Source: Paragordius varius (taxonomy: Eukaryota > Animalia > Nematomorpha). From it: a DNA stretch of 64,000 bases. Shown in pieces: positions 1 through 64,000 of the stretch; positions within the stretch are counted from its first letter, which is position 1, and every line of letters begins with the position of its first letter. Location of the stretch: contig OZ176053.1 in NCBI GenBank assembly GCA_964247055.1, forward strand, positions 4,030,001 through 4,094,000, in the 5' to 3' direction. Under the pieces are notes generated by a model. It saw only the letters and a list, made by a program, of their open reading frames with translations. It was not told the origin of the DNA and searched no databases. A program made the translations under genes and the position numbers.

Positions 1-2748
1 AATTTAAATTAGAATTTTAAAAAACTACTGAATGAAACGGTCCCAATTTAAATTTATGCTTCTATCCTGATAAAAATTATATAAATATGCCAATATATCT
101 TCATAAAATTTTGTTAAAACCATCTCAAACTATTTCGACGCCATTTTTTTAAAAAAATTTTTTGCAAAATATCGTCTTCATTTAATTTTAAGGGTAAAAC
201 TAAAGCTAAATTTTAATATAAATTACATCTAACATTGATAAAAATACAAAAAGCGGTTTATTGTGTATTTTTTTTAAATTTGCCATTTGACACATGTCAC
301 GTTGACGAAATTTTACCTTTAGGTTTTAGCTTAAAATATTTAATATCAAATATTTTTGGATAAATTTTTTTTTAAATTTAGGTTTATTTATGTTATATAA
401 GTGCAAAATTTTGCCATGGTTGCGATTCCTTCCATACTTTTTAAAGTATTTGATTTTAAACAAGCCTGGGGTATCCAACTACCCCAATTTGAATCAAAGG
501 ACTAAAATGAGTGTGTTGTATCCAAGTGTTAAGCTTTCAAGTTGCATGTGCAAAAGCCAGATAATTATATCTTTAAAAAAGTGTTTAGTTTAATCGGGTT
601 TGGAGTTGTCAATGCTTTTTATCAAATATAGGGAAAAAAGGTTTGATAATCTAACTTTTAATCAAAATACTATAAAAACTGTAGTTTATTTACAAGATTG
701 ACCTCCGGTAAATATAAATACCTCAATATGTAATTGCGCACAAAAAAGTGAAAGATCATCAAGTGTTAATGAGAGGATGCGCTTTTTGCTATATTTCGGT
801 TTTTTCCTGCTCCCTGCTATTTTTTACATAATAGTTTTATGGGTTTTTTAGTGCGAAGTTGTTGGGTTTTGGTGGCTCCCTCTCATATGTATGATTACAT
901 TTACAGTTAATCACATCTTCTTTTAGACTTTGTAAGTTGACTCTTTTTTGTTTCTGCCTCTCGTTACCAGTCTTTAATTACATGGACTTAATCATATGTT
1001 ATTTAGGCTAGTCCGGTTTGCTCACAAAATAATATTAAGCTTTAGACTTACAATTAACGGTGAGCCATGGACTCATATTGAAACACATATCATGTCCTTG
1101 CAAATATACTATACAGACAATAATCCTTACTGAATATCTCAAACTCAAATACAAAAAACACCTACCACCTCTTTATCATTATACAGTATGATGAAACTAC
1201 CGCATTCTCTCCAATCACCGTTTCTTTTTTCCCATAATAATTTCGAATCCATCACAAACAGTTTTTGCTTTTTGTAGACTGCGTAAAGAAGTGTTCTTTT
1301 CATGACATTGGCAACCATATATTTGGTGAAATACCTCTATATAAAGCAATAATATGATGGCTTCACTTCTTGACTTCTAAAAAGAGTGTGAACAAAAACC
1401 TTAACTAGTTTTTGGATAAAAATTACCTGAAAATTTAATTATTAATTATTTCAACGTAATTTATTTATTTTAAGTAGTTTTAATATAGTAGTTTCTATTA
1501 TTGTTTTCATACAATCAACATTTAAAAAAATATTTGTTATCTCGCTCAGTGAAAATCGACTCTAATATTCAACTGGTTGTGTCTGGTATTGCTTTAATAA
1601 ATTAAACAAAATATGCTTGATAATTCTGAACGCATTTGTATGAAATTTAAATCATTTTTAGTTTCACATCATTAGAAAGTCCGAATTAATCCTAAAAATA
1701 TATATAGTGTTTTGGTCTTTAAACATTGATATATTGTTGGCATAGTTTAACAATTTTTCGGGATTCGATAATTTGTAAATTTTTATATTTTAAAAAATAC
1801 AGGTTTCTAATTTTAATATATCAATGTTGATTTGAAATCGAGACATAATAATAAAAATACTTGGATTTTTTAGTATAGAAAAATAATAAAAACAATCATT
1901 GACATGTTGTTAGATAAAGAACAAGAAATGTATGTTAATAAATATTTAATCACAATTATAAGTTGATAGAAATTAGAAACACATAGACCGAAAATTTTTG
2001 TAAAGGGGACGTTTAAATGGCTTCTTGCCAAGTTGAGTAAAGAATAATTTTTGGCATAAAAAATCGATTTTCATACCTTAAAAAACGAAAAAATGGATGC
2101 CACTTGAATCGACTGCGAAGAGTCGGCTCTACAATATACAGAATTTTTAAGATTTGACATGTTGATTAATAAAAATGCTTAAAGATAAATATTTGAGAAG
2201 TTTAAATTGTTTAGAAACCTGACTTTTTTACCTTTCCCAAATCCACCATTTAAACTCATATTCCCTTAATGCAGCAAAAATCTCATGCTGTGCTACCATG
2301 AAAGGGTAACCACGTGACCAGTCTTTTTAATAATTGGGTGCATATTGACTTAAAGCCGCAGTTTCCCCTCCATAAAAGCTCTTTTGCAATTATTGTTAGA
2401 TCTTAACAAGAACTAGACAAAAGGTCTAGTTAACAGATTATAAAAACGGAAGCCAAACCGAAAGTGGAAATAAAAGAGTAGTTGTTCTGAAGATATTAAC
2501 CAGGACTGCAACATGTACAGTAAATATTTATTTTAAAGTTGTCTCAATTTTTTAAAAACAGATTTACAATTAAGAAGAGGAAGTGTAGTATCGATTTTTT
2601 GCGAATTTTGTTTTTTGGGGGTAGGTTTTGGGATGGAACTCTAAAAATGTTGCTATAAAAATAATTCACGATGATACAGGTACATTCAAAATTTATTACC
2701 AATTATGATAACTGATAAACCATCGGTATATAAAGGTAAGCTTTAGCA

Positions 2749-3767
2749 TAGGGGTGTCAAACAATGGCTTGAAGAGCCACATTGGAATTAATATATCAAG
2801 ACATAAGTATCAAGTATGTTTATTATGTAAACATATATAGATGTGTTAAAAAAAATTTGCTTGATTTGATGTTAAATAGTACGAATATGTGTAAAAACAA
2901 AAAATTTGATGAAATGCATGGACAAATAAAATATTTTTAAATCTTTGATAAAAGCACAAGCATAGAATATATCACAATGAATTTTATACGAGAAATTTGA
3001 TGAATTTTTCACAGAAAACAACTTTTAGCCTACTTAAATTCCTGTTGAACTGTGCATAAAATTTTCAAATTATATTTAATACATATGAAAATATATAAGA
3101 AATATATGTATGGGCTACCGAGTAATAATTGCATTAAAAAATCTGACATCTTAATTAAGATCAATTGTAACAATGAACTGCTTGTTTCACCTAGGTTTGA
3201 ACATATTCCTTTTACAAAGACTCATATAGTTTGAAATGTAGTTATTTTTATATCATCCACTTTAAAGCATAAGCAATTCAACGATCTGAAGAATATTGAT
3301 ATCAAATTGGATATTATTTTTAAATAAATAAATATTTTATTCAATAAACTAAATTGATTTTAATCGAGTATAAAGAGGATTTGGGAATAAAGTAAGCTTT
3401 TTATTTTTTTTAAATATCACTGAGAATATATAACTCTAATAATTTGTGTATTGCTAATTAAAAATGGGATTGTGGTTTTCAAAAATATAACTCTTTCGCT
3501 AAATAATTACCAAATAAAGTTTACCAATGGCAAGTAATCTAAATATTTTCAGACTGTAAAGGAAATTGATTAAGTGAATGTGATAAAAAATAATGAAAAA
3601 CGTATTAAAAAATTTTAAGCAAATCAATTAAAAAATTTTACTTTTAAAAATTTTAAAATATAACATCCCCGCTCAAAAATAAAACTTTCTGCTAAAAAAT
3701 TTTTTATCATTCTTTTTAAAGAGCCACTCAAAATTTTTAAACCGGAACTACCTGTTGGACACCCCTG
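2749..3767. mobile_element. Non-autonomous hAT (Charlie/Buster-like) element
   Basis: Inverted ends TAGGGGTGTCAAAC (2749) and GTTGGACACCCCTG (ending 3767). Subterminal GAGCCAC motifs at both ends. Degenerate 8-bp flanks ctttagca/gtttagag. No transposase ORF. Confidence 0.6.
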
Positions 3768-3799
3768 GTTTAGAGTCTCTTTTTTCCTTTTTTATTAAA

Positions 3800-3950
3800 G
3801 GGTAAAGATTAATTGTATGGACTTGTGAAAGTTTAACACTCGCCTGCCCAGGGCTGACAGTAATAAAAAAATTGCGTAGTTTCAGGGTTCGAACTTTGGT
3901 ACGCAGTGTAATAGAAAATCTTAATTAACTATTATTAATGTTAAAAAAAA
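3800..3950 (-). mobile_element. Possible tRNA-derived SINE remnant
   Basis: B-box-like GTTCGAACCC on the minus strand (~3884-3893) in a locally GC-richer patch. No cloverleaf can be folded. Confidence 0.25.
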
Positions 3951-4624
3951 TATTTATTATATAATATTTGGAAACCATTTATCGTATATAATTAGTTGAA
4001 TAATAGAAGAATTTATCAATATTCACAGATGATCATTGTCAAAAACAGATAGAGTGAAAATTGGTTCTGGTATCAAATATAAATAATACAATGCATAATA
4101 TAAATGTCAAGATTAAATACAAATTTCAACATTATATACCAGATTCCATTATTTTTAGCTATTTAATAATATTTATGGCCTGGAGGCTGAAACAATTTAA
4201 CATAAAAAATTTTCCATTAAATAAATTAATCCATGATTTATTTTTATATTTAATTGCATATTTTGAATGACGAATTTATAACATTTTTGGTATTTTTAGT
4301 GTAGTTTTTAATGTGTCATCCTACGTCTATTTACATGATATTTTTACATATTAATTGAATATTTATTTTTATTATGATTTTATTACATAGTAGGAGTAAT
4401 AATGTGCAATTCATTGTGATAGTTTTTAGCTAAATGAGACGTATTAGTATAATATTTACATTCCTGCTATGATTTGGAATGGCAAATAACTTTAACATAA
4501 TAAATAAATAAATTTATACCAGATACCATTTATTTTTTCTTGTAAAACTCTTGATTAAAACATAAAATATTTGTTTTACAATTCCAAATCCATTATTTAT
4601 AACTAAAAGAAAAATCACAAAAAA

Positions 4625-7600
4625 ATGTCGGTGTTAAAATGGCTCATAGTGTACTTAATTACAGTCATTATCACTACAACAAACTCAATTGCTGGACTTT
4701 ATGGTGAAAAATCGATTGTGAAAACTAACAATGCATTGATAGCAAATTCTAACCCTATCGAGGAAACATCGACCGATGTACCTCCTATTGATTCTTTTTA
4801 TGATCCTAAAGCTTTTTCAACCCAAATGCCAAACACCATAAAAATAGGTAATAACATCAGCAGTAATCAAAATTTAACGGATGACATAAGGCTTTTTATC
4901 TTAAAGTCAATAAACACAACGAAATCAACACAAAACAATGGAAACAATCGAACCATATTGGCCATTATGAAAGAGGTGTTGAAAAGCAATAATGATACTG
5001 ATAAAATAATTACAACTACATCTAAAACTCATGTAAACGACTCTGCAATCATTAAAACAAATAGAAAGTTTGTACATGGATTTGTTGATAAATCTTTGCC
5101 AGCTATTCGAGGAAAAAGAAGCGTCACAACTTCAACATTAGCTATCCGTAACCTTAATGAAAATCTTAACGGCGTAACTGATAAGTGTATGAAACCGTTT
5201 TGTATTAGTCTATCAGCACGTATTCTTAACAACATTGATGATTCCGTTGACCCGTGCGAAGATTTTTATGAATATGCTTGTGGGGGATGGAAAAAAATTC
5301 ATGAGCCACAAATCATATATGGGAAAAATAGTTGGGACCAATTTAAAGAGATAAATCAAAAAAATAAAATATTCTTCAAGCATGTTTTGGGTATTATTGA
5401 CAAAAAATAGATATTAAACGAGTATTGTAAATTTATATAAAAAATGATTCCTTCATAATACTATGCTGCACATATTTATAAAAATTATATTTTTTATAAC
5501 ATCTTACAGATAGTGATGATTAGGCTTTAAAGGAAAATTCTAAATCAAAGCCAGTTTTGATAAATTTTGAGTTATATACAATTAATTATTTGGTTAATTT
5601 GATAAAATAAAGATTTTACATACCTTCATACCTTAAATTATATACTTAATGTATCATTTAAGTATACCATTTATATATAACACTAGACATCAAATTTTGA
5701 CTTTTTGTTATCCCCCGTTTATGACTAGATCACCTTTTATCTTTGATTTAGAAAACAGCCGTTTTAAATATTAGTTATTATAGGTACTTTTTCAAATAAT
5801 TTACAAGCACTAACATGTTTGATTATTTAATTTTACAAGATTTAGGGTCATAAACTTTTGGTATTATCTGAGGACAGTTTGGTTACAATTATAAATATTT
5901 TTGCTTTTCGTATGAGTGAAATGGAGTAATTTTATCTACCAGGCTATAATATGCATTCTTTGTTATATATTTTTATATAAAAACACTTTTCCTTTTTAAG
6001 ATTCTCACCCTTTAAAACGACCATCAAAAAATTGTTGATCGCTTATAGTTTGTAAAAAAAGGGAGTCTATATTCTATTATTAAACCATTTTATTCCCCAC
6101 CGAATTTATTATTTGTTTATAAACGAATATGTATAAAATATAACTTTACAGAATCCCTTAACGAAACGGATAGTTGGGCTTTAAAACAAGCCCAGTTGTA
6201 TTATCATTCTTGTTTGGATACCAATACTTTGAATGAACTGGGCCTAAAACCCATGGAGGATTTAATGAAACGCTACAAGGGTTGGTATCCAATAGATCCT
6301 GAGTTACCTAAATCAGGCTCAAAAATCGGCGAAAAACTTGCGATTAAGAAAAAACCCAATACTAGTGTCCAATTTTGCAAGGATGTCATGAATAACCTGA
6401 TAAATATAACACAAGATTTAGGATATTCCATGTTTTTTAGTATCAATGTTGTCAAAGATGACAAGAATTCATCTATAAACATCCTAAGTTTATCAGAAGG
6501 TTCAATCATATTGGGTAACCGTGAATTTTATCTCCGTAATCTAAGTTTGAATGAAACATTGTTTATGCGACATAATACAATTCTTTATGTTTATTACCAA
6601 TGTGCAACGGCCCTGTTGAAAGTCATGTTCCCTCAATACAAAATTACTATGGATAGAACAATGCAAGAAATAATTGAGTTGGAAGTTGTATTAGCATTGG
6701 TATGTTTTTATTAATTTTGCACATAACTTTGAAAGAAGTTTCGGAATTCGGATATTTTGTGTAACGTCATAAAGTTTTATAATTTTAAAAAACAAAAGGA
6801 AAAGAGTTAAATATTTTTAAGAACATAATTACAGCTTGAATTTTTTAAATAGTCGAGAAACTGAATATAATCCCGGTAAATTTAAAGAACATAAGTTTTG
6901 GGTTTCGCTAAATTTTAATTCATGCTCTATTATCGCAAAAGTTTGGTAAAGAGGGAATTATAATTATGCAAAACTTTTGTCCATATATTTTGTTTTAATA
7001 TAGTTTATTTTAAAAATCCGGTCAGTTTTATTTGGTTTTTATCTAATGTATCTTTTTAAAAACATGATCCAATTATTCTTGTTATTGGTTCAAAATTTTA
7101 TATCATTGTGATGTTAAATTTTAACAAAATCAATGGTATTAATTTTTTTTAAATTTTTAATATACAATAGAAACAAACTTATAGGACAATAAAATTTAAA
7201 TTACGCAAATATAACTGATAATAAAATTTTATTATGAAATAAAACAATAAAAACTACCATTATAATTTTGAAAACTTGCGCGCCACAGAAAAAGTCTAGA
7301 GGCCGCATGTTCAGCCCCGCTTTAACACTCCATTACCTTTTGGGGTAGTTTTATATCCAAGAGCGAGTTAAAATTTGAATATCTTAAAAAGTTTCTAAGG
7401 TATTAAGCTGAATTTAAAAATATGCTTTCTTTAGACTTTTAGGCGCTATACAATTTAATTTTAAAAAATTGTAAAATTTTGAAAATCTTCATCTCATACT
7501 TTTTTGCCCCCATTTTCTTTCCATAAATTTTTTTAATCGCTAAAACAGGCAAATAAATATATATAATGGTTAGAAAGGTTAAAAATAAACTTCAAAAGCT

Positions 7601-10600
7601 TTCAGAATTGTGTTTTAAAGCTGTCCCAATTTTAGACTCTATAAATTACAAAACTGTAATAAATAAGCTTTTTTAGCTCATGAGAGAACAATGTTTAATA
7701 ATCAAATTTTGATTAACATAATTTTACTGTAGTTTATAAAATTGTACTCTGAGATATAAAACTCTCCTATATGTATAGGACAAAGTGAAAAGGTAATTTT
7801 TAAGGAAAATATAATATACTTGCCTTTATATTTATTTTTTAAATTTGTTTTTACATGAATTTCAATAAAGTATTCATTTTTTTATATGCAAGATCAAAAA
7901 ACCGTATGCTGGGACTCAAGATTTGTCACATAGTTACAACCCTATGACGACAAAAGAATTGGATGAAAAATATAATTTTGTAAATTAGATTTAAATTACA
8001 GTATGAGCAAGTATACATTGCTAGAAAAACGTTATTAATTATTGCCAAATAGCATATCCAACAAAAGGCACTATTATTGGCATTTAGTTATTTTTTTTCA
8101 GTTTTTACTATTATTAGCCAATAATAATTCTCTTTGATGCATATGCTATTTTGCAATTAATGAAAAACTAACAATGTATACTTATTCATACTGTAATATA
8201 TATGTGTATATAAAATTATTCTTACAAATTATCATTCCATTTTATAAGATTAATTGGACAGAATATTTCCATGTCTTATTAAAAAAATCTCAAATAAACC
8301 TGTTACCAACGGACAAAGTCATTGTAACATCACCTGAATATTTTGAAAAATTAACGCATTTTATGAAAGAATATATGACTACGGAACATAATTGCAAGTA
8401 ATTATAAGTTATTTTTAGTCTTTTGTGTTAAAAAAATAAAATTAACCCCATCACACCCTATCTGATATAAAGATATGTAATGTACTTTTTAATAAAATTT
8501 AGAGCTATATTCTAAAATATTTATCTTTAAATGTAAAAAGGAGCCATATGTTTTAAAAAAATTAATTTTGGGTAAAAAATGTTTTTGCATTTCACTTACC
8601 GAACGGGTAAATCACATTTTAATAATAAAACCAAAAAAGCCATGTGCAAAACTAAGCTTTACCAGACATAACTGATTCTTTAGTTCAATGTTTTACATTT
8701 TAAACCACCATATACAATTTTTTACAAAATTTTATTAAATACTTATTTTATTTCAAAAAATGTAATTTTATGACTTTCTTCAAATGTCGGAGCTTATTTA
8801 AATAAAAGCTTTAAAATTTTAATTTCCGGAGTTTTAGCCCTTTCATGATTAAAGCTTATTATAAAACAGATTGTTTCAAGTCAGTTTTTTTGCTATATGC
8901 AACGTGACCCACAAATTTTTTAAATTTGGTTAATCCAAAAATACGCACTATGATATATAAATAAACAACTATCCCATCAAATTAGCGTATGTTTAGAGAA
9001 GATTTTAATAAATTTTTAATTAATAAAAGTACATTTCGTGAGAGTGTAGGTCATAGGACAGAGGTAAAAAAACTGTTATTACTTTTTGTCTAACATATCT
9101 CTATAATTTGATTGGCTCAAACAGTGGTGTTTAGGTTAGATGGATATTTTCGTATTATATTTTTCAGACAATTTTTCTATATTTTCATAAAGCATAATAA
9201 TTTTTTTTTTAAATTATAATTAGAATCGTTCAAAACTATATGATGTGGTTTACGGCGACACAAACGATTGGCCATATTTCACATAAATATTTGGATTTGG
9301 TAAAACCGCTTTTTGAGGCTTTAGTTGGGGAACAACTTGATGTTTTGAGGTGGGAAACATGCGTAGATGAAACAAATAGAATATTTGGAACACCACTTAG
9401 TGTGGCCTTTCTCCAACACGAATTCAAAAATTTGAGTAAAGAAAAGGTTTGCTATTATTAGAAAAACTACTTTAAAATCTTTTTTTTCATTGAACTTTCA
9501 CCTTAATCAATTATAACTTTTAAGTTTATATATTCAAATCAAAATATTTTTAAATTAGCAGACGATAAGTCCGAATCGGATATTTATTAAGCGTTAAATA
9601 TTTTAATAGCTTATTTCCTCAAAATTTTTAATGGATGAACTAGAAATAAAATAAATAATATGGAACAATATTTTTAAATACAAAATATAAATAATGATAG
9701 AATATGATATCGGTGATTTAAATTATTTACTTAAAATTAAATCGATATACTTAATTTTGATACTCTAAATGCAGACATCTAGAAAATATATAGTAAAATG
9801 CTATAAAACAAAACCTATTTTATTTTAAGTAACTAGGCTATGTACCTTAAAAAGCTTTGACTTAATTTACGAATATTGAGAATCATTAATAACCGGAATA
9901 GTAAATTTTCCCCAATTTCGTTCAAATCATTTTAAATTAAAAGATTTTCGTTAAGCGTAAATAAAAATTGACACTTTATAATATTATTTAGCGTAATTTA
10001 CATATTTATGGAAATTGTTACTGTAAATAAAAGTCATTGATGATCACTATTGGAGCGAAACATGGCATCAAAAAATGGTGCTACAAGTTTTTCTATAAGT
10101 TTCAAAACAATTTAAAGTCTTAATTCTCATACATACTGTTTCAAACACATATATATATATATATATATATATGCATAATTAATATATTATTTACTGATAG
10201 GCCGAAATCCTGATCGAACGCATCAAACTTGCGTTCAAAAACAATCTGGCCAATGTCGATTGGATGGATTCAGAAACTAAAAAATCTGCTAGCAAAAAGG
10301 TAATCACCTTTTTTATAACAACTTGTGAATTTGTAGGTAACATAATATAATTTGTAAAACTAATTTTCCATTAATAACTTTTAAATAAATATGTTCGTTT
10401 AATATGTAATGTTTTTAGGCCGATGCTATTGAAAGCAAAGTTGGATACCCATCTTACATCTTTAACAAAACATTCATTGATTCCATGTTTAAAGTTTAAC
10501 AAAGCTCTAATTTTAGTATAATTTTTCGAATTCAACCTATTTCAAGAACATAATAGCCTTAAAAATGAGCAAACGTCGCCGATATTTTACACAATTACGG

Positions 10601-12130
10601 AAGCTGCACAATAAATCAAGGTTTAAATAATTCAACCAATTATTAATTTTTGTAAATGTTTTAGCTTTATGCGTATTAAATGATTTTAGCTGGTTTGTTG
10701 CGCCATCAACCGTAAATGGTTTTTATTCCTTTGTGGGAAACGAAATGAGTATGAATTTTTATATTTTTATTTTAATTATATATATCCATTGCAAAAATTA
10801 TTTTAATAATTTTAAGGGTTTTATAAAATGTACAATAATGGTCAAATACCTGAACAACGGATATTTTGTTAAATGGTTATCAAAAATTTTTGGGAAATTT
10901 TAAAGAAAATATTAGATATTCCTATTCTGATTTTAAATATAAAAAGTGTTCGATAATATATATATAATATTCTAAGTTTTTCCAATTGCATAATGTTCTT
11001 TGTCATACCCTTAAAATTTTTATTTATAAATAGCTGTTTTCCAAATTTTACGATTGCATTTTTTTAAATTTTTTTTAACATAAATATACAACCGTGACAA
11101 TTTTTAACTTAAAAATTATAGTTTTTCCTGCTGGTATCCTGCAATCTCCATTGTATGATAAGGATTTCCCAAAGTATTTTATTATCCAAATAAAATTTAG
11201 ACCATTGAATTATGGCTCAATTGGATTTGTGATTGGTCATGAGCTTACTCATGCATTCGATAGCACCGGTATATTTCCTAAATTTTAATTAAAAACATGA
11301 ATGCTATAATATATAAACCCAAAGGTCGACAATATGATACGGACGGACATCTCTTTCAATGGTGGAATAATAAGACTATACAAAATTTCAAACATAAAAC
11401 TAAATGTTTTCAAGATCATTACTCGTCTTTAGCTGTGGAAGGGTCAAATGTATGTAAATTCATTTGAGAATTATTGATTTGCATTGTAAATTGTTTGTAA
11501 TCATATAAAAGGGAATAACTCTAAAATATTTATGGTGTTTTTTAAGACATTTAAATGGTCTTAGTTAAACGTTGCATAATAAGCAATACATTCGGTGTTT
11601 TGAAAGCTAACCTAAAGCTTATGATTAAATTTAATTTGGGTACGATGATCCATTAATCGTTAATTAAATTAAATGCTTAACACTTTTTCTAGTTATAATG
11701 CAGCTTAAAACTATAATAATATAATGCCAACAAACTTTAAATAATATAATATTGTTAACCGCCACATATTCCTTAAATATATTTTTTTCGGAATTTGAGC
11801 CTAAATTGCTTGAAAAAAGAGTTTAAACAATTTTCCGGTGTTTTTTTAATGAATACTTGTTATCGAATGTCGTATATAGGTTTTAGTTTAAATTTAATCA
11901 AAGTTAGACTGTGACCGCTTGTAAAAATAACCATATAAAACTTTTTAACATATGTTTATCATACTATAATTTAATGTAAAAAAATTATAATAAATAAACA
12001 ATAAATGATTTCATAATTCAATTTTATTTTTTATTATATTTAAAACATTTCCAAATAATTCCAACAGAATGACTGCATTTATAATAGGTCTAACAGTATT
12101 TTTTTCACCGGTCAAAAACCTGACCCTGGT

Positions 12131-12215
<85 letters not shown>

Positions 12216-12891
12216 TAGATAAATATATAAAAAGAAATGATATTCAAAATTTATAAGAAAAACTGAGAAATTTACAAATTCATCATTTTTAAAGTTAATT
12301 AATAATTAATTTAAAATATAAAATTTTTTTTGGCGTTCAACACTTATGGCGTCTGACAGAATTTTTTTGATAAACACGCTGAAAAATTTTCTACACACCA
12401 TACTATTAATTGTCTTTCATGTTTAACATATATTAGATCAATAACAATAGAACTTTGGATGAAAATATTGCCGATGATGGAGGTCTAAAATTATCGTATC
12501 AGGTAGTAGTGATTATTTTTATAACATTATGTTATCAAGGTAGGTAAATATTTTTTTATGCCATTCTCTATTACGCCCCCAATGTATCGTTGCGTAAAAA
12601 TTGAAATTATGCAGACAAAACGGAAAAATATAAAACAAATATTTTTATCTAAAGATAACCATACTAAACCTTAATTTTTTCCACATTAGCTATTTAATTA
12701 CAATCGTAAAATATAAAACTGATTGGGTTAGAAATATATTTTACGATCTCAAACTTTGACATTTAAACAATGAGTCATATTCAAAAAATCAAGATTTAAA
12801 AAGTATGGTTGTCTTTTAATAAATAATTTGTTTTTGAATTTTTACGTTTTGTCTATATAATTTCATTTTTTTATTGTAATATAAATGCTTA

Positions 12892-12936
<45 letters not shown>

Positions 12937-13505
12937 AGGCTTTATTTATGATTTCAGGCCATGATGAATGATATGAATGCCGCTGAATTAAACAGTTCAG
13001 TGAATTTGCCAGGCATAAATTTTACACCAGCTCAACTATTTTATATCGGCTTTGCCCAAGCTTTCTGTGCAATTCAAACTAAAAAATATAATGATTATTT
13101 AATATTAACGGATGAGCATAGTCGACCTAAAGCCAGGTAAATTTAAAATACAAATTTTAATATAAATATTATTCACATACCTCATACATTAATTAAATAC
13201 ATAATAAGTTTTAGCATACAATATGATATCGCCCGATTTTAGATATTCAGTTTTTTTGTAAATTTTATTTTAAACATGCATTCAAGACAATATAATTTAA
13301 ATAAAAACCAAAGAATTTATTTTAATAAAAAACCAAAGGATATATATACCTTAATCAAAATTTAAGGATAGACTAATTTATTTTTAATTTTTATAAATAA
13401 AATAGAATCATCGGAGCAGTTTCAAATAATCCATACTTTCCAGAGGCTTTTAACTGTCCTATTGGTTCTCCCATGAATCCAAAAAGAAAATGTCAATTAT
13501 GGTAG
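4625..13505 (+). CDS. M13 family (neprilysin/endothelin-converting enzyme-like) zinc metallopeptidase, 15 exons, 899 aa
   Basis: Exons: 4625-5390, 6152-6699, 7893-7979, 8249-8397, 9224-9446, 10201-10299, 10419-10493, 10517-10620, 10690-10748, 11122-11173, 11201-11268, 11325-11449, 12437-12502, 12958-13136, 13406-13505. Total 2700 nt, all GT-AG, phases consistent. Motifs: [38 protein letters not shown] (HExxH), ENIADDGG (third Zn ligand), TDEHS...R, and terminal [18 protein letters not shown]. Confidence 0.96.
8441..9066. mobile_element. Degenerate inverted-repeat element (piggyBac-like MITE?) in M13 intron 4
   Basis: Begins TTAACCCC. The left segment CCTAT...AATGTACTTTTTAATAAAATTT is partly mirrored by AAATTTT...AAAAGTACATT...ATAGG near 9010-9060. 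Heavily decayed. Confidence 0.3.
12134..12215. repeat. (TA)n microsatellite, longest in the window
   Basis: About 80 bp of near-perfect TA; it produces the spurious MYIYIYI ORF. Other tracts lie at ~10150, 12896, 17688, 21475, 23396, 29613, 37499, 49882, 50452, 52877, 56297 and 56651. Confidence 0.95.
12592..12876. mobile_element. MITE family B (pogo/Tc1-mariner-like), degenerate copy
   Basis: About 70-bp imperfect TIRs (GAAATTAT..GACAAAACG...AACCATACT / AGTATGGTT...CGTTTTGTC..ATAATTTC). The interior matches the reverse complement of the copy at 49026. Confidence 0.7.
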
Positions 13506-13816
13506 CAAACATAAAATAAAACTTCTCTAATCATATTACATCATACCTCATAGTGTCACCATACCAAAAAATATTATTTATAAGTTTTATTTTTTGAATT
13601 ACATTACATTATATTGTATAGTTTGTGACGGATAAATAAATTGTTTTATAAAATAATATGGATATTAACAAAATTGTCCCTATATGTGTCCTGCGTGGTC
13701 AATGCTATAAATAAAAGTTATAATATGCGTTGCAATTTTGTATTATATATTAACCACCGGGTGAAAAACTTTAAATATAAAATCTTGTGAATTTTTGAGC
13801 ACTACAATATGAGCCT

Positions 13817-16703
13817 TTATAAAATGCGTTGGGCCACTTTAAACCCCCCATAACTCACACAAATTAATATGGTTGATATGAGTGCAATTTTTTTAATTTT
13901 CCGTTTAGTTGATGATTCCACAGGTATTCTGTTTGGATAAAAGAGTATATGAGGAAATAATCAAAATCAGAAAATGCATATTAATTATAACCATATTCTC
14001 GTTTTAAGAAACCTAAATATGTTTAGAAAAATTTACCACTCAATTTTTTGCTTCAGAGTATTGTTTTTAAATTTTAAATTCTTTTTAGTTGCATCAAAAA
14101 AATAATAATTTGTCAAAATTATATTGTATAATGGTAGTATTTTAATAAATTTTATAATTATTATTAAGTAGAAAAAAAATAGTTTTATTCAATATTCTCA
14201 ATATATCATATCCAAAAATATATTGTTATAATGAAAAAAAAGGCATACGTCATAAGCGGTGCGATATCTATGTTATTGGCCCATTGCTTCTCAATTCCAA
14301 TGGTGTGACCCATACCGACTATGCCAACAACCACTTTTGGAATGATCACTTTTATATATAATTTTAAAATAAATGAAAAAAATGTAAATTTTAGATCCAT
14401 TAATTTAATCTTGATTCTGTAACATATGAACAAATTTACCCTTGAACAATTAAAATTCACTCTTGAGCAATTCAAATACACTCTAAAAATAATCATGTGT
14501 TTGGCTGCTAATATAATTCATCAGTATTATGAAATATTTTTTATGGACTAATTTATTATTTTTTAGCATATGTTGATTTTAAACGAAATTTCATTTTTTT
14601 AATTAGTAAAAAAAATATAGGTACTTTTTAATATTCAAAACACATATTTATTTCAGGGTGAATTTGAGCTGGATATGGTATATTTTATAGTCTAAAAAAC
14701 AATAATTAAGTTTTACATAGGATACGCAAAAATTTCACACAAACACCGCGCATAGAAAAAATTATTAGCCACTTATTTAAAAATTAGTGATTTAAAGTTA
14801 TTCAGAAAAAACTGTTTATAAGGAGAATATATGAGCGTAATAATGCTACACAATGTAGATCAATCTTTTTGTTAAATCTATACACGGTGATTATAAGAAG
14901 CGGAGTGCTGTTAGTAGGTAAAAAATATTGATTTTATATGTGGTAATATTTTATATTAGCTTTTATTTATAACTAAACTTTTTACATATGTAATATATCA
15001 AATACTAGGAAGATTTGGTGTGTCAGGATTAGTTGATATTATGATTGGTCGAACGGCCTGTTTTAGTGAATGAGCTAAATAAGCATCTCGTTCATCCACA
15101 AACACTCGTCTGAGTTCGGGATATTCACCAGCCATAGATTCCAAAAATTCTTCCAACATATCTTTTTCCTTGTATTTTTCCACATCCTCTTTGCTAAAAA
15201 AAGGTATATGAGCATAGTTTAAAAACCTAAAACACAGGACCAATTTGTTTTCTAATCAAAAATTTTATAGGAATGTGAACATCAAGATTCATTAAAACTT
15301 TTTATAAAAAAATGAAACCGGAACTCAAAGCAAACAAGTATTACCTGTGCTTTTCAACATTATTATATGGGTAAAAACATTATATTAACGATAAAAATTG
15401 TATTACTTGATAGTTTCTTTGTTGAATAAAAGGCAGCATAAAAATTTAAATTTATTCCAGGCCGACAATGAAGATATAGCCCTTTTAAGTGTAATGTTAA
15501 TTGGTCGATCGCCCATAACCAAGAGACATCCAGGTATTTTTCTGGCCTAAACATATTAAATTACATATCCCAAAAGTATTTAAGAAAATGCCAAATTTTG
15601 CCTCTTACTAAAATATTTTAAACATTGTCTTGTTTATATATTTATATATCTAACATTGAATATATTGATATTACTTAAAAAAATAATTTAACATACTGTG
15701 AAACCGAGTTTAATAATAATTATTAACAAACTAATTAAAATTTTTTGCTCCAAATATTTTAATAATAAAAATATAAATTTATTACTTCCTTGTTGGCTAC
15801 TCTAAACTCTCCACCAGGTGCCATACCTAGCTGCTTAGTTATTTGAGCAGATATAGAAAGTAGCAAAATATGAACAATACCTTGAACAGTTCCATACTAT
15901 ACAGTAAAAAATGTATAGTTAATATAAAAAGCATGATCGTCGTAAAATAACGAAAAAATAATATTAAATTATTGGTTCTTAAATATATATCATAGGCATC
16001 ATCAGGAGACACAGTTAAGAAAATATATAAATACAACACAATAAAAATGACTATGGCGAAAATTTTAACGTTATTTTAGAATAATTTCCACATCGTTTAC
16101 TTTACAAACCATCGTCTTTACCCACTCAATAAAAAGTATAGTTTTTTGATCCTATTTTTTTAGCATAAGGTGCGATTAAACTTGTAAATAATAAAAATCT
16201 ATTTAAGCCTATATCTTATTTTACAACTATAATCATACAGATAATAGAGAAAAAATACGGATCAAAAATATTTATGTCCCTCTGAAAAATGTTTTGGCTA
16301 ACGTTTCTTACGATAAAATTTTAATTTTAACGACTGTTTTTAACTTATAGTAAAGATTGATACAATTTTATACTTGTTTCATTGAATGCTTGATAGATGA
16401 AAGATTAATATTTTGTGCTTCCCGCAATAAAGTTGTTTCATCCAGTTCCATGATGGAAGATCGGCTAGAACAAAGTTCAACTACGACAACATCCGGCTGA
16501 GTTGCATTAATTGTCTTTAAAAATTACATAAAAATATAATTTACATTAATAACATCTTCTTCGCTTGCTTTGCTGAAATGAGCTGTCCCAACTAAATAAA
16601 CAATGCCACCATCATTCGTGGTAAGTTTGGTAACAGTTTTAGGCAATAAAGGATTCGCTAATCTATTTTGGCTTCGAATAATCCATTGTGAATAATCAAA
16701 CAT
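13817..16703 (-). CDS. TRABD: TraB domain-containing protein (pheromone shutdown/TRABD-like), 7 exons, about 316 aa, C-terminal tail anchor
   Basis: Exons (minus): 16703-16545, 16514-16374, 15896-15786, 15546-15407, 15193-15006, 14348-14249, 13928-13817 (951 nt, in frame). Motifs: VYLVGTAHFS, PDVVVVELC, LGMAPGGEFR, GDRPINITLKRA, VDERDAYL, VVVGIVGMGH, and a hydrophobic C-terminus IALISTILICVSYGG. The start codon is uncertain (a possible extra exon starts at ATG 16791). Confidence 0.92.
14397..14678. mobile_element. MITE family A, degenerate copy (TRABD intron)
   Basis: Decayed TTGAACAATTCAAATTCACCC units on the left, AGGGTGAATTTGA...ATGG|TA on the right. The core resembles the other family A copies. 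Confidence 0.65.
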
Positions 16704-16810
16704 AATAGTCAAATATTTAAAAGCTTGTAGTTTTACGATTTTTTTGTCCTTGTTAAAAATTCATTTTTTAGTTAGGTTCTACTATATCCATGTGGTAGTA
16801 GTAAAAAAAT
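16704..16810. promoter_or_regulatory. Putative bidirectional promoter shared by TRABD and MDN1
   Basis: The divergent start codons at 16703 (-) and 16811 (+) are separated by 107 bp. No room exists for two independent promoters unless the 5' UTRs overlap. Confidence 0.6.
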
Positions 16811-17680
16811 ATGCAAGAAAATCAAATTGTATAATTCTTATCATAATTTTTTAGGAAATGAAAAAATTGTTTGGAAATAATAAATTTTTGATTAATTTTT
16901 GCTCGGATGACACGAATTTTTATAGTTGTAACCACGAATCCAAACCTATTGTTATAAATGTTGGTCATCATTTAGAATTTAAGGTAATAATTGTTAAAAT
17001 TCCGTATAGAGCCTGATTGGTGACTATCATTTAACTGATATACCTGGCCAATTTATATGGAAAGCGGGAGATTTATTTGATGTAAATTTTTTTTGATTTT
17101 TAGGCTATAATACAAGGAAAAACCGTCATACTCAAAAACTTGGAAAATGGAAATTTGGATTTTTTACTTTCATTATATGCCCTTATCAAAGAGAAAACAA
17201 TCTATATTACTCCATTTAAAAGAAAATTCGAATTTAATCCTGAATTTCGGTTATCATGCCAAATAAATAGGTTCAATAAATTAAATTTATATATAGTAAA
17301 GACAAAAAATTTTGTTTCTCCTTTTTGAGTCGATCGATGGATTTATCAAAATATTTCTTGGTAAACTTTATGGAACAACCTACCAGATTTGAACTACAAT
17401 CGGTATTTTATTCGCTTATTCATAAACAATATAATATATATGTTAGAAAATTTTGTTTTTTAAATTTATAGTGTATAAAAGGGGTTAGGTTTATAAATTA
17501 TTTCCAAATAGTATGCATTTTCACCGTTTATGAATGCACATGTGACCACCAATAAAAATCCTTTAAACAATATAACATTTACCATATACAAATTTAATTA
17601 ATTTTAATTGATGTTATCTATATTATTAAAGAATATTAACGACGATTTGAACGGTTAACTTCATTTCGTTTGGTTTATAT

Positions 17681-17720
<40 letters not shown>

Positions 17721-20700
17721 ATATATATATTTATATATCTGTTTCTGATTATAAATAAATTTAAAGTGTAATTTAATTTTTATGTAAATACTATTCACAT
17801 TTCTTACAATGAAAATGATGATTGTGTATGGCCAATTATTGCATAATTGGTTATTATTTTTAATTGCCAAAAAAACCAACCCTATATGCCGTGTATTTTA
17901 AGCATTTCGATATCATTGAGGTATGCTAATTCTTGTATATGTGGTCAGCGGTTTCTATTTGTTTTTATAAAAATGTTATTTGTTCTAATCCATTATGGTA
18001 GATTATATCCACATGTATTTTAGCATTCTGCTTTCTGTTTTTTTCAGTCTTGATTTTAGTGATTTTGTGATAAATTTTGCTGTAGTATGTATTTGATTTA
18101 TACGGTTATGTCCATATGTATAAATACATATTTGAGTTGGTTAAATTTTGTCCTGCCCAATTTGATTCTAATAATTATTTACAATTTATATATATTATTT
18201 AGACCTTTATTTTTGTGTCTTTATAGTGGATTCGATACCTCAATTATTGATGTTTATTTAATTTGAATGATATAGTTGATAAGGCTAAACTTGTATTTTT
18301 TTGAACAAAATCATATTATTTAATCTATTTTAACTCCTTAAATTTAATAACTTTACTCAATTTAGATACATTTTAATATTTACTTGTCATATATATACCA
18401 TTTACAATTCAATTTTACCCTTAAATAATTCAAATTCACCCTTGAACAATTCAAATTCACCCTTGAACAATTCGAATTCACCCTCGAACAATTCAAATTC
18501 ACCCTCAAATAAAATATTGTTTTTTAAGATTAAAAATTACCTATATTTTATATATTATTAAAAAATAAAAATTTTGTAAATTAAAATATTACTGAAAAAA
18601 TATTAAACTATACCATAAACATATATTTCATATTAATAATGAGTTATATTAGTTCAAAAACACATAATTTATTTTTAGGGTGAATTTGAATTGTTCAAAG
18701 GTGAATTTGAATTGTTTTGAATTGTTCAAGGGTGAATTTGAATTGTTGGAGGGTAAATTTGAATTGTTTAACGGTGAATTTGAACTGTAAATGGTATATT
18801 ATATAAATTTGGTTGATAGTAGTTTTTACAGTCCCATCAAAATATCTATCCATTTTTCAATTAATTTTTGATCATAGAAATGTGTTAATCAATTCAAATT
18901 TATCAGTCCGCTTCTTTTGGAATGTTGTTTAGATATCTTTTTCCGTGCGATGGAGTTACACTCAACTATAAATACGCAGATCCATCACCAGAGTTATTAT
19001 CAATCATCCAAGTATAATAGACGATTACTTAAAATTAATCAAATTAATAAAATCTATTTTCATCTTAATCCCTTTTAGATATATTAATACAGTAAAATAC
19101 GATGGCAAAACATTTTGTATTATAAATTATTTTTTATGAGAAAACCTTTTTTAATCCTTATAAATAACACATACAAATGCATGTATGAAATATAAAATTA
19201 ATTGTATATTTTGCAACACAGAAGTTTAGATTAAAAAGGTTTAAGCATCTAACAATATGTTATTTCCCATATATAGAATTTTTTTACTTTTTATGGTCTG
19301 TTATAATTTTAATGTTTACTGTAATATTATATTTCACAGGCTGTTGTTTAAATTTTGCCAACGTATTGATATGCAAAATTTCTTTAAAACGAGACACAAT
19401 GGAAACCTTTTGAATCCTAACCCTGAAATTGATAGCATTACCATATTTTTGAATGCATTTGACACGTTTGTCGGACATATTCGATGTAATGATATGCGCC
19501 TACAATGGGCCATAACTTTGGGGGAACGTTTAAATTTGGATAAAGCGACGGTATAGAATAATTTTTACTATACATCAATAAAATATACCATTTAACAATT
19601 TAAACTCTAAAATAAATCGAGTGTTTTTTAGATTAAAAATTATTTATATTTTTTTATATTTTTAAACAATTAAATTTTGTTTAAAATTAAATAATACTGA
19701 AAAAATAATAAACTATGCTATAAAGATATATTTCATATTAATGATGAGTTACATTAGCCCGAAAACATATAATTTATTTTTAGGGTGAATTTGAATTGTC
19801 TGGGGGAGAATTTGAATTGTGATATATAAATCACTTTTTAACTATTAATGATTAATACTAAAATCTTTTCTAAATTATTTTTATGGTATAATGTACTATT
19901 CTTATGATTTATATTGTATATTTAGTTTATGAGTGATTTTTAAAATGTGAAAAGGTTTGATTGTTTTCATTTTATGGTTCAAAATTTCCGGAGGTTAGAC
20001 TATTTTGTTGTAAAAAAAATAATTGATTAAATTTTTTTCGTTTCCCTAAATTACAGTTAGTTATTATTTAGTTAAATATGAATGTATTAACATAACTTTG
20101 TATGCTTCATAAATTTTTACTCAAAATAAATATAACTTTGTGCTACTTAATTAAAACGGCAAATCCATCGCCTGGTTATATATCTATACCATTAATTTTT
20201 TTTTAATATTAACTCGTATATAGGTAGAACGGTTTGTTGTTAGTTATAAACCCGTATTGGTTTGGAAGAAAAATGGTGTAGTCATCGATAATGGTACCGG
20301 AGATGTATCATTCTACCCATATCAATATATGTGCAATTATTTCTTACCTTTTAACGATTTAAATGGCGAAAATAAGGATAATTGTATTAATGTTAATAAC
20401 GAACTTACCTTTTCTGAAAATATGATGGATGTCGATAAGATTGACGACACTTTACCAGAATTAACTGCGGATTTATTAGATCCATCTAGCGATACGAAAC
20501 GCAATAAACGCAAAAAACGTAGAAAAATGGCATCGACGATGACCACAACCAAAAACTTTTGTTTAACGAAACAAGCTTCACAAGTTATCAGGTAAGAATA
20601 TAGTGGGTTTACCTCATTATGAACCCATTTGTATAAGAAAAATACATGCCCTTATCATTAAGCCTCCAAATAATACAATGCAAAATTTATTTTTGTTTTT

Positions 20701-21470
20701 TATGGCGAGCTTAATATTATTTTTACAGATATTAAGGTAAAAATATATAATATTATTACATACCCTTAAATACGTAACTTAACAGTTGTATTTAAAAAAT
20801 AAAACCTCTCCTGAAACCTAATTAATTTCTAATTTTTTATATTAAACAAAAGTTCATTATGAGCGGGGTTAACAAATTAGTTTGCGATATTTATATTTCT
20901 AAAAAATTATTTTATATATTTAGATGTGTACTTACGGCTATAGTCATGAAGGAACCCATTTTATTGGTAGGAGAAACGGGAGTTGGTAAAACTAGTTTGG
21001 TTCAATATCTGCATCAAACTTTTATAAATCACTTTGAAGAACTAAAACATCCCCATAATGATAATACTTTACCGTTAATACAATATAAAAACTCAAAAAA
21101 TTTGCCTGAATTACTGATCATTAATTTAAGCAATCAAACTGAGATTGAAGAACTGTATGGAAGTTATAAACCTAAAACCGTTGTGCAAAGTAAATTATAT
21201 TATAAAAATTTGGATATAAGTTTGCAAATATGGTCAATTATACCTATTAAACCAAAATTGTATATGATAAAATTTTTCAATTTTTTAAAGTTTAATATAA
21301 TTTTAATTAGTTTCAAATGTTATATTTGCCATTTTGTCATTTTTACGTTTATTTTAATAAATCTTTCCATATATAAACATAACAAAACGAATCTTGAATA
21401 ATTTTACAAAATTTTAAATAATTAAAACTTATCGCCCTCATATAGTTTGTGTTTCTTTTTTGAATTTTAG

Positions 21471-21512
<42 letters not shown>

Positions 21513-24500
21513 CATGTTATTGGTATAAAATTTTTATTCAACAACAATATAGGTGATTCAAATGATTATTATATTAAATTGCTGTTGGCACCACATTGTG
21601 TGGAACGGTTTGAGGAGCTCTTTAACATGACTTATTCATCCGATAAAAATCGTGAGTTTTTACGACACTTCCGAAAAATAATTGTGGCTTGTCGGCAAAA
21701 AGGTTAGAATAATCTTATTTATAGACATAAAATATTTTTATCAAAAAATTGGAATCAGTATAGATTTCTTTTAAAATGATTCAATATTTAATTTTATTAA
21801 CCTATACATATATAGAGAAATCGCAAGATATATCACATGACCATAGCAATCAAAATTCGTGGAATAATGCATATGCCATTATGGAATTTGTTGCTCATAA
21901 AGCGATAACACAAGATTCAAAGTCCCAAGGTAAGGGTATATTTTAAAAATGATCCATAATATATGAATATTTTATTTTAAATATCAATTATAACTTAAAA
22001 TTTTGGAAAATTGGAATTTTTATCTTTTATAATTCTGCAAAAAATCTTGTTAAAATCACTTTTTTATACCAATCACAGTTAATATAGCACATTATTAAGA
22101 GTTAAAATTGATTATTTCTTGTGTACCAAACTCTTTTTTAAATATTCAGTATTCTTTCTAAATTTTGTTCATTTTTTCCTCATATTTTTCTGGAGAAAAA
22201 TTCTGTAAATGATTTTTTTTCATTATTAGACGAAACTATTGCTAGTAATAACCCAAAAATTATGGACTCAAATTTGGCAAATGAATGGAAAAGTTTTTAT
22301 TACCGATTAATTCGGATGAAAAATTATATTGACAGCGTGGTGAATGGTCATATTGGTGTGAAAACCGAGCATCTAACCATTTTTGTATATGTTGAGGTAA
22401 ATTTTAAATGCTTATCCTTTGATATATGGGCATTATATTTTTTCTATAATCTCAATCAGATTTGTGTTTATACTACTTTGTTTAAACACTGAATTAACAC
22501 GTTCATAGATTTTCTTATTAATAAAATAAATCTCTCGTCTATTCTAAACCAATATTTTTTGGACAATATCGTAGTTCTAATTTTTAGATATTTTTTTCCT
22601 CATTTAACAAGTTAGCAAGCGTATTAGGTAACTAATATTAGCTATTTATATTTTAATTAACGCTGTTTTTTTCGAGCAGGTAAAAATGGAAAAATATTGT
22701 TTTTAAGTCCAACAGCATGTAAACGAAGTTTTTTTGTCTAAGTTCAACGGTTTAGTATTATTTTTATTAACAATATATAAGCGCATTTTTTAGAATTGTA
22801 AGCCACAAAAAAGCTTATGGATTGATTAAAAATATATTGATAATAATTTATATTTGTAACTGCATACTTATGTTTGAAATGATGCGTCAAATAACTCCCA
22901 AATTATAACACATAAATTTAAATTTTTTTTTCAAAATATTTAACATCAGGTTTAAGTTCAAAAAATTTAAATGTTTTAATTATTCTAGGTTTTATAAAAC
23001 ATGAATGTATTGATACATTGTATATTCTCTACACATTTTAGGGTATTATGATGCGTGCAATGCGAAACGGCGATTGGATTTTATTGGACGAAATCAATTT
23101 AGCTTCGCAGGAAGTTATTGATTTCTTACTCACGCTTTTATATGAAATGACTAAATTTAATACAACAGATGATGGCAGTAATAATTATAATAATGTATCA
23201 TTACAATCAACAAACAACTTTAATAATAAAAATAATATCTTTATACACCCCAATTTTCGGTTATTTGCATGTATGAATCCACCCACAAAATATGAACAAC
23301 AAAAAAATGAATTAGACACTAAAATACGATCAATGTTTACAGAGGTAATATAATAAGGCTCAGTTTTAATATTTTTGGCCAAATATTATGTCAATATATA
23401 TATATATATATATATATATTTAAAAAGGGTTTTTTTTCGCCCAGTTTACAAAAATTTACGCTAATATAATCGTTCGTTCTGGGAGTTTATATTTTAATTT
23501 TATTTTTACGTTTGACAAAGATTACTTGTAGTAATCGAAATATTATATTATAATAAATTATATAATTTTTGCTGATTGATTCCATATATAATAATACTAT
23601 CATTTTTATTTTATAAGTTTGGTACAAAAATTAGAATAATAAATGGCTTCTTCTTTCTTTATCACAAACGAGTTTTCGTCTTTTTAGTTTAATTAACCCA
23701 TATTATGATATACCATTTACAGTTCAAATTTACCCTTGAACAATTCAAATTCACCCTCGAACAATTCAACCCTTGAACAATTCAAATTCACCTTTGAACA
23801 ATTCAAACCTAAAAATAAATTATGTATTTTCGAACTAATATAACTCCTTATTAATATTAAATATATCTTTATGTTATAGATTATTATTTTTTCAGTATTA
23901 TTTTAATTTAAAAATTCTTATTTTTTTAAAAAAATATAAAAATATTGGTAATTTTTAATCTTAAAAAACATATATTTTATTTGAGGGTGAATTTGAATAG
24001 TTCGAGGGTGAATTTGAATTGTTTAAGGGTGAATTTGAATTGTTCAAGGGTGAATTTGAATTGTTTAAGGGTGAAATTGAATTGTAAATGGTATATATAT
24101 TAAACACCTTTTTACAAATGCAATTAAACAAAAAATATAAATATTATGGTTATAACAAATTATTTTATGTAATTACACCTTTTTCAATTCCATTAGTCAT
24201 TATGTTATAAACCTAAGAATTTCAGGATCATCTGTAAAAGTTTTTAACAATAATTATGTGCATAATTGGATTGAGCTTGAGGTTTTATGCATTTCATGCA
24301 TTTATTTTTTAATCTTTTAAGAAATAAAATATGAATAATTAAAGGTGAGAAATATATGTGACATTTTTGGAATCACTTATCTTTAAATACTATAGAAATA
24401 ACATAATTATTAATTTATTTGATTTTATGTTTTACCTAGATATATATTCCTGAAATTGAAGATCGTAATGATTTGAGGCTCATTGTCAATTCTTACTTGA

Positions 24501-27500
24501 AAAAGGGTAAGATTTATTATAAATCACTTAAAAATGTCAATAGACTCACATTATTTATTTTTAATATTTGAATAAAATTTTATTTAAAATAGAATCCGAT
24601 ACCACAAATCATGTACCCAATAACATAATTGAAAATATAATTTCGTTTTATTTGCACACTCGTCGACAAACTTTTGCTAATATGTTTGAGGGGCAAAAAG
24701 TTACCCAAAAATCTGGAATTAGTGATTCTTTATATGAACACAGTCCTGTTTATAGCTTGCGATCTTTGTGCCGTGCTTTGCAATTAATTGGCTCATCTAA
24801 TTATTTTAATATGGCCGATCAAAATTTAAATTCTGCGTCACAAATAAAGAAGGCTAAATCTAGTCTGTATAAACGGATTTATACTGTAAGTGTTTTTTTT
24901 TGTTTTAAATTTATAATAATAAATAATATAATATAGTTTTTGACTTTTTTAGCGAAAAATAAATCTATATTCATATTTAATTACAAAATCTTTTAAAGCA
25001 TTAATATAAAATAGAAAACGAGAATTTATGTATCATGATGTTTGTTTTATAATATATAAATTATCAATATTTGTTTATATGAGATTAATATTATTTACGT
25101 TTTTTTGCGCATAGGCCTTTCTGACTATTTTCTCATCTGAATTGGCGATTGATCATCATAAAATGTTGCACAACTTAATCCTTAGACAAATATTTGACGG
25201 TTGTCAAGATCAGGACATAGCTAGTTTTTGCAAACCAAAATGCATAAATATTGAAAATATTTTATCGCCCTCAAAAATGATATCTACTAATAACGCTTCA
25301 AGTAAAAATATATTCAATATTGGAGTTTTAATTTAACATTGGAGTTGAATTTTTTATTTATGCAAACCATCCTTAATTTTATAAAATATATATTATAACT
25401 TATGATATATTTGGCTAATGAATTTTCAATTAATATTTAGTTTTTAATATTTTACAATATTTGATATATATCTACGGATATAATTTACAAAATTGAAAGC
25501 ATAAAATAATATTATATATTTTTGATCGCCACTGTGAGTGTTCCAAAATATTCATAAACAAGTAAATTTAGGTGAAGGTATCGCTAACCTATAACGATTC
25601 TACAAAAAGGATAAAATTGATTGATGATCAACATAAGCAAATTAGCTTATAGGTGCAATTTTTTGAAAAGCCTTATTGTTAATGTAAGATTTACATCATA
25701 CATTAAAAATATTTTTTTTGTAGAATATGTTTGGATTGGAGAATACCCTTTGTTAAAGGGTGATGACTCTACGCAAAAATTTGATGACAGTTTTGTATTC
25801 ACATCATCCGTAACGCACTACCTAATGTCAATCGCACGGATTTTGCAATATCAGTATTCTCTTTTTGAAATTAATATTATTGTTTAAGATATTAATGTTT
25901 TTATATATTAAAATAATAAATATTTAATTAATATGTTTTTTTGGGGGTGATGCTATCAAATTTATTTCTTAATCAATTTTGTTAATTAACACAATTTTCT
26001 ATTCTTGGGCAAGAGATCTTTGCGTTATTTCGCAATATCAAATTTATATTTATAAAAGTGATGTTTTTTGGAATATGATTGTTTTTTTTTAATTATTTAA
26101 AAAATATTGATTTAATATATTTTATATTTTTTAATTTATTTCTCAAATGAATATATTTTTTAATTTATTTCTCAAATGAATTTTGTTTGAATTTTCGTTA
26201 GGCGTTTTCCTATTCTTTTGCAAGGGCCAACTTCGGTGGGCAAAACATCACTGATACAATGGCTAGCAAAATATTTATGTATTCCGTGTACACGAATTAA
26301 CAATCACGATTATACAGAAATATCGGATTACATTGGCAAATATCAGTATGATGCGGCGACGGAAAAATTTTATTTTCAACCAGGTTGGTTACATGTTTTA
26401 TTTTGTACTGGAAACAATTTTGATTTGTTTATAGAGGTCTTGTCTTTTTGACACAATTATAATAATTTGGATATGATTGTTTTGAATATTTAATAATTGG
26501 CATTTATTAATACTATTAATAGTAGGGATTTATTACCGCAAATGTAGCTATATGTTGTAAATATTTAATATAATTCATGGACAATTCATTTTTTTTTCAA
26601 AAAAATTTATATTTCAATCACATAAAACTTAGTATATATACCATTTTTTAAGTTAAACATTAGTTATAAATTTTAACTGATTTTTTTTTTAAAAATTACG
26701 GAGTTATAACGGGTCAAATTAAGTTTAAATTTATCAAAAATATATTATCTTTTAAAACCGAAATATTTATCTCGCATTTTTAAATAAAGGTCCATTGATT
26801 TACGCCATGTGTCATGGTCATTGGATAATTTTGGATGAATTAAATTTGGCACCCAGTGAAGTGCTGGAAGCACTGAATAGAGTTTTAGATGATAATCGCG
26901 AACTTAATCTGTCAGAATTTGCAGAATTTTTTGGTGAAAATGATGTGCACAACAAATTATTAACTCATAACGGAATGTTAAAGGGTATATATTTATAATA
27001 TGTTTGATATTGTTTTTATATAAAATATATAAGATTTCTTGATATTTAATGAAAATAAACAAAGTAAAAAAATATTATAAAGTGATCCAAATGATTTGTC
27101 ATTAGTATTCACAAAAGCTTTGTGTTTACTAGCCTTAATCAGTACGAAACACTATTTGTTTTAAAGTTTTCACACATCAACTTTGTATATACCTCGAATC
27201 TTTTAATTAGGTATAAATACAGCTATTACTAGGTAAAATTTAATAATATTGAAAAAAAAGTATTTTTACCATATATTGAATATATTTAATTTTTATTTTT
27301 TCAATATTTCTATAGCTCATCCACGTTTTACATTGTTTGCTACGCAAAACCCTCATGGTTCCTTATATTCTGGGCGCAAAGTATTAAGTCGCGCTTTTCG
27401 TAATCGTTTTATCCAAATCAATTTTTCATCCTTGCCCTACGATGAAATTAAAGTACAATTTCGTTTAAAATTTTATTATTATGGAATAAATTTTAAAAGT

Positions 27501-29609
27501 TAAATCTGAAAAATTGATATTTTACTTAGATAATAATACAAGTAATTTTAGTATTTTTATAGGGTTTATATATGAAAATGATAGTTTCTCATATTTATAT
27601 AATTCTAAGTTCACTAATTCTAGGAAATTTTTGTTCAATTTTTTATTGTAGGTAATATTGCGTAAAGGATGGCATTTATCGCACCAAGCCAGTGAAAAAA
27701 TGGTGAAAGTTATGATGGAATTACAGTCAACCCCTTCACGCTCATGTTTGTTTTGGGGTCGTGAAGGATTTTTAACCATTAGGTTTTTGCTTTCTTTTTT
27801 TACCAAAACATTTATTTTTATTTTAAATCATAGTTGCTTTTTCTATTGTTTAATATTTTTAGTTTTATTAAATTACAGACTTTCCATAATTTATAATATT
27901 TTGGATTATAAAAATCCGATAAATAGTTAAAAGCATCCGTATGTTAAGTTTACTTCTTCCATAACTTTAATACATTGGAGGCTAAACATAAGGGTTTATA
28001 ATTGTATATTTTAATATTTTATAAAATATGGGTATGAGAGCCAATACATTTGGGCAAATTTATTTTAACTATTAAATTCACCGTAATATAAAAAATAAAT
28101 TATAGTTTCCTTGTAAATTATAATAAAATATTTTTTATTTATGTTAAAAATATGCCATTTTTATATTTAGGGATATATTTAAATGGGCGCATCGCTTTAA
28201 TGTTTTGAGTTCAATTAAAAAGTCATCTATGAATGAAATTGTCAATGAATTGATTACAGTTTTACAACACGAATGGGGACATGATATTTTAGCTTACACA
28301 GGTTTTTTATCCTATTAAATTTGAACTCGTTTCAGTTTTGTTTAAAAAATATAAAATTCTATTCTTATTTTATATAGGTTACACACTTATTGCACCAAGA
28401 TGCCGTACTTCGGAAGATTTGAAAATAGTTCATGATATATTTTATAAAACATTTTTTGGTCATGTTTTGAAACGAAACATTAATATAAACCATACTAATG
28501 AAATTCTACAATTAGAGGAAAATCTTTGCAAAAAAGATTCCCATATATTTACATGGGCCCTTAAGTTATGTGAAAGTAGAAAGGAGTTTCGGACATATTT
28601 AAAACATATATATTGGAGTTATGAAACACGAAGAATGTTTTTACTTACGCTTGTCGGATTGATTTTCAATGAATCCATTTTGTTGGTCGGACCCACAGGG
28701 TAAATCTATATACAGGAAAAGATAAAAATATAAGATATTAAAAAGACTAATAATATTTTTTATAAAGGCAACCAACCATATTTTATTTATCCTTATATAA
28801 TGTTTTGGGTTTGCAATATTTTGTTATAAGTTTATATTAACAATTAAGGGTTCAAGACTATTGTTTTTTTATATTACGCTTTGTGTTTATAATATTTATC
28901 TTTCCTCTTTTTTTTTTAAAAATCCTATTTACCTAAAACATTCCTATACTAATTTTAATTCTTTTTCCTCACGTTTCAATGTAATTTTAGATGTGGTAAA
29001 ACTACAGTTGCTCAAATACTTTCCTGTTTGTTTGACCAAATTATGTATACAATTAATTGCCATCAACAAACGGATTCATCCGATTTTATTGGCTCTCTGA
29101 AACCATTTGCTAACAACGAAAATAATATTATTAATATTCCTGATGATAAAAATGGTAACTTATATTTATATTAAATTTTATTTTATTTATATTTTAACCT
29201 TTAGTACATACTATATTAGTTTATTTGTTTCAGTATCTTGGTCCAATTAAACACATACGAAATTCTTTTTAATCAATTTTCTTGGAATCATCCCATAAAC
29301 AAAATTTTTTATTAATATATACCATTTACACTTTAAATTCACCCTTGAACAACTCAAATTTACCCTCAAACAATTCAAATTCACCCTAAAAATAAATTTT
29401 GTGCAGGTTAACATGACTCATCATTAATATAATTTATTTCTTTATTGCATAGGCTATGATTTTTTTCAGTATTTTGTTAATATTAAACGATTTTTCATTT
29501 TTTTGAAATATAAAATAGAGGTCGTCTTTGATAATCAAGATACACCTAATTTAATTTAGGATTTGTTCGAGGGTGTTGAATTGTTCAAGAATAAATTCGA
29601 CTGTAAATG

Positions 29610-29646
<37 letters not shown>

Positions 29647-32600
29647 ATAAGTTATATCCATAACTATTATAATAACTCTTTATTATATAACAACGATAGA
29701 CGATGTCAAACCAATGTTTAAATGGTGTGATGGTCAATTAGTACAGGCTATGAAAAATGGTAAAACACTTTATATCATTTTATTATATATTTTGCAAAAA
29801 TGTAATGTAAAAATTGATCGATAAAATCATAAAACAATCCCACAATACTTATGCTATGTTTTTAGGTGATATGTTATTGTTGGATGAAATATCTCTGGCA
29901 GATAATTCAGTTCTGGAACGATTAAATAGCGTTTTAGAAAAAGATCGCAAATTATCGATTGTAGAGAAAGGACTTGCAGAACATTCCCACAATGTTTCAA
30001 ATAATGGGATAGAAATAACTGCTCATCCATATTTTCATTTGATTGCAACTATGAATCCGGGCGGTGATCATGGGAAAAAAGAGGTTTTTTACTTTTTTGT
30101 AGCTCTATTTTATGTTCGCTAAAGATATTTTGGATATTAATTTTGCCTATTGGGGTTATTCTGACCTCTTTTTATCATAAAAGCAAAACTGGTTAGTATG
30201 GATAAGGTTTAGATCAGGTCTGATTGCTAACATATAAAAAAATTAAATTATGTTAAGTAAGCCATGTCTCTATTAGAATGACAAGAGGTAAAAAATCATG
30301 TATAATATTTACATACTAGCGTAAATCTCGTGCTGCTACGCAGCCCGAGGACGTCCTTCGGACTTCTGGGGGCAGCTTTTTGAAAAAAAGCACAATAAAA
30401 TGATCCACATATGTGGATTATTTCACATTATATAATAGCTATGATCTCATAGGAATTTCAAAACGGGGCATCATACTAATATATAGTTTACTTGGGCGAA
30501 AAATAGATTCAAAAAATTATTTTTATGGACTTTTTTTTGAAAAAATGGCATTTTACGGAGTGACCGGGCAAAAAGAGTGCCTAAATTAAAAAAGCGAGAC
30601 GACTATGTTTGGCTCAATCGCAAATAACTAAACAAAAATATTTGAAACTGAATGGTCCGACACGTTATCCTGAAAATTGTCTCAAAGACACGATTTTTGT
30701 GGACTTCTGTTTTCAAAAAAAGCCCGTTTCACGGGGTGGGCCCGAACTGGGGCCTAATTTAAAAAAGGGCGAAGCTATTGTCTGGGCATTCATTGATTAT
30801 ATTTTTTCGACATTTGCATTTGAATGCGTCTACCGGTTTTCCGGAAACAGATCACAAAGCCAGCATTTTCCATTTTTATAAATATATAGATGAAAAAAAT
30901 AGATTTTAGCTAAATCCCCAATAATTCATTGAAACCAAGTTATATATTTACGATAATATCATGACCCCATGCAAGTATCACAGTCCGTTAAAAGAATGTT
31001 AATTAAAAAATATCTAACGTATACTAAGTAGTTTTAACATAATATTGATACTTATATCCTATCTTTAAAACATAATAATGAAGAAAAAATTGAATTAATA
31101 GTTTTTTTTAGATTATGACTATGTCATTAAAATAGCCTGCAAAACTTTTATTTATAATATTCATAACTACTTTAGCTTTCACCAGCCATTCGAAATAGAT
31201 TTACGGAGATATGGTGTTCTCACGAACAAATTTTTAGCGTTCAAGACTCGTGTCCACAGCCAGATTTTGTCGGTTTCATTGTTCACAATTTGAGAGATTA
31301 CAGTAACTCATTGATAATGAAGCCTGAGCTTTTATTACAATCTATAGCAAAGGCTTATTACCATTTCTTGCATCAACTTGATCAAACAATAAATATGAGG
31401 TTTCTTACGAATATTTTAAAAATTATATTTATCTGGGCATTATTAAGTTTTTCTAAATGAAAAAACGGGAAATTTTGTTCTAAGTATTTGGCCTGATTTT
31501 AACCTCTGTTTTTTAGATGACACAGAATCATAATTTTAAATTCATTTTTTATAATCACATATATCCATTATAAAAAATATTATATTTCAGATGTCTGATA
31601 TTATTCGTCCCAATTTTTTTTGTAATTAGGTATGATTTAACTACTCGAGACATCTTAACCTTAGTCAAATACGTTCAATTGTGTATGGAACAATGCATCT
31701 CTAATGATAAAAACAATAACGATTCTATTAACTCTTCTCCAATATGTGTTGAATATGATAATCTTTTTACAAAATATTCCATCAATACTTACAAGTTTGA
31801 AATGAAACAAATCGTTACTATTCTCTGGGCTTTTTATGATAGCATAAATCTTGCCATTATAAATAAATTGGAAATTATGGGTATATGTTTAGGATTTTAA
31901 TATCTCATTTTATGTAATTTTTATGTTAATACCATGCTTTTTCCTAGGTTTTCTAAACCATTTAAGTACCGACAATATTGAGAAGATGGTAGCAAATGCC
32001 CACAAAATTTTACAAAAATCACTTATTACTCTATGCGATAATATTCTTAAACAAATTTCTGTCACCAATATCAATGTAATTGAATCATTTATCGATAGCC
32101 GTTACCAGGAAGCAATGGTCCATCTTTATGAACGAAACGCTAATAGATTTGGAATATCCCCATATTTTATAAATTATATTGGTATTTATATATCAGAAAT
32201 ATTTTAATATTACATTTTTGCACTTATTTAACAAACAACACATATTTTTGGAAATCTGTGCTATTTTTCATTAATATATTTATTTATATAGATGGAAGCC
32301 GTAATTTGACCCATACAAATTATGTGTTTAATGTTCCAACCACACTCGAAAACATTTATAAAGTTCTTCAGGCATTAACATTATGCAAACCCATACTGTT
32401 AGAAGGTAGGTAAATATGAAGGAGTTATATAGCAATTTTTTATATATTTTAGCGTATAAATGCTATGCATTATCGATTTTTAAATTTAAAATGTCGTTTG
32501 TATACCATTTTTTACGCCTAAATTTTTGTTATGATTTTCGTAGGTTCCCCTGGAGTCGGTAAAACATCTCTAATACAAGCATTGGCATCACTTACAAACA

Positions 32601-35600
32601 ATCATTTAATCCGGATAAATTTATCCGAAAATACTGTATTTTTTTGTTATGAAATATATTGTATTCTCGTTATATTGTAAAAACAATATGGGAGTAAAAT
32701 GATCGTTTACATTGATATGTTAAAATTAGCAATACAAAAATCACATATTTTAGCATGATATGATTATTAATGTGAAACTTATATCCTACCATTTATACTG
32801 ATTACACATTGCCTATTGATACATTACTCAATTATTATATATGCAAGTGCTTTATTTTTATTTTATTAAATTATATTAAGGATGTTTCAGACCTTTTCGG
32901 CTCAAATTTACCCAGCGAAGATGGCACTTTTAAATGGTATGATGGTCCTTTTTTGAAGGCAATCAAGGATAAACACTGGATTCTTATCGATGAGGTTTAA
33001 AATTAATTTTGATGTGCAATCATCTCTAGAAAAAAACATGGATCTTTATATGCAAAAATAGTGCCCTTAAAAATATAGATACAATTAAATTTTAATTAAA
33101 TATTAAATGTCTGAATAAGAATAATAATAATGGTCAAATTTTTATTTATCATATTTTGTTTATTGGGAGAGTTAGAATACTAACAAACTAGTAAATTTTT
33201 GACGATCGAGGGGTCATTTGTATGTTTATCAATGTTAATATTATATTTTCCCAATTAATTTATGTTTTTTACGCTGAAATTGAATAAGGATAAATCTTGG
33301 TTTAAGTTCTTGTAATGCATACTAAATTATTTCATTATTATGGTATAGCTAAATCTAGCCTCTCAACCCGTTTTGGAAGCCATTAATTCAGTTTTAGATC
33401 ACAGAGGCATTTTAAACATACCAGAGTTGGGGAATAAGCAATTCCCATTAGACAAAGAGAAAACGTTTATTTTTGGATGTCAAAATCCGCATCACCAAGG
33501 CGGTAATCGAAAAATGCTTCCAAAATCTTTCCTTAATCGTTTCATACATGTAATTATTAGCTTTCATATTTACCTTTTTCGAAGACCCTTTTTTTGCTAA
33601 AATATAATCATATAATAATTACTTTAAAATATTTTAAATATTTTTAGCGAAAATTATAACTTAACAATGACATATACTAATTTTGGTTAAAATATAATGT
33701 TTGTTAATCATTACGTTTTTTTTATTTTTTATAAATTAATCTTACGCAAGAGCCGATATATCCATTTTAAATTTTTGTATAAATATGATTATCGAATTTT
33801 TCATTTATTCTTTAGGTATATGTACATGAATTAACCAAGGTGGATTATATAGCAGTACTTCAACACAACTATCCTATGTTATCTCTACAACTTATTAAGT
33901 TTATGGTTGAAATGAATTTCAAGGTATATATATCATATGATGAGTTTTCGTTAAAAATTCGGTTCTAATATGTTTAATTTATTTTGTATGTCATAGGTCA
34001 AAGAATATTTGGCACAAGAAAAAACCCACGTTCATAAATGGGAATTTAATATACGTGATATAATGCGATGGGCATCCTTGATTGATGTTGTAATATTTTT
34101 TTCTATAATTTGTTTTTTTCTAATTTTAGTTTTATCCATGTTTAAGTTAAATAAAAAAAATTTCTATTATACATATTAACAGTATTTGACTTTACATAAT
34201 ACTTTTTGAAATCCAAACAGCTTAATATTTGACTTTGTGTTTAAACCTACATAAATAGTATTCTATAATAATGTAAATTTTTTTGTAGGATCCCAATTAT
34301 ACCTGCATTTCCAACATATACAACGGCTTTGAATTAATATACCTTGCACGACTAGATAATGCGGATTCACAAACTTATCTACAAAGCTTATTTTACCACC
34401 AAATTCATACATTAAATTCTTCAACAATGAATGGCCAAATTGATAAAATGTTACTCCTAAATAATGGTCATATCTCGGTGCCTTTCACTTTTACATATTT
34501 ATTGAGGCCTGAAAACCAAATGGTTTTACAGTTAGGAAGCGCATTTCTACCTGTTGAATCTGATGATAGCACCTTGAATATTTCTGATATTCAAAATTTT
34601 CAACAAAATATTTTGGAAAGCGGAAAAGAAATAATTCTTACATTAATACCCGGTCAGATGAAGGCACTTGAATGGTGTGCACAAATTTTAGCTCATAATT
34701 GGATGCCTATTTTGGTAATTTTATTATAATAGAATATAAAATAAAATTTATGATTAATGTCATTGTTTTATAAAATAACCAACAAGTAAGACTATAAAGA
34801 TACAAATAATGGTTACACCTGACTTTAATATTCAAAAAATTGTCAGTTTTAATATTCTATTGTTTTATTATTTGGTTGAAAAATATTATATTTGAAGTTA
34901 CATTTTATTGGTTTTGTTGTAAATGACTGTATTCATAAGCGGTTAGACTGGTATTTTTGAGCGTTTAAAAACTTGGTCTTATACCATATTTTAATCATAA
35001 GTCTCATTTTCCAATTTTAAAATATTCTATAGTTTATTAATAATAAAAAATTATTTTTTTAGGTGGGAGATAGCAGCACAGGGAAAAAAAGTTTAGTTGA
35101 ATTGTTGGCCAATATGACTAAAAACAATCTTGTCACCATATCTCTTACTCCAAGCTCGGACACTACTGATTTAATTGGGCATTACACACAGGTAATGATT
35201 GATAAAATTATAAAATCGTGTACAATAAGGAAAAAATCTTCAAAAATTGTAGGCTAATTTCCCCCTTATTGGAAAACAAACTTTTAATAGATTTATTTCT
35301 AATTATAAAATATACAAAGATTATTTTGGCTATAATTATATATATTAACTTGCTTGACTGATTGATTTGAGTTACTATCATAAAAATTTTTACATTTTAA
35401 AACTATCTATATGAAATAATATTGTTTGTATCCCCATATGATAAATTTTATAGTTTATAATTTTGTTTATTTAGGAAGATCATTTGAAAGTTTTAAGCGA
35501 TATCATTATCGGGTTACAAAGTATATTAGGTATAATCAAAAGTAACAAAACACCCAATATTACGCAAGATTGCCTGCTTAAAATTGACAAACATCAAAAA

Positions 35601-37498
35601 TCGCTTGAATATTTTTTCCTACAAAGTATTATTACAATGTTTTAAAATAAAATTTTAGTCTTGAAAGATTTCAAAGAATATTCCAATGATTATACCTGCA
35701 TTCAAATTGTTTTTGAATGGTTAAACACTATCGAATTTAACACTAACAAAGATGAAATTGGCGATAAAATAAATTGTTTAAAAAATAAATTTTTGTCAAT
35801 CCAACAATCCTTTTTGGAACCAGCCAATACTAATTTATCTCACGAACAAAATGATGCGGTCAACAAAAAACATCAAATCAATTTTGTGTGGGAAAATAGT
35901 TTATTTCTTCAAGCCCTTGAGCGTGGTGATTGGATACTTATCGAAAATGCCAATCTTTGCAAGTATTTAATAGTATTTTTTTATTAAAAATTATACTTGT
36001 GAAAATGATTATTACCATATATATTTGATAACAAACAATCTGTTTTATATATATATATAGTTAGGTTTTAAATCTTTTACAAAAAATTTTATTGCTTTAT
36101 AATTATAAATATTTAGAAATATCTATAAATATGTGTATAGCAATTGCCAATAAATAAATCATAACAAAGAACAAAACAAAACAGAGTTAAAATAAAATGT
36201 TATTAAATTTTCTTGTTGTTAATTAGTGCATCTGTTTTGGATCGCATTATGCCACTGTTTGAATCATTAGAAGCTAACACATTAGAGGTACCAGAACGAG
36301 GCCTTGTGAAATCTGATACATCTTACAATGTTTTTACCGTTAAAAAACACCCAAATACACGGTAAAATTATATTAAACTCATTGAAAGTTTACATTGATA
36401 TTATAGAATCTTATACTCCAGTGTATAAATGGAATGAATATTAATAGTCAAAAGAAAAATGTTAAAATAAATTTACCAAACACATATTTATTTTGTTGTC
36501 AATAACCATTATTTTATTATATATGCAATTATAATTCAGCAAAAATTGTATAAATTTATTATAATATTTCGATTACTACAAGTAATCTTTGTCAAACGTA
36601 AAAAATAAAATTAAAATATAAACTAATTTTATTTTCATTTAATGACAGAATCATACTATCCCTTAATCTTCGTAATGGACCCCTTTCCCGAGCCATGTAT
36701 AATAGAGGAATTGAAATTAATTTGGACAATTTTGCATTGGTATATTTTATTACATACAACATGTAAAAAAACTACTTAATAATAATTGATCTAGTTTTTT
36801 AAATTAAAATTTATATATTTATAGACAAGAGAAGATTTTTTGCAAATATGTTATGGATATAAGCTACCTAAACATACCATTGATATTATTATTGCTATTT
36901 TTGAGCATGTGTGCCAAATAAATACTCCAATTATCCCAGGTATCCATACTAATAATTTTGTCATTTTCATCTTTTTATGCATAAAACTTAAATATTTTTT
37001 AATTATGCTGTTTTTCATTAATAACTACTATATTTTTTATTATGAATTTTCTGAAAAATGTTGTTTTTGAATAAAAAATTTATTTATACGTAAAAGTGTT
37101 GTTTATGGATTCTTTTTTTTAAATAAAATATTTATAAATAAATTAATTTTCCTTATAAAAAAAGTTTTTATCTTTGATTAAAACCCATTTGAAAAAGTAT
37201 ATTTATCTATAAAATTATCATTCTAATTTATAGAGAATCAATATAGCTACTCTGATATGATTCCCATAGTTAAATGTTTACACCCTATAAAAAAAATCTC
37301 TGTGGAAGAAATTATTCAAATTTTTAAACACCAAATGAAATTTTCCATCGATGTAATTTTATCATCTTTACTTATGTTACCTCATTTTAAAATTGATTTT
37401 AATAAAATTATTTATTTTAATTTTTCTAGTTTATAAAAATTACGGTTTTTGAAATGAATCCAAATAAAACTTAATTTTAATCAAGTATTATTAATACT

Positions 37499-37529
<31 letters not shown>

Positions 37530-40500
37530 TCGATATTGTGGAGGTCCTAAAAATTATGGTGCAAAATGATAATATTAATAATTCTGATAATGTTCCTCCA
37601 AACAATATTGTTTTATTCAATACTCTACCCTGCCTTATGAAATATTTAAGGACCGAATGTATTAATCGAGATTTAAAGATATCTATGGCTTCATACATGA
37701 ATGCTCGTAATTGGAATATTTTACAACATTTGTTAAATATTAATATACAACCGTTTGATATATGCACAGGTTAATATATTTAATCACCTTTTAAAATTAA
37801 ATTTATTGGAATTTTTATTAAATTTTAATTGAGTTTCATGAAAGATTCTTGGTAAAAGTTGAGATTTAGGGAAAATTAAGAATTTATTAATACGCATCCC
37901 TAGCTTTTGGGAAAATTATGAGTAACGGTATATTATGCTTAAATGTTTTTAATTATTTTGTTCAACAGTAAATGTTTTAAAGAATTTGGATAAGGGACAA
38001 AACTATTAATTTTTATATGTTCTAAGTTGTTGTTTTTTGGATTACGCATTAATTATAATTCTATATTAATTTCATACAGTGTGTCTATAAACATGATTTA
38101 ATTCATTTTTTACAATAATAAACTTAATCTAATATTCCTCTATAGAGGCTCAAAATACTGAATTTACAGACATAACTGATGTTCACAGCAATCCTTTTAT
38201 ATGCAATAGTAAATCATTCATAGTATCTATCCTTCCTGATGTTTTTACTGGTTGCATATCATGCATACCTTTTGATGTCAACGAAAATCTTGATGAAAAA
38301 ATTGAAAAAATAACTACATTTTTAACACATTTTTTGACAAATGAACCATATGATTCTTCCTTATTTAAATCTTTCCTTGCTGATTACGGTATGGAGGATT
38401 TTAGGTTTTTCTCAACACAATCAATTTTTCACGCCAAAGACTTTGATGGGAATTTTGACAAAGTTTTAATGGAGTATCAAAAGACATTTTGCGATCTTGA
38501 TAGCAGATGGAATTATTATGCACACCTTAAGTTTGTATCAAGCCAAGGATCTGAAAAATCTCAAAAATTATTGAATTCCTTAAATTGGTAAGCTTATTTT
38601 AATATTTTTTCAATTTTTATAGCATATTATTTGTTGAATGTTGAACTTCGTCATTAGATTTTAAATAAATTTTGGAGGGTAAGTTATATTAAATAAAAGA
38701 ATTATCAACATTTATAGTTATACAGTAAATATATTTTATCATTTTTATGTATATTTCGCATCACACTTATGTCAAAAATAAAAATCTTGTGTTGTTTATA
38801 GTTTAATAAATAATTTTTATCCAATTTAGGAGTATAGCGTCTTAACTAAACTTTATTTCACCGCGGATTTGCAGTAGCGTATATAAAAAACAACAAATGA
38901 TTAAAATTATTTTTTCCCAATATTTTAACTTTATAGTTGTGTTTATATTTTTATGGACAAACATTTATCATACCATACGCTACTGATATAACATATTTTC
39001 AATGTAGGTTGAATCTGATGAAAGAAACTTTTATATTGAAACATTTCCTTACAATGGAAATCAAATATACATCATCTTTGGCTGTTTCAAGCAAAATATT
39101 TGACACACTTGAATGCATCATCCAATATATTAAATCCTTACCACCATTAGATATGACTGATTTATTATATACTAAAGTGAGTTACAGTTTAATAACCATA
39201 ACTCTCTAACTACCAGATGTAAACGGCTTTTTATCATTTCAGAATTTAGGTTTAAATATTATTGACACTTTTTTGTTTATTAATACTTTACGAGTGGATA
39301 TGCTTAAATTATACCTCATATAAAACAATTGAAATTTTTATTTAGTCATATATATATTTTTTTATTTTGTCTTTCTTTAGATATATGAATACCTGTGGAA
39401 ATTAATTTATTTTGCTCAATTCCTGAATAATTTACCCAAAACTCCTAGTGTGCCTTGTGATATCTTTAATAATGATGATACGGAAGCGATATATAATATA
39501 ATTATCTATTACACTTTAAACAAATTATTCTCATCTGCCGGTTTGAAACAAACCATAACTCTTATAGATCATGAGAAACATTTACACAATTTGTTTAACG
39601 TTTTCGTTGCAAATTGTAACAATCTCATGAACTTTTCAACGTTTGATTTCGATAAAATGCAAAATTTTATGAAGGCATATCATAAAATATGGGATTTATT
39701 TGGAATCACTTATCCGGACAATAAAATGACAATTAAAGAACTTACCTTCCCCAAATATGCTACAGATATTTCTACAATATCTAATTTTGATTATTTTACC
39801 CACCAAAATTCACCCCAAAACATTGAAAAGCCATTAAACATTACATCTATTGGTTGCAACCTAATACATTGTTTCAATGTTGTGAAAAAAGAAAATCTAA
39901 TATTTTCGGATCTCTTAAATGGATTTATATCCCACGTTAATGCCCATTCCAAATCATCCAAACTTGTGACATCTAAATACGATTATTTCCTTAAAAACCT
40001 TCAAATACCTGACACGAAACTGTTACATTTAAGGTAACTAACTAATTATATTATTTTTTTTAATTAATTTACTTTTTTGGTTCAATAGAATTTTGTTCAA
40101 TTTTTTAAAAGTTAAAAGGTAGTAAGTAATAAAGTTTTTAACCCTTTTCATTATTATTATTAACATTTCTTAATTAACATGTTATGTTTTTTATAGTCAA
40201 CCTACATCAGACCATATTAAATCCAACATTCTAATGGGCCTTAAATTGTTTTCAGATAATTCTTTGGATGATTCAAATTTGGCTACCCATTATCTACCCA
40301 ATCATGAATGTGCACAATGCTATAATGCCAATATTTTATTCATTGTTCATCGTTTAAAAACTCTTTTCCCAAATAATAATAATAATGATGATATAGATAA
40401 TTTAAATGATTTAATATTTCAAAATGTCAATTCTGTTAATACGAATTATGCCTCTTTGATAAATCATATATTAAACTTTTTGACTTCATACATTTTATTG

Positions 40501-43500
40501 CACAATTTAATGCCTACCAATCTTATAATGGATCCCGAATTATACAGATTATATGATGGATACTTGGAACAAGCACAGGTTAACATTTTTATTTTTTGCA
40601 AATGGTAAAATTAAATAAATAACACTATAATTTTATCATATAATTTATTTCAATTCCGTTACGAAACAGTATAATTTTATATAAAACATATTTTTAATAA
40701 TCATATATGATGGATGTTAATGATTTACTTAATTAAGCACGTGTTTTTTTTCGGCGCTAAATTATTCATTTTAACAGTCATTAACTAATATTTTTTTCAA
40801 ATATTTATATTTATTTTATGTGTACAAAATTTTAGTTAAACAATTTATTTATTTGTAATATTAGGCACATTCAATCACAACTCAAATTTCAATCCTATCC
40901 TCTTACCATAAACTTACCAATTTGCGGTTATCCAATGCAATACATTTTAATGATGAACAAATAATAAGCCAACAATTAATTGACGCTTACGTTAAACTTG
41001 AGCATTTACATCCAAAAATTTGTCATTTGAAAAGTAAATATTTACATTACAATGAACTGTATATTCAATCATCTTCTGAAGATTCAATGGTTATTGATGC
41101 TCTAACAAGTACATTGGATAAAAATGTATTTTTTATTCTGCTAAATTATATATTAATATTGAATTTATATTTTGGTATAATTTATAATCAGTTTTATATG
41201 CATATAAAAATAGTTCTGGTTTGTGGTTTTTATAATTTATCCACTTATTTAATGAGTTTTTTATAGATAGTAATTGGTTAGGCATTTTTTCTCAAATTAT
41301 TAACTAGGTTTTTTTAATTATATTAGGATTTGGGTTTTAACCCCAATTTTCGTAGTACCATTTTATATAAAATATTTATATTTATACATAGTTTCCAATT
41401 TTCCAACAAGAAATATCAAATTTTATGACACGCATGATGGATAACAGTACCATCCTTTCCATAACATTATCCATATTAACTGTAATTAATAATATGTCCA
41501 CGAAAATCAATGCTATACAATCCGCTACACAAATACGGAACACTTTAAAATCCTTGGTTGATAATATTGGATGTTTTTTGATTAAATTCTGTCAAAAACA
41601 TACCAATTTTGATCTAATTTGGTTACCATTTATTAATCAACTATCTAGGGTAAAAATGATTATTTTTATTTTATTACCCATAAATTAATTTATGTTTTAT
41701 CATTTTTTGCGCGTTTTTAGGTTAAAACTGAATTAGAAATTTTATCCTTTAACATTGGGTATATATGTGCAGCAACGATCGATCCACATTTAAAAGTTAT
41801 ATTATTAGATTTTTATTTAACTATTTTTGTTTATTTTTTTATTAATAATATAAAGTTGAATGATTCCAATTTCAATATTCATTAACACCATAAATCACTA
41901 TAAACGTAATATAGATTTAAATTAAGATTTTAGTTTTTTTATATTAACACGTTTTAGAATCCAAATTGTGATTTACCTTTCGAATATTTTGACACTGTGT
42001 GTGGGGAAGTCATGTATTTGCCTTATAAAGTCATTAATAAACGGCAAAATACGACATTATCAAAATTAATCGTCAATCTACCATCATGTGAATATGCCAA
42101 AACAATACTACAAGATATGCGTGAAACACTTGTTACATTAAAAAAGGCATCTGAACAAAACTCATCTTCAAATGTTTCATACAAAACGTTGATTGCCTTT
42201 TTTAAAATACTAAGGTATTGTCAAACTTCTTAACTTAAAACTTATATATTTATATTTAGATTATACTTATTTTCAAACATAGATTATGCTTTTAAAAATG
42301 TTACCTATTAGCGTATCGAAAAAATTAAAATTCCTTAGACCCTTTGTTTTATCTTTAACCTCATATTAAAAATCTAATATACCTATTTTTTATTTTTTTA
42401 TTTTTCCAGACAACATTACGCATGCCTATTATCAATTTGGGCCGTCTACCATAATATAAACACAATAACTTCACAGTATTTAAACGCATCATTAAAATCG
42501 CTTTTACATGAACTATGGAGTATGTATTTAACAGTTTGGGATTCTGTATATTCACTAATTTCAATATATTACAATGGCCAAGGGACTAATTTTAATCCTG
42601 ATACAGAATTATGGTTCAATATTGTGATCAAGCAAAACAGTAATTTATTAATTTTTTTGGAAAAAAAAACATATTGTAATAAAGACAATACGTAAAAAGT
42701 AAAAGGAAAAATTTTCATTTTATGTATAATGATAAACAATATTCTTTAAACCTTGATTAATTTTAAAATGATATATCGCTAGGTTGCAAAAAGGCTAGTG
42801 ATGTTAATTGGTACCACACAATTTTAAATCACAATTGTAATTTAGGTTATATAGAAAAATTGGGATTCAAAAAATATTGTTTTTATAAAAACATATAAAT
42901 ATTTTATTTTTTAGGTTGTCTTTATAATTTTTATTGCATTCACCGTTTATATCATAATATATCCGATTAATTCTTAAATTTATTTTACCAAAAAAATAAT
43001 TTTATGTGAAATTTGGTTGCAAATTTATTTATCTTATATTCAAAATATCTAAATAATAGATAAGGAAACTGACCCAACAATACTTTATGACGTATTGCAA
43101 AATATAGGCGATGATGAAATCAAAGATGCCAATACACAGGTATAAATAAGTTTAATTTTTATAATCGTTTTTACATAATATTTAAATAATTAAATAAATA
43201 CAGTCATGTATCCTTTATTAAATATTTATTTTTTTTGTTAAATGGGTATAAATATTTGAGTAAAGAATGGAAATAACAAGAGCTTTTTAGTCATCTTTGC
43301 TTTTTTTGATGAATATGATATTGTTAATACCATAGAGCCTTGTTTTTTTCATTCTTAAACGAGTATTACCCATTTACCTAAAGAAAATAGATTCTGATAA
43401 AGTAAAGAATACATGATAAATTCAAATATAGAAACATCAAAATACGAATGATGATGACATGTTTTCGTCCACAGAACTCCAATCTAAACACCTTTTAAAG

Positions 43501-46500
43501 CACACGTTACCAGTATATGCAGAAAATTATTATAATCTTTTCCTCAGTTTATATAATGGACAACGATATATATCAACTTTGACAAATGAACAATTAGCCT
43601 TAACGCAAAACAATGATAATTTTGCTTTAAAAAGCCAACTTACCAAGCTAAATTATTGCATATTAAGCGATTTTATAGAATGTGTTCCCGATTTTTATGT
43701 TCCATTTTCTCAACAAAGGTATTTTTTAATTTTTTATACCTTTTTACTCTAATATTTAACATCCTGCTTTAAAAATTTAAGGTATTTACTTTTTGATTCT
43801 TTGGTGAATGAATCAAACTCCAAGGAGACGGAACAAATATCAAAACTAATTAATCCCTGCAAAGATACGATTGATGCCAAAAATTTTGGTTATTTGTTTT
43901 ATATTGTTATCTGATTTATTTATTAGCAAAATTAAATATATTTGTAATTTTTATTATATATAAAATAGCTTTCTTACAAACAATTAATTTTGAGTTTTGG
44001 AGGCCTAACACTTAAGTGTGTTCTATTAAAAAGACGTCTGCGCCTAAAAATATTTTAATACCGTGCTTAATAATTTTTTCGAAAAAATCAATTTACAATT
44101 GGTTTTACATGATAATTTTTTAAAAAATTCACTAAAATAAGTAAGTTTTTGCAACATGATGATAATTCGTTAACCATTTAAGCAGCTATTGACCACGCTA
44201 TAATTTATATTTAATATTTTTACCATCTTTATAAAATTAACAATTTACTATTCAATTTTATTGTTGCAAAGTAACTTTTATAGCTCTAAGAAAGTTAATT
44301 ACTTTAAATCTGTTTTACCAATAATTTTAATAATAAAATTATAGTGAAATACATTAACATTGAATAGGTAAACAAATAGATAGATGGCTATTGTCAAGGG
44401 ATCTCCTAGCATCCCGTCTTGACGGGGTCAAATATTTTAAAAGACGATTTACGACAATAATTACAAAACAAAAACTAAAATTTAATATTTTGGCGTAAAT
44501 TTGGGGATCACTTAATCATTTTTGATGCTAATTAAACCATAAAAATATAATATTAACGATTTTATATCAACCTTTCTAACATAATGATGTTAAAAATTTT
44601 AATGATAATTTCTTAAAAAAATAGGCCATAAAAACACACTTTTATCTTTTTTTCTTTTTTATAGAGTACATATCCACAAAAATTGACAATATCGATTGTA
44701 TTTTGGATGAAATATTGGGGCAAGAAGATGCGTCACATTTAAAAGAACATCCACATATACAAGATTTATCAAAATCGATCAAAAAGTTACGCTTAAATGT
44801 GACTTCAACTATTGATTCTACGGAAATCATTCAAAATTTGAAACCAATAACCTATAATGAATTTTTCTTTATCATTAACGATGTTATAGTCAATTCAATG
44901 GTAAAACATAAATAAATTACTTTTTTAAGTAGGACAGATATTAACATGCATAATAAATCATTTTTTATGTTAAAATCTTGTCCTACTTGTATTGGTATAT
45001 TAATAAAAAAAATAAAAGTTTAATATATTATAAATATTTTATATTTCATATCCCAAATTAATAAATAACTTGACATTAATAAACTTAATTATATACAGAA
45101 CCGTAACATAAATTCTATACAAATTTGTAAAATTAATCCATTTCACACCATTATAATTGGTAGTATGTATAATATTAAATTACTATTTTTTTAAATCTTA
45201 TTATACAATTTTTTTAGATTCTTAAAACTACACTATCTCCCATTCCAACTACCGACAAATGGTTTAAATGTGTACAAGATCTTATTAAAACATATAACGA
45301 AATGATTCGTGATAGCTACATGCCTTTTCTGCATAAATGGCTTGATTGTACCATAAGTGAATTTCGCAAATTAGTTCACCTTCAATTCCCTACATTGTAT
45401 AAAAGCACAATCGATAGTTTTAACAGTTTAATGGATTCAAATGAGGATACAATAAATGGGGTATGTTATATTTAATTTTGATTAATTAAGGCTATAGATT
45501 GATAAAACTTGTTAATTATTATAAATTTTTAGGTTATTTCAAAAAAACTTTTGAGTTTTGATCACCGATATATCAAAATTGTTTGTATTTTAAGTATTTT
45601 TTTATTGATAGAGTATTTTTAATTAGAGTCATATAATTTGTAACCGATTATACATGCATTAAATTATTTTATTAGAAATTTATAAAAAGTTTTGTAGGTA
45701 TATACACTTAAAATTCCCAATATATATCTAAATGTTGCCGTTTGATATATAATTAGGCACAATTCTAGACCGAATATGCTAAATATTTAATCCATACTCA
45801 TTATGTATGTGGTAAAGTCTATGTTTTCATGAGAATTTTGAAGATTAGATATATTAAGATAATCAATTAAATTAATTTATAATTTATATAGGGCAACGTT
45901 AACTCACTCCTTCAGGTGTTTTACGAATATCTGATGGATTCACCCATAGGACAATATACCGCTCGGTTGGATTTGCTGAAAGCCTTTTATCATTATATCA
46001 TCGAAAATTACTCTAGTAATATTATTTAACATATTTATATATATAAATATATATATGTATTAAATACAAAACGATTAATAACCCTTTATTTTTTACTAGG
46101 TAATCCCTATTCAGTAACCATATTTAACAATTACAAAAATTTATTAATATTTGGACAAACTTTTATTCCCATCATTAATGACTGTATTGAATCTCACTCC
46201 AAACGATTGGATGTTGAACTTCAGGTATTTTATCCACAAATTTTATAATACCTAAAAATTTTATCTTTTACCAATTTTGAACATTTTAATATTAATATAT
46301 TTCTAGCATCTGGTTAATGTGCAACGTAAAAAACTTGTTAGAGACACTGTGATAGATTTTAGGGCCCTGTGGAAAATGCTGTATCCCAAACTCAAGAAAT
46401 TGAAAATTGAATATCAAGTATATAAGAGTATTTTTAAAAAAATATATTGGTTAAAATTTAACCTTATATTAGATTTTATATTGTGTAAATTAATATATCT

Positions 46501-49500
46501 TTCCATGATTTATAGGAACTTTTATTAAAGCCAGCCATTTCAATTATTTTTCCTTATCAATTCCAACATTTGCCTATGAATACCATACCTAATAATTACC
46601 AAATTGATTATAGTAATAATAAATTAAAAGTAACCTTGAATGCCCTTTTTAATGTCAAAATTAAAGAGTTGACATTTTCCAATTTGTGGGAGAATGGTAG
46701 AAAATTCGCTCACAATACAATAAATACGATACAGGGTATGTCGCTAAAAATATTTTTTCATTTTATTATGCATGGGATTCGTTTAAATATTTTGAAATAT
46801 CTTAAGTAAGTTTTTGGTTATTTTCATTTGCTAAAAATGCAAGTATTATCATATCTTACAATTCTTTTTTAATTATTTATTATAATCAGGGATTGGAACC
46901 GAAGTAACGGTTTTGCTTCCATCCAATTATTTTATAGAAAACGGTTTTGATTAAATGTCTCGGGGATTGTTGCGAAATATAACTTTGAATTATTGTTGTT
47001 CAAATTGTTTGAATTTCGGTATACTTTTTGAAATTTAGGTATAACTATCCTTTAACAATGTGGTATAAAATATGACTTAAATTTAATCCAATATAATATA
47101 GAAAAAATTTTATGATACTTTTTTCTTAAACCTAAAATTTGATATAATAAAAAGCATAAAAAATATAAGAATTATCTTACCTTTAGAAAAATAATTGTTT
47201 GGAACGGCGCTTATTTTTCTTTTTTTCTGTTGGTTATTAAACGATTCCAAAAACTAGTGGTTTGGATACATTAAAAACAGTTTCGGTATCAATTTCCCAT
47301 AGTAATTTTATAATTATCTAGATCAAACATGTTCATTATTGAATGAATTTCAACGCACAACTGTATTCACTGAACAAAAACAATTGGCTTTTGATTGTCG
47401 ACATAAGCATAAATGTTTGTTGGATCTATACAAAAAGTTTCAAACGAGCTTGGGATTATCTTATAACAAGGGCTTGGTTATGTGTAAAAATATGCAAGAT
47501 TCATGTAACCCTATCAATTATTTCACTACTCCTAACTTTAACGAAAAGGACCGAACTTTACTAAAGACTAAAGATTTAATTTCTTGCAATGAGAATGAAT
47601 ATATTATCAATAATAATGAGTCATATTCTATATTTGTTAAAAATATGATATACTTCCATACAAATATCATGGGATCTAAAGAAAAATTGCGGGTATATAC
47701 ATGTTTCTGGTTTCAAAAAATATTTCTCTCAAACATATGAATATATAAATCTCTAACTTTTTTTATTTTGCTTTTTTGTTTAAAAATCATTTTATCTCAC
47801 ATATTTTAGGAAATTGATCCATTCCATTTCACCCGTTGCCATGGATTTTTGCATCATATTCATCATTTATTGGTACAACAACAGCAAACATTAATCCTAG
47901 AAAGAATTAAAATTGCCAATTTTACCCATTATCAAAAGATTTATTTTGATGGACAACGTTTACCAAATCAAACGCCAGATAAATCTATAACATTTCAAGG
48001 GAATACTATATCAAATATAATAGTAAAACCTTTATTTTTTTATTCTCATATTTAAAAAAAACAGATATTTTTAAATTCTCCAAAATTTTATTACATAGAA
48101 TTCATTACACACATTTGCCATCAATATGTCGGAGCTGATGGATCGTTTATCTCATATCCTTTCTTTGATTATGCCACAAACTTCCGAAAATGTCCGAAAA
48201 AATGATATCCCTGTTACATATCAGCAGTCCAAGAACGTACTTAGCCAATTTATTCAAACGTGTCAGGCATTAATTTCACATTATAATTCATGTGAATATT
48301 ATGATATACAACCTTTTTATCCTATGCAAGAGGTGATTAAACTCAACAAAGATATTAATCTGATTTCTATGTCTTTTGAATCGTTTTGGTCGGATGTTAA
48401 AACATCCTTATCACAAGATTCATTACCACCATTGTTGGAAGAAATTTGGAATTTTTACATCTCCGAATTCCATGTTTTGCAAATCGATTGGGGTCAAATT
48501 TATTATGAAAAATTTGAAAATACGGAAAATTTAGAAATAATTGCTGAAAAAAATGATCTAATACCGAATAACATAAGCTTACCATCAAAAGTAGCATCTT
48601 GCCATATCGCACAGTCTTGGTTTACTCGATTGCAACGGTTTTACAACTTAATCACTGAATCTAAAGTGGGAAACACAAATTTTGGAAATTTATTCATTGC
48701 TTTAAGCAAGGATATTCCGGATGAAAACAGCGGTAAAATAAACTTAATAAACAAAAATTTGACTAGACAATTATAATAATGAGACTGGATTATTGTGCAA
48801 CAAAACCAATTTTCTTTCTTAAGTTTTTTTTTAATATTTTATAAAAACAATAATAACATTTAAAATATCCAAAAAAATTTTATTTTTCTAGAATTGATGG
48901 ATTCAGTCCCTATCATCCTCATATTTAATGAGTTGATCCACCTGTTTTTCAAATGTTTTGACCCAATTGAGGTATATAGTTATAACTTTCCTAAACATAA
49001 ATTATAAACGAAAAATTGCAATATACAGTAAAACTTGAAATTATACGGACAAAGTGTAAAAATATTGCGACAAATATTTTTTTTAAAAGACAACCATACT
49101 TTTTAAATCTTGATTTTTAAACATAACTCATTGTGTTAAACAACAAAGTATAAAATAGAGATGAATATTGGTAACACAATCAAATATTATATATATTATA
49201 ATTGTAAATATATTTTTTATATGAGAAAAAATTAAATTGCAAAAAGTATGGTTGTCTTTTAGAAAAAAATATTTGTCTTTGATTTACGTCTTCGTACATT
49301 TTCAGTTTTTACTGTATTTTGTTTATATATAGTTCCAAAAAACTTTGGCCAACCATTCACCTACGAATTTGTCCTTTTTTATTTTGACGACAGAAATCAT
49401 AATTGGGAAATTTAATGAAATATATAGTATTTTATTGAACTTTCATGACAACTTATGTACGATGGCATCTAATATATCCTATCTGTTTGTTCAATTTATT

Positions 49501-50447
49501 GAAAAGGTATGATTATTTATTATGTCTACTATATTTTATTTCAACATTTAAATGTACCGACTATGGGTATACATGGTTTAATATACGTATCATGAGGTTT
49601 TTTTTACTAAAAAACACTAACTTTTTGTTTTTAATTTTTTTTTCTAACACTTAGAATATAAGATAATTATGAATTATCATTTAATATTTTTGGCTCATTA
49701 TGATAATTTAAAATATTAAACTAGAAATTCAACAGGAATGCTTAAATTTACAGTGGTTAATTAGATATGTAAAAGGCGTATGATAATGAGTTTAAAAGGG
49801 GTGATTGTTTGTAGGTTTAAATGAGTGGAATGGACTTATGTTCATTATTAGATTTTTTATTTAATATTTGAAAATAAATTATATATATATATATATATAT
49901 ACTGTACTGGCCTTAGGGTTATTGCAATCGTTTAAAATCAAACGATAAACCAAACGAAAGTCAACAACAATCATACCCCTCTAAAAAACAAACGGATGAT
50001 TTTGATTCAAATAATAATGGTGACGATAATGATGATATTGGATGTGGAATGGGTGAGGGAACAGGCCTTAAAAATGTTAGCGATAAAATGGAAAATTTGG
50101 ATCAAGTAAGATAACTGTACCAACAATGTAAAATTTAGTGTATGTATAATAAGCTTAAATATTTTGAACCATAGAATTTTAAATATGTGGCAAATTTCAG
50201 CTTTTTATTATTCATTGTGGTCGCATTTCTATCATATATTTTAAAATATAATTGTTAGTTCAACCAATACATCAAACGAAATTTAATTCAAAATATATAC
50301 ATTTATAGATTGAAAGCTGTGCTCCAATGGATGATGAAAGTTTTAAAGAAACCAAATCCCAAGAAAAAGGAAAATCACAGACAAAAGATGAACAAACGAT
50401 CGAATTACCCGATGAAGATTTTGCGGGTTTTTACATAATATTATATT

Positions 50448-50491
<44 letters not shown>

Positions 50492-52873
50492 CCATACCTT
50501 ATTTCATTATTAATATTTAATAAAAATTATTCAGATGATGGTCAATACGAAGAGGAGGAATATTTTGGTCACGATGATGTTAATGGTAATGACATTTATT
50601 TTATTGGCATTAAAATTTTAGTTACAAAAATATCTTTATGAATAACAAAATTTGATGGTTTAATATCATTTAAAAAACATTATATATTTATTAAATTTTA
50701 CAATTAATTATCCATATATACCAAAATCTTAATTTGGTTTTGGTATCTTAAAACAAAAACTATGTTTAAAATAATTACTATTGTGGCATATACATCGTAC
50801 CAGTTAAAACTGTATTTATTTAATAATTTTTTTATTACCCGATTTTATTAGATGATGAATTAGATATTGATGCATTACGTAATGAATGGGAAACTAAACT
50901 ACAAAATAATGGTACGGAAAACGAAAATCAAGATGGTAGGAATAAAAATGGTAAAGATATTCAAACCGATAATACTGATGAATGGGATCTCCCTGCTCTT
51001 GAACAAATGCTTCAAGATCAATACGAAGAATTATTGAATAATGAATCGGAAATATCAAAAAACGATAATAATCAAAAAACGAATGAATCCAAAACGGATA
51101 CATCTAATAATAAAGAAAAACTATTACCAAACTTACCACAAAACAATTTTTTAGACCTACCAGATGAGGAAGATTATGATGAAACGATTGATTCAGACAA
51201 CCATATAGAAAACGAAGAGGATTTCAGTATGGATGTTACAAAAGAACAGGAAGTTTCATCAAAACGAAAGGATCAAAAGAAACGTTCTAAAACAAAATTA
51301 AAACCTAAAAAACACTTTAATGATTACCAAGATGAAAAACAAAATGAACAAGAAATTGGAAAAATTAGTGAGATTGAGCTATCCGACACTGTTGAAATCA
51401 GTGATGATGATGATAATATTAATAATCTTGAAGAAAACTGTATGGATAAAATAGACAAGGTCGAAAATATCGATGAAAATTTAAGTGATTTTATGGACGA
51501 GGAGATGGGAGAAGAATCAGCTGTTAAAAATCATACCGAGGCGAAGGATGTTGATCTGTTTGGGGATATAGATGAAATATTATCAGCGGTAAGTTTGCAT
51601 ATTAATTACATATTTTTCAAAATATTTGGTTTTCAACAATATAAATTGTTATAATTTTAAATTATTTAAATAAATTAACATATTAGAGGAGCATCAATTT
51701 TGTAAAAAAAATAATTGCAAAAATTTATTTTTCATTTAAAATTATATTTTTTAAACACACTATGGTTTTGTGGCGTGTTTCTAAATTATAAATTACGCAT
51801 TTTTGACTGCTGCCTTTGCGTATTAGGACGGGCAACTAGAAGATGATGACCAATTAGCTACAAATGTGGAGAAATTTAATGAAAACGAATTCAATGGTTT
51901 GGAATCAAAGCTTGGTATATTTAGATAATTTAAAAAAAAATAACTTTATAAATTTGAAAAAATTTTATTTAAAAAACTTAATATAAAGTAATATAATTGC
52001 TTAATAAAAAAATTTTTGACTTCATATATTATAGATGAGGATAAAATTGAAACTGATCAAGAAATGGAAAATAAGCAAAGAGCAAATTCTAATGATTATA
52101 ATGATTCATTAACAGGTAAAGCTTATATTTTTCTTAAAATCTTTATAATTAAACTTATTTTTTGCTTATGATACATATCTTAGGAAATGGAAAGAATGCT
52201 CATAATTTAGATTCTAATAATGCACAAAATGGAGAAAACGTGAGCATTTTTTATCATTTTTAAAAATTTATTTAATATCAATTTTTCATTTTGTAACATT
52301 AAAATAGGAACAAATGCACATGGAATCGGGCAATTCCAAAAGTAAAAGAAAACGCAAAAAGCGGAAATCTAAATCAAAAAAGGTAATGAATTATCGAGGA
52401 GAGCTTCTAAATATTGAATTTTTAAATTATTTGTTTTGTAATATTAAATACTTTAGAGTAAAGCTGGGGCATCCGAAACTAAGCAAGCCATTAATTCAGA
52501 TGTTACGGATTATAATAAAAATAATAAATCAAGCATGGATGTTCATGATGAAAATTGCACAAGTGATATTAAACCAAATAAATTGTCTGATGACCAAATA
52601 TATCATTCCGAATTATCTGACGACGACGTCGCAGAAAATGACAGGGATAATAATGAGGTTTTCGTTTATTTATGGATAAAAAGTTTGCGTTTGTTTAAAC
52701 TATAAAATTAATAAATAAAGCCTCGATTTAATCAATAATATTATTAGAATGACTCAAAATGACTTTGTACTCTACAAAAAATAATTTAATAGTAGGATAT
52801 TTTTCGCTATTAGTTATCCAATTATAAATATTTTCATAGATTATATTAAACAAAATCGCATGTTTCGCACATT

Positions 52874-52922
<49 letters not shown>

Positions 52923-55900
52923 TATAATTTAGACGCTAAAATCTAATGGGGATAATACATTATTACCAACAATGGATGATTTAAGTTATGATGAAGAAAG
53001 CGAAATTATTATATTCGATGATAATACTATTGATTTATCTGACGATGTATCCGCCAACACATATGGACGTAAAAAAGGTCCAACTGGTTCCAAAAGCAAA
53101 CAGATTGCTGGTAAAAGTACAAAAAATAGTCAAAACCATCGTAATAATGCGAAAGAATACAATAATTTTGGGGATAGAGTATTTGACATATCTGACAACG
53201 ATATGTATGATAGTGATGAAAATATCGATGACCATAATGAAGGAAAAAAACTCAAGAAACAATCAAAACTTGCTGCGAATGACAAAATGTCGTCAACTTA
53301 TCCAAAATCTAATACTGTTAAAAACGTGAAAGATTTTGAGCTAAGAGAATCACAACAACCAAATTATGCACCTAAATCAAAAAACATTAAGGATACCGAA
53401 TCTAGTATTCACGAAAATTTGGAGCTGTACAAAAATTTAAATGTCGCTCTAGAATCTGATATATCCAATAACATAACACTAAATGATGGCGAAAATACTC
53501 CCATAGATGAAAATACTCTATCCATAGATGCAGATTCAATATATTTTGAGGCTCAACAATTAAGTGAACAACTTAAAACGATTCTTGAACCGACTACTGC
53601 ATCACGATATAGGTACTTTAAATTATATAAATCTTGAACATAGCCATTTTATATGACGGAAATATAGTGTACCTTTTTTTACAAAACGCTTAATTTCATT
53701 ACTCAAGGTAGTATTTTCACATCATTACCTATAACACTGGGTAGGCGAATATTAAAATTTTTTTGGCTCCTATTACCAATATATTAGCTTTTTTATTTAA
53801 AAATGAAAAAGGCTAGATGTAATTACTTTTGACCAACTATATCGGAAGTTTTAAACACAATTCAATATAATTTTATCCATATTTTATTCGTATAAAGGGG
53901 TGATTACAAAACAGGGAAACGTTTAAATATGCGTCGTATAATAAATTACATTGCTAGTGGTTATCGTAACAACAAAATTTGGATGAGAAGAACCAAATTG
54001 GCTAAACGCGATTTTAACGTTATGATGGCCATCGATGATTCCCATAGTATGAGGAACAATATATCCATTGATGTAAGAATTTAACGACGAATTAATTATT
54101 TGCTTCTTCAAATGTTTTGTAAACTAGTAAATTAATGACTTAAAATAAAGTATAATTACTGGATTCTACTGTGCAAATGATATTTTAAATATATGCCAAG
54201 TTTGATCAAATAGTCATCAATATATGTGTAAAAAATTATCCTAAATCCAATGAAACAAAACATCAAATATTTATTATTCAGAAAACATTTATTATTTCCT
54301 TGTATAATTATATTTAAAAAATTACCATTTATTACAAACCTTTTTCTATCGTTTACTTATTCTCAATATAATAATTGGTTAATTATTTATTATTTTAATG
54401 AAAATAATTAAATAAACCAATACGTGATTGCTCTAATTATATGTATTATTTAGATGGCCACGAGATGCATACTTATATTGAATAAAGCATTTTCTCTTCT
54501 TGAAATTGGATCTGTATCGATATGCAAGTTAGAATACAAAAATAAATATTTTTATACCTAATTTTTTCCTTATAACAACTATATGATGATACGCCTTTTA
54601 GACATAATTTTCTGTGTGTAGCAATTTACATTTCTTTTTATAATTTAAACCAAAACTATAGGATATATCAAAGGAAAAAATATGCAATGTTATTTTTTAC
54701 ACTTAATTACTCAAATTGCCTATATTTTGTATTAAATGACCCAATTAATGTGTACACAACATTAACAAATAGATTTGGACGTGATATCAAAACTATACAA
54801 CCATTTAATCGAACGTTAATGACGGATTATGAGTTAGCAAATGAACTTAAACAAAATTTGTCTTTCCAACAAAAGGAAACAAATTTTCCTGGCTTAATTC
54901 ACCATGTTAATGAATCATTTGTATCACTTAATCAAGGAAACCTTACTAATAAACTAAAAGGTTCAACTCCCGGCGACCACCCTAATGGTAAATTAATCAA
55001 TATTTTATCCGCATTGTTGAAAATTTTTATATAAACAATGATATTTTGCTAAATTTTAAAAGACAAATTTTTATGTTATGCTAAAAACATTATCTTGTTT
55101 TGCTATTCTGGGAAAAATAATATTCTATAACATTATATGGGATAGGCGCTAAATAAGCAAAACAAAGGAGCATATTATCAATTCCCATCACAGGGGCTAT
55201 TTTTATTAAGATTATATAATTTTATAATATAAAATGTAAAAATTAAAATACTTTTTACGTGCAAGGTATATAGCTAATTAACCCTATTATTGATGTAAAC
55301 GAATATAATAACGTTTAATGTTAAAAACCATATAACTTTTATAATGGAATTTTTGATTTTTATTCAAAAAATCATAGGTAAAATATTAATAATCAGCTGT
55401 ATAATATATATTTTTGCATTTATTACCCTTATATAACAATCAAAAAAGCAGTTTTTGTCCAAAATACTATATATTTTTGCATATATTACCCTTATATAAC
55501 AATCAAAAAAACAGTTTTTGTCAAAAATATCCCAATTTGGATTATAAATAACCAATATGTTTCTATAAAATCCTTAAAAATATGATAGTGTTTAATAAAA
55601 ATAAATTTTGACTTTTATAAAATTTGTATTTAATCTTTTTTTTACAGAATCACTATTGTTCATTTTATCAGACGGGAGAGGCGTTTTCAGCAACGGATTT
55701 GACAATTTACGTAAAGAAGTGGCCGAATTACTTAAACTCGGAATTTTTTGCGTTTTTATTATACTCGATAACCCATCTAACAAGGTTTGCAGTTATAATT
55801 CCCTATTCAATTTTTTTATCGTAAAATTGATTTGATTATATAAAAACAAATTTTATTTGTACTACAACCAATTTTACAAATATTTTTTTATTTTATGTGT

Positions 55901-56272
55901 ATATTTAGAATTCTATAAGAGATATTAAGATACCCATATTTCCTACTGAAGAAGATATATCGGAAGTATGTCCTTATAAATTACTTTTTAATACATTCAA
56001 ATATTTTTTTATTTCGGGTTATGGTTTTGTTTGATTTTTTATACATTTTATGTAACACCTTTCAACAGGTTTAAAAAAAAATTATTTGCTAATTTTTGTG
56101 GAAGAAAGATTAAATATTTTCATTTCATCTCTAGAAACTCCAATTTAAAAATTATTTGGAGGTTTTTCCATTCCCATTTTATCTCATCATTCATGATATC
56201 GATAATCTTCCGCGCCTTTTAACCCAAGCTATGAAACAATGGTTTGAGATTTTAGTAAATCCCCTAACCTAG
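16811..56272 (+). CDS. MDN1: Midasin (MDN1/Rea1) AAA-ATPase for 60S maturation, about 85-90 exons
   Basis: Six tandem AAA modules: D2 GETGVGKT (20970), WILLDEIN; D3 GPTSVGKT (26224), WIILDELN; D4 GPTG|CGKT (intron 28700-28990), LLLDEIS; D5 EG|SPGVGKT, WILIDE|LN; D6 GDSSTGKKS (35066), WILIENAN. Then a long helical linker, conserved GMGEGTG (~50046) and a D/E-rich region. MIDAS domain: GDYKTGKRLNMRRII, DDSHS (54034-54048), SDGRG, PFPFYLII, QWFE; stop TAG at 56270-56272. 5' exons: 16811-16828, 16855-16983, 17010-17081, 17104-17270, 17297-17402, 18878-19011, 19340-19550, 20224-20591. Splicing between 38588 and 39007 is ambiguous. Confidence 0.95.
17880..18230 (-). pseudogene. Possible relic of a non-LTR (RTE-like) retrotransposon C-terminus
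   Basis: Minus-strand fragments IIRIKLGRTKFNQLK and SRLKKTESRMLKYM..GYNL..WIRTN resemble post-RT segments of RTE-clade LINEs. Multiple stops and frameshifts. Confidence 0.35.
18398..18794. mobile_element. MITE family A, intact copy (TIRs made of tandem 21-bp units)
   Basis: TA|CCATTTACA...TGTAAATGG|TA. Each arm holds about 5 units of TTGAACAATTCAAATTCACCC, flanking a ~170-bp AT-rich core. Confidence 0.9.
19588..19821. mobile_element. MITE family A, shortened copy
   Basis: TA|CCATTTA left end and the same core as 18398 (TTAAAAATTA...GATGAGTTACATTAG). The right arm has two GGTGAATTTGAATTGT-like units. Confidence 0.8.
23713..24091. mobile_element. MITE family A, intact copy, inverted relative to 18398
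   Basis: TA|CCATTTACA...TGTAAATGG|TA with about 5 units per arm. The core is the reverse complement of the 18398 core. Confidence 0.9.
26123..26181. repeat. 29-bp tandem duplication
   Basis: ATATATTTTT(T)AATTTATTTCTCAAATGA occurs twice in tandem in an MDN1 intron. Confidence 0.85.
29322..29610. mobile_element. MITE family A copy
   Basis: TA|CCATTTACA left end, three 21-bp units and a CTGTAAATGG right end, followed by (TA)n. Confidence 0.85.
30316..30890 (-). mobile_element. Non-autonomous Helitron (575 bp)
   Basis: On the minus strand it reads A|TC...CTAG|T (AT insertion site, no TSD). A GC-rich hairpin CGGGCTGC-GTA-GCAGCACG lies about 13 nt before the CTAG end. GC content is higher than the flanks. 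Lies in an MDN1 intron. Confidence 0.85.
44927..44988. repeat. 62-bp hairpin/mini inverted repeat
   Basis: AAGTAGGACAGATATTAACAT...ATGTTAAAATCTTGTCCTACTT, a near-perfect ~21-bp stem 26 nt inside an MDN1 5' splice site. Confidence 0.75.
46887..47299. mobile_element. hAT (Ac-like) MITE
   Basis: CAGGGATTGGAACCGAA...TTCGGTATCAATTTCCCA imperfect TIRs, with repeated AACGGTTTT subterminal motifs. Confidence 0.5.
49026..49314. mobile_element. MITE family B (pogo/Tc1-mariner-like), well-preserved copy
   Basis: TA|CAGTAAAAC...GTTTTTACTG|TA, i.e. TA target duplication and CAGT..ACTG termini. The arms contain AAAAGACAACCATACTTTT and its reverse complement. Lies in an MDN1 intron. Confidence 0.8.
55405..55530. 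repeat. 63-bp tandem duplication
   Basis: TATATATTTTTGCAT..ATTACCCTTATATAACAATCAAAAAA..CAGTTTTTGTC.AAAATA occurs twice with period 63. It is also visible as the repeated DKNCFFDCYIRVI in the spurious ORF 55364-55555. Confidence 0.9.
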
Positions 56273-56450
56273 TCTTTGTTCTATATTCAAAGGATGTTTA
56301 TATATATATATATATGCTGTAAAAAATTATAATATCATGTGAATACGCTCAATATCCACCATTTTTATTTAGAAATGCAATATTAAAATAAATTTTTTTT
56401 GTATACTTGATAACATTTTTAAAAAAATATTGTTGATAGGATATAATATA

Positions 56451-56711
56451 CCATTTACAATTTAAATTCACCCTTGAACAATTCAAATTCACCCTAAAAA
56501 TGTGTTTTTAAGATTAAAAATTATCTTTATTTTAATATTTTAAAATATGAAATTCTGTTTAAAATTAATATAATGCTCAAAAAATAATAAAATATGTCGT
56601 AAAAATATATTTCATATTAATGATGAATCTTATTATCCCGAAAACACATAATATATATATATATATATATATATATTGAATTGGTCAAGGGTGAATTTGA
56701 ATTGTAAATGC
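56451..56711. mobile_element. MITE family A copy, just downstream of the MDN1 stop
   Basis: TA|CCATTTACA left end, 21-bp units, the shared core, an internal (TA)n tract and GGTGAATTTGAATTGTAAATG at the right. Confidence 0.85.
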
Positions 56712-56789
56712 TATTTTATAAATATTTATTACATTGAATATTTTTAAATATCATCATTTAATAAATACATTCAAGCATGCTTATAACAT

Positions 56790-59260
56790 AAAAAGATCAA
56801 AAATCTTTGTGAATGGTGTTAATTTGGAAAATTATAATCTAAAATACGTGACAAATATTTATACTCATTTATTCCTACTGATCTGTAATTGGACTGAACC
56901 TGAATAAGAGCCAAATACGGAAGATCATGTTTTAAAAGATGTTAAAGAAAGTTTAAACATTATTTATGTAACAATTTTTAAATAGTTTCATTAAACTCAA
57001 ATATATATGATTACAATGGAAAAAGAAAAATTTTATGATTTGGGCGGCAAAATGACTTTATTACTAACAAACAGAGAAATTTTATTTTATGGTGATTTCA
57101 ATAGACAGGTGAGACATAATCAAAGAGGTTTTGAGCCTTTACGGGATTAAAACTAAATTAGATTTGCTCAATCCTTTACCTTAGCTATAACAAATATCTT
57201 ATTAAGAGATAGCCATTTAATTACGTGCGAAAGTGGAAATAAGTAGTCACAAATCGATTATATCCTTGTATCATGAAAATCCCTGTATGTTGTGGACTGC
57301 AAAGTCATACCCAAATGTGTAAATATATGACAGATATGCACCAATAAATGTTAAAAAAGGGCGCTATGTAATTAAATGCCTAATAAATACTAAAGAAAGA
57401 TTTGTAGAAACGGTAGGCATAATAGAGAGGAACAGCGATCCAGAAAGAGTTTAGTTACCGGATGGCTAAAACAATTAGAGAAGCAGTTAAAGTGAGCGGA
57501 ATGAGCGATGGTGGAAATCAGGTGTATAGAGAGCCATGACTTAAGAGAAAAGAATAATTTTGAAATCGCGAGCGAAAAAAGCCTTTAAATATGGTGGTAT
57601 CCCCACCAAGCAGAAGATAAGGGAAGATATAAAAGGATTAATAAGGAAAAAAGGCTTAACAATGATCAAAAAATGGAAAACGGAATGAGGAAATAAATAG
57701 TAACAAGTCTTAAAAAAGTTAAAATTGCTCGACAAAGATATTAAAGAAAGCGGGACTTACACGACCGTTATTAAAAACAAAAACGGCAAAATCGTTAAAA
57801 AAAATTTTTTGAAGAGGTGGAAAGAATATTCCCATGATTTTGAATTGGGCGTAGGCGAAACGAATTCCCCCGAAACACCAGATAATGTATGTGCGCATAT
57901 TAAAATTTATATTAATGAAGAAACCCAGGTTGGTTTAAAACAGGGGTGTCCAACACGCGGCCGAGATTTGTCGGCCTGCGAAAAATTGGAATTTATAATT
58001 TACAATATTCTTGAAAATCTTACTTAAATTAATATTTCTTAAATATTATTTTTAAATAAGCTTTTTAATTGGCAGGAACTAAAAAAAATTGCTATATGTT
58101 TGCATTTTACAGTTTCATGTTAGATAATAATTTATCTCTAAATACCCATATGTATTTCGAATGAGGCCCATTTGAGTCAAAAATGCGGCGAAGCCATTTA
58201 TGTTGGAAGGCACTGGTAAAGGAAATTTCTAAAAATAAAGCTGCAGGTCTAGACGATATTTACATAAACCGCTGGAAAATAATATCAGAGAAAGGTATTG
58301 AATTTTTTACTGCTTTTAAGGGTAAAGTAGATGTAAGATTGTAACAACCGAGTGATAAGATTCAAACAATGAAGTTACTTGGGAAAGTGCTAGAAAAATC
58401 GATATAAAAATGATTAGCAAAGAGGATAATCAATTTGGTACTGGAAATCCACTATCGATCAAGTTTACCCAGTAAGATAAATTGAAAAGCATATAGGAAT
58501 GAAGGGTTGCATGTAATTTTTATCGATATTGAAAAACATTTTGGAGGATACATCGAAGTAATGGTGGAGTTTAAGACGAAAAGGGGTTTCTTGAATGTTG
58601 AAATATGTACTCATTACCAAAGTTAAAACACAACAGAAAGTCAGATCTTATTGAAATAATTCATTGTGCCTATTAGGGGTCAGCGATCTATCTATTGCTA
58701 TTAATCATATGCATGGACGAAATTTATGGCAGCTGGTTCGTTTATGAGGACCTAAAAGTGCTATTAAATGAATTGCTTAAATTGAAAAAATTAGTGACAT
58801 GGATTGATGTGTTATAACGGTGCGGTTTAAAAGTTAAGGAAAACGAAGTTTATAAATTATGGTGGGAAAAATTAGAAATAGAATTAGGAGGTGGGTATTA
58901 AAAGGTCAAAAGGACTGAAAATATAGCAGCCGATATTTAACGCATAATAATTTAAATAATTGGGTGATTTATAGAAAAGATTTCAAATCTATTGGATAAA
59001 ATATTGATCTAAAATCGTATTAATTGGTTTGGACATATAGAAAGAAGAAATCGTATCTATGTCGGTAAAAAGATTGATGAATATATTGTAAAAAATGGCC
59101 TCCTATAAATGATACGGTTGAGAAGGAGATAGTAAAACTGAACCTAAAACGAAGTTAACTAAAGTCACCGCTCGAAAGAGTGATTACATATGATGCAATT
59201 ATTATATCAAGTTTCGTTTACCAAATTTTCAAGGTTCGGGTTATTGAGTACACGAACCAG
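56790..59260 (+). pseudogene. Degraded RTE-clade non-LTR retrotransposon (APE endonuclease + reverse transcriptase)
   Basis: Ordered fragments across frames: LNIIYV, EKEKFYDL, ILFYGDFN, HLITCESG, SQIDYILV, DCKVIP (endonuclease); RWKEY, KNKAAGLDDI...WK, TMKLLGKVLE, NQFG, LHVIFIDIEK, CMDE, GLKV (RT); WFGHIERR (C-terminal). Many stops and frameshifts. Confidence 0.85.
57941..58215. mobile_element. hAT MITE nested inside the RTE relic
   Basis: CAGGGGTGTCCAACACGCGGCC...TGTTGGAAGGCACTG ends. Removing it rejoins the LINE peptide NEETQVGLK/EISKNKAAGLDDI. Flanks gtttaaaa/gtaaagga form a degenerate TSD. Confidence 0.75.
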
Positions 59261-59555
59261 AGCAGTTTTTAATCTAAATTTGTTAATAACAAGAGAAAAA
59301 TTTGTTGAATGCTGGGATTGATTAAATGAGTGTGTATATAAAAAGAATGGTGAGAACCATATAAGTAGGTGTGAAAAAGTTTTCTATATTTGACACATGC
59401 TAATTTTTTTTAAATTGTATTTCAGCTTTCGACTCGAACTATTAACTTTCATTAATTTAATAAGAATAAAATAAAAGAAAATGAGTTAAATATATTAAAA
59501 TTTAATCATGTGGAATCTACGGCTGTTCATATAATTTATTAGAAAAGATATTAAT

Positions 59556-60919
59556 TTATTTTTGCTTTTTAGCGATTCGCCGATCTCTCTCTTCGGCAAT
59601 CGATAATCGAATACCATTGTTCTTTGGTAGAGATACCCAAGGCACGGTACCTTTCCCAATGACAAACACATTGGCCAACCTAACAAATAAATATTAATTT
59701 AGCTCATAAGAAACAAACTCCATGGTATGATAACAAGACGATAAAAATTAACTGACAGTATTCAATAAATTTTTAAATTAATATTCATTTCGAAATTTTG
59801 TGTAAATATATCTCAAAATGTGGTAATTCAAAAAGATTGAAAACAAGGTTGAGTAAAATATCGGAATTGCCAACATAAAAGTAATTAAAATAGGGAAAAC
59901 TAAAGAAATTATCGCAAACTAAAAATAGAAAAAGGTTGTTATCATAACAAATTACAAAAACTACTCCGTATAAATTTAATTATCCATACCTTGTGGCAAA
60001 AGAATGACCCATGGCATCTTTGACATGAACTATATCAAAGGAACCAGGATGTCTTTCTCTGCTCATAATTTGTCCCACTCGACCAATATTGTGTCCAGCC
60101 GTTATCATGCATAAATTTCCTGTAAAGTCATATAAAAAAAATTTTAATTTTTCTAATTTTTCAAGGAAAGCAAATATAGTAAGTTACCAGAATCAAATTT
60201 GATATATTCGGTAATTTTTCCCGTTTCAATGTCAACTTTAACCGTGTCGTTGACTTTGACATTGGGATGTGGATATCTAATAGTTCGACCATCATGTGTA
60301 ACGACAAAAGGAATAGCTTTTGGTCCTACTTTTAATTTTTTTATTTTGCAAAGTTTGTACTAAAATATAAAAGCTATTATACTTTTGCTTCGGCGGGGTC
60401 TATTCTGTGAATTGCAAACCTTCCCTTGGTATCGTATATTAAACGGAAATATTCTCCAGTTTTTTCGATTGTTATGACGTCTAAAATAAAAATATTTACA
60501 AGTTGGGTACTGCTTACAAACTATATAAATTATAAAGCGACCATTAAATGTATTATACTATTGGCTTTTATTGACACTGATAAGCGCGTTGCTTACTAGT
60601 GCTTCGAGAAAGCCTTTAATAAAAAATTACCCATAAAGCCAGCGGGAAATGTAGGATCAGTCCTAACTTTACCATCGATTTTGATGAGACGCTGCATAAC
60701 TATCTTTTTAACCTCATCCCCAGTAAGAGCGTATTTCAAGCGATTTCGAAGAAAAATAATAATTGGCAAACATTCGCGCATTTTGTGCGGTCCAGGGCTG
60801 GGTTTTGGAGCAAAAACCCCGGTAAGTTTATCGAGCATCCAATGTTTAGGAGCATTTAATCTTTTCAAATGTTTCTTAGGTCCTCTTACCTATAAAAGTA
60901 AAAGGCAAATATGTACCAT
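59556..60919 (-). CDS. RPS4: 40S ribosomal protein S4 (eS4), 6 exons, 261 aa
   Basis: Exons (minus): 60919-60917 (ATG only), 60889-60631, 60480-60383, 60359-60188, 60119-59990, 59679-59556 (786 nt). Translation [29 protein letters not shown]...[13 protein letters not shown]...[18 protein letters not shown] matches eS4 along its whole length. Confidence 0.98.
60490..60617 (-). ncRNA. Candidate box H/ACA snoRNA in RPS4 intron 2
   Basis: 128-nt hairpin-hinge-hairpin-tail layout. Hairpin 1: GGCUUU/AAAGCC lower stem and CACUAGUAAGC/GCUUAUCAGUG upper stem. H box AUAGUA. Hairpin 2 closed by UACA/UGUA. AUA (ACA variant) 3 nt from the end. Both pockets are complementary to conserved LSU rRNA segments. 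Confidence 0.75.
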
Positions 60920-61469
60920 CTTGTTGTAGGAAGTTTTAGGTTAAAAGAAAATCATATGTTATAATTGGTCCTATTGTAAAACATAATAGATATTGGTAAA
61001 TTTTTACATAAGCGCTAAAAACTATAATTTAGATTTTTACGCTAGAGTAATTCAAAAAATATTTGATAATCCGTAATTCGGTAGACAAAAAAAGCATCAA
61101 GATTCAGAAGTTGAAAATAAACAATTATCAATGGCGAAATTATTCATAAGTTTATTATGTAACCCATTTTCTAAAAAAATATTTTGGGTAAATATGGCAG
61201 CCACACAACTTTTTCGAGACAATAAATTGCAATGCGTTACATCAGAGAGCCAAATCTTAAAATATTTTCACGAAATGTTTAAAGCAAATTTTTTATTAAG
61301 GAAACATGAAGCTTCGAATCAATGTTGGCTATTTAATAATTAAACAGTCTTTGCTCATTACATATTAATTATTCCTTTTTAAACGCACCTATCATTGTGG
61401 ATTTAATTATCTCTTGTTCAGATCGCCCTTCCCCTGTAAAATTATGAGTTATTTAAATTTTAGATCCAT

Positions 61470-62704
61470 AAATGTGCATCAATTGTTAAATTAGTCTATG
61501 ATCTACTTATTTTTATCTTATATGAGCATTAAGCGAAAAATTCACCTAAAATATTTGAAACATTTTTGAAGACAACTTTGTTTTTGAAATATTGAGAGAA
61601 AATCGAAATCGGACAAAAGGGATTAAGATAATTAAGGATAATTTAAAAAAAATAATAAAATTTGAGATATTATGGTTTGATATTATTTTATGAGATTTTT
61701 TTAATATATAAATAGCCTAAAATCATATAGTTAGGGTTTGTATAAAATCTTAGTTCGAAAATTTTCTTTTTACATGCTTAAAAGACAAATTTATGAAACT
61801 ATATTAAAATCATTTTTATAAATATTTATTAGCTAAACTCACTTTAAACCTTAATCATATTTTATTAAGTAAAAATAACTAAAAAATATTGTTTTTTATT
61901 TTTTCATTTTTTTTCTTACCTGGTTTATGAGTATATAAAAAAGTTATATTGTATTTTGGATTCTTACATGATTAGGAATTATTAAGTATAAAATATATGC
62001 AAAATAGGATTTAAAAGTAGTGGAATATCAACCAACAATTCTTACAACCTGTAACAAGTCTGTTTTATGACAAATTTTTGTATTGGGAATTGTACAGATT
62101 GTAGGCTGATATTCCACTAATTTTCAATCCTATTGTGCATAAATTATATACTTAATAATTCCCACTCATGTAAGAAGCCAAAATAAAACAGTATAAATTT
62201 ACACTCATAAACCAGGTGACAAAAAAATGCAAAAATAAAAAACAATATTTTTGGTTTTATTTTGATATAGAAGTTTATTTTCCTGAATAAAATATGAATG
62301 TTAATATTTTAATAGCGAGTTTAGGTAGTAAATAATTAAAAAAAATTATTTTAATATAGTTTCATTAAATTTTTTTTATCTTTTTGTGATAAAAGAAAAA
62401 CGCCATCTTTTGACCTGAAATATTATAGAAACCCTAACTATATGATTTTAGACTATTTATATATTAAAAATATCTCCTAAAATGATAATAAACCATAATA
62501 TCTCAATTTTTATCATTATTTTTTGAATTATCCTTAATTATCCTTAATTTTCATTTTTTGCCCTATTTTGATTTTCTTTTAATATAAAAACTAGGACGTC
62601 AACAAATAAAATTTTTGCGACAAATGTATTCGATGCTCATAAGCTATCTCATTAAAAAGTATTTTTTTGTTAAAAATAATTAACCCTCTTTTTTGCACAC
62701 AGTG
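61470..62704. mobile_element. Foldback element / giant inverted repeat (arms over 500 bp, spacer about 40 bp)
   Basis: 61521-62049 aligns with the reverse complement of 62090-62641 (shared blocks TATGAGCAT, TTGAGATATTATGGTTT, AAAATCATATAGTTAGGGTTT, ACCTGGTTTATGAGT, GGAATTATTAAGTATA, AGTGGAATATCA). The right end TTTTTTGCACACAGTG|TA is Tc1-like; its left counterpart is decayed. Confidence 0.85.
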
Positions 62705-64000
62705 TATATATGCTTATGTTTGAAAATCCTTTTAGTTCTAATATTGTTAAAGAACATGAGTGTGTTTTGGAGTAATTGATTTGCAATCTAAAAATGATTA
62801 TAAAAATAATTTTAAGGAAAGATTTAATTGCATTTTATTTAAATTTATCAGTAATTATATTTTTCATTTAACAAATTTTCCCAAATCAATGATTTGTATA
62901 TTTTCTTGTGCTTAATGTGAAAACATTTTCAAAAACTAATTACGCAAAATGTAGCATAGAACGAGATTGACGTATGAAAATTCGCATAATTTGTTGAGGA
63001 TCTTAGTATCGCAAACACAAACGGAATTTGATACAATCCTTTTTATTGGCTTTTAAATTGTTTAATAACACTAGTCGACAAATTTGGACATTTTTGAGCA
63101 CCACCACTCATACTTTTAAATTATGACTAATTTCAGTGTTTTAAAACCGAATGTGAAAAATTTTTGATCCCGCCAATCAGAATTTTGAAATATTTTAGGT
63201 TTTACAATTTTTCAAAAACAAGAGAAAATCGAGAGAAAATTACATATAACTTTATAATAAAATGTTATTATATTATAAACTTAATATCATTTAATAAAGC
63301 GTTTTAAACTCTATCTTTTAAATATAAATATGTCATTTAAATATCAGAGAGAAAAAAATAGTACGGACTTAAACGTCAAAATTTAGTCTTTTCCTTTCAA
63401 GTGAATTTTTAATACGTATAAAAAAATTTTAAAAAAATACTAAAAAAGGCATTCTATGGTTTAAACCTTCGGCTTTTAGATAGGCTATATTTTTTTGTTA
63501 GTTTTCGTTCTTTCGAGTACTTATTAGGCTTTTTTTCTTGAGTTGGTTCTTACAAAAAATCCTTTATTTATACCTAGTGGATATACTTAATTTTTTAAAA
63601 TTATTGGTTGTTTTGTATTTTTAATTTCAGATGGATGTTGTGCAGCCACTTTTAGTAGAATTTACTATTATAAGATTGGACCATTTGTATTTACCTAATC
63701 TTTTTATTCAATTTAATTGTAGAATTTATCTAACTTTATTCTGTGAATTGGTTAATATGACATGTCAATTTGCCTGGATTTTGCTTGCAAGTCTCTCTTA
63801 TCGGGCTTTACGATTACTTATTGTTAGCTTTGCCATATCTGGCATAAATGGATCGCTTGGGGGATATGCAGAGCTTGTGCAGCCGCCCGAATCTATCACA
63901 CTATACATAAGCCCCTTTTAGATTTTTAATACTTTGGCTCTTAGCTTGCTTAGTATCTTATTTAATGCCTAGAATTTTGTTATTCATGCATGGAATATTA

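What the first reader, a model, noticed from the sequence alone, without database searches (positions are those of the whole stretch)
16811..17402. Midasin appears to lack its whole N-domain and the Walker A motif of AAA1
Seen: the earliest MDN1-like sequence is PIVINVGHHLEFKSLIGDYHLTDIPGQFIWKAGDLFDAIIQG, which aligns with the middle of AAA1. Only ~37 residues lie upstream (MQENQIEMKKLFGNNKFLINFCSDDTNFYSCNHESK), with no GxxGxGK[TS]. Walker B reads TVILKNLE. TRABD starts 107 bp upstream on the opposite strand, leaving no room for more exons. Known: human and yeast midasin have an N-terminal domain of roughly 300 aa and a P-loop in AAA1. Inference: this is a naturally N-truncated ribosome-maturation motor in which D1 is purely structural.
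Basis: partly seen in the sequence, partly recalled or inferred. Interest (0 to 1): 0.7.

Follow-up and report, generated by a model that had tools for sequence, protein, structure and literature searches.

The report
Midasin gene without recognisable N-domain
This AT-rich animal's gene for midasin, the giant motor that matures the large ribosomal subunit, seems to start inside its first motor module with the ATP-binding loop gone and no N-terminal domain found, but no RNA data could confirm the start.

Summary
The sequence facts are confirmed. A complete MDN1 gene runs on the + strand from about 16811 to 56260. It is collinear with the midasin of the horsehair worm Gordionus, by far its closest relative in the libraries, from residue 88 to 5638 of 5641.

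- **AAA1:** the first recognisable sequence is strand beta-2 of AAA1 (KPIVINVG). About 35 unalignable residues lie upstream.
- **Motifs:** there is no GK[ST] for AAA1 anywhere in the 64 kb. Walker B reads VILKNLE. AAA2 to AAA5 keep canonical motifs, and the lid, linker and MIDAS parts are present.
- **Upstream:** TRABD starts 107 nt away on the other strand. Independent short-read contigs bridge that junction.
- **Start:** the proposed start is an 18-nt exon plus a 26-nt intron. This fits the genome: RPS4 in the same window starts with ATG plus a 27-nt intron.

"AAA1 is only structural" is well supported and fits published S. pombe genetics. "The N-domain is absent" is likely, about 0.6, but not shown:
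- The candidate RNA runs hold nothing here.
- My N-domain profile detects only 1–11% of exon-sized pieces even in ordinary midasins.
- Gordionus models also lack the N-domain, but truncated models at that boundary are a known annotation artefact.

This is a new variant of a known protein, of moderate interest. The scan had not noted it before on other DNA.

The parts
16527..16703 (-). TRABD first coding exon; its ATG is at 16703-16701
   Evidence: ORF listing. Weak Pfam TraB_PrgY_gumN hits on this exon and on 15001-15255. Further TRABD exons show coding-like codon use at 16371-16523, 15762-15896, 15406-15546, 15001-15255 and 14209-14330.
16704..16810 (.). 107-nt spacer between the divergent TRABD and MDN1 start codons; presumed bidirectional promoter
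   Evidence: Sequence. An in-frame TAA at 16802-16804 closes the MDN1 frame upstream of the ATG. A run X1 contig covers 16371-16840 with no differences.
16811..16828 (+). Proposed first coding exon of MDN1 (MQENQI)
   Evidence: ATG in frame with the next exon through a 26-nt GT..AG intron. RPS4 in this window has the same architecture. No RNA support was obtainable.
16829..16854 (+). 26-nt micro-intron
   Evidence: GT..AG with a T-rich tract before the AG. Same size class as the three following introns.
16855..16983 (+). Exon 2. Its first ~25 codons sit where P-loop and helix 1 would be but align to nothing. Its last ~16 codons are AAA1 strand beta-2.
   Evidence: Frame closed upstream by TAG at 16852-54. 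Sub-profile alignment of NHESKPIVINVGHHLE, 1.3 bits, 40 of 2000 shuffles as good. No Pfam or PDB hit alone. A possible internal acceptor lies near 16929/30.
17010..17081 (+). Exon 3: AAA1 helix-2 insert region (SLIGDY..IPGQFIWKAGDL)
   Evidence: 59% identical to Gordionus residues 88-109. Profile positions 336-356, E 2.4e-4.
17104..17270 (+). Exon 4: degenerate Walker B (VILKNLE), helix 3 and the sensor-1 strand of AAA1
   Evidence: 36% identical to Gordionus residues 112-166, joint E 1.7e-10 with exon 3. Profile positions 360-409.
17297..17402 (+). Exon 5: end of the AAA1 large subdomain
   Evidence: Reading frame and GT donor at 17403. Its position corresponds to Gordionus residues ~176-200 by eye; there is no significant score.
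18878..19011 (+). Exon 6: first part of the AAA1 lid
   Evidence: Weak tblastn match to Gordionus residues 205-258, E 0.47. Splice sites read.
19340..19550 (+). Exon 7: AAA1 lid
   Evidence: Profile positions 498-566, E 2.7e-7. Pfam AAA_lid_7 at 19.1 bits, E 0.0016, below the cut-off. Gordionus residues 223-316, E 7e-7.
20224..20591 (+). Exon 8: AAA1-AAA2 connection with a low-complexity K/R-rich insert
   Evidence: Codon-use score 27. Weak match to Gordionus residues 320-424. An in-frame 3-nt haplotype deletion lies at 20534.
20924..21189 (+). Exon 9: AAA2 P-loop (GETGVGKT)
   Evidence: Pfam AAA_5. Gordionus residues 412-507, E 1.4e-19.
21190..56260 (+). Rest of MDN1: AAA2 to AAA6, linker, D/E-rich region and MIDAS domain
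   Evidence: Collinear HSPs to Gordionus P0151 up to residue 5638 of 5641. Pfam AAA_5 on AAA2 to AAA6 exons, and AAA_lid_5 at 30 bits, above its cut-off. The MIDAS exon 53896-54081 is 66% identical.

Best explanation
This is the functional MDN1/Rea1 orthologue of a nematomorph-like animal, in an N-terminally reduced form.

- **Start (inferred).** Translation starts at 16811, or at the ATG at 16858, next to a 107-nt promoter region shared with TRABD.
- **Missing part (inferred).** The protein lacks the usual ~260-300-residue N-terminal domain and the helix and strand that precede the AAA1 P-loop.
- **AAA1 (shown).** AAA1 cannot bind or hydrolyse ATP in the canonical way, because it has no GK[ST] and its Walker B is K-N. 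Its beta-2 to beta-5 core and lid are nevertheless kept.
- **Role of AAA1 (inferred).** It serves as a passive spacer that closes the six-module ring.
- **Engine (motifs shown, role inferred).** AAA2 to AAA5 have intact Walker A and B motifs and would supply the ATP-driven work. The linker and C-terminal MIDAS domain would pull assembly factors off pre-60S particles as in yeast.
- **Ring-linker junction (inferred).** It must be held without the N-domain scaffold.
For: 1. **Exon chain.** The chain from 16811 on is open, with four 22-26-nt GT..AG introns.
2. **Closed frames.** The frame is closed by TAA at 16802 and TAG at 16852, so more N-terminal sequence needs a distant exon.
3. **Assembly.** TRABD starts 107 nt upstream on the other strand, and short-read contigs at 16371-16840 and 16811-17054 bridge the junction.
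4. **Local precedent.** RPS4 in this window starts with ATG plus a 27-nt intron.
5. **No sixth P-loop.** None is found in 64 kb, whereas even the degenerate AAA6 loop is detected at E 1e-3.
6. **AAA1 still conserved.** Its core is conserved with Gordionus, E 1.7e-10.
7. **Gene complete.** It runs through to the MIDAS domain.
8. **Closest relative.** Gordionus scores 1900 summed bits against 1055 for the next protein. Its longer model starts only ~45 residues before its AAA1 P-loop and aligns to the N-domain+AAA1 profile from position 265 on.
9. **Published genetics.** PMC6920918 reports that AAA1 ATP binding and hydrolysis are dispensable in S. pombe.
10. **Length.** The AAA2 P-loop lies about 415 residues from the start, against about 640 in 50 full-length midasins.
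Against: - **No transcript data.** The two candidate RNA runs hold nothing of 15500-21499.
- **Low search power.** The N-domain profile finds 6 of 555 pieces of 25 aa and 38 of 337 pieces of 40 aa from ordinary held-out midasins. Its silence therefore says little.
- **Weak coding signal.** My codon-use score barely sees even the known AAA1 exons, at 3-7 units.
- **Odd fold.** A central beta-1 strand is missing or non-hydrophobic (ENQIEMKKLF), which is awkward for an AAA fold and hints at a missing exon.
- **Artefact risk in the relative.** Many public models start at this same boundary, including an old Limulus model whose newer version has the N-domain. The Gordionus parallel may be such an artefact.
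- **Possible internal acceptor.** One near 16930 could make the first 25 codons of exon 2 intronic.
Confidence: 0.6

Rival explanations
1. The gene model is incomplete. Further 5' exons encode beta-1 and a highly diverged N-domain. They lie inside TRABD introns, in the 725-nt gap at 13505-14230, or further upstream, and splice to the acceptor at 16855 or ~16930.
For: - The acceptor at 16854/55 is strong, and a second good acceptor lies near 16930.
- The beta-1 strand is missing from the present model.
- N-domain exons would escape my profile and my codon score.
- Truncated models at this boundary are common artefacts, as the Limulus pair P0142 and P0152 shows.
Against: - No plus-strand candidate exon scores above noise between 13505 and 16810, apart from antisense shadows of TRABD exons.
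- No P-loop exon is found within 16.8 kb upstream.
- The ATG, 26-nt intron and in-frame join would arise by chance about 5% of the time, by my estimate.
- The neighbourhood is gene-dense, and an antisense-nested 5' end would be unusual.
- Neither Gordionus model, one from RefSeq and one filed under a separate GenBank accession, has an N-domain.
Confidence: 0.25
2. The AAA1 exons at 16811-17270 are decaying pseudo-exons or 5' UTR. Translation starts further down, for example at the Met in exon 5 (MDLSKYF), which matches the start of the Gordionus RefSeq model. The ring would then have only an AAA1 lid plus AAA2 to AAA6.
For: - The RefSeq Gordionus model P0001 starts at the equivalent position.
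- Codon-use scores of exons 2-4 are low.
Against: - About 160 codons in a 25% GC sequence stay open across four in-frame micro-introns.
- Exons 3-4 remain 36-59% identical to Gordionus, E 1.7e-10. That implies purifying selection in both lineages.
Confidence: 0.08
3. The N-domain survives as a separate gene elsewhere in the genome and joins the ring in trans.
For: None directly. The N-domain is described as a discrete scaffold at the AAA1/AAA6/linker junction (PMC6920918), so a split is conceivable.
Against: - No N-domain-like piece is found in this window.
- I came across no such split midasin in the searches made here.
- This cannot be tested without the whole genome.
Confidence: 0.07

Closest known systems
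Midasin-like protein of Gordionus sp. m RMFG-2023 (Nematomorpha), CAK9295482.1 (5641 aa) and XP_065315247.1 (5465 aa)
   Same: - By far the closest relative: 33 collinear HSPs, 1900 summed bits, about 49% identity over 1947 residues.
- Shares derived AAA1 features (IPGQF, IYI.P.K..FNP.FRL) and a non-canonical Walker B.
- Both of its models lack an N-domain.
   Different: - Gordionus keeps an AAA1 Walker A (GSSSSGKS), about 45 residues before it (helix 0 and strand beta-1), and the Walker B aspartate (LVLDGLE).
- The window has none of these.
Canonical Rea1/Mdn1/MDN1 (S. cerevisiae, S. pombe, human; cryo-EM structures of 2018 as reviewed in PMC6920918)
   Same: - Six AAA modules, midasin lid domains, a long linker, a D/E-rich region and a MIDAS domain.
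- AAA2 to AAA5 have intact Walker A and B motifs.
- AAA6 is degenerate.
   Different: - Canonical proteins have an N-domain of roughly 260-300 residues.
- GK[ST] is present in AAA1 of essentially all ~140 representatives surveyed.
- Here neither is found.
Dynein heavy chain, with degenerate AAA5 and AAA6 (analogy from general knowledge, not tested here)
   Same: A single-chain AAA ring in which some modules have lost nucleotide motifs and act as structural spacers while others drive the motor.
   Different: A different protein family. In dynein the degenerate modules are the last ones, not the first.

Membership tests
Midasin (MDN1/Rea1) | Six tandem dynein-type AAA (AAA_5) modules in one chain | tested here: met
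   Pfam AAA_5 hits on exons of AAA2, AAA3, AAA4, AAA5 and AAA6. The AAA1 core exons match Gordionus AAA1 at E 1.7e-10 and the AAA1 profile.
Midasin (MDN1/Rea1) | Midasin-specific AAA lid domains | tested here: met
   PF17865 AAA_lid_5 at 30 bits, above its 22.7 cut-off, on 24565-24933. PF17867 AAA_lid_7 at 19.1 bits, below its cut-off, on the AAA1 lid exon.
Midasin (MDN1/Rea1) | Long linker, D/E-rich region and C-terminal MIDAS domain, collinear with orthologues | tested here: met
   HSPs are collinear with Gordionus up to residue 5638 of 5641. The MIDAS exon 53896-54081 is 66% identical and holds DDSHS. Pfam VWA was not detected on single exons.
Midasin (MDN1/Rea1) | Walker A and B intact in AAA2 to AAA5 | tested here: met
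   Walker A reads GETGVGKT, GPTSVGKT, GPTG|CGKT and GSPGVGKT. Walker B reads LLDEIN, ILDELN, LLDEIS and LIDEV.
Midasin (MDN1/Rea1) | N-terminal domain of ~260-300 residues before AAA1 (typical of the family, not needed for orthology) | tested here: inconclusive
   No hit to profile positions 1-260 at E<0.1 anywhere in the window, and none upstream of 16855. The test detects only 1-11% of exon-sized N-domain pieces. Pfam has no model for this domain.
Midasin (MDN1/Rea1) | Walker A (GK[ST]) in AAA1 (near-universal, not needed for orthology) | tested here: not met
   No such motif in exons 1-2, and no sixth P-loop in 64 kb. It is present in essentially all surveyed representatives.

The most novel reading that the evidence does not exclude
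Nematomorph-lineage midasins, both this animal's and Gordionus', really work without the N-terminal scaffold domain, and this one also without any nucleotide site in AAA1. That would be a natural minimal ring, showing that the N-domain and AAA1-bound nucleotide are dispensable for pre-60S remodelling and that the ring-linker junction can be held in another way.
Probability: 0.5. Interest if true: 0.5.

Novelty: new variant of a known kind. Interest (0 to 1): 0.4.

Why it matters
Midasin is essential and among the largest proteins of eukaryotic cells. Structural work describes its N-domain as the scaffold that ties AAA1, AAA6 and the linker base together, and the papers I searched report no test of it by deletion.

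A natural orthologue without this domain, and with an AAA1 that has lost its otherwise near-universal GK[ST], would define a minimal working architecture. It would give structural biologists a ready-made deletion variant to express and image.

It also extends to a core ribosome-biogenesis factor the picture of gene and domain reduction reported for horsehair-worm genomes. The AAA1 motif loss on its own is not very surprising, because S. pombe tolerates AAA1 Walker mutations.

Tried and rejected
- **PDB sequence search** with exon 2 and exon 4 alone found no Rea1/Mdn1 hit; the exons are too short and diverged.
- **Pfam** on exons 2, 3, 4 and 6 found nothing.
- **N-domain profile.** I built an N-domain+AAA1 profile from 50 full-length midasins and searched all six-frame ORF pieces. 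There was no N-domain hit, but the control shows too little power to count as absence.
- **Codon-use scan** of 13400-21300 found no convincing plus-strand exon upstream. It also scores the real AAA1 exons poorly. GC profile.
- **'Degenerate P-loop' idea.** My reading of KLFGNNKF as GxxGxGKT is not statistically supported; only spacing and length fit. I keep it as a possibility only.
- **RNA evidence.** The runs labelled as possible RNA of this species hold none of the region.
- **Other relatives.** A word-index search with the Gordionus AAA1 region found no other nematomorph midasin. A metagenome scan found nothing.
- **RNA genes.** Rfam and tRNA scans of the window found none.

Full report
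**What the window is.** It is 25% GC throughout and carries animal genes:
- an M13 peptidase on the + strand, ending at 13505;
- TRABD on the minus strand, about 14230-16703;
- a very large midasin gene on the + strand;
- RPS4 on the minus strand.

Earlier notes of this scan describe 22-27-nt micro-introns in this genome. I saw the same here in MDN1 and in RPS4.

| Feature | Coordinates | Note |
|---|---|---|
| Exon 1 | 16811-16828 | starts with ATG |
| Intron | 16829-16854 | 26 nt |
| Exon 2 | 16855-16983 | |
| Intron | 16984-17009 | 26 nt |
| Exon 3 | 17010-17081 | |
| Intron | 17082-17103 | 22 nt |
| Exon 4 | 17104-17270 | Walker B position reads VILKNLE |
| Intron | 17271-17296 | 26 nt |
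| Exon 5 | 17297-17402 | |

- All four introns are GT..AG.
- The frame is closed upstream by TAA at 16802 and by TAG at 16852.
- TRABD's ATG is at 16703-16701, so 107 nt separate the two start codons.
- I extended the model through the AAA1 lid to the AAA2 P-loop:

| Exon | Coordinates | Content |
|---|---|---|
| Exon 6 | 18878-19011 | AAA1 lid |
| Exon 7 | 19340-19550 | AAA1 lid |
| Exon 8 | 20224-20591 | connection to AAA2 |
| Exon 9 | from 20924 | AAA2 P-loop, GETGVGKT |

**Is it really AAA1?**
- Single exons are too short for PDB or Pfam searches.
- I therefore fetched 150 midasin representatives using an AAA2 exon as query. From 50 full-length ones I built a 658-position profile covering the N-domain, AAA1 and the AAA2 start.
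- Against all 3521 six-frame ORF pieces of the window:
  - exon 3 hits profile positions 336-356, E 2.4e-4;
  - exon 4 hits 360-409, weakly;
  - exon 7 hits the AAA1 lid at 498-566, E 2.7e-7.
- The best library hit is the midasin of Gordionus sp. m RMFG-2023, a horsehair worm.
- Its longer model (P0151) matches exons 3 and 4 at a joint E of 1.7e-10.
- It is collinear with the window from residue 88 to 5638 of 5641.
- Its summed score is 1900 bits, against 1055 for the next protein, from Limulus. The window's animal is therefore a nematomorph or a close relative.
- In exon 2 only the last ~16 residues align, to strand beta-2: 1.3 bits, with 40 of 2000 shuffles as good.
- The first 25 residues of exon 2 plus exon 1 align to nothing.
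- Their length, 49 residues to the exon 2/3 boundary against 48 in Gordionus counted from beta-1, fits a degenerate beta-1, P-loop and helix 1. I could not support that reading statistically.

**The AAA1 nucleotide site is gone.**
- A motif scan of all six frames finds plausible P-loops only for AAA2, AAA3 and AAA5.
- AAA4's P-loop is split by an intron, and AAA6 reads GKK.
- The profile search detects the five P-loop exons of AAA2 to AAA6, even the degenerate AAA6 one at E 1e-3, and no sixth.
- An intact AAA1 P-loop exon would therefore have to lie more than 16.8 kb upstream, beyond at least two other genes.
- In a survey of the representatives, GK[ST] of AAA1 is kept in essentially all.
- Walker B of AAA1 varies widely, with readings such as KD, LN, DG and TN.
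- It also states that only AAA2 to AAA5 must bind or hydrolyse ATP for growth.
- The loss of the Walker A motif is thus unusual among sequences but compatible with known function.

**The N-domain question.**
- In 50 full-length midasins the first P-loop lies near residue 300 and the second near 640. Here the AAA2 P-loop is about 415 residues from the proposed start, despite a low-complexity insert in exon 8.
- No ORF piece in the window hits profile positions 1-260 at E<0.1, and none lies upstream of 16855.
- This says little. When I cut the N-domains of 45 held-out midasins into exon-sized pieces, only 6 of 555 pieces of 25 aa and 38 of 337 pieces of 40 aa were detected. This lineage is also much more diverged than those.
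- Pfam has no N-domain family.
- A codon-use score and a GC profile show nothing convincing on the + strand between 13505 and 16810, apart from antisense shadows of TRABD exons. The same score is weak on the real AAA1 exons.

*Arguments for a true start at 16811:*
- the closed frames;
- the in-frame ATG followed by a micro-intron of the genome's typical size, which I estimate arises by chance about 5% of the time;
- the head-to-head TRABD gene;
- RPS4, whose universally conserved N-terminus here requires ATG plus a 27-nt intron. An earlier, unchecked note reports a similar start for LIG4;
- short-read contigs at 16371-16840 and 16811-17054 that bridge the junction without a difference, so it is not a misassembly.

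*The Gordionus parallel:*
- Its longer model starts ~45 residues before its AAA1 P-loop (GSSSSGKS) and aligns to my profile only from position 265. Its RefSeq model starts later still.
- This is suggestive only. Many public models begin at exactly this boundary, including an old Limulus model whose newer version has the N-domain.
- No other nematomorph midasin is in the libraries.

*Argument against:* the model leaves AAA1 without a hydrophobic beta-1 strand, which is structurally awkward.

**Transcripts.** The only candidate RNA runs of this species label hold nothing of 15500-21499. The decisive test could not be made.

**Verdict.**
- The gene is a complete, apparently functional midasin.
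- AAA1 has lost its nucleotide motifs but is still conserved as a structural module. This is shown.
- It most likely lacks the N-terminal domain, which is inferred, at about 0.6.
- The rivals are:
  - unseen upstream exons, 0.25;
  - a downstream start that leaves the AAA1 exons untranslated, 0.08;
  - an N-domain encoded elsewhere, 0.07.
- It is a new variant of a known protein, of moderate interest.

Noticed in passing
window 18389-18800 and 19580-19830; also 14380-14680, 23720-24140, 29250-29420: Introns of MDN1 and TRABD carry a very abundant repeat built of ~21-nt tandem units (GGTGAATTTGAATTGTTCAA-like), in both orientations. In run X1 its contig word depth is ~10^5-10^6 against ~10^2 for flanking DNA, and many contigs join one copy to another.
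   Followed up: partly
window 60886-60917, minus strand: The first coding exon of RPS4 is the ATG alone. It is followed by a 27-nt GT..AG intron and then [10 protein letters not shown], a clean example of a minimal first exon with a micro-intron.
   Followed up: yes
window 28690-28995: The Walker A motif of AAA4 is split by an intron of roughly 290 nt between GPTG and CGKT.
   Followed up: no
window 20534 and 20984-21062: Run X1 shows a second haplotype at about half depth. It has an in-frame 3-nt deletion in the K/R-rich insert of exon 8 and a cluster of base changes in the AAA2 P-loop exon. It also has a 2-nt insertion inside the 26-nt intron at 17277.
   Followed up: no
window 13780-13940: A GC-richer island (0.32-0.37 against ~0.2 around it) lies between the convergent 3' ends of the M13 peptidase gene and TRABD. 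It has no Rfam or tRNA hit and no convincing ORF.
   Followed up: partly
library proteins P0013, P0044, P0065, P0125, P0127, P0135, P0142, P0149, P0151: Many public midasin models from unrelated organisms begin within a few residues of the N-domain/AAA1 boundary (profile positions 241-277). At least one, the old Limulus model, is an annotation artefact. Some, for example a protist of Eukaryota sp. TZLM1-RC (P0128), might be truly N-domain-less.
   Followed up: partly
window 12100-12250, 17680-17730, 21460-21520: Long (TA)n / (TATATA)n microsatellites lie in intergenic and intronic DNA.
   Followed up: no

Follow-up and report, generated by a model that had tools for sequence, protein, structure and literature searches.

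Host gene and anatomy of the predicted RNA

In the window, by which we mean the whole 64-kb stretch of Paragordius varius DNA that was analysed, the gene for ribosomal protein RPS4 occupies positions 59556–60919 of the minus strand, running from an ATG at 60919–60917 to a stop codon at 59556–59558. The gene has six exons (60917–60919, 60631–60889, 60383–60480, 60188–60359, 59990–60119, and 59556–59679, the last of which includes the stop codon), separated by introns of 27, 150, 23, 68, and 310 nt. Exon 2 shares 87% identity with RPS4 fragments and is closest to animal RPS4. Both RPS4 and its intron 2 are single-copy in the genome, for which a 110.6-Mb assembly of 44 contigs was searched, with no paralogues. 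A search for orthologous introns that used exon 2 alone as the query returned a best match of 87% identity and no close relatives; the locus of this top match (L007) carries an RPS4X exon of vertebrate type, perhaps human, and it was left out of the comparison. Over intron 2, contigs filed under two other organisms match ours letter for letter, at low depth, and thus provide no variation; they are probably further samples of the same species. The sequencing runs in which the sequence occurs are not recorded as RNA, and those under the species label that may be RNA contained only a spliced RPS4, 84% alike, from another organism. One paper on ribosomal-protein introns of sponges does not deal with RPS4.

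Intron 2 (60481–60630, minus strand) is bounded by GU and AG and spans 150 nt, within which a 128-nt box H/ACA snoRNA is predicted at 60490–60617 of the same strand, leaving 13 nt of intron on its 5′ side and 9 nt on its 3′ side. The predicted ends derive from the fold, a match to the Rfam family TtnuHACA9, and an alignment to a homologous RNA, L017, that is described below. Read from 60617 to 60490, the sequence folds into a hairpin, an H box, a second hairpin, and then AUA-UUU, so that the hairpin-hinge-hairpin-tail structure is present. The H box, AUAGUA (ANANNA; minus strand, 60556–60561), aligns with the H boxes of L017 and two further homologues, L021 and L039. The terminal box (minus strand, 60495–60493), which is followed by UUU, reads AUA rather than ACA, is aligned with the ACA of L017, and would mark the predicted 3′ end. 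AUA would here be a tolerated variant of the ACA box. On the plus strand, the guide strands described below read CTTCGA at 60602–60607, TTTTATTGA at 60566–60574, GACCAT at 60539–60544, and GTTGGGT at 60502–60508. An earlier note on this DNA had described two stem-loops with an AUAGUA H box and a closing AUA within 128 nt, and every motif and coordinate that it quoted is exact. The genome also encodes the DKCLD domain of dyskerin.

The same note had set intron 2 against neighbouring introns of 23–27 nt, which is the length of introns 3 (23 nt) and 1 (27 nt), and had proposed that the snoRNA explains why intron 2 has not shrunk likewise. This argument carries little weight, since introns 4 and 5 are long too, and neither a fold signal in the fold tests nor a snoRNA family signal in the 64-kb family scan was found in them; the idea is sensible but undemonstrated by RPS4.

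Hairpin 1 and its probable target in the large-subunit rRNA

Hairpin 1 (minus strand, 60563–60614) consists of a lower stem of six Watson–Crick pairs (60609–60614 with 60563–60568) and an upper stem of 4 + 6 bp that, together with its loop, covers 60575–60601. Its minimum free energy (MFE) is − 18.1 kcal/mol (z = − 4.37), a stability reached by none of 500 shuffles, and its GC content is 0.44, against 0.26 in the window and 0.17–0.26 in the other introns. The internal loop between the two stems forms pocket 1, whose 5′ strand CUCGAAG (60602–60608, minus strand) is invariant in the homologues and whose 3′ strand is UCAAUA (60569–60574, minus strand).

Host targets were scored on one rDNA unit that was fetched and in which the LSU, 5.8S, and SSU rRNAs were delimited with Rfam and a pattern search. 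Among all uridines of these three rRNAs, LSU U3365 is the best partner of pocket 1: UCGAAG of the 5′ strand pairs with LSU 3367–3372 (CUUCGA), and the 3′ strand pairs with LSU 3359–3364 (UUUUGA) with one U-U mismatch, giving 6 + 4(+2) pairs around U3365–C3366, both of which stay unpaired where the upper stem starts. Thirteen nucleotides separate the upper stem from the H box, which places the target uridine 14 nt upstream of the box. The site homologous to U3365 in yeast is 25S Ψ2865, guided by snR46 (PMC5699541), and in human it is 28S Ψ4412, which is 100% modified (PMC6182160). The earlier claim that pocket 1 is aimed at this Ψ2865/Ψ4412-type uridine at a distance of about 14 nt from the H box is thus borne out by canonical pairing with the host LSU (UUUUUGA[UC]CUUCGA), and a check against the host 28S found the 35-nt target segment in 113 exact copies in the rDNA, with the pairing kept.

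Other guides for U3365 were sought in the genome. ACA-type patterns occurred at or under the control count, and among the genomic motif matches that were inspected no alternative guide was found, their stems being missing; the competing candidates C3:6668431, C1:6633336, and a three-copy repeat, C4:7983649, were rejected for lack of proper stems. A guide for the Ψ2880-type site, used as a calibration, gave matches at chance level only. We consider it highly probable that intron 2 holds a genuine intronic H/ACA guide RNA for LSU U3365.

Chance expectation and Rfam matches

The individual signals are common in DNA of this composition. In scans with our own snoGPS-like detectors, about 840 loose guide-like hairpins were found in the window and were equally frequent after shuffling, and loose two-hairpin layouts occurred at 29–49 loci per strand, compared with 26–34 in shuffles of this AT-rich DNA. 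The guide motifs together with a correctly spaced H box occurred 122 times genome-wide, compared with 94 in a reversed control. When the motif match must also show a flush upper stem of 10 bp or more and a Watson–Crick lower stem of 6 bp or more, the expected number falls to about 4.5 × 10⁻⁴ genome-wide.

Rfam at gathering thresholds gave no match anywhere in the window. When all 64 kb were scanned permissively against 4227 families, snoRNA-family matches fell only on RPS4 intron 2, where TtnuHACA9 ranked first with a full-length match at 60490–60616 (29.3 bits; gathering cut-off 100) and SNORA16 (RF00190) scored 20.7 bits (gathering cut-off 35). The SNORA16 score is at the genome-wide noise level, and the same score recurs elsewhere in the genome. 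Genome-wide searches with RF00190 and RF02316 scored 43 and 47, respectively, out of thousands of first-look candidates, a subset that did not include RPS4 intron 2, and so yield no ranking of it. In the Rfam search, which the earlier note had called for with the SNORA16/snR46 models, both families match intron 2 below their gathering cut-offs. Motifs, architecture, and Rfam score are each unpersuasive singly; their combination is persuasive because only about 4.5 × 10⁻⁴ such cases of motif plus stems are expected in the genome.

These figures bear on the reading in which intron 2 encodes no guide RNA and instead forms a stable intron hairpin that, for example, brings the splice sites of an unusually long intron closer, with the rRNA match arising by coincidence or left over from a snoRNA that no longer works. 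The frequency with which guide-like hairpins and two-hairpin layouts arise here by chance agrees with such a reading, as do the sub-threshold Rfam scores, the finding of only a foreign RPS4 in the possible RNA runs, and the presence in RPS4 of other long introns that lack a snoRNA. It must nonetheless account for the strict pocket-1 architecture at the low expectation just given, for the sense orientation of the element within a ribosomal-protein intron, for the match of both pockets, boxes, and spacings to independent homologues, and for a universally modified uridine for which no other candidate guide was found; we regard it as quite unlikely.

Independent homologues

To our guide reading of hairpin 1 the metagenomes add three independent RNAs. 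The scan used a pattern of the hairpin 1 features that are common to the Paragordius RNA and the Tetrahymena and vertebrate consensuses, with both stems left free, and returned 31 loci; a pattern with the exact stems returned zero matches in the metagenomes. Flush upper-stem pairs numbered at most five in 28 of the 31 loci, and the other three (L017, L021, and L039) each had 11 such pairs together with a 5-bp lower stem. Rfam assigns L017 to SNORA16 (35.9 bits against a cut-off of 35) and L021 and L039 to TtnuHACA9 (59.9 and 53.4 bits).

The guide strands and the H box are invariant across the four RNAs (the RPS4-intron RNA, L017, L021, and L039), and 11 of the 17 pairs of hairpin 1 covary among them, a figure that is inflated since the homologues were partly picked for having stems. 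L017 lies in intron 1 of the RPL12 gene of a non-human animal, and its host is thus a ribosomal-protein intron too, in a gene other than RPS4. No RPS4 exons flank L017, L021, or L039, and ten other animal contigs with RPL12 have no copy of the RNA in the introns of that gene. L021 and L039 are ciliate-like relatives that have the same hairpin 1.

Hairpin 2 and the possible target of pocket 2

Hairpin 2 (minus strand, 60497–60552) has a 4-bp lower stem, UACA/UGUA (60549–60552 with 60497–60500), and an upper stem of eight AU-rich pairs with one bulge, which with its loop covers 60512–60538; it is no stabler than its shuffles (z = − 0.39). The 5′ strand of pocket 2 is UUUAAUGGUC (60539–60548, minus strand) and its 3′ strand is AGUACCCAACU (60501–60511, minus strand), which comprises a spacer, AGU, followed by ACCCA. 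The target score of this pocket alone is at chance, since 42 of 60 shuffled guides attain it.

What supports hairpin 2 is its comparison with L017, because this RNA was chosen on hairpin 1 only and yet shares the pocket-2 junctions, the spacing, and the box position. Both RNAs have UGGUCGC at the 5′ junction of pocket and stem and GCAnUACCCA at the 3′ junction, and the GGUCGC of the 5′ strand recurs in the consensuses of SNORA16 and of ceN39. The distance from upper stem 2 to the terminal box is 16 nt in the RPS4-intron RNA, in L017, and in the vertebrate SNORA16 consensus. The stems between the shared blocks are unrelated in the two RNAs, and a position-blind measure of similarity between hairpin 2 and L017 gave p = 0.02–0.07; the placement of the shared blocks at the junctions would make chance much less likely, by a rough analytical estimate below 10⁻⁶. 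On the L017 comparison, hairpin 2 is homologous to the 3′ hairpin of the SNORA16 family.

This homology is also a difficulty for a single-hairpin guide of about 60–70 nt of the kind found in trypanosomatids and Euglena, in which hairpin 1 would act with AUA(GUA) as its only box and the 3′ half would be a spacer. All of the thermodynamic signal is in hairpin 1, and the H box does begin with AUA, correctly spaced from the pocket, both of which speak for such a guide; the junction motifs, box position, and spacing of hairpin 2 are, however, homologous to those of a two-hairpin SNORA16 member, and single-hairpin H/ACA RNAs are not known from animals. We judge a single-hairpin guide to be very improbable.

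The rRNAs were scanned jointly with the pocket-2 guides of the RPS4-intron RNA and L017. The peptidyl-transferase loop segment GCUGGGU[UUA]GACCGU (LSU 3447–3462) came first with a score of 22.5, followed by 18S CGUAGU[UCU]GACCAU with 21.5, after which the scores dropped to 19. When identical column permutations were applied to both guides, 4 of 150 reached the observed joint score (p about 0.03). At the LSU site, AUGGUC of the 5′ strand pairs with 3457–3462 (GACCGU) with one G-U pair, and ACCCA of the 3′ strand pairs with 3449–3453 (UGGGU). This pairing is irregular, in that U3454, U3455, and A3456 and the 3-nt guide spacer all remain unpaired; with the spacer counted, the paired part starts 13 nt from the box, as it does in pocket 1. 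Two other uridines had been considered as targets of pocket 2 and were rejected, namely LSU U1949, which adjoins a lineage-specific insertion, and SSU U1558, which had no support in the joint scan.

The vertebrate sequences extend the match to the LSU loop. The 5′ strand of the vertebrate SNORA16 consensus, GACGGUC, pairs without a mismatch over 7 nt with GACCGUC. The 3′ strand reads ACCCA(A) in the RPS4-intron RNA and L017 and AUUUU in the vertebrate SNORA16 consensus, so that CCC in the former two and UUU in the latter stand opposite the GGG of the target, and opposite G4508 the vertebrate consensus has C and the RPS4-intron RNA has U. The differences between lineages in pocket 2 are C/U changes that keep the pairing with a target G.

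It is possible, though in our estimation rather unlikely, that the snoRNA is real and pocket 1 is its sole guide, hairpin 2 serving RNP assembly or stability with strands that are structural or that address another substrate, of which the 18S site CGUAGU[UCU]GACCAU (U1010/U1011) is an example. In its favour, the MFE folds of the RPS4-intron RNA and of L017 alike pair GGU of one pocket-2 strand with ACC of the other, and the match of pocket 2 taken by itself is at chance. The 18S site scores only slightly less in the joint scan (21.5 against 22.5) and needs no guide spacer, and the adjacent human 18S Ψ1045/Ψ1046 are possibly the same UU. Against the 18S site stand the vertebrate GACGGUC, which mismatches it while fully complementing the 28S loop, and the flush 18S pairing, in which the uridine is 17 nt away from the box, beyond the 14–16 that are usual; the lineage differences, moreover, are C/U changes opposite a G of the 28S loop.

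That pocket 2 guides the peptidyl-transferase loop, with pseudouridylation at U3455 or U3454, we hold to be about evenly balanced with its contrary. The aim at this loop had been proposed from the sequence of the intron; it emerged as the top joint target, with an irregular pairing, either U3454 or U3455 as the candidate uridine, and a close 18S rival. Of the dual-guide reading as a whole, the part that concerns pocket 1 holds, and for pocket 2 the strands are conserved, with targeting at p about 0.03 jointly and at chance level alone.

Discussion

The following mechanism best explains these observations. RPS4 intron 2 very probably encodes a box H/ACA snoRNA of about 128 nt. After splicing, debranching of the intron and exonucleolytic trimming would free this RNA, which would then be assembled with dyskerin/Cbf5, Nop10, Nhp2, and Gar1. 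The internal loop of hairpin 1 is computed to pair with the LSU on both sides of U3365, leaving U3365–C3366 unpaired, and dyskerin would then convert U3365 to pseudouridine. Hairpin 2 would be a degenerate, AU-rich 3′ hairpin of the SNORA16 type, with AUA replacing ACA.

U3455 is the equivalent of human 28S Ψ4502, which is 100% modified (PMC6182160) and for which the guide RNA was unassigned as of 2021. One proposal, which we offer as speculative and think more doubtful than probable, is that the 3′ pocket of the RPS4-intron RNA, of L017, and, by wobble pairing, of vertebrate SNORA16 is an ancient irregular guide for Ψ4502. Under this proposal, standard predictors would miss pocket 2 on account of the three target nucleotides and the 3-nt guide spacer that are left unpaired, and if it is true, the guide that the human site lacks would be found in the 3′ hairpin of SNORA16. 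We know of no Ψ at the U3455-equivalent position in yeast.

One of the closest known families is SNORA16 (RF00190; vertebrate ACA16, clan CL00021), which has the same two-hairpin H/ACA organisation and the same 5′ pocket strands (UCGAAGC / GUCAAnAA..CC), aimed at the Ψ4412-equivalent uridine. It also has the same GGUCGC at the 5′ junction of its 3′ hairpin and the same 16-nt distance from stem to box, and L017 shares both pocket-2 strands with the RPS4-intron RNA. The RPS4-intron RNA differs from SNORA16 in its AU-rich stems, in a hairpin 2 that is barely stable, in having AUA and not ACA, and in its family score of 20.7 bits. Because the Rfam cut-offs were failed and the terminal box is AUA, we call the RNA SNORA16-like, by function and by the homology of hairpin 2, and do not treat it as a curated member of the family; it is highly diverged.

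TtnuHACA9 (RF02316), from Tetrahymena, has the same 5′ pocket, the same GG/CC in the lower stem, and the same H-box spacing, whereas the pocket of its 3′ hairpin (CGGGUG / CUAUCG) is unrelated, and hairpin 2 aligns to it with many non-canonical pairs. The nematode ceN39 (RF01629) has a consensus 3′ hairpin with GGuCGC...GCACaCC at the same junctions, a likeness that is indirect and weak, being seen through L017 at 20.3 bits, and its 5′ hairpin guides another site (UAGGAA / GCCGACAUC, Ψ2880/Ψ4427-type). Saccharomyces cerevisiae snR46, which guides the homologous uridine, 25S Ψ2865, is likened to our RNA by its target and not by its RNA sequence; it is independently transcribed and not intronic. 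The RPS4-intron RNA is a functional and probably also an evolutionary counterpart of SNORA16, snR46, and TtnuHACA9.

The arrangement at this locus would be of a known kind, that of a ribosomal-protein intron carrying the H/ACA guide of a pseudouridine that is universally conserved and lies close to the peptidyl-transferase centre, and it would mean that a genome with introns of 23–27 nt still makes use of the intronic snoRNA route. A copy that is very divergent and AT-drifted retains its guide strands, boxes, and spacings, which are what selection needs, and it is through this retention that the SNORA16 lineage is seen to have a conserved second pocket. That pocket is a testable candidate guide for the orphan human 28S Ψ4502. 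The hosts of RNAs of the SNORA16 type differ, being RPS4 here, RPL12 in L017, and the non-coding SNHG12 in Xenopus (PMC6984369).

Predicted pairing of the guide pockets

The 5.8S rRNA, carried by the rDNA locus L005 (6261-6415, minus strand), holds a segment, CAUUGA[UA]UUUCGA, that fits pocket 1 of the predicted RPS4-intronic H/ACA snoRNA nearly as well as the LSU target does, with scores of 10.5 and 11.0, respectively. The lineage-specific U of the guide strand UCAAUAA lies opposite an A in the 5.8S, with which it pairs, and is mismatched in the LSU. The 5.8S site that would be placed in the pocket is U95, and yeast 5.8S Ψ73 aligns with the base directly beside it.

In the 3' hairpin of the vertebrate SNORA16 consensus (Rfam), GACGGUC and AACAUUUU are single-stranded and highly conserved. 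In a flush register, the AAC of this consensus could also pair with G4499-U4501 of human 28S, so that 7+3 pairs would flank Ψ4502-A4503 with the canonical two-nucleotide geometry.

RPS4 introns and transcripts

RPS4 introns 4 (60120-60187, minus strand; 68 nt, z +1.5) and 5 (59680-59989, minus strand; 310 nt, z -0.6) are both much longer than the 23-27-nt introns of the gene, and neither has a significant fold or a match to an RNA family. The public sequencing runs X7 and X8 contain spliced RPS4 mRNA at high depth that is 84% alike to the window at 60402-60478 and that reads DPTYPAGFMD where the RPS4 of the window has another 10-residue stretch; the window's own RPS4 gene had no match in either run, though both are labelled with its species. 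The runs probably derive mostly from another organism, such as a host. The RPS4 exon on the metagenome contig L007 (ENA contig k141_742548) is presumably identical to that of vertebrate RPS4X; the contig, possibly human DNA within the metagenome assembly, was left out of the comparisons.

Additional snoRNA-like elements

On L017, the metagenome contig with a SNORA16 homologue in an RPL12 intron, a second H/ACA-like element (5755-5884, minus strand) matches SNORA57 at 24.5 bits, under the cut-off; because it sits in a downstream intron of the same gene, this RPL12 may host two snoRNAs. The AT-rich contig L039 carries a SNORD18 match over the cut-off (135-204, minus strand; 44.4 versus 41 bits) approximately 400 nt from its TtnuHACA9-like RNA, which suggests that snoRNAs are clustered at this locus of a ciliate-like organism.

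Repeats and rDNA

Low-complexity, TA-rich palindromes occupy 12122-12204 and 17673-17727 of the window, and the miRNA-family matches at both places, which fall on both strands of this sequence, are spurious. Pattern searches of the genome assembly found a dispersed repeat family starting TCGAAGTAGCCAATGAAGTTAGTAACC in at least nine places across several contigs (for example, C1:5179839, C2:3239796, C4:6228523, and C5:12771404) and a second family, TCGAAGGATCCAGGAAACGTGGACGC, in three. The rDNA array (L001-L005) comprises at least 113 units at 1.82-3.04 Mb of contig C2, spaced approximately 9-17 kb apart in blocks of alternating orientation (47 units forward, 66 reverse).
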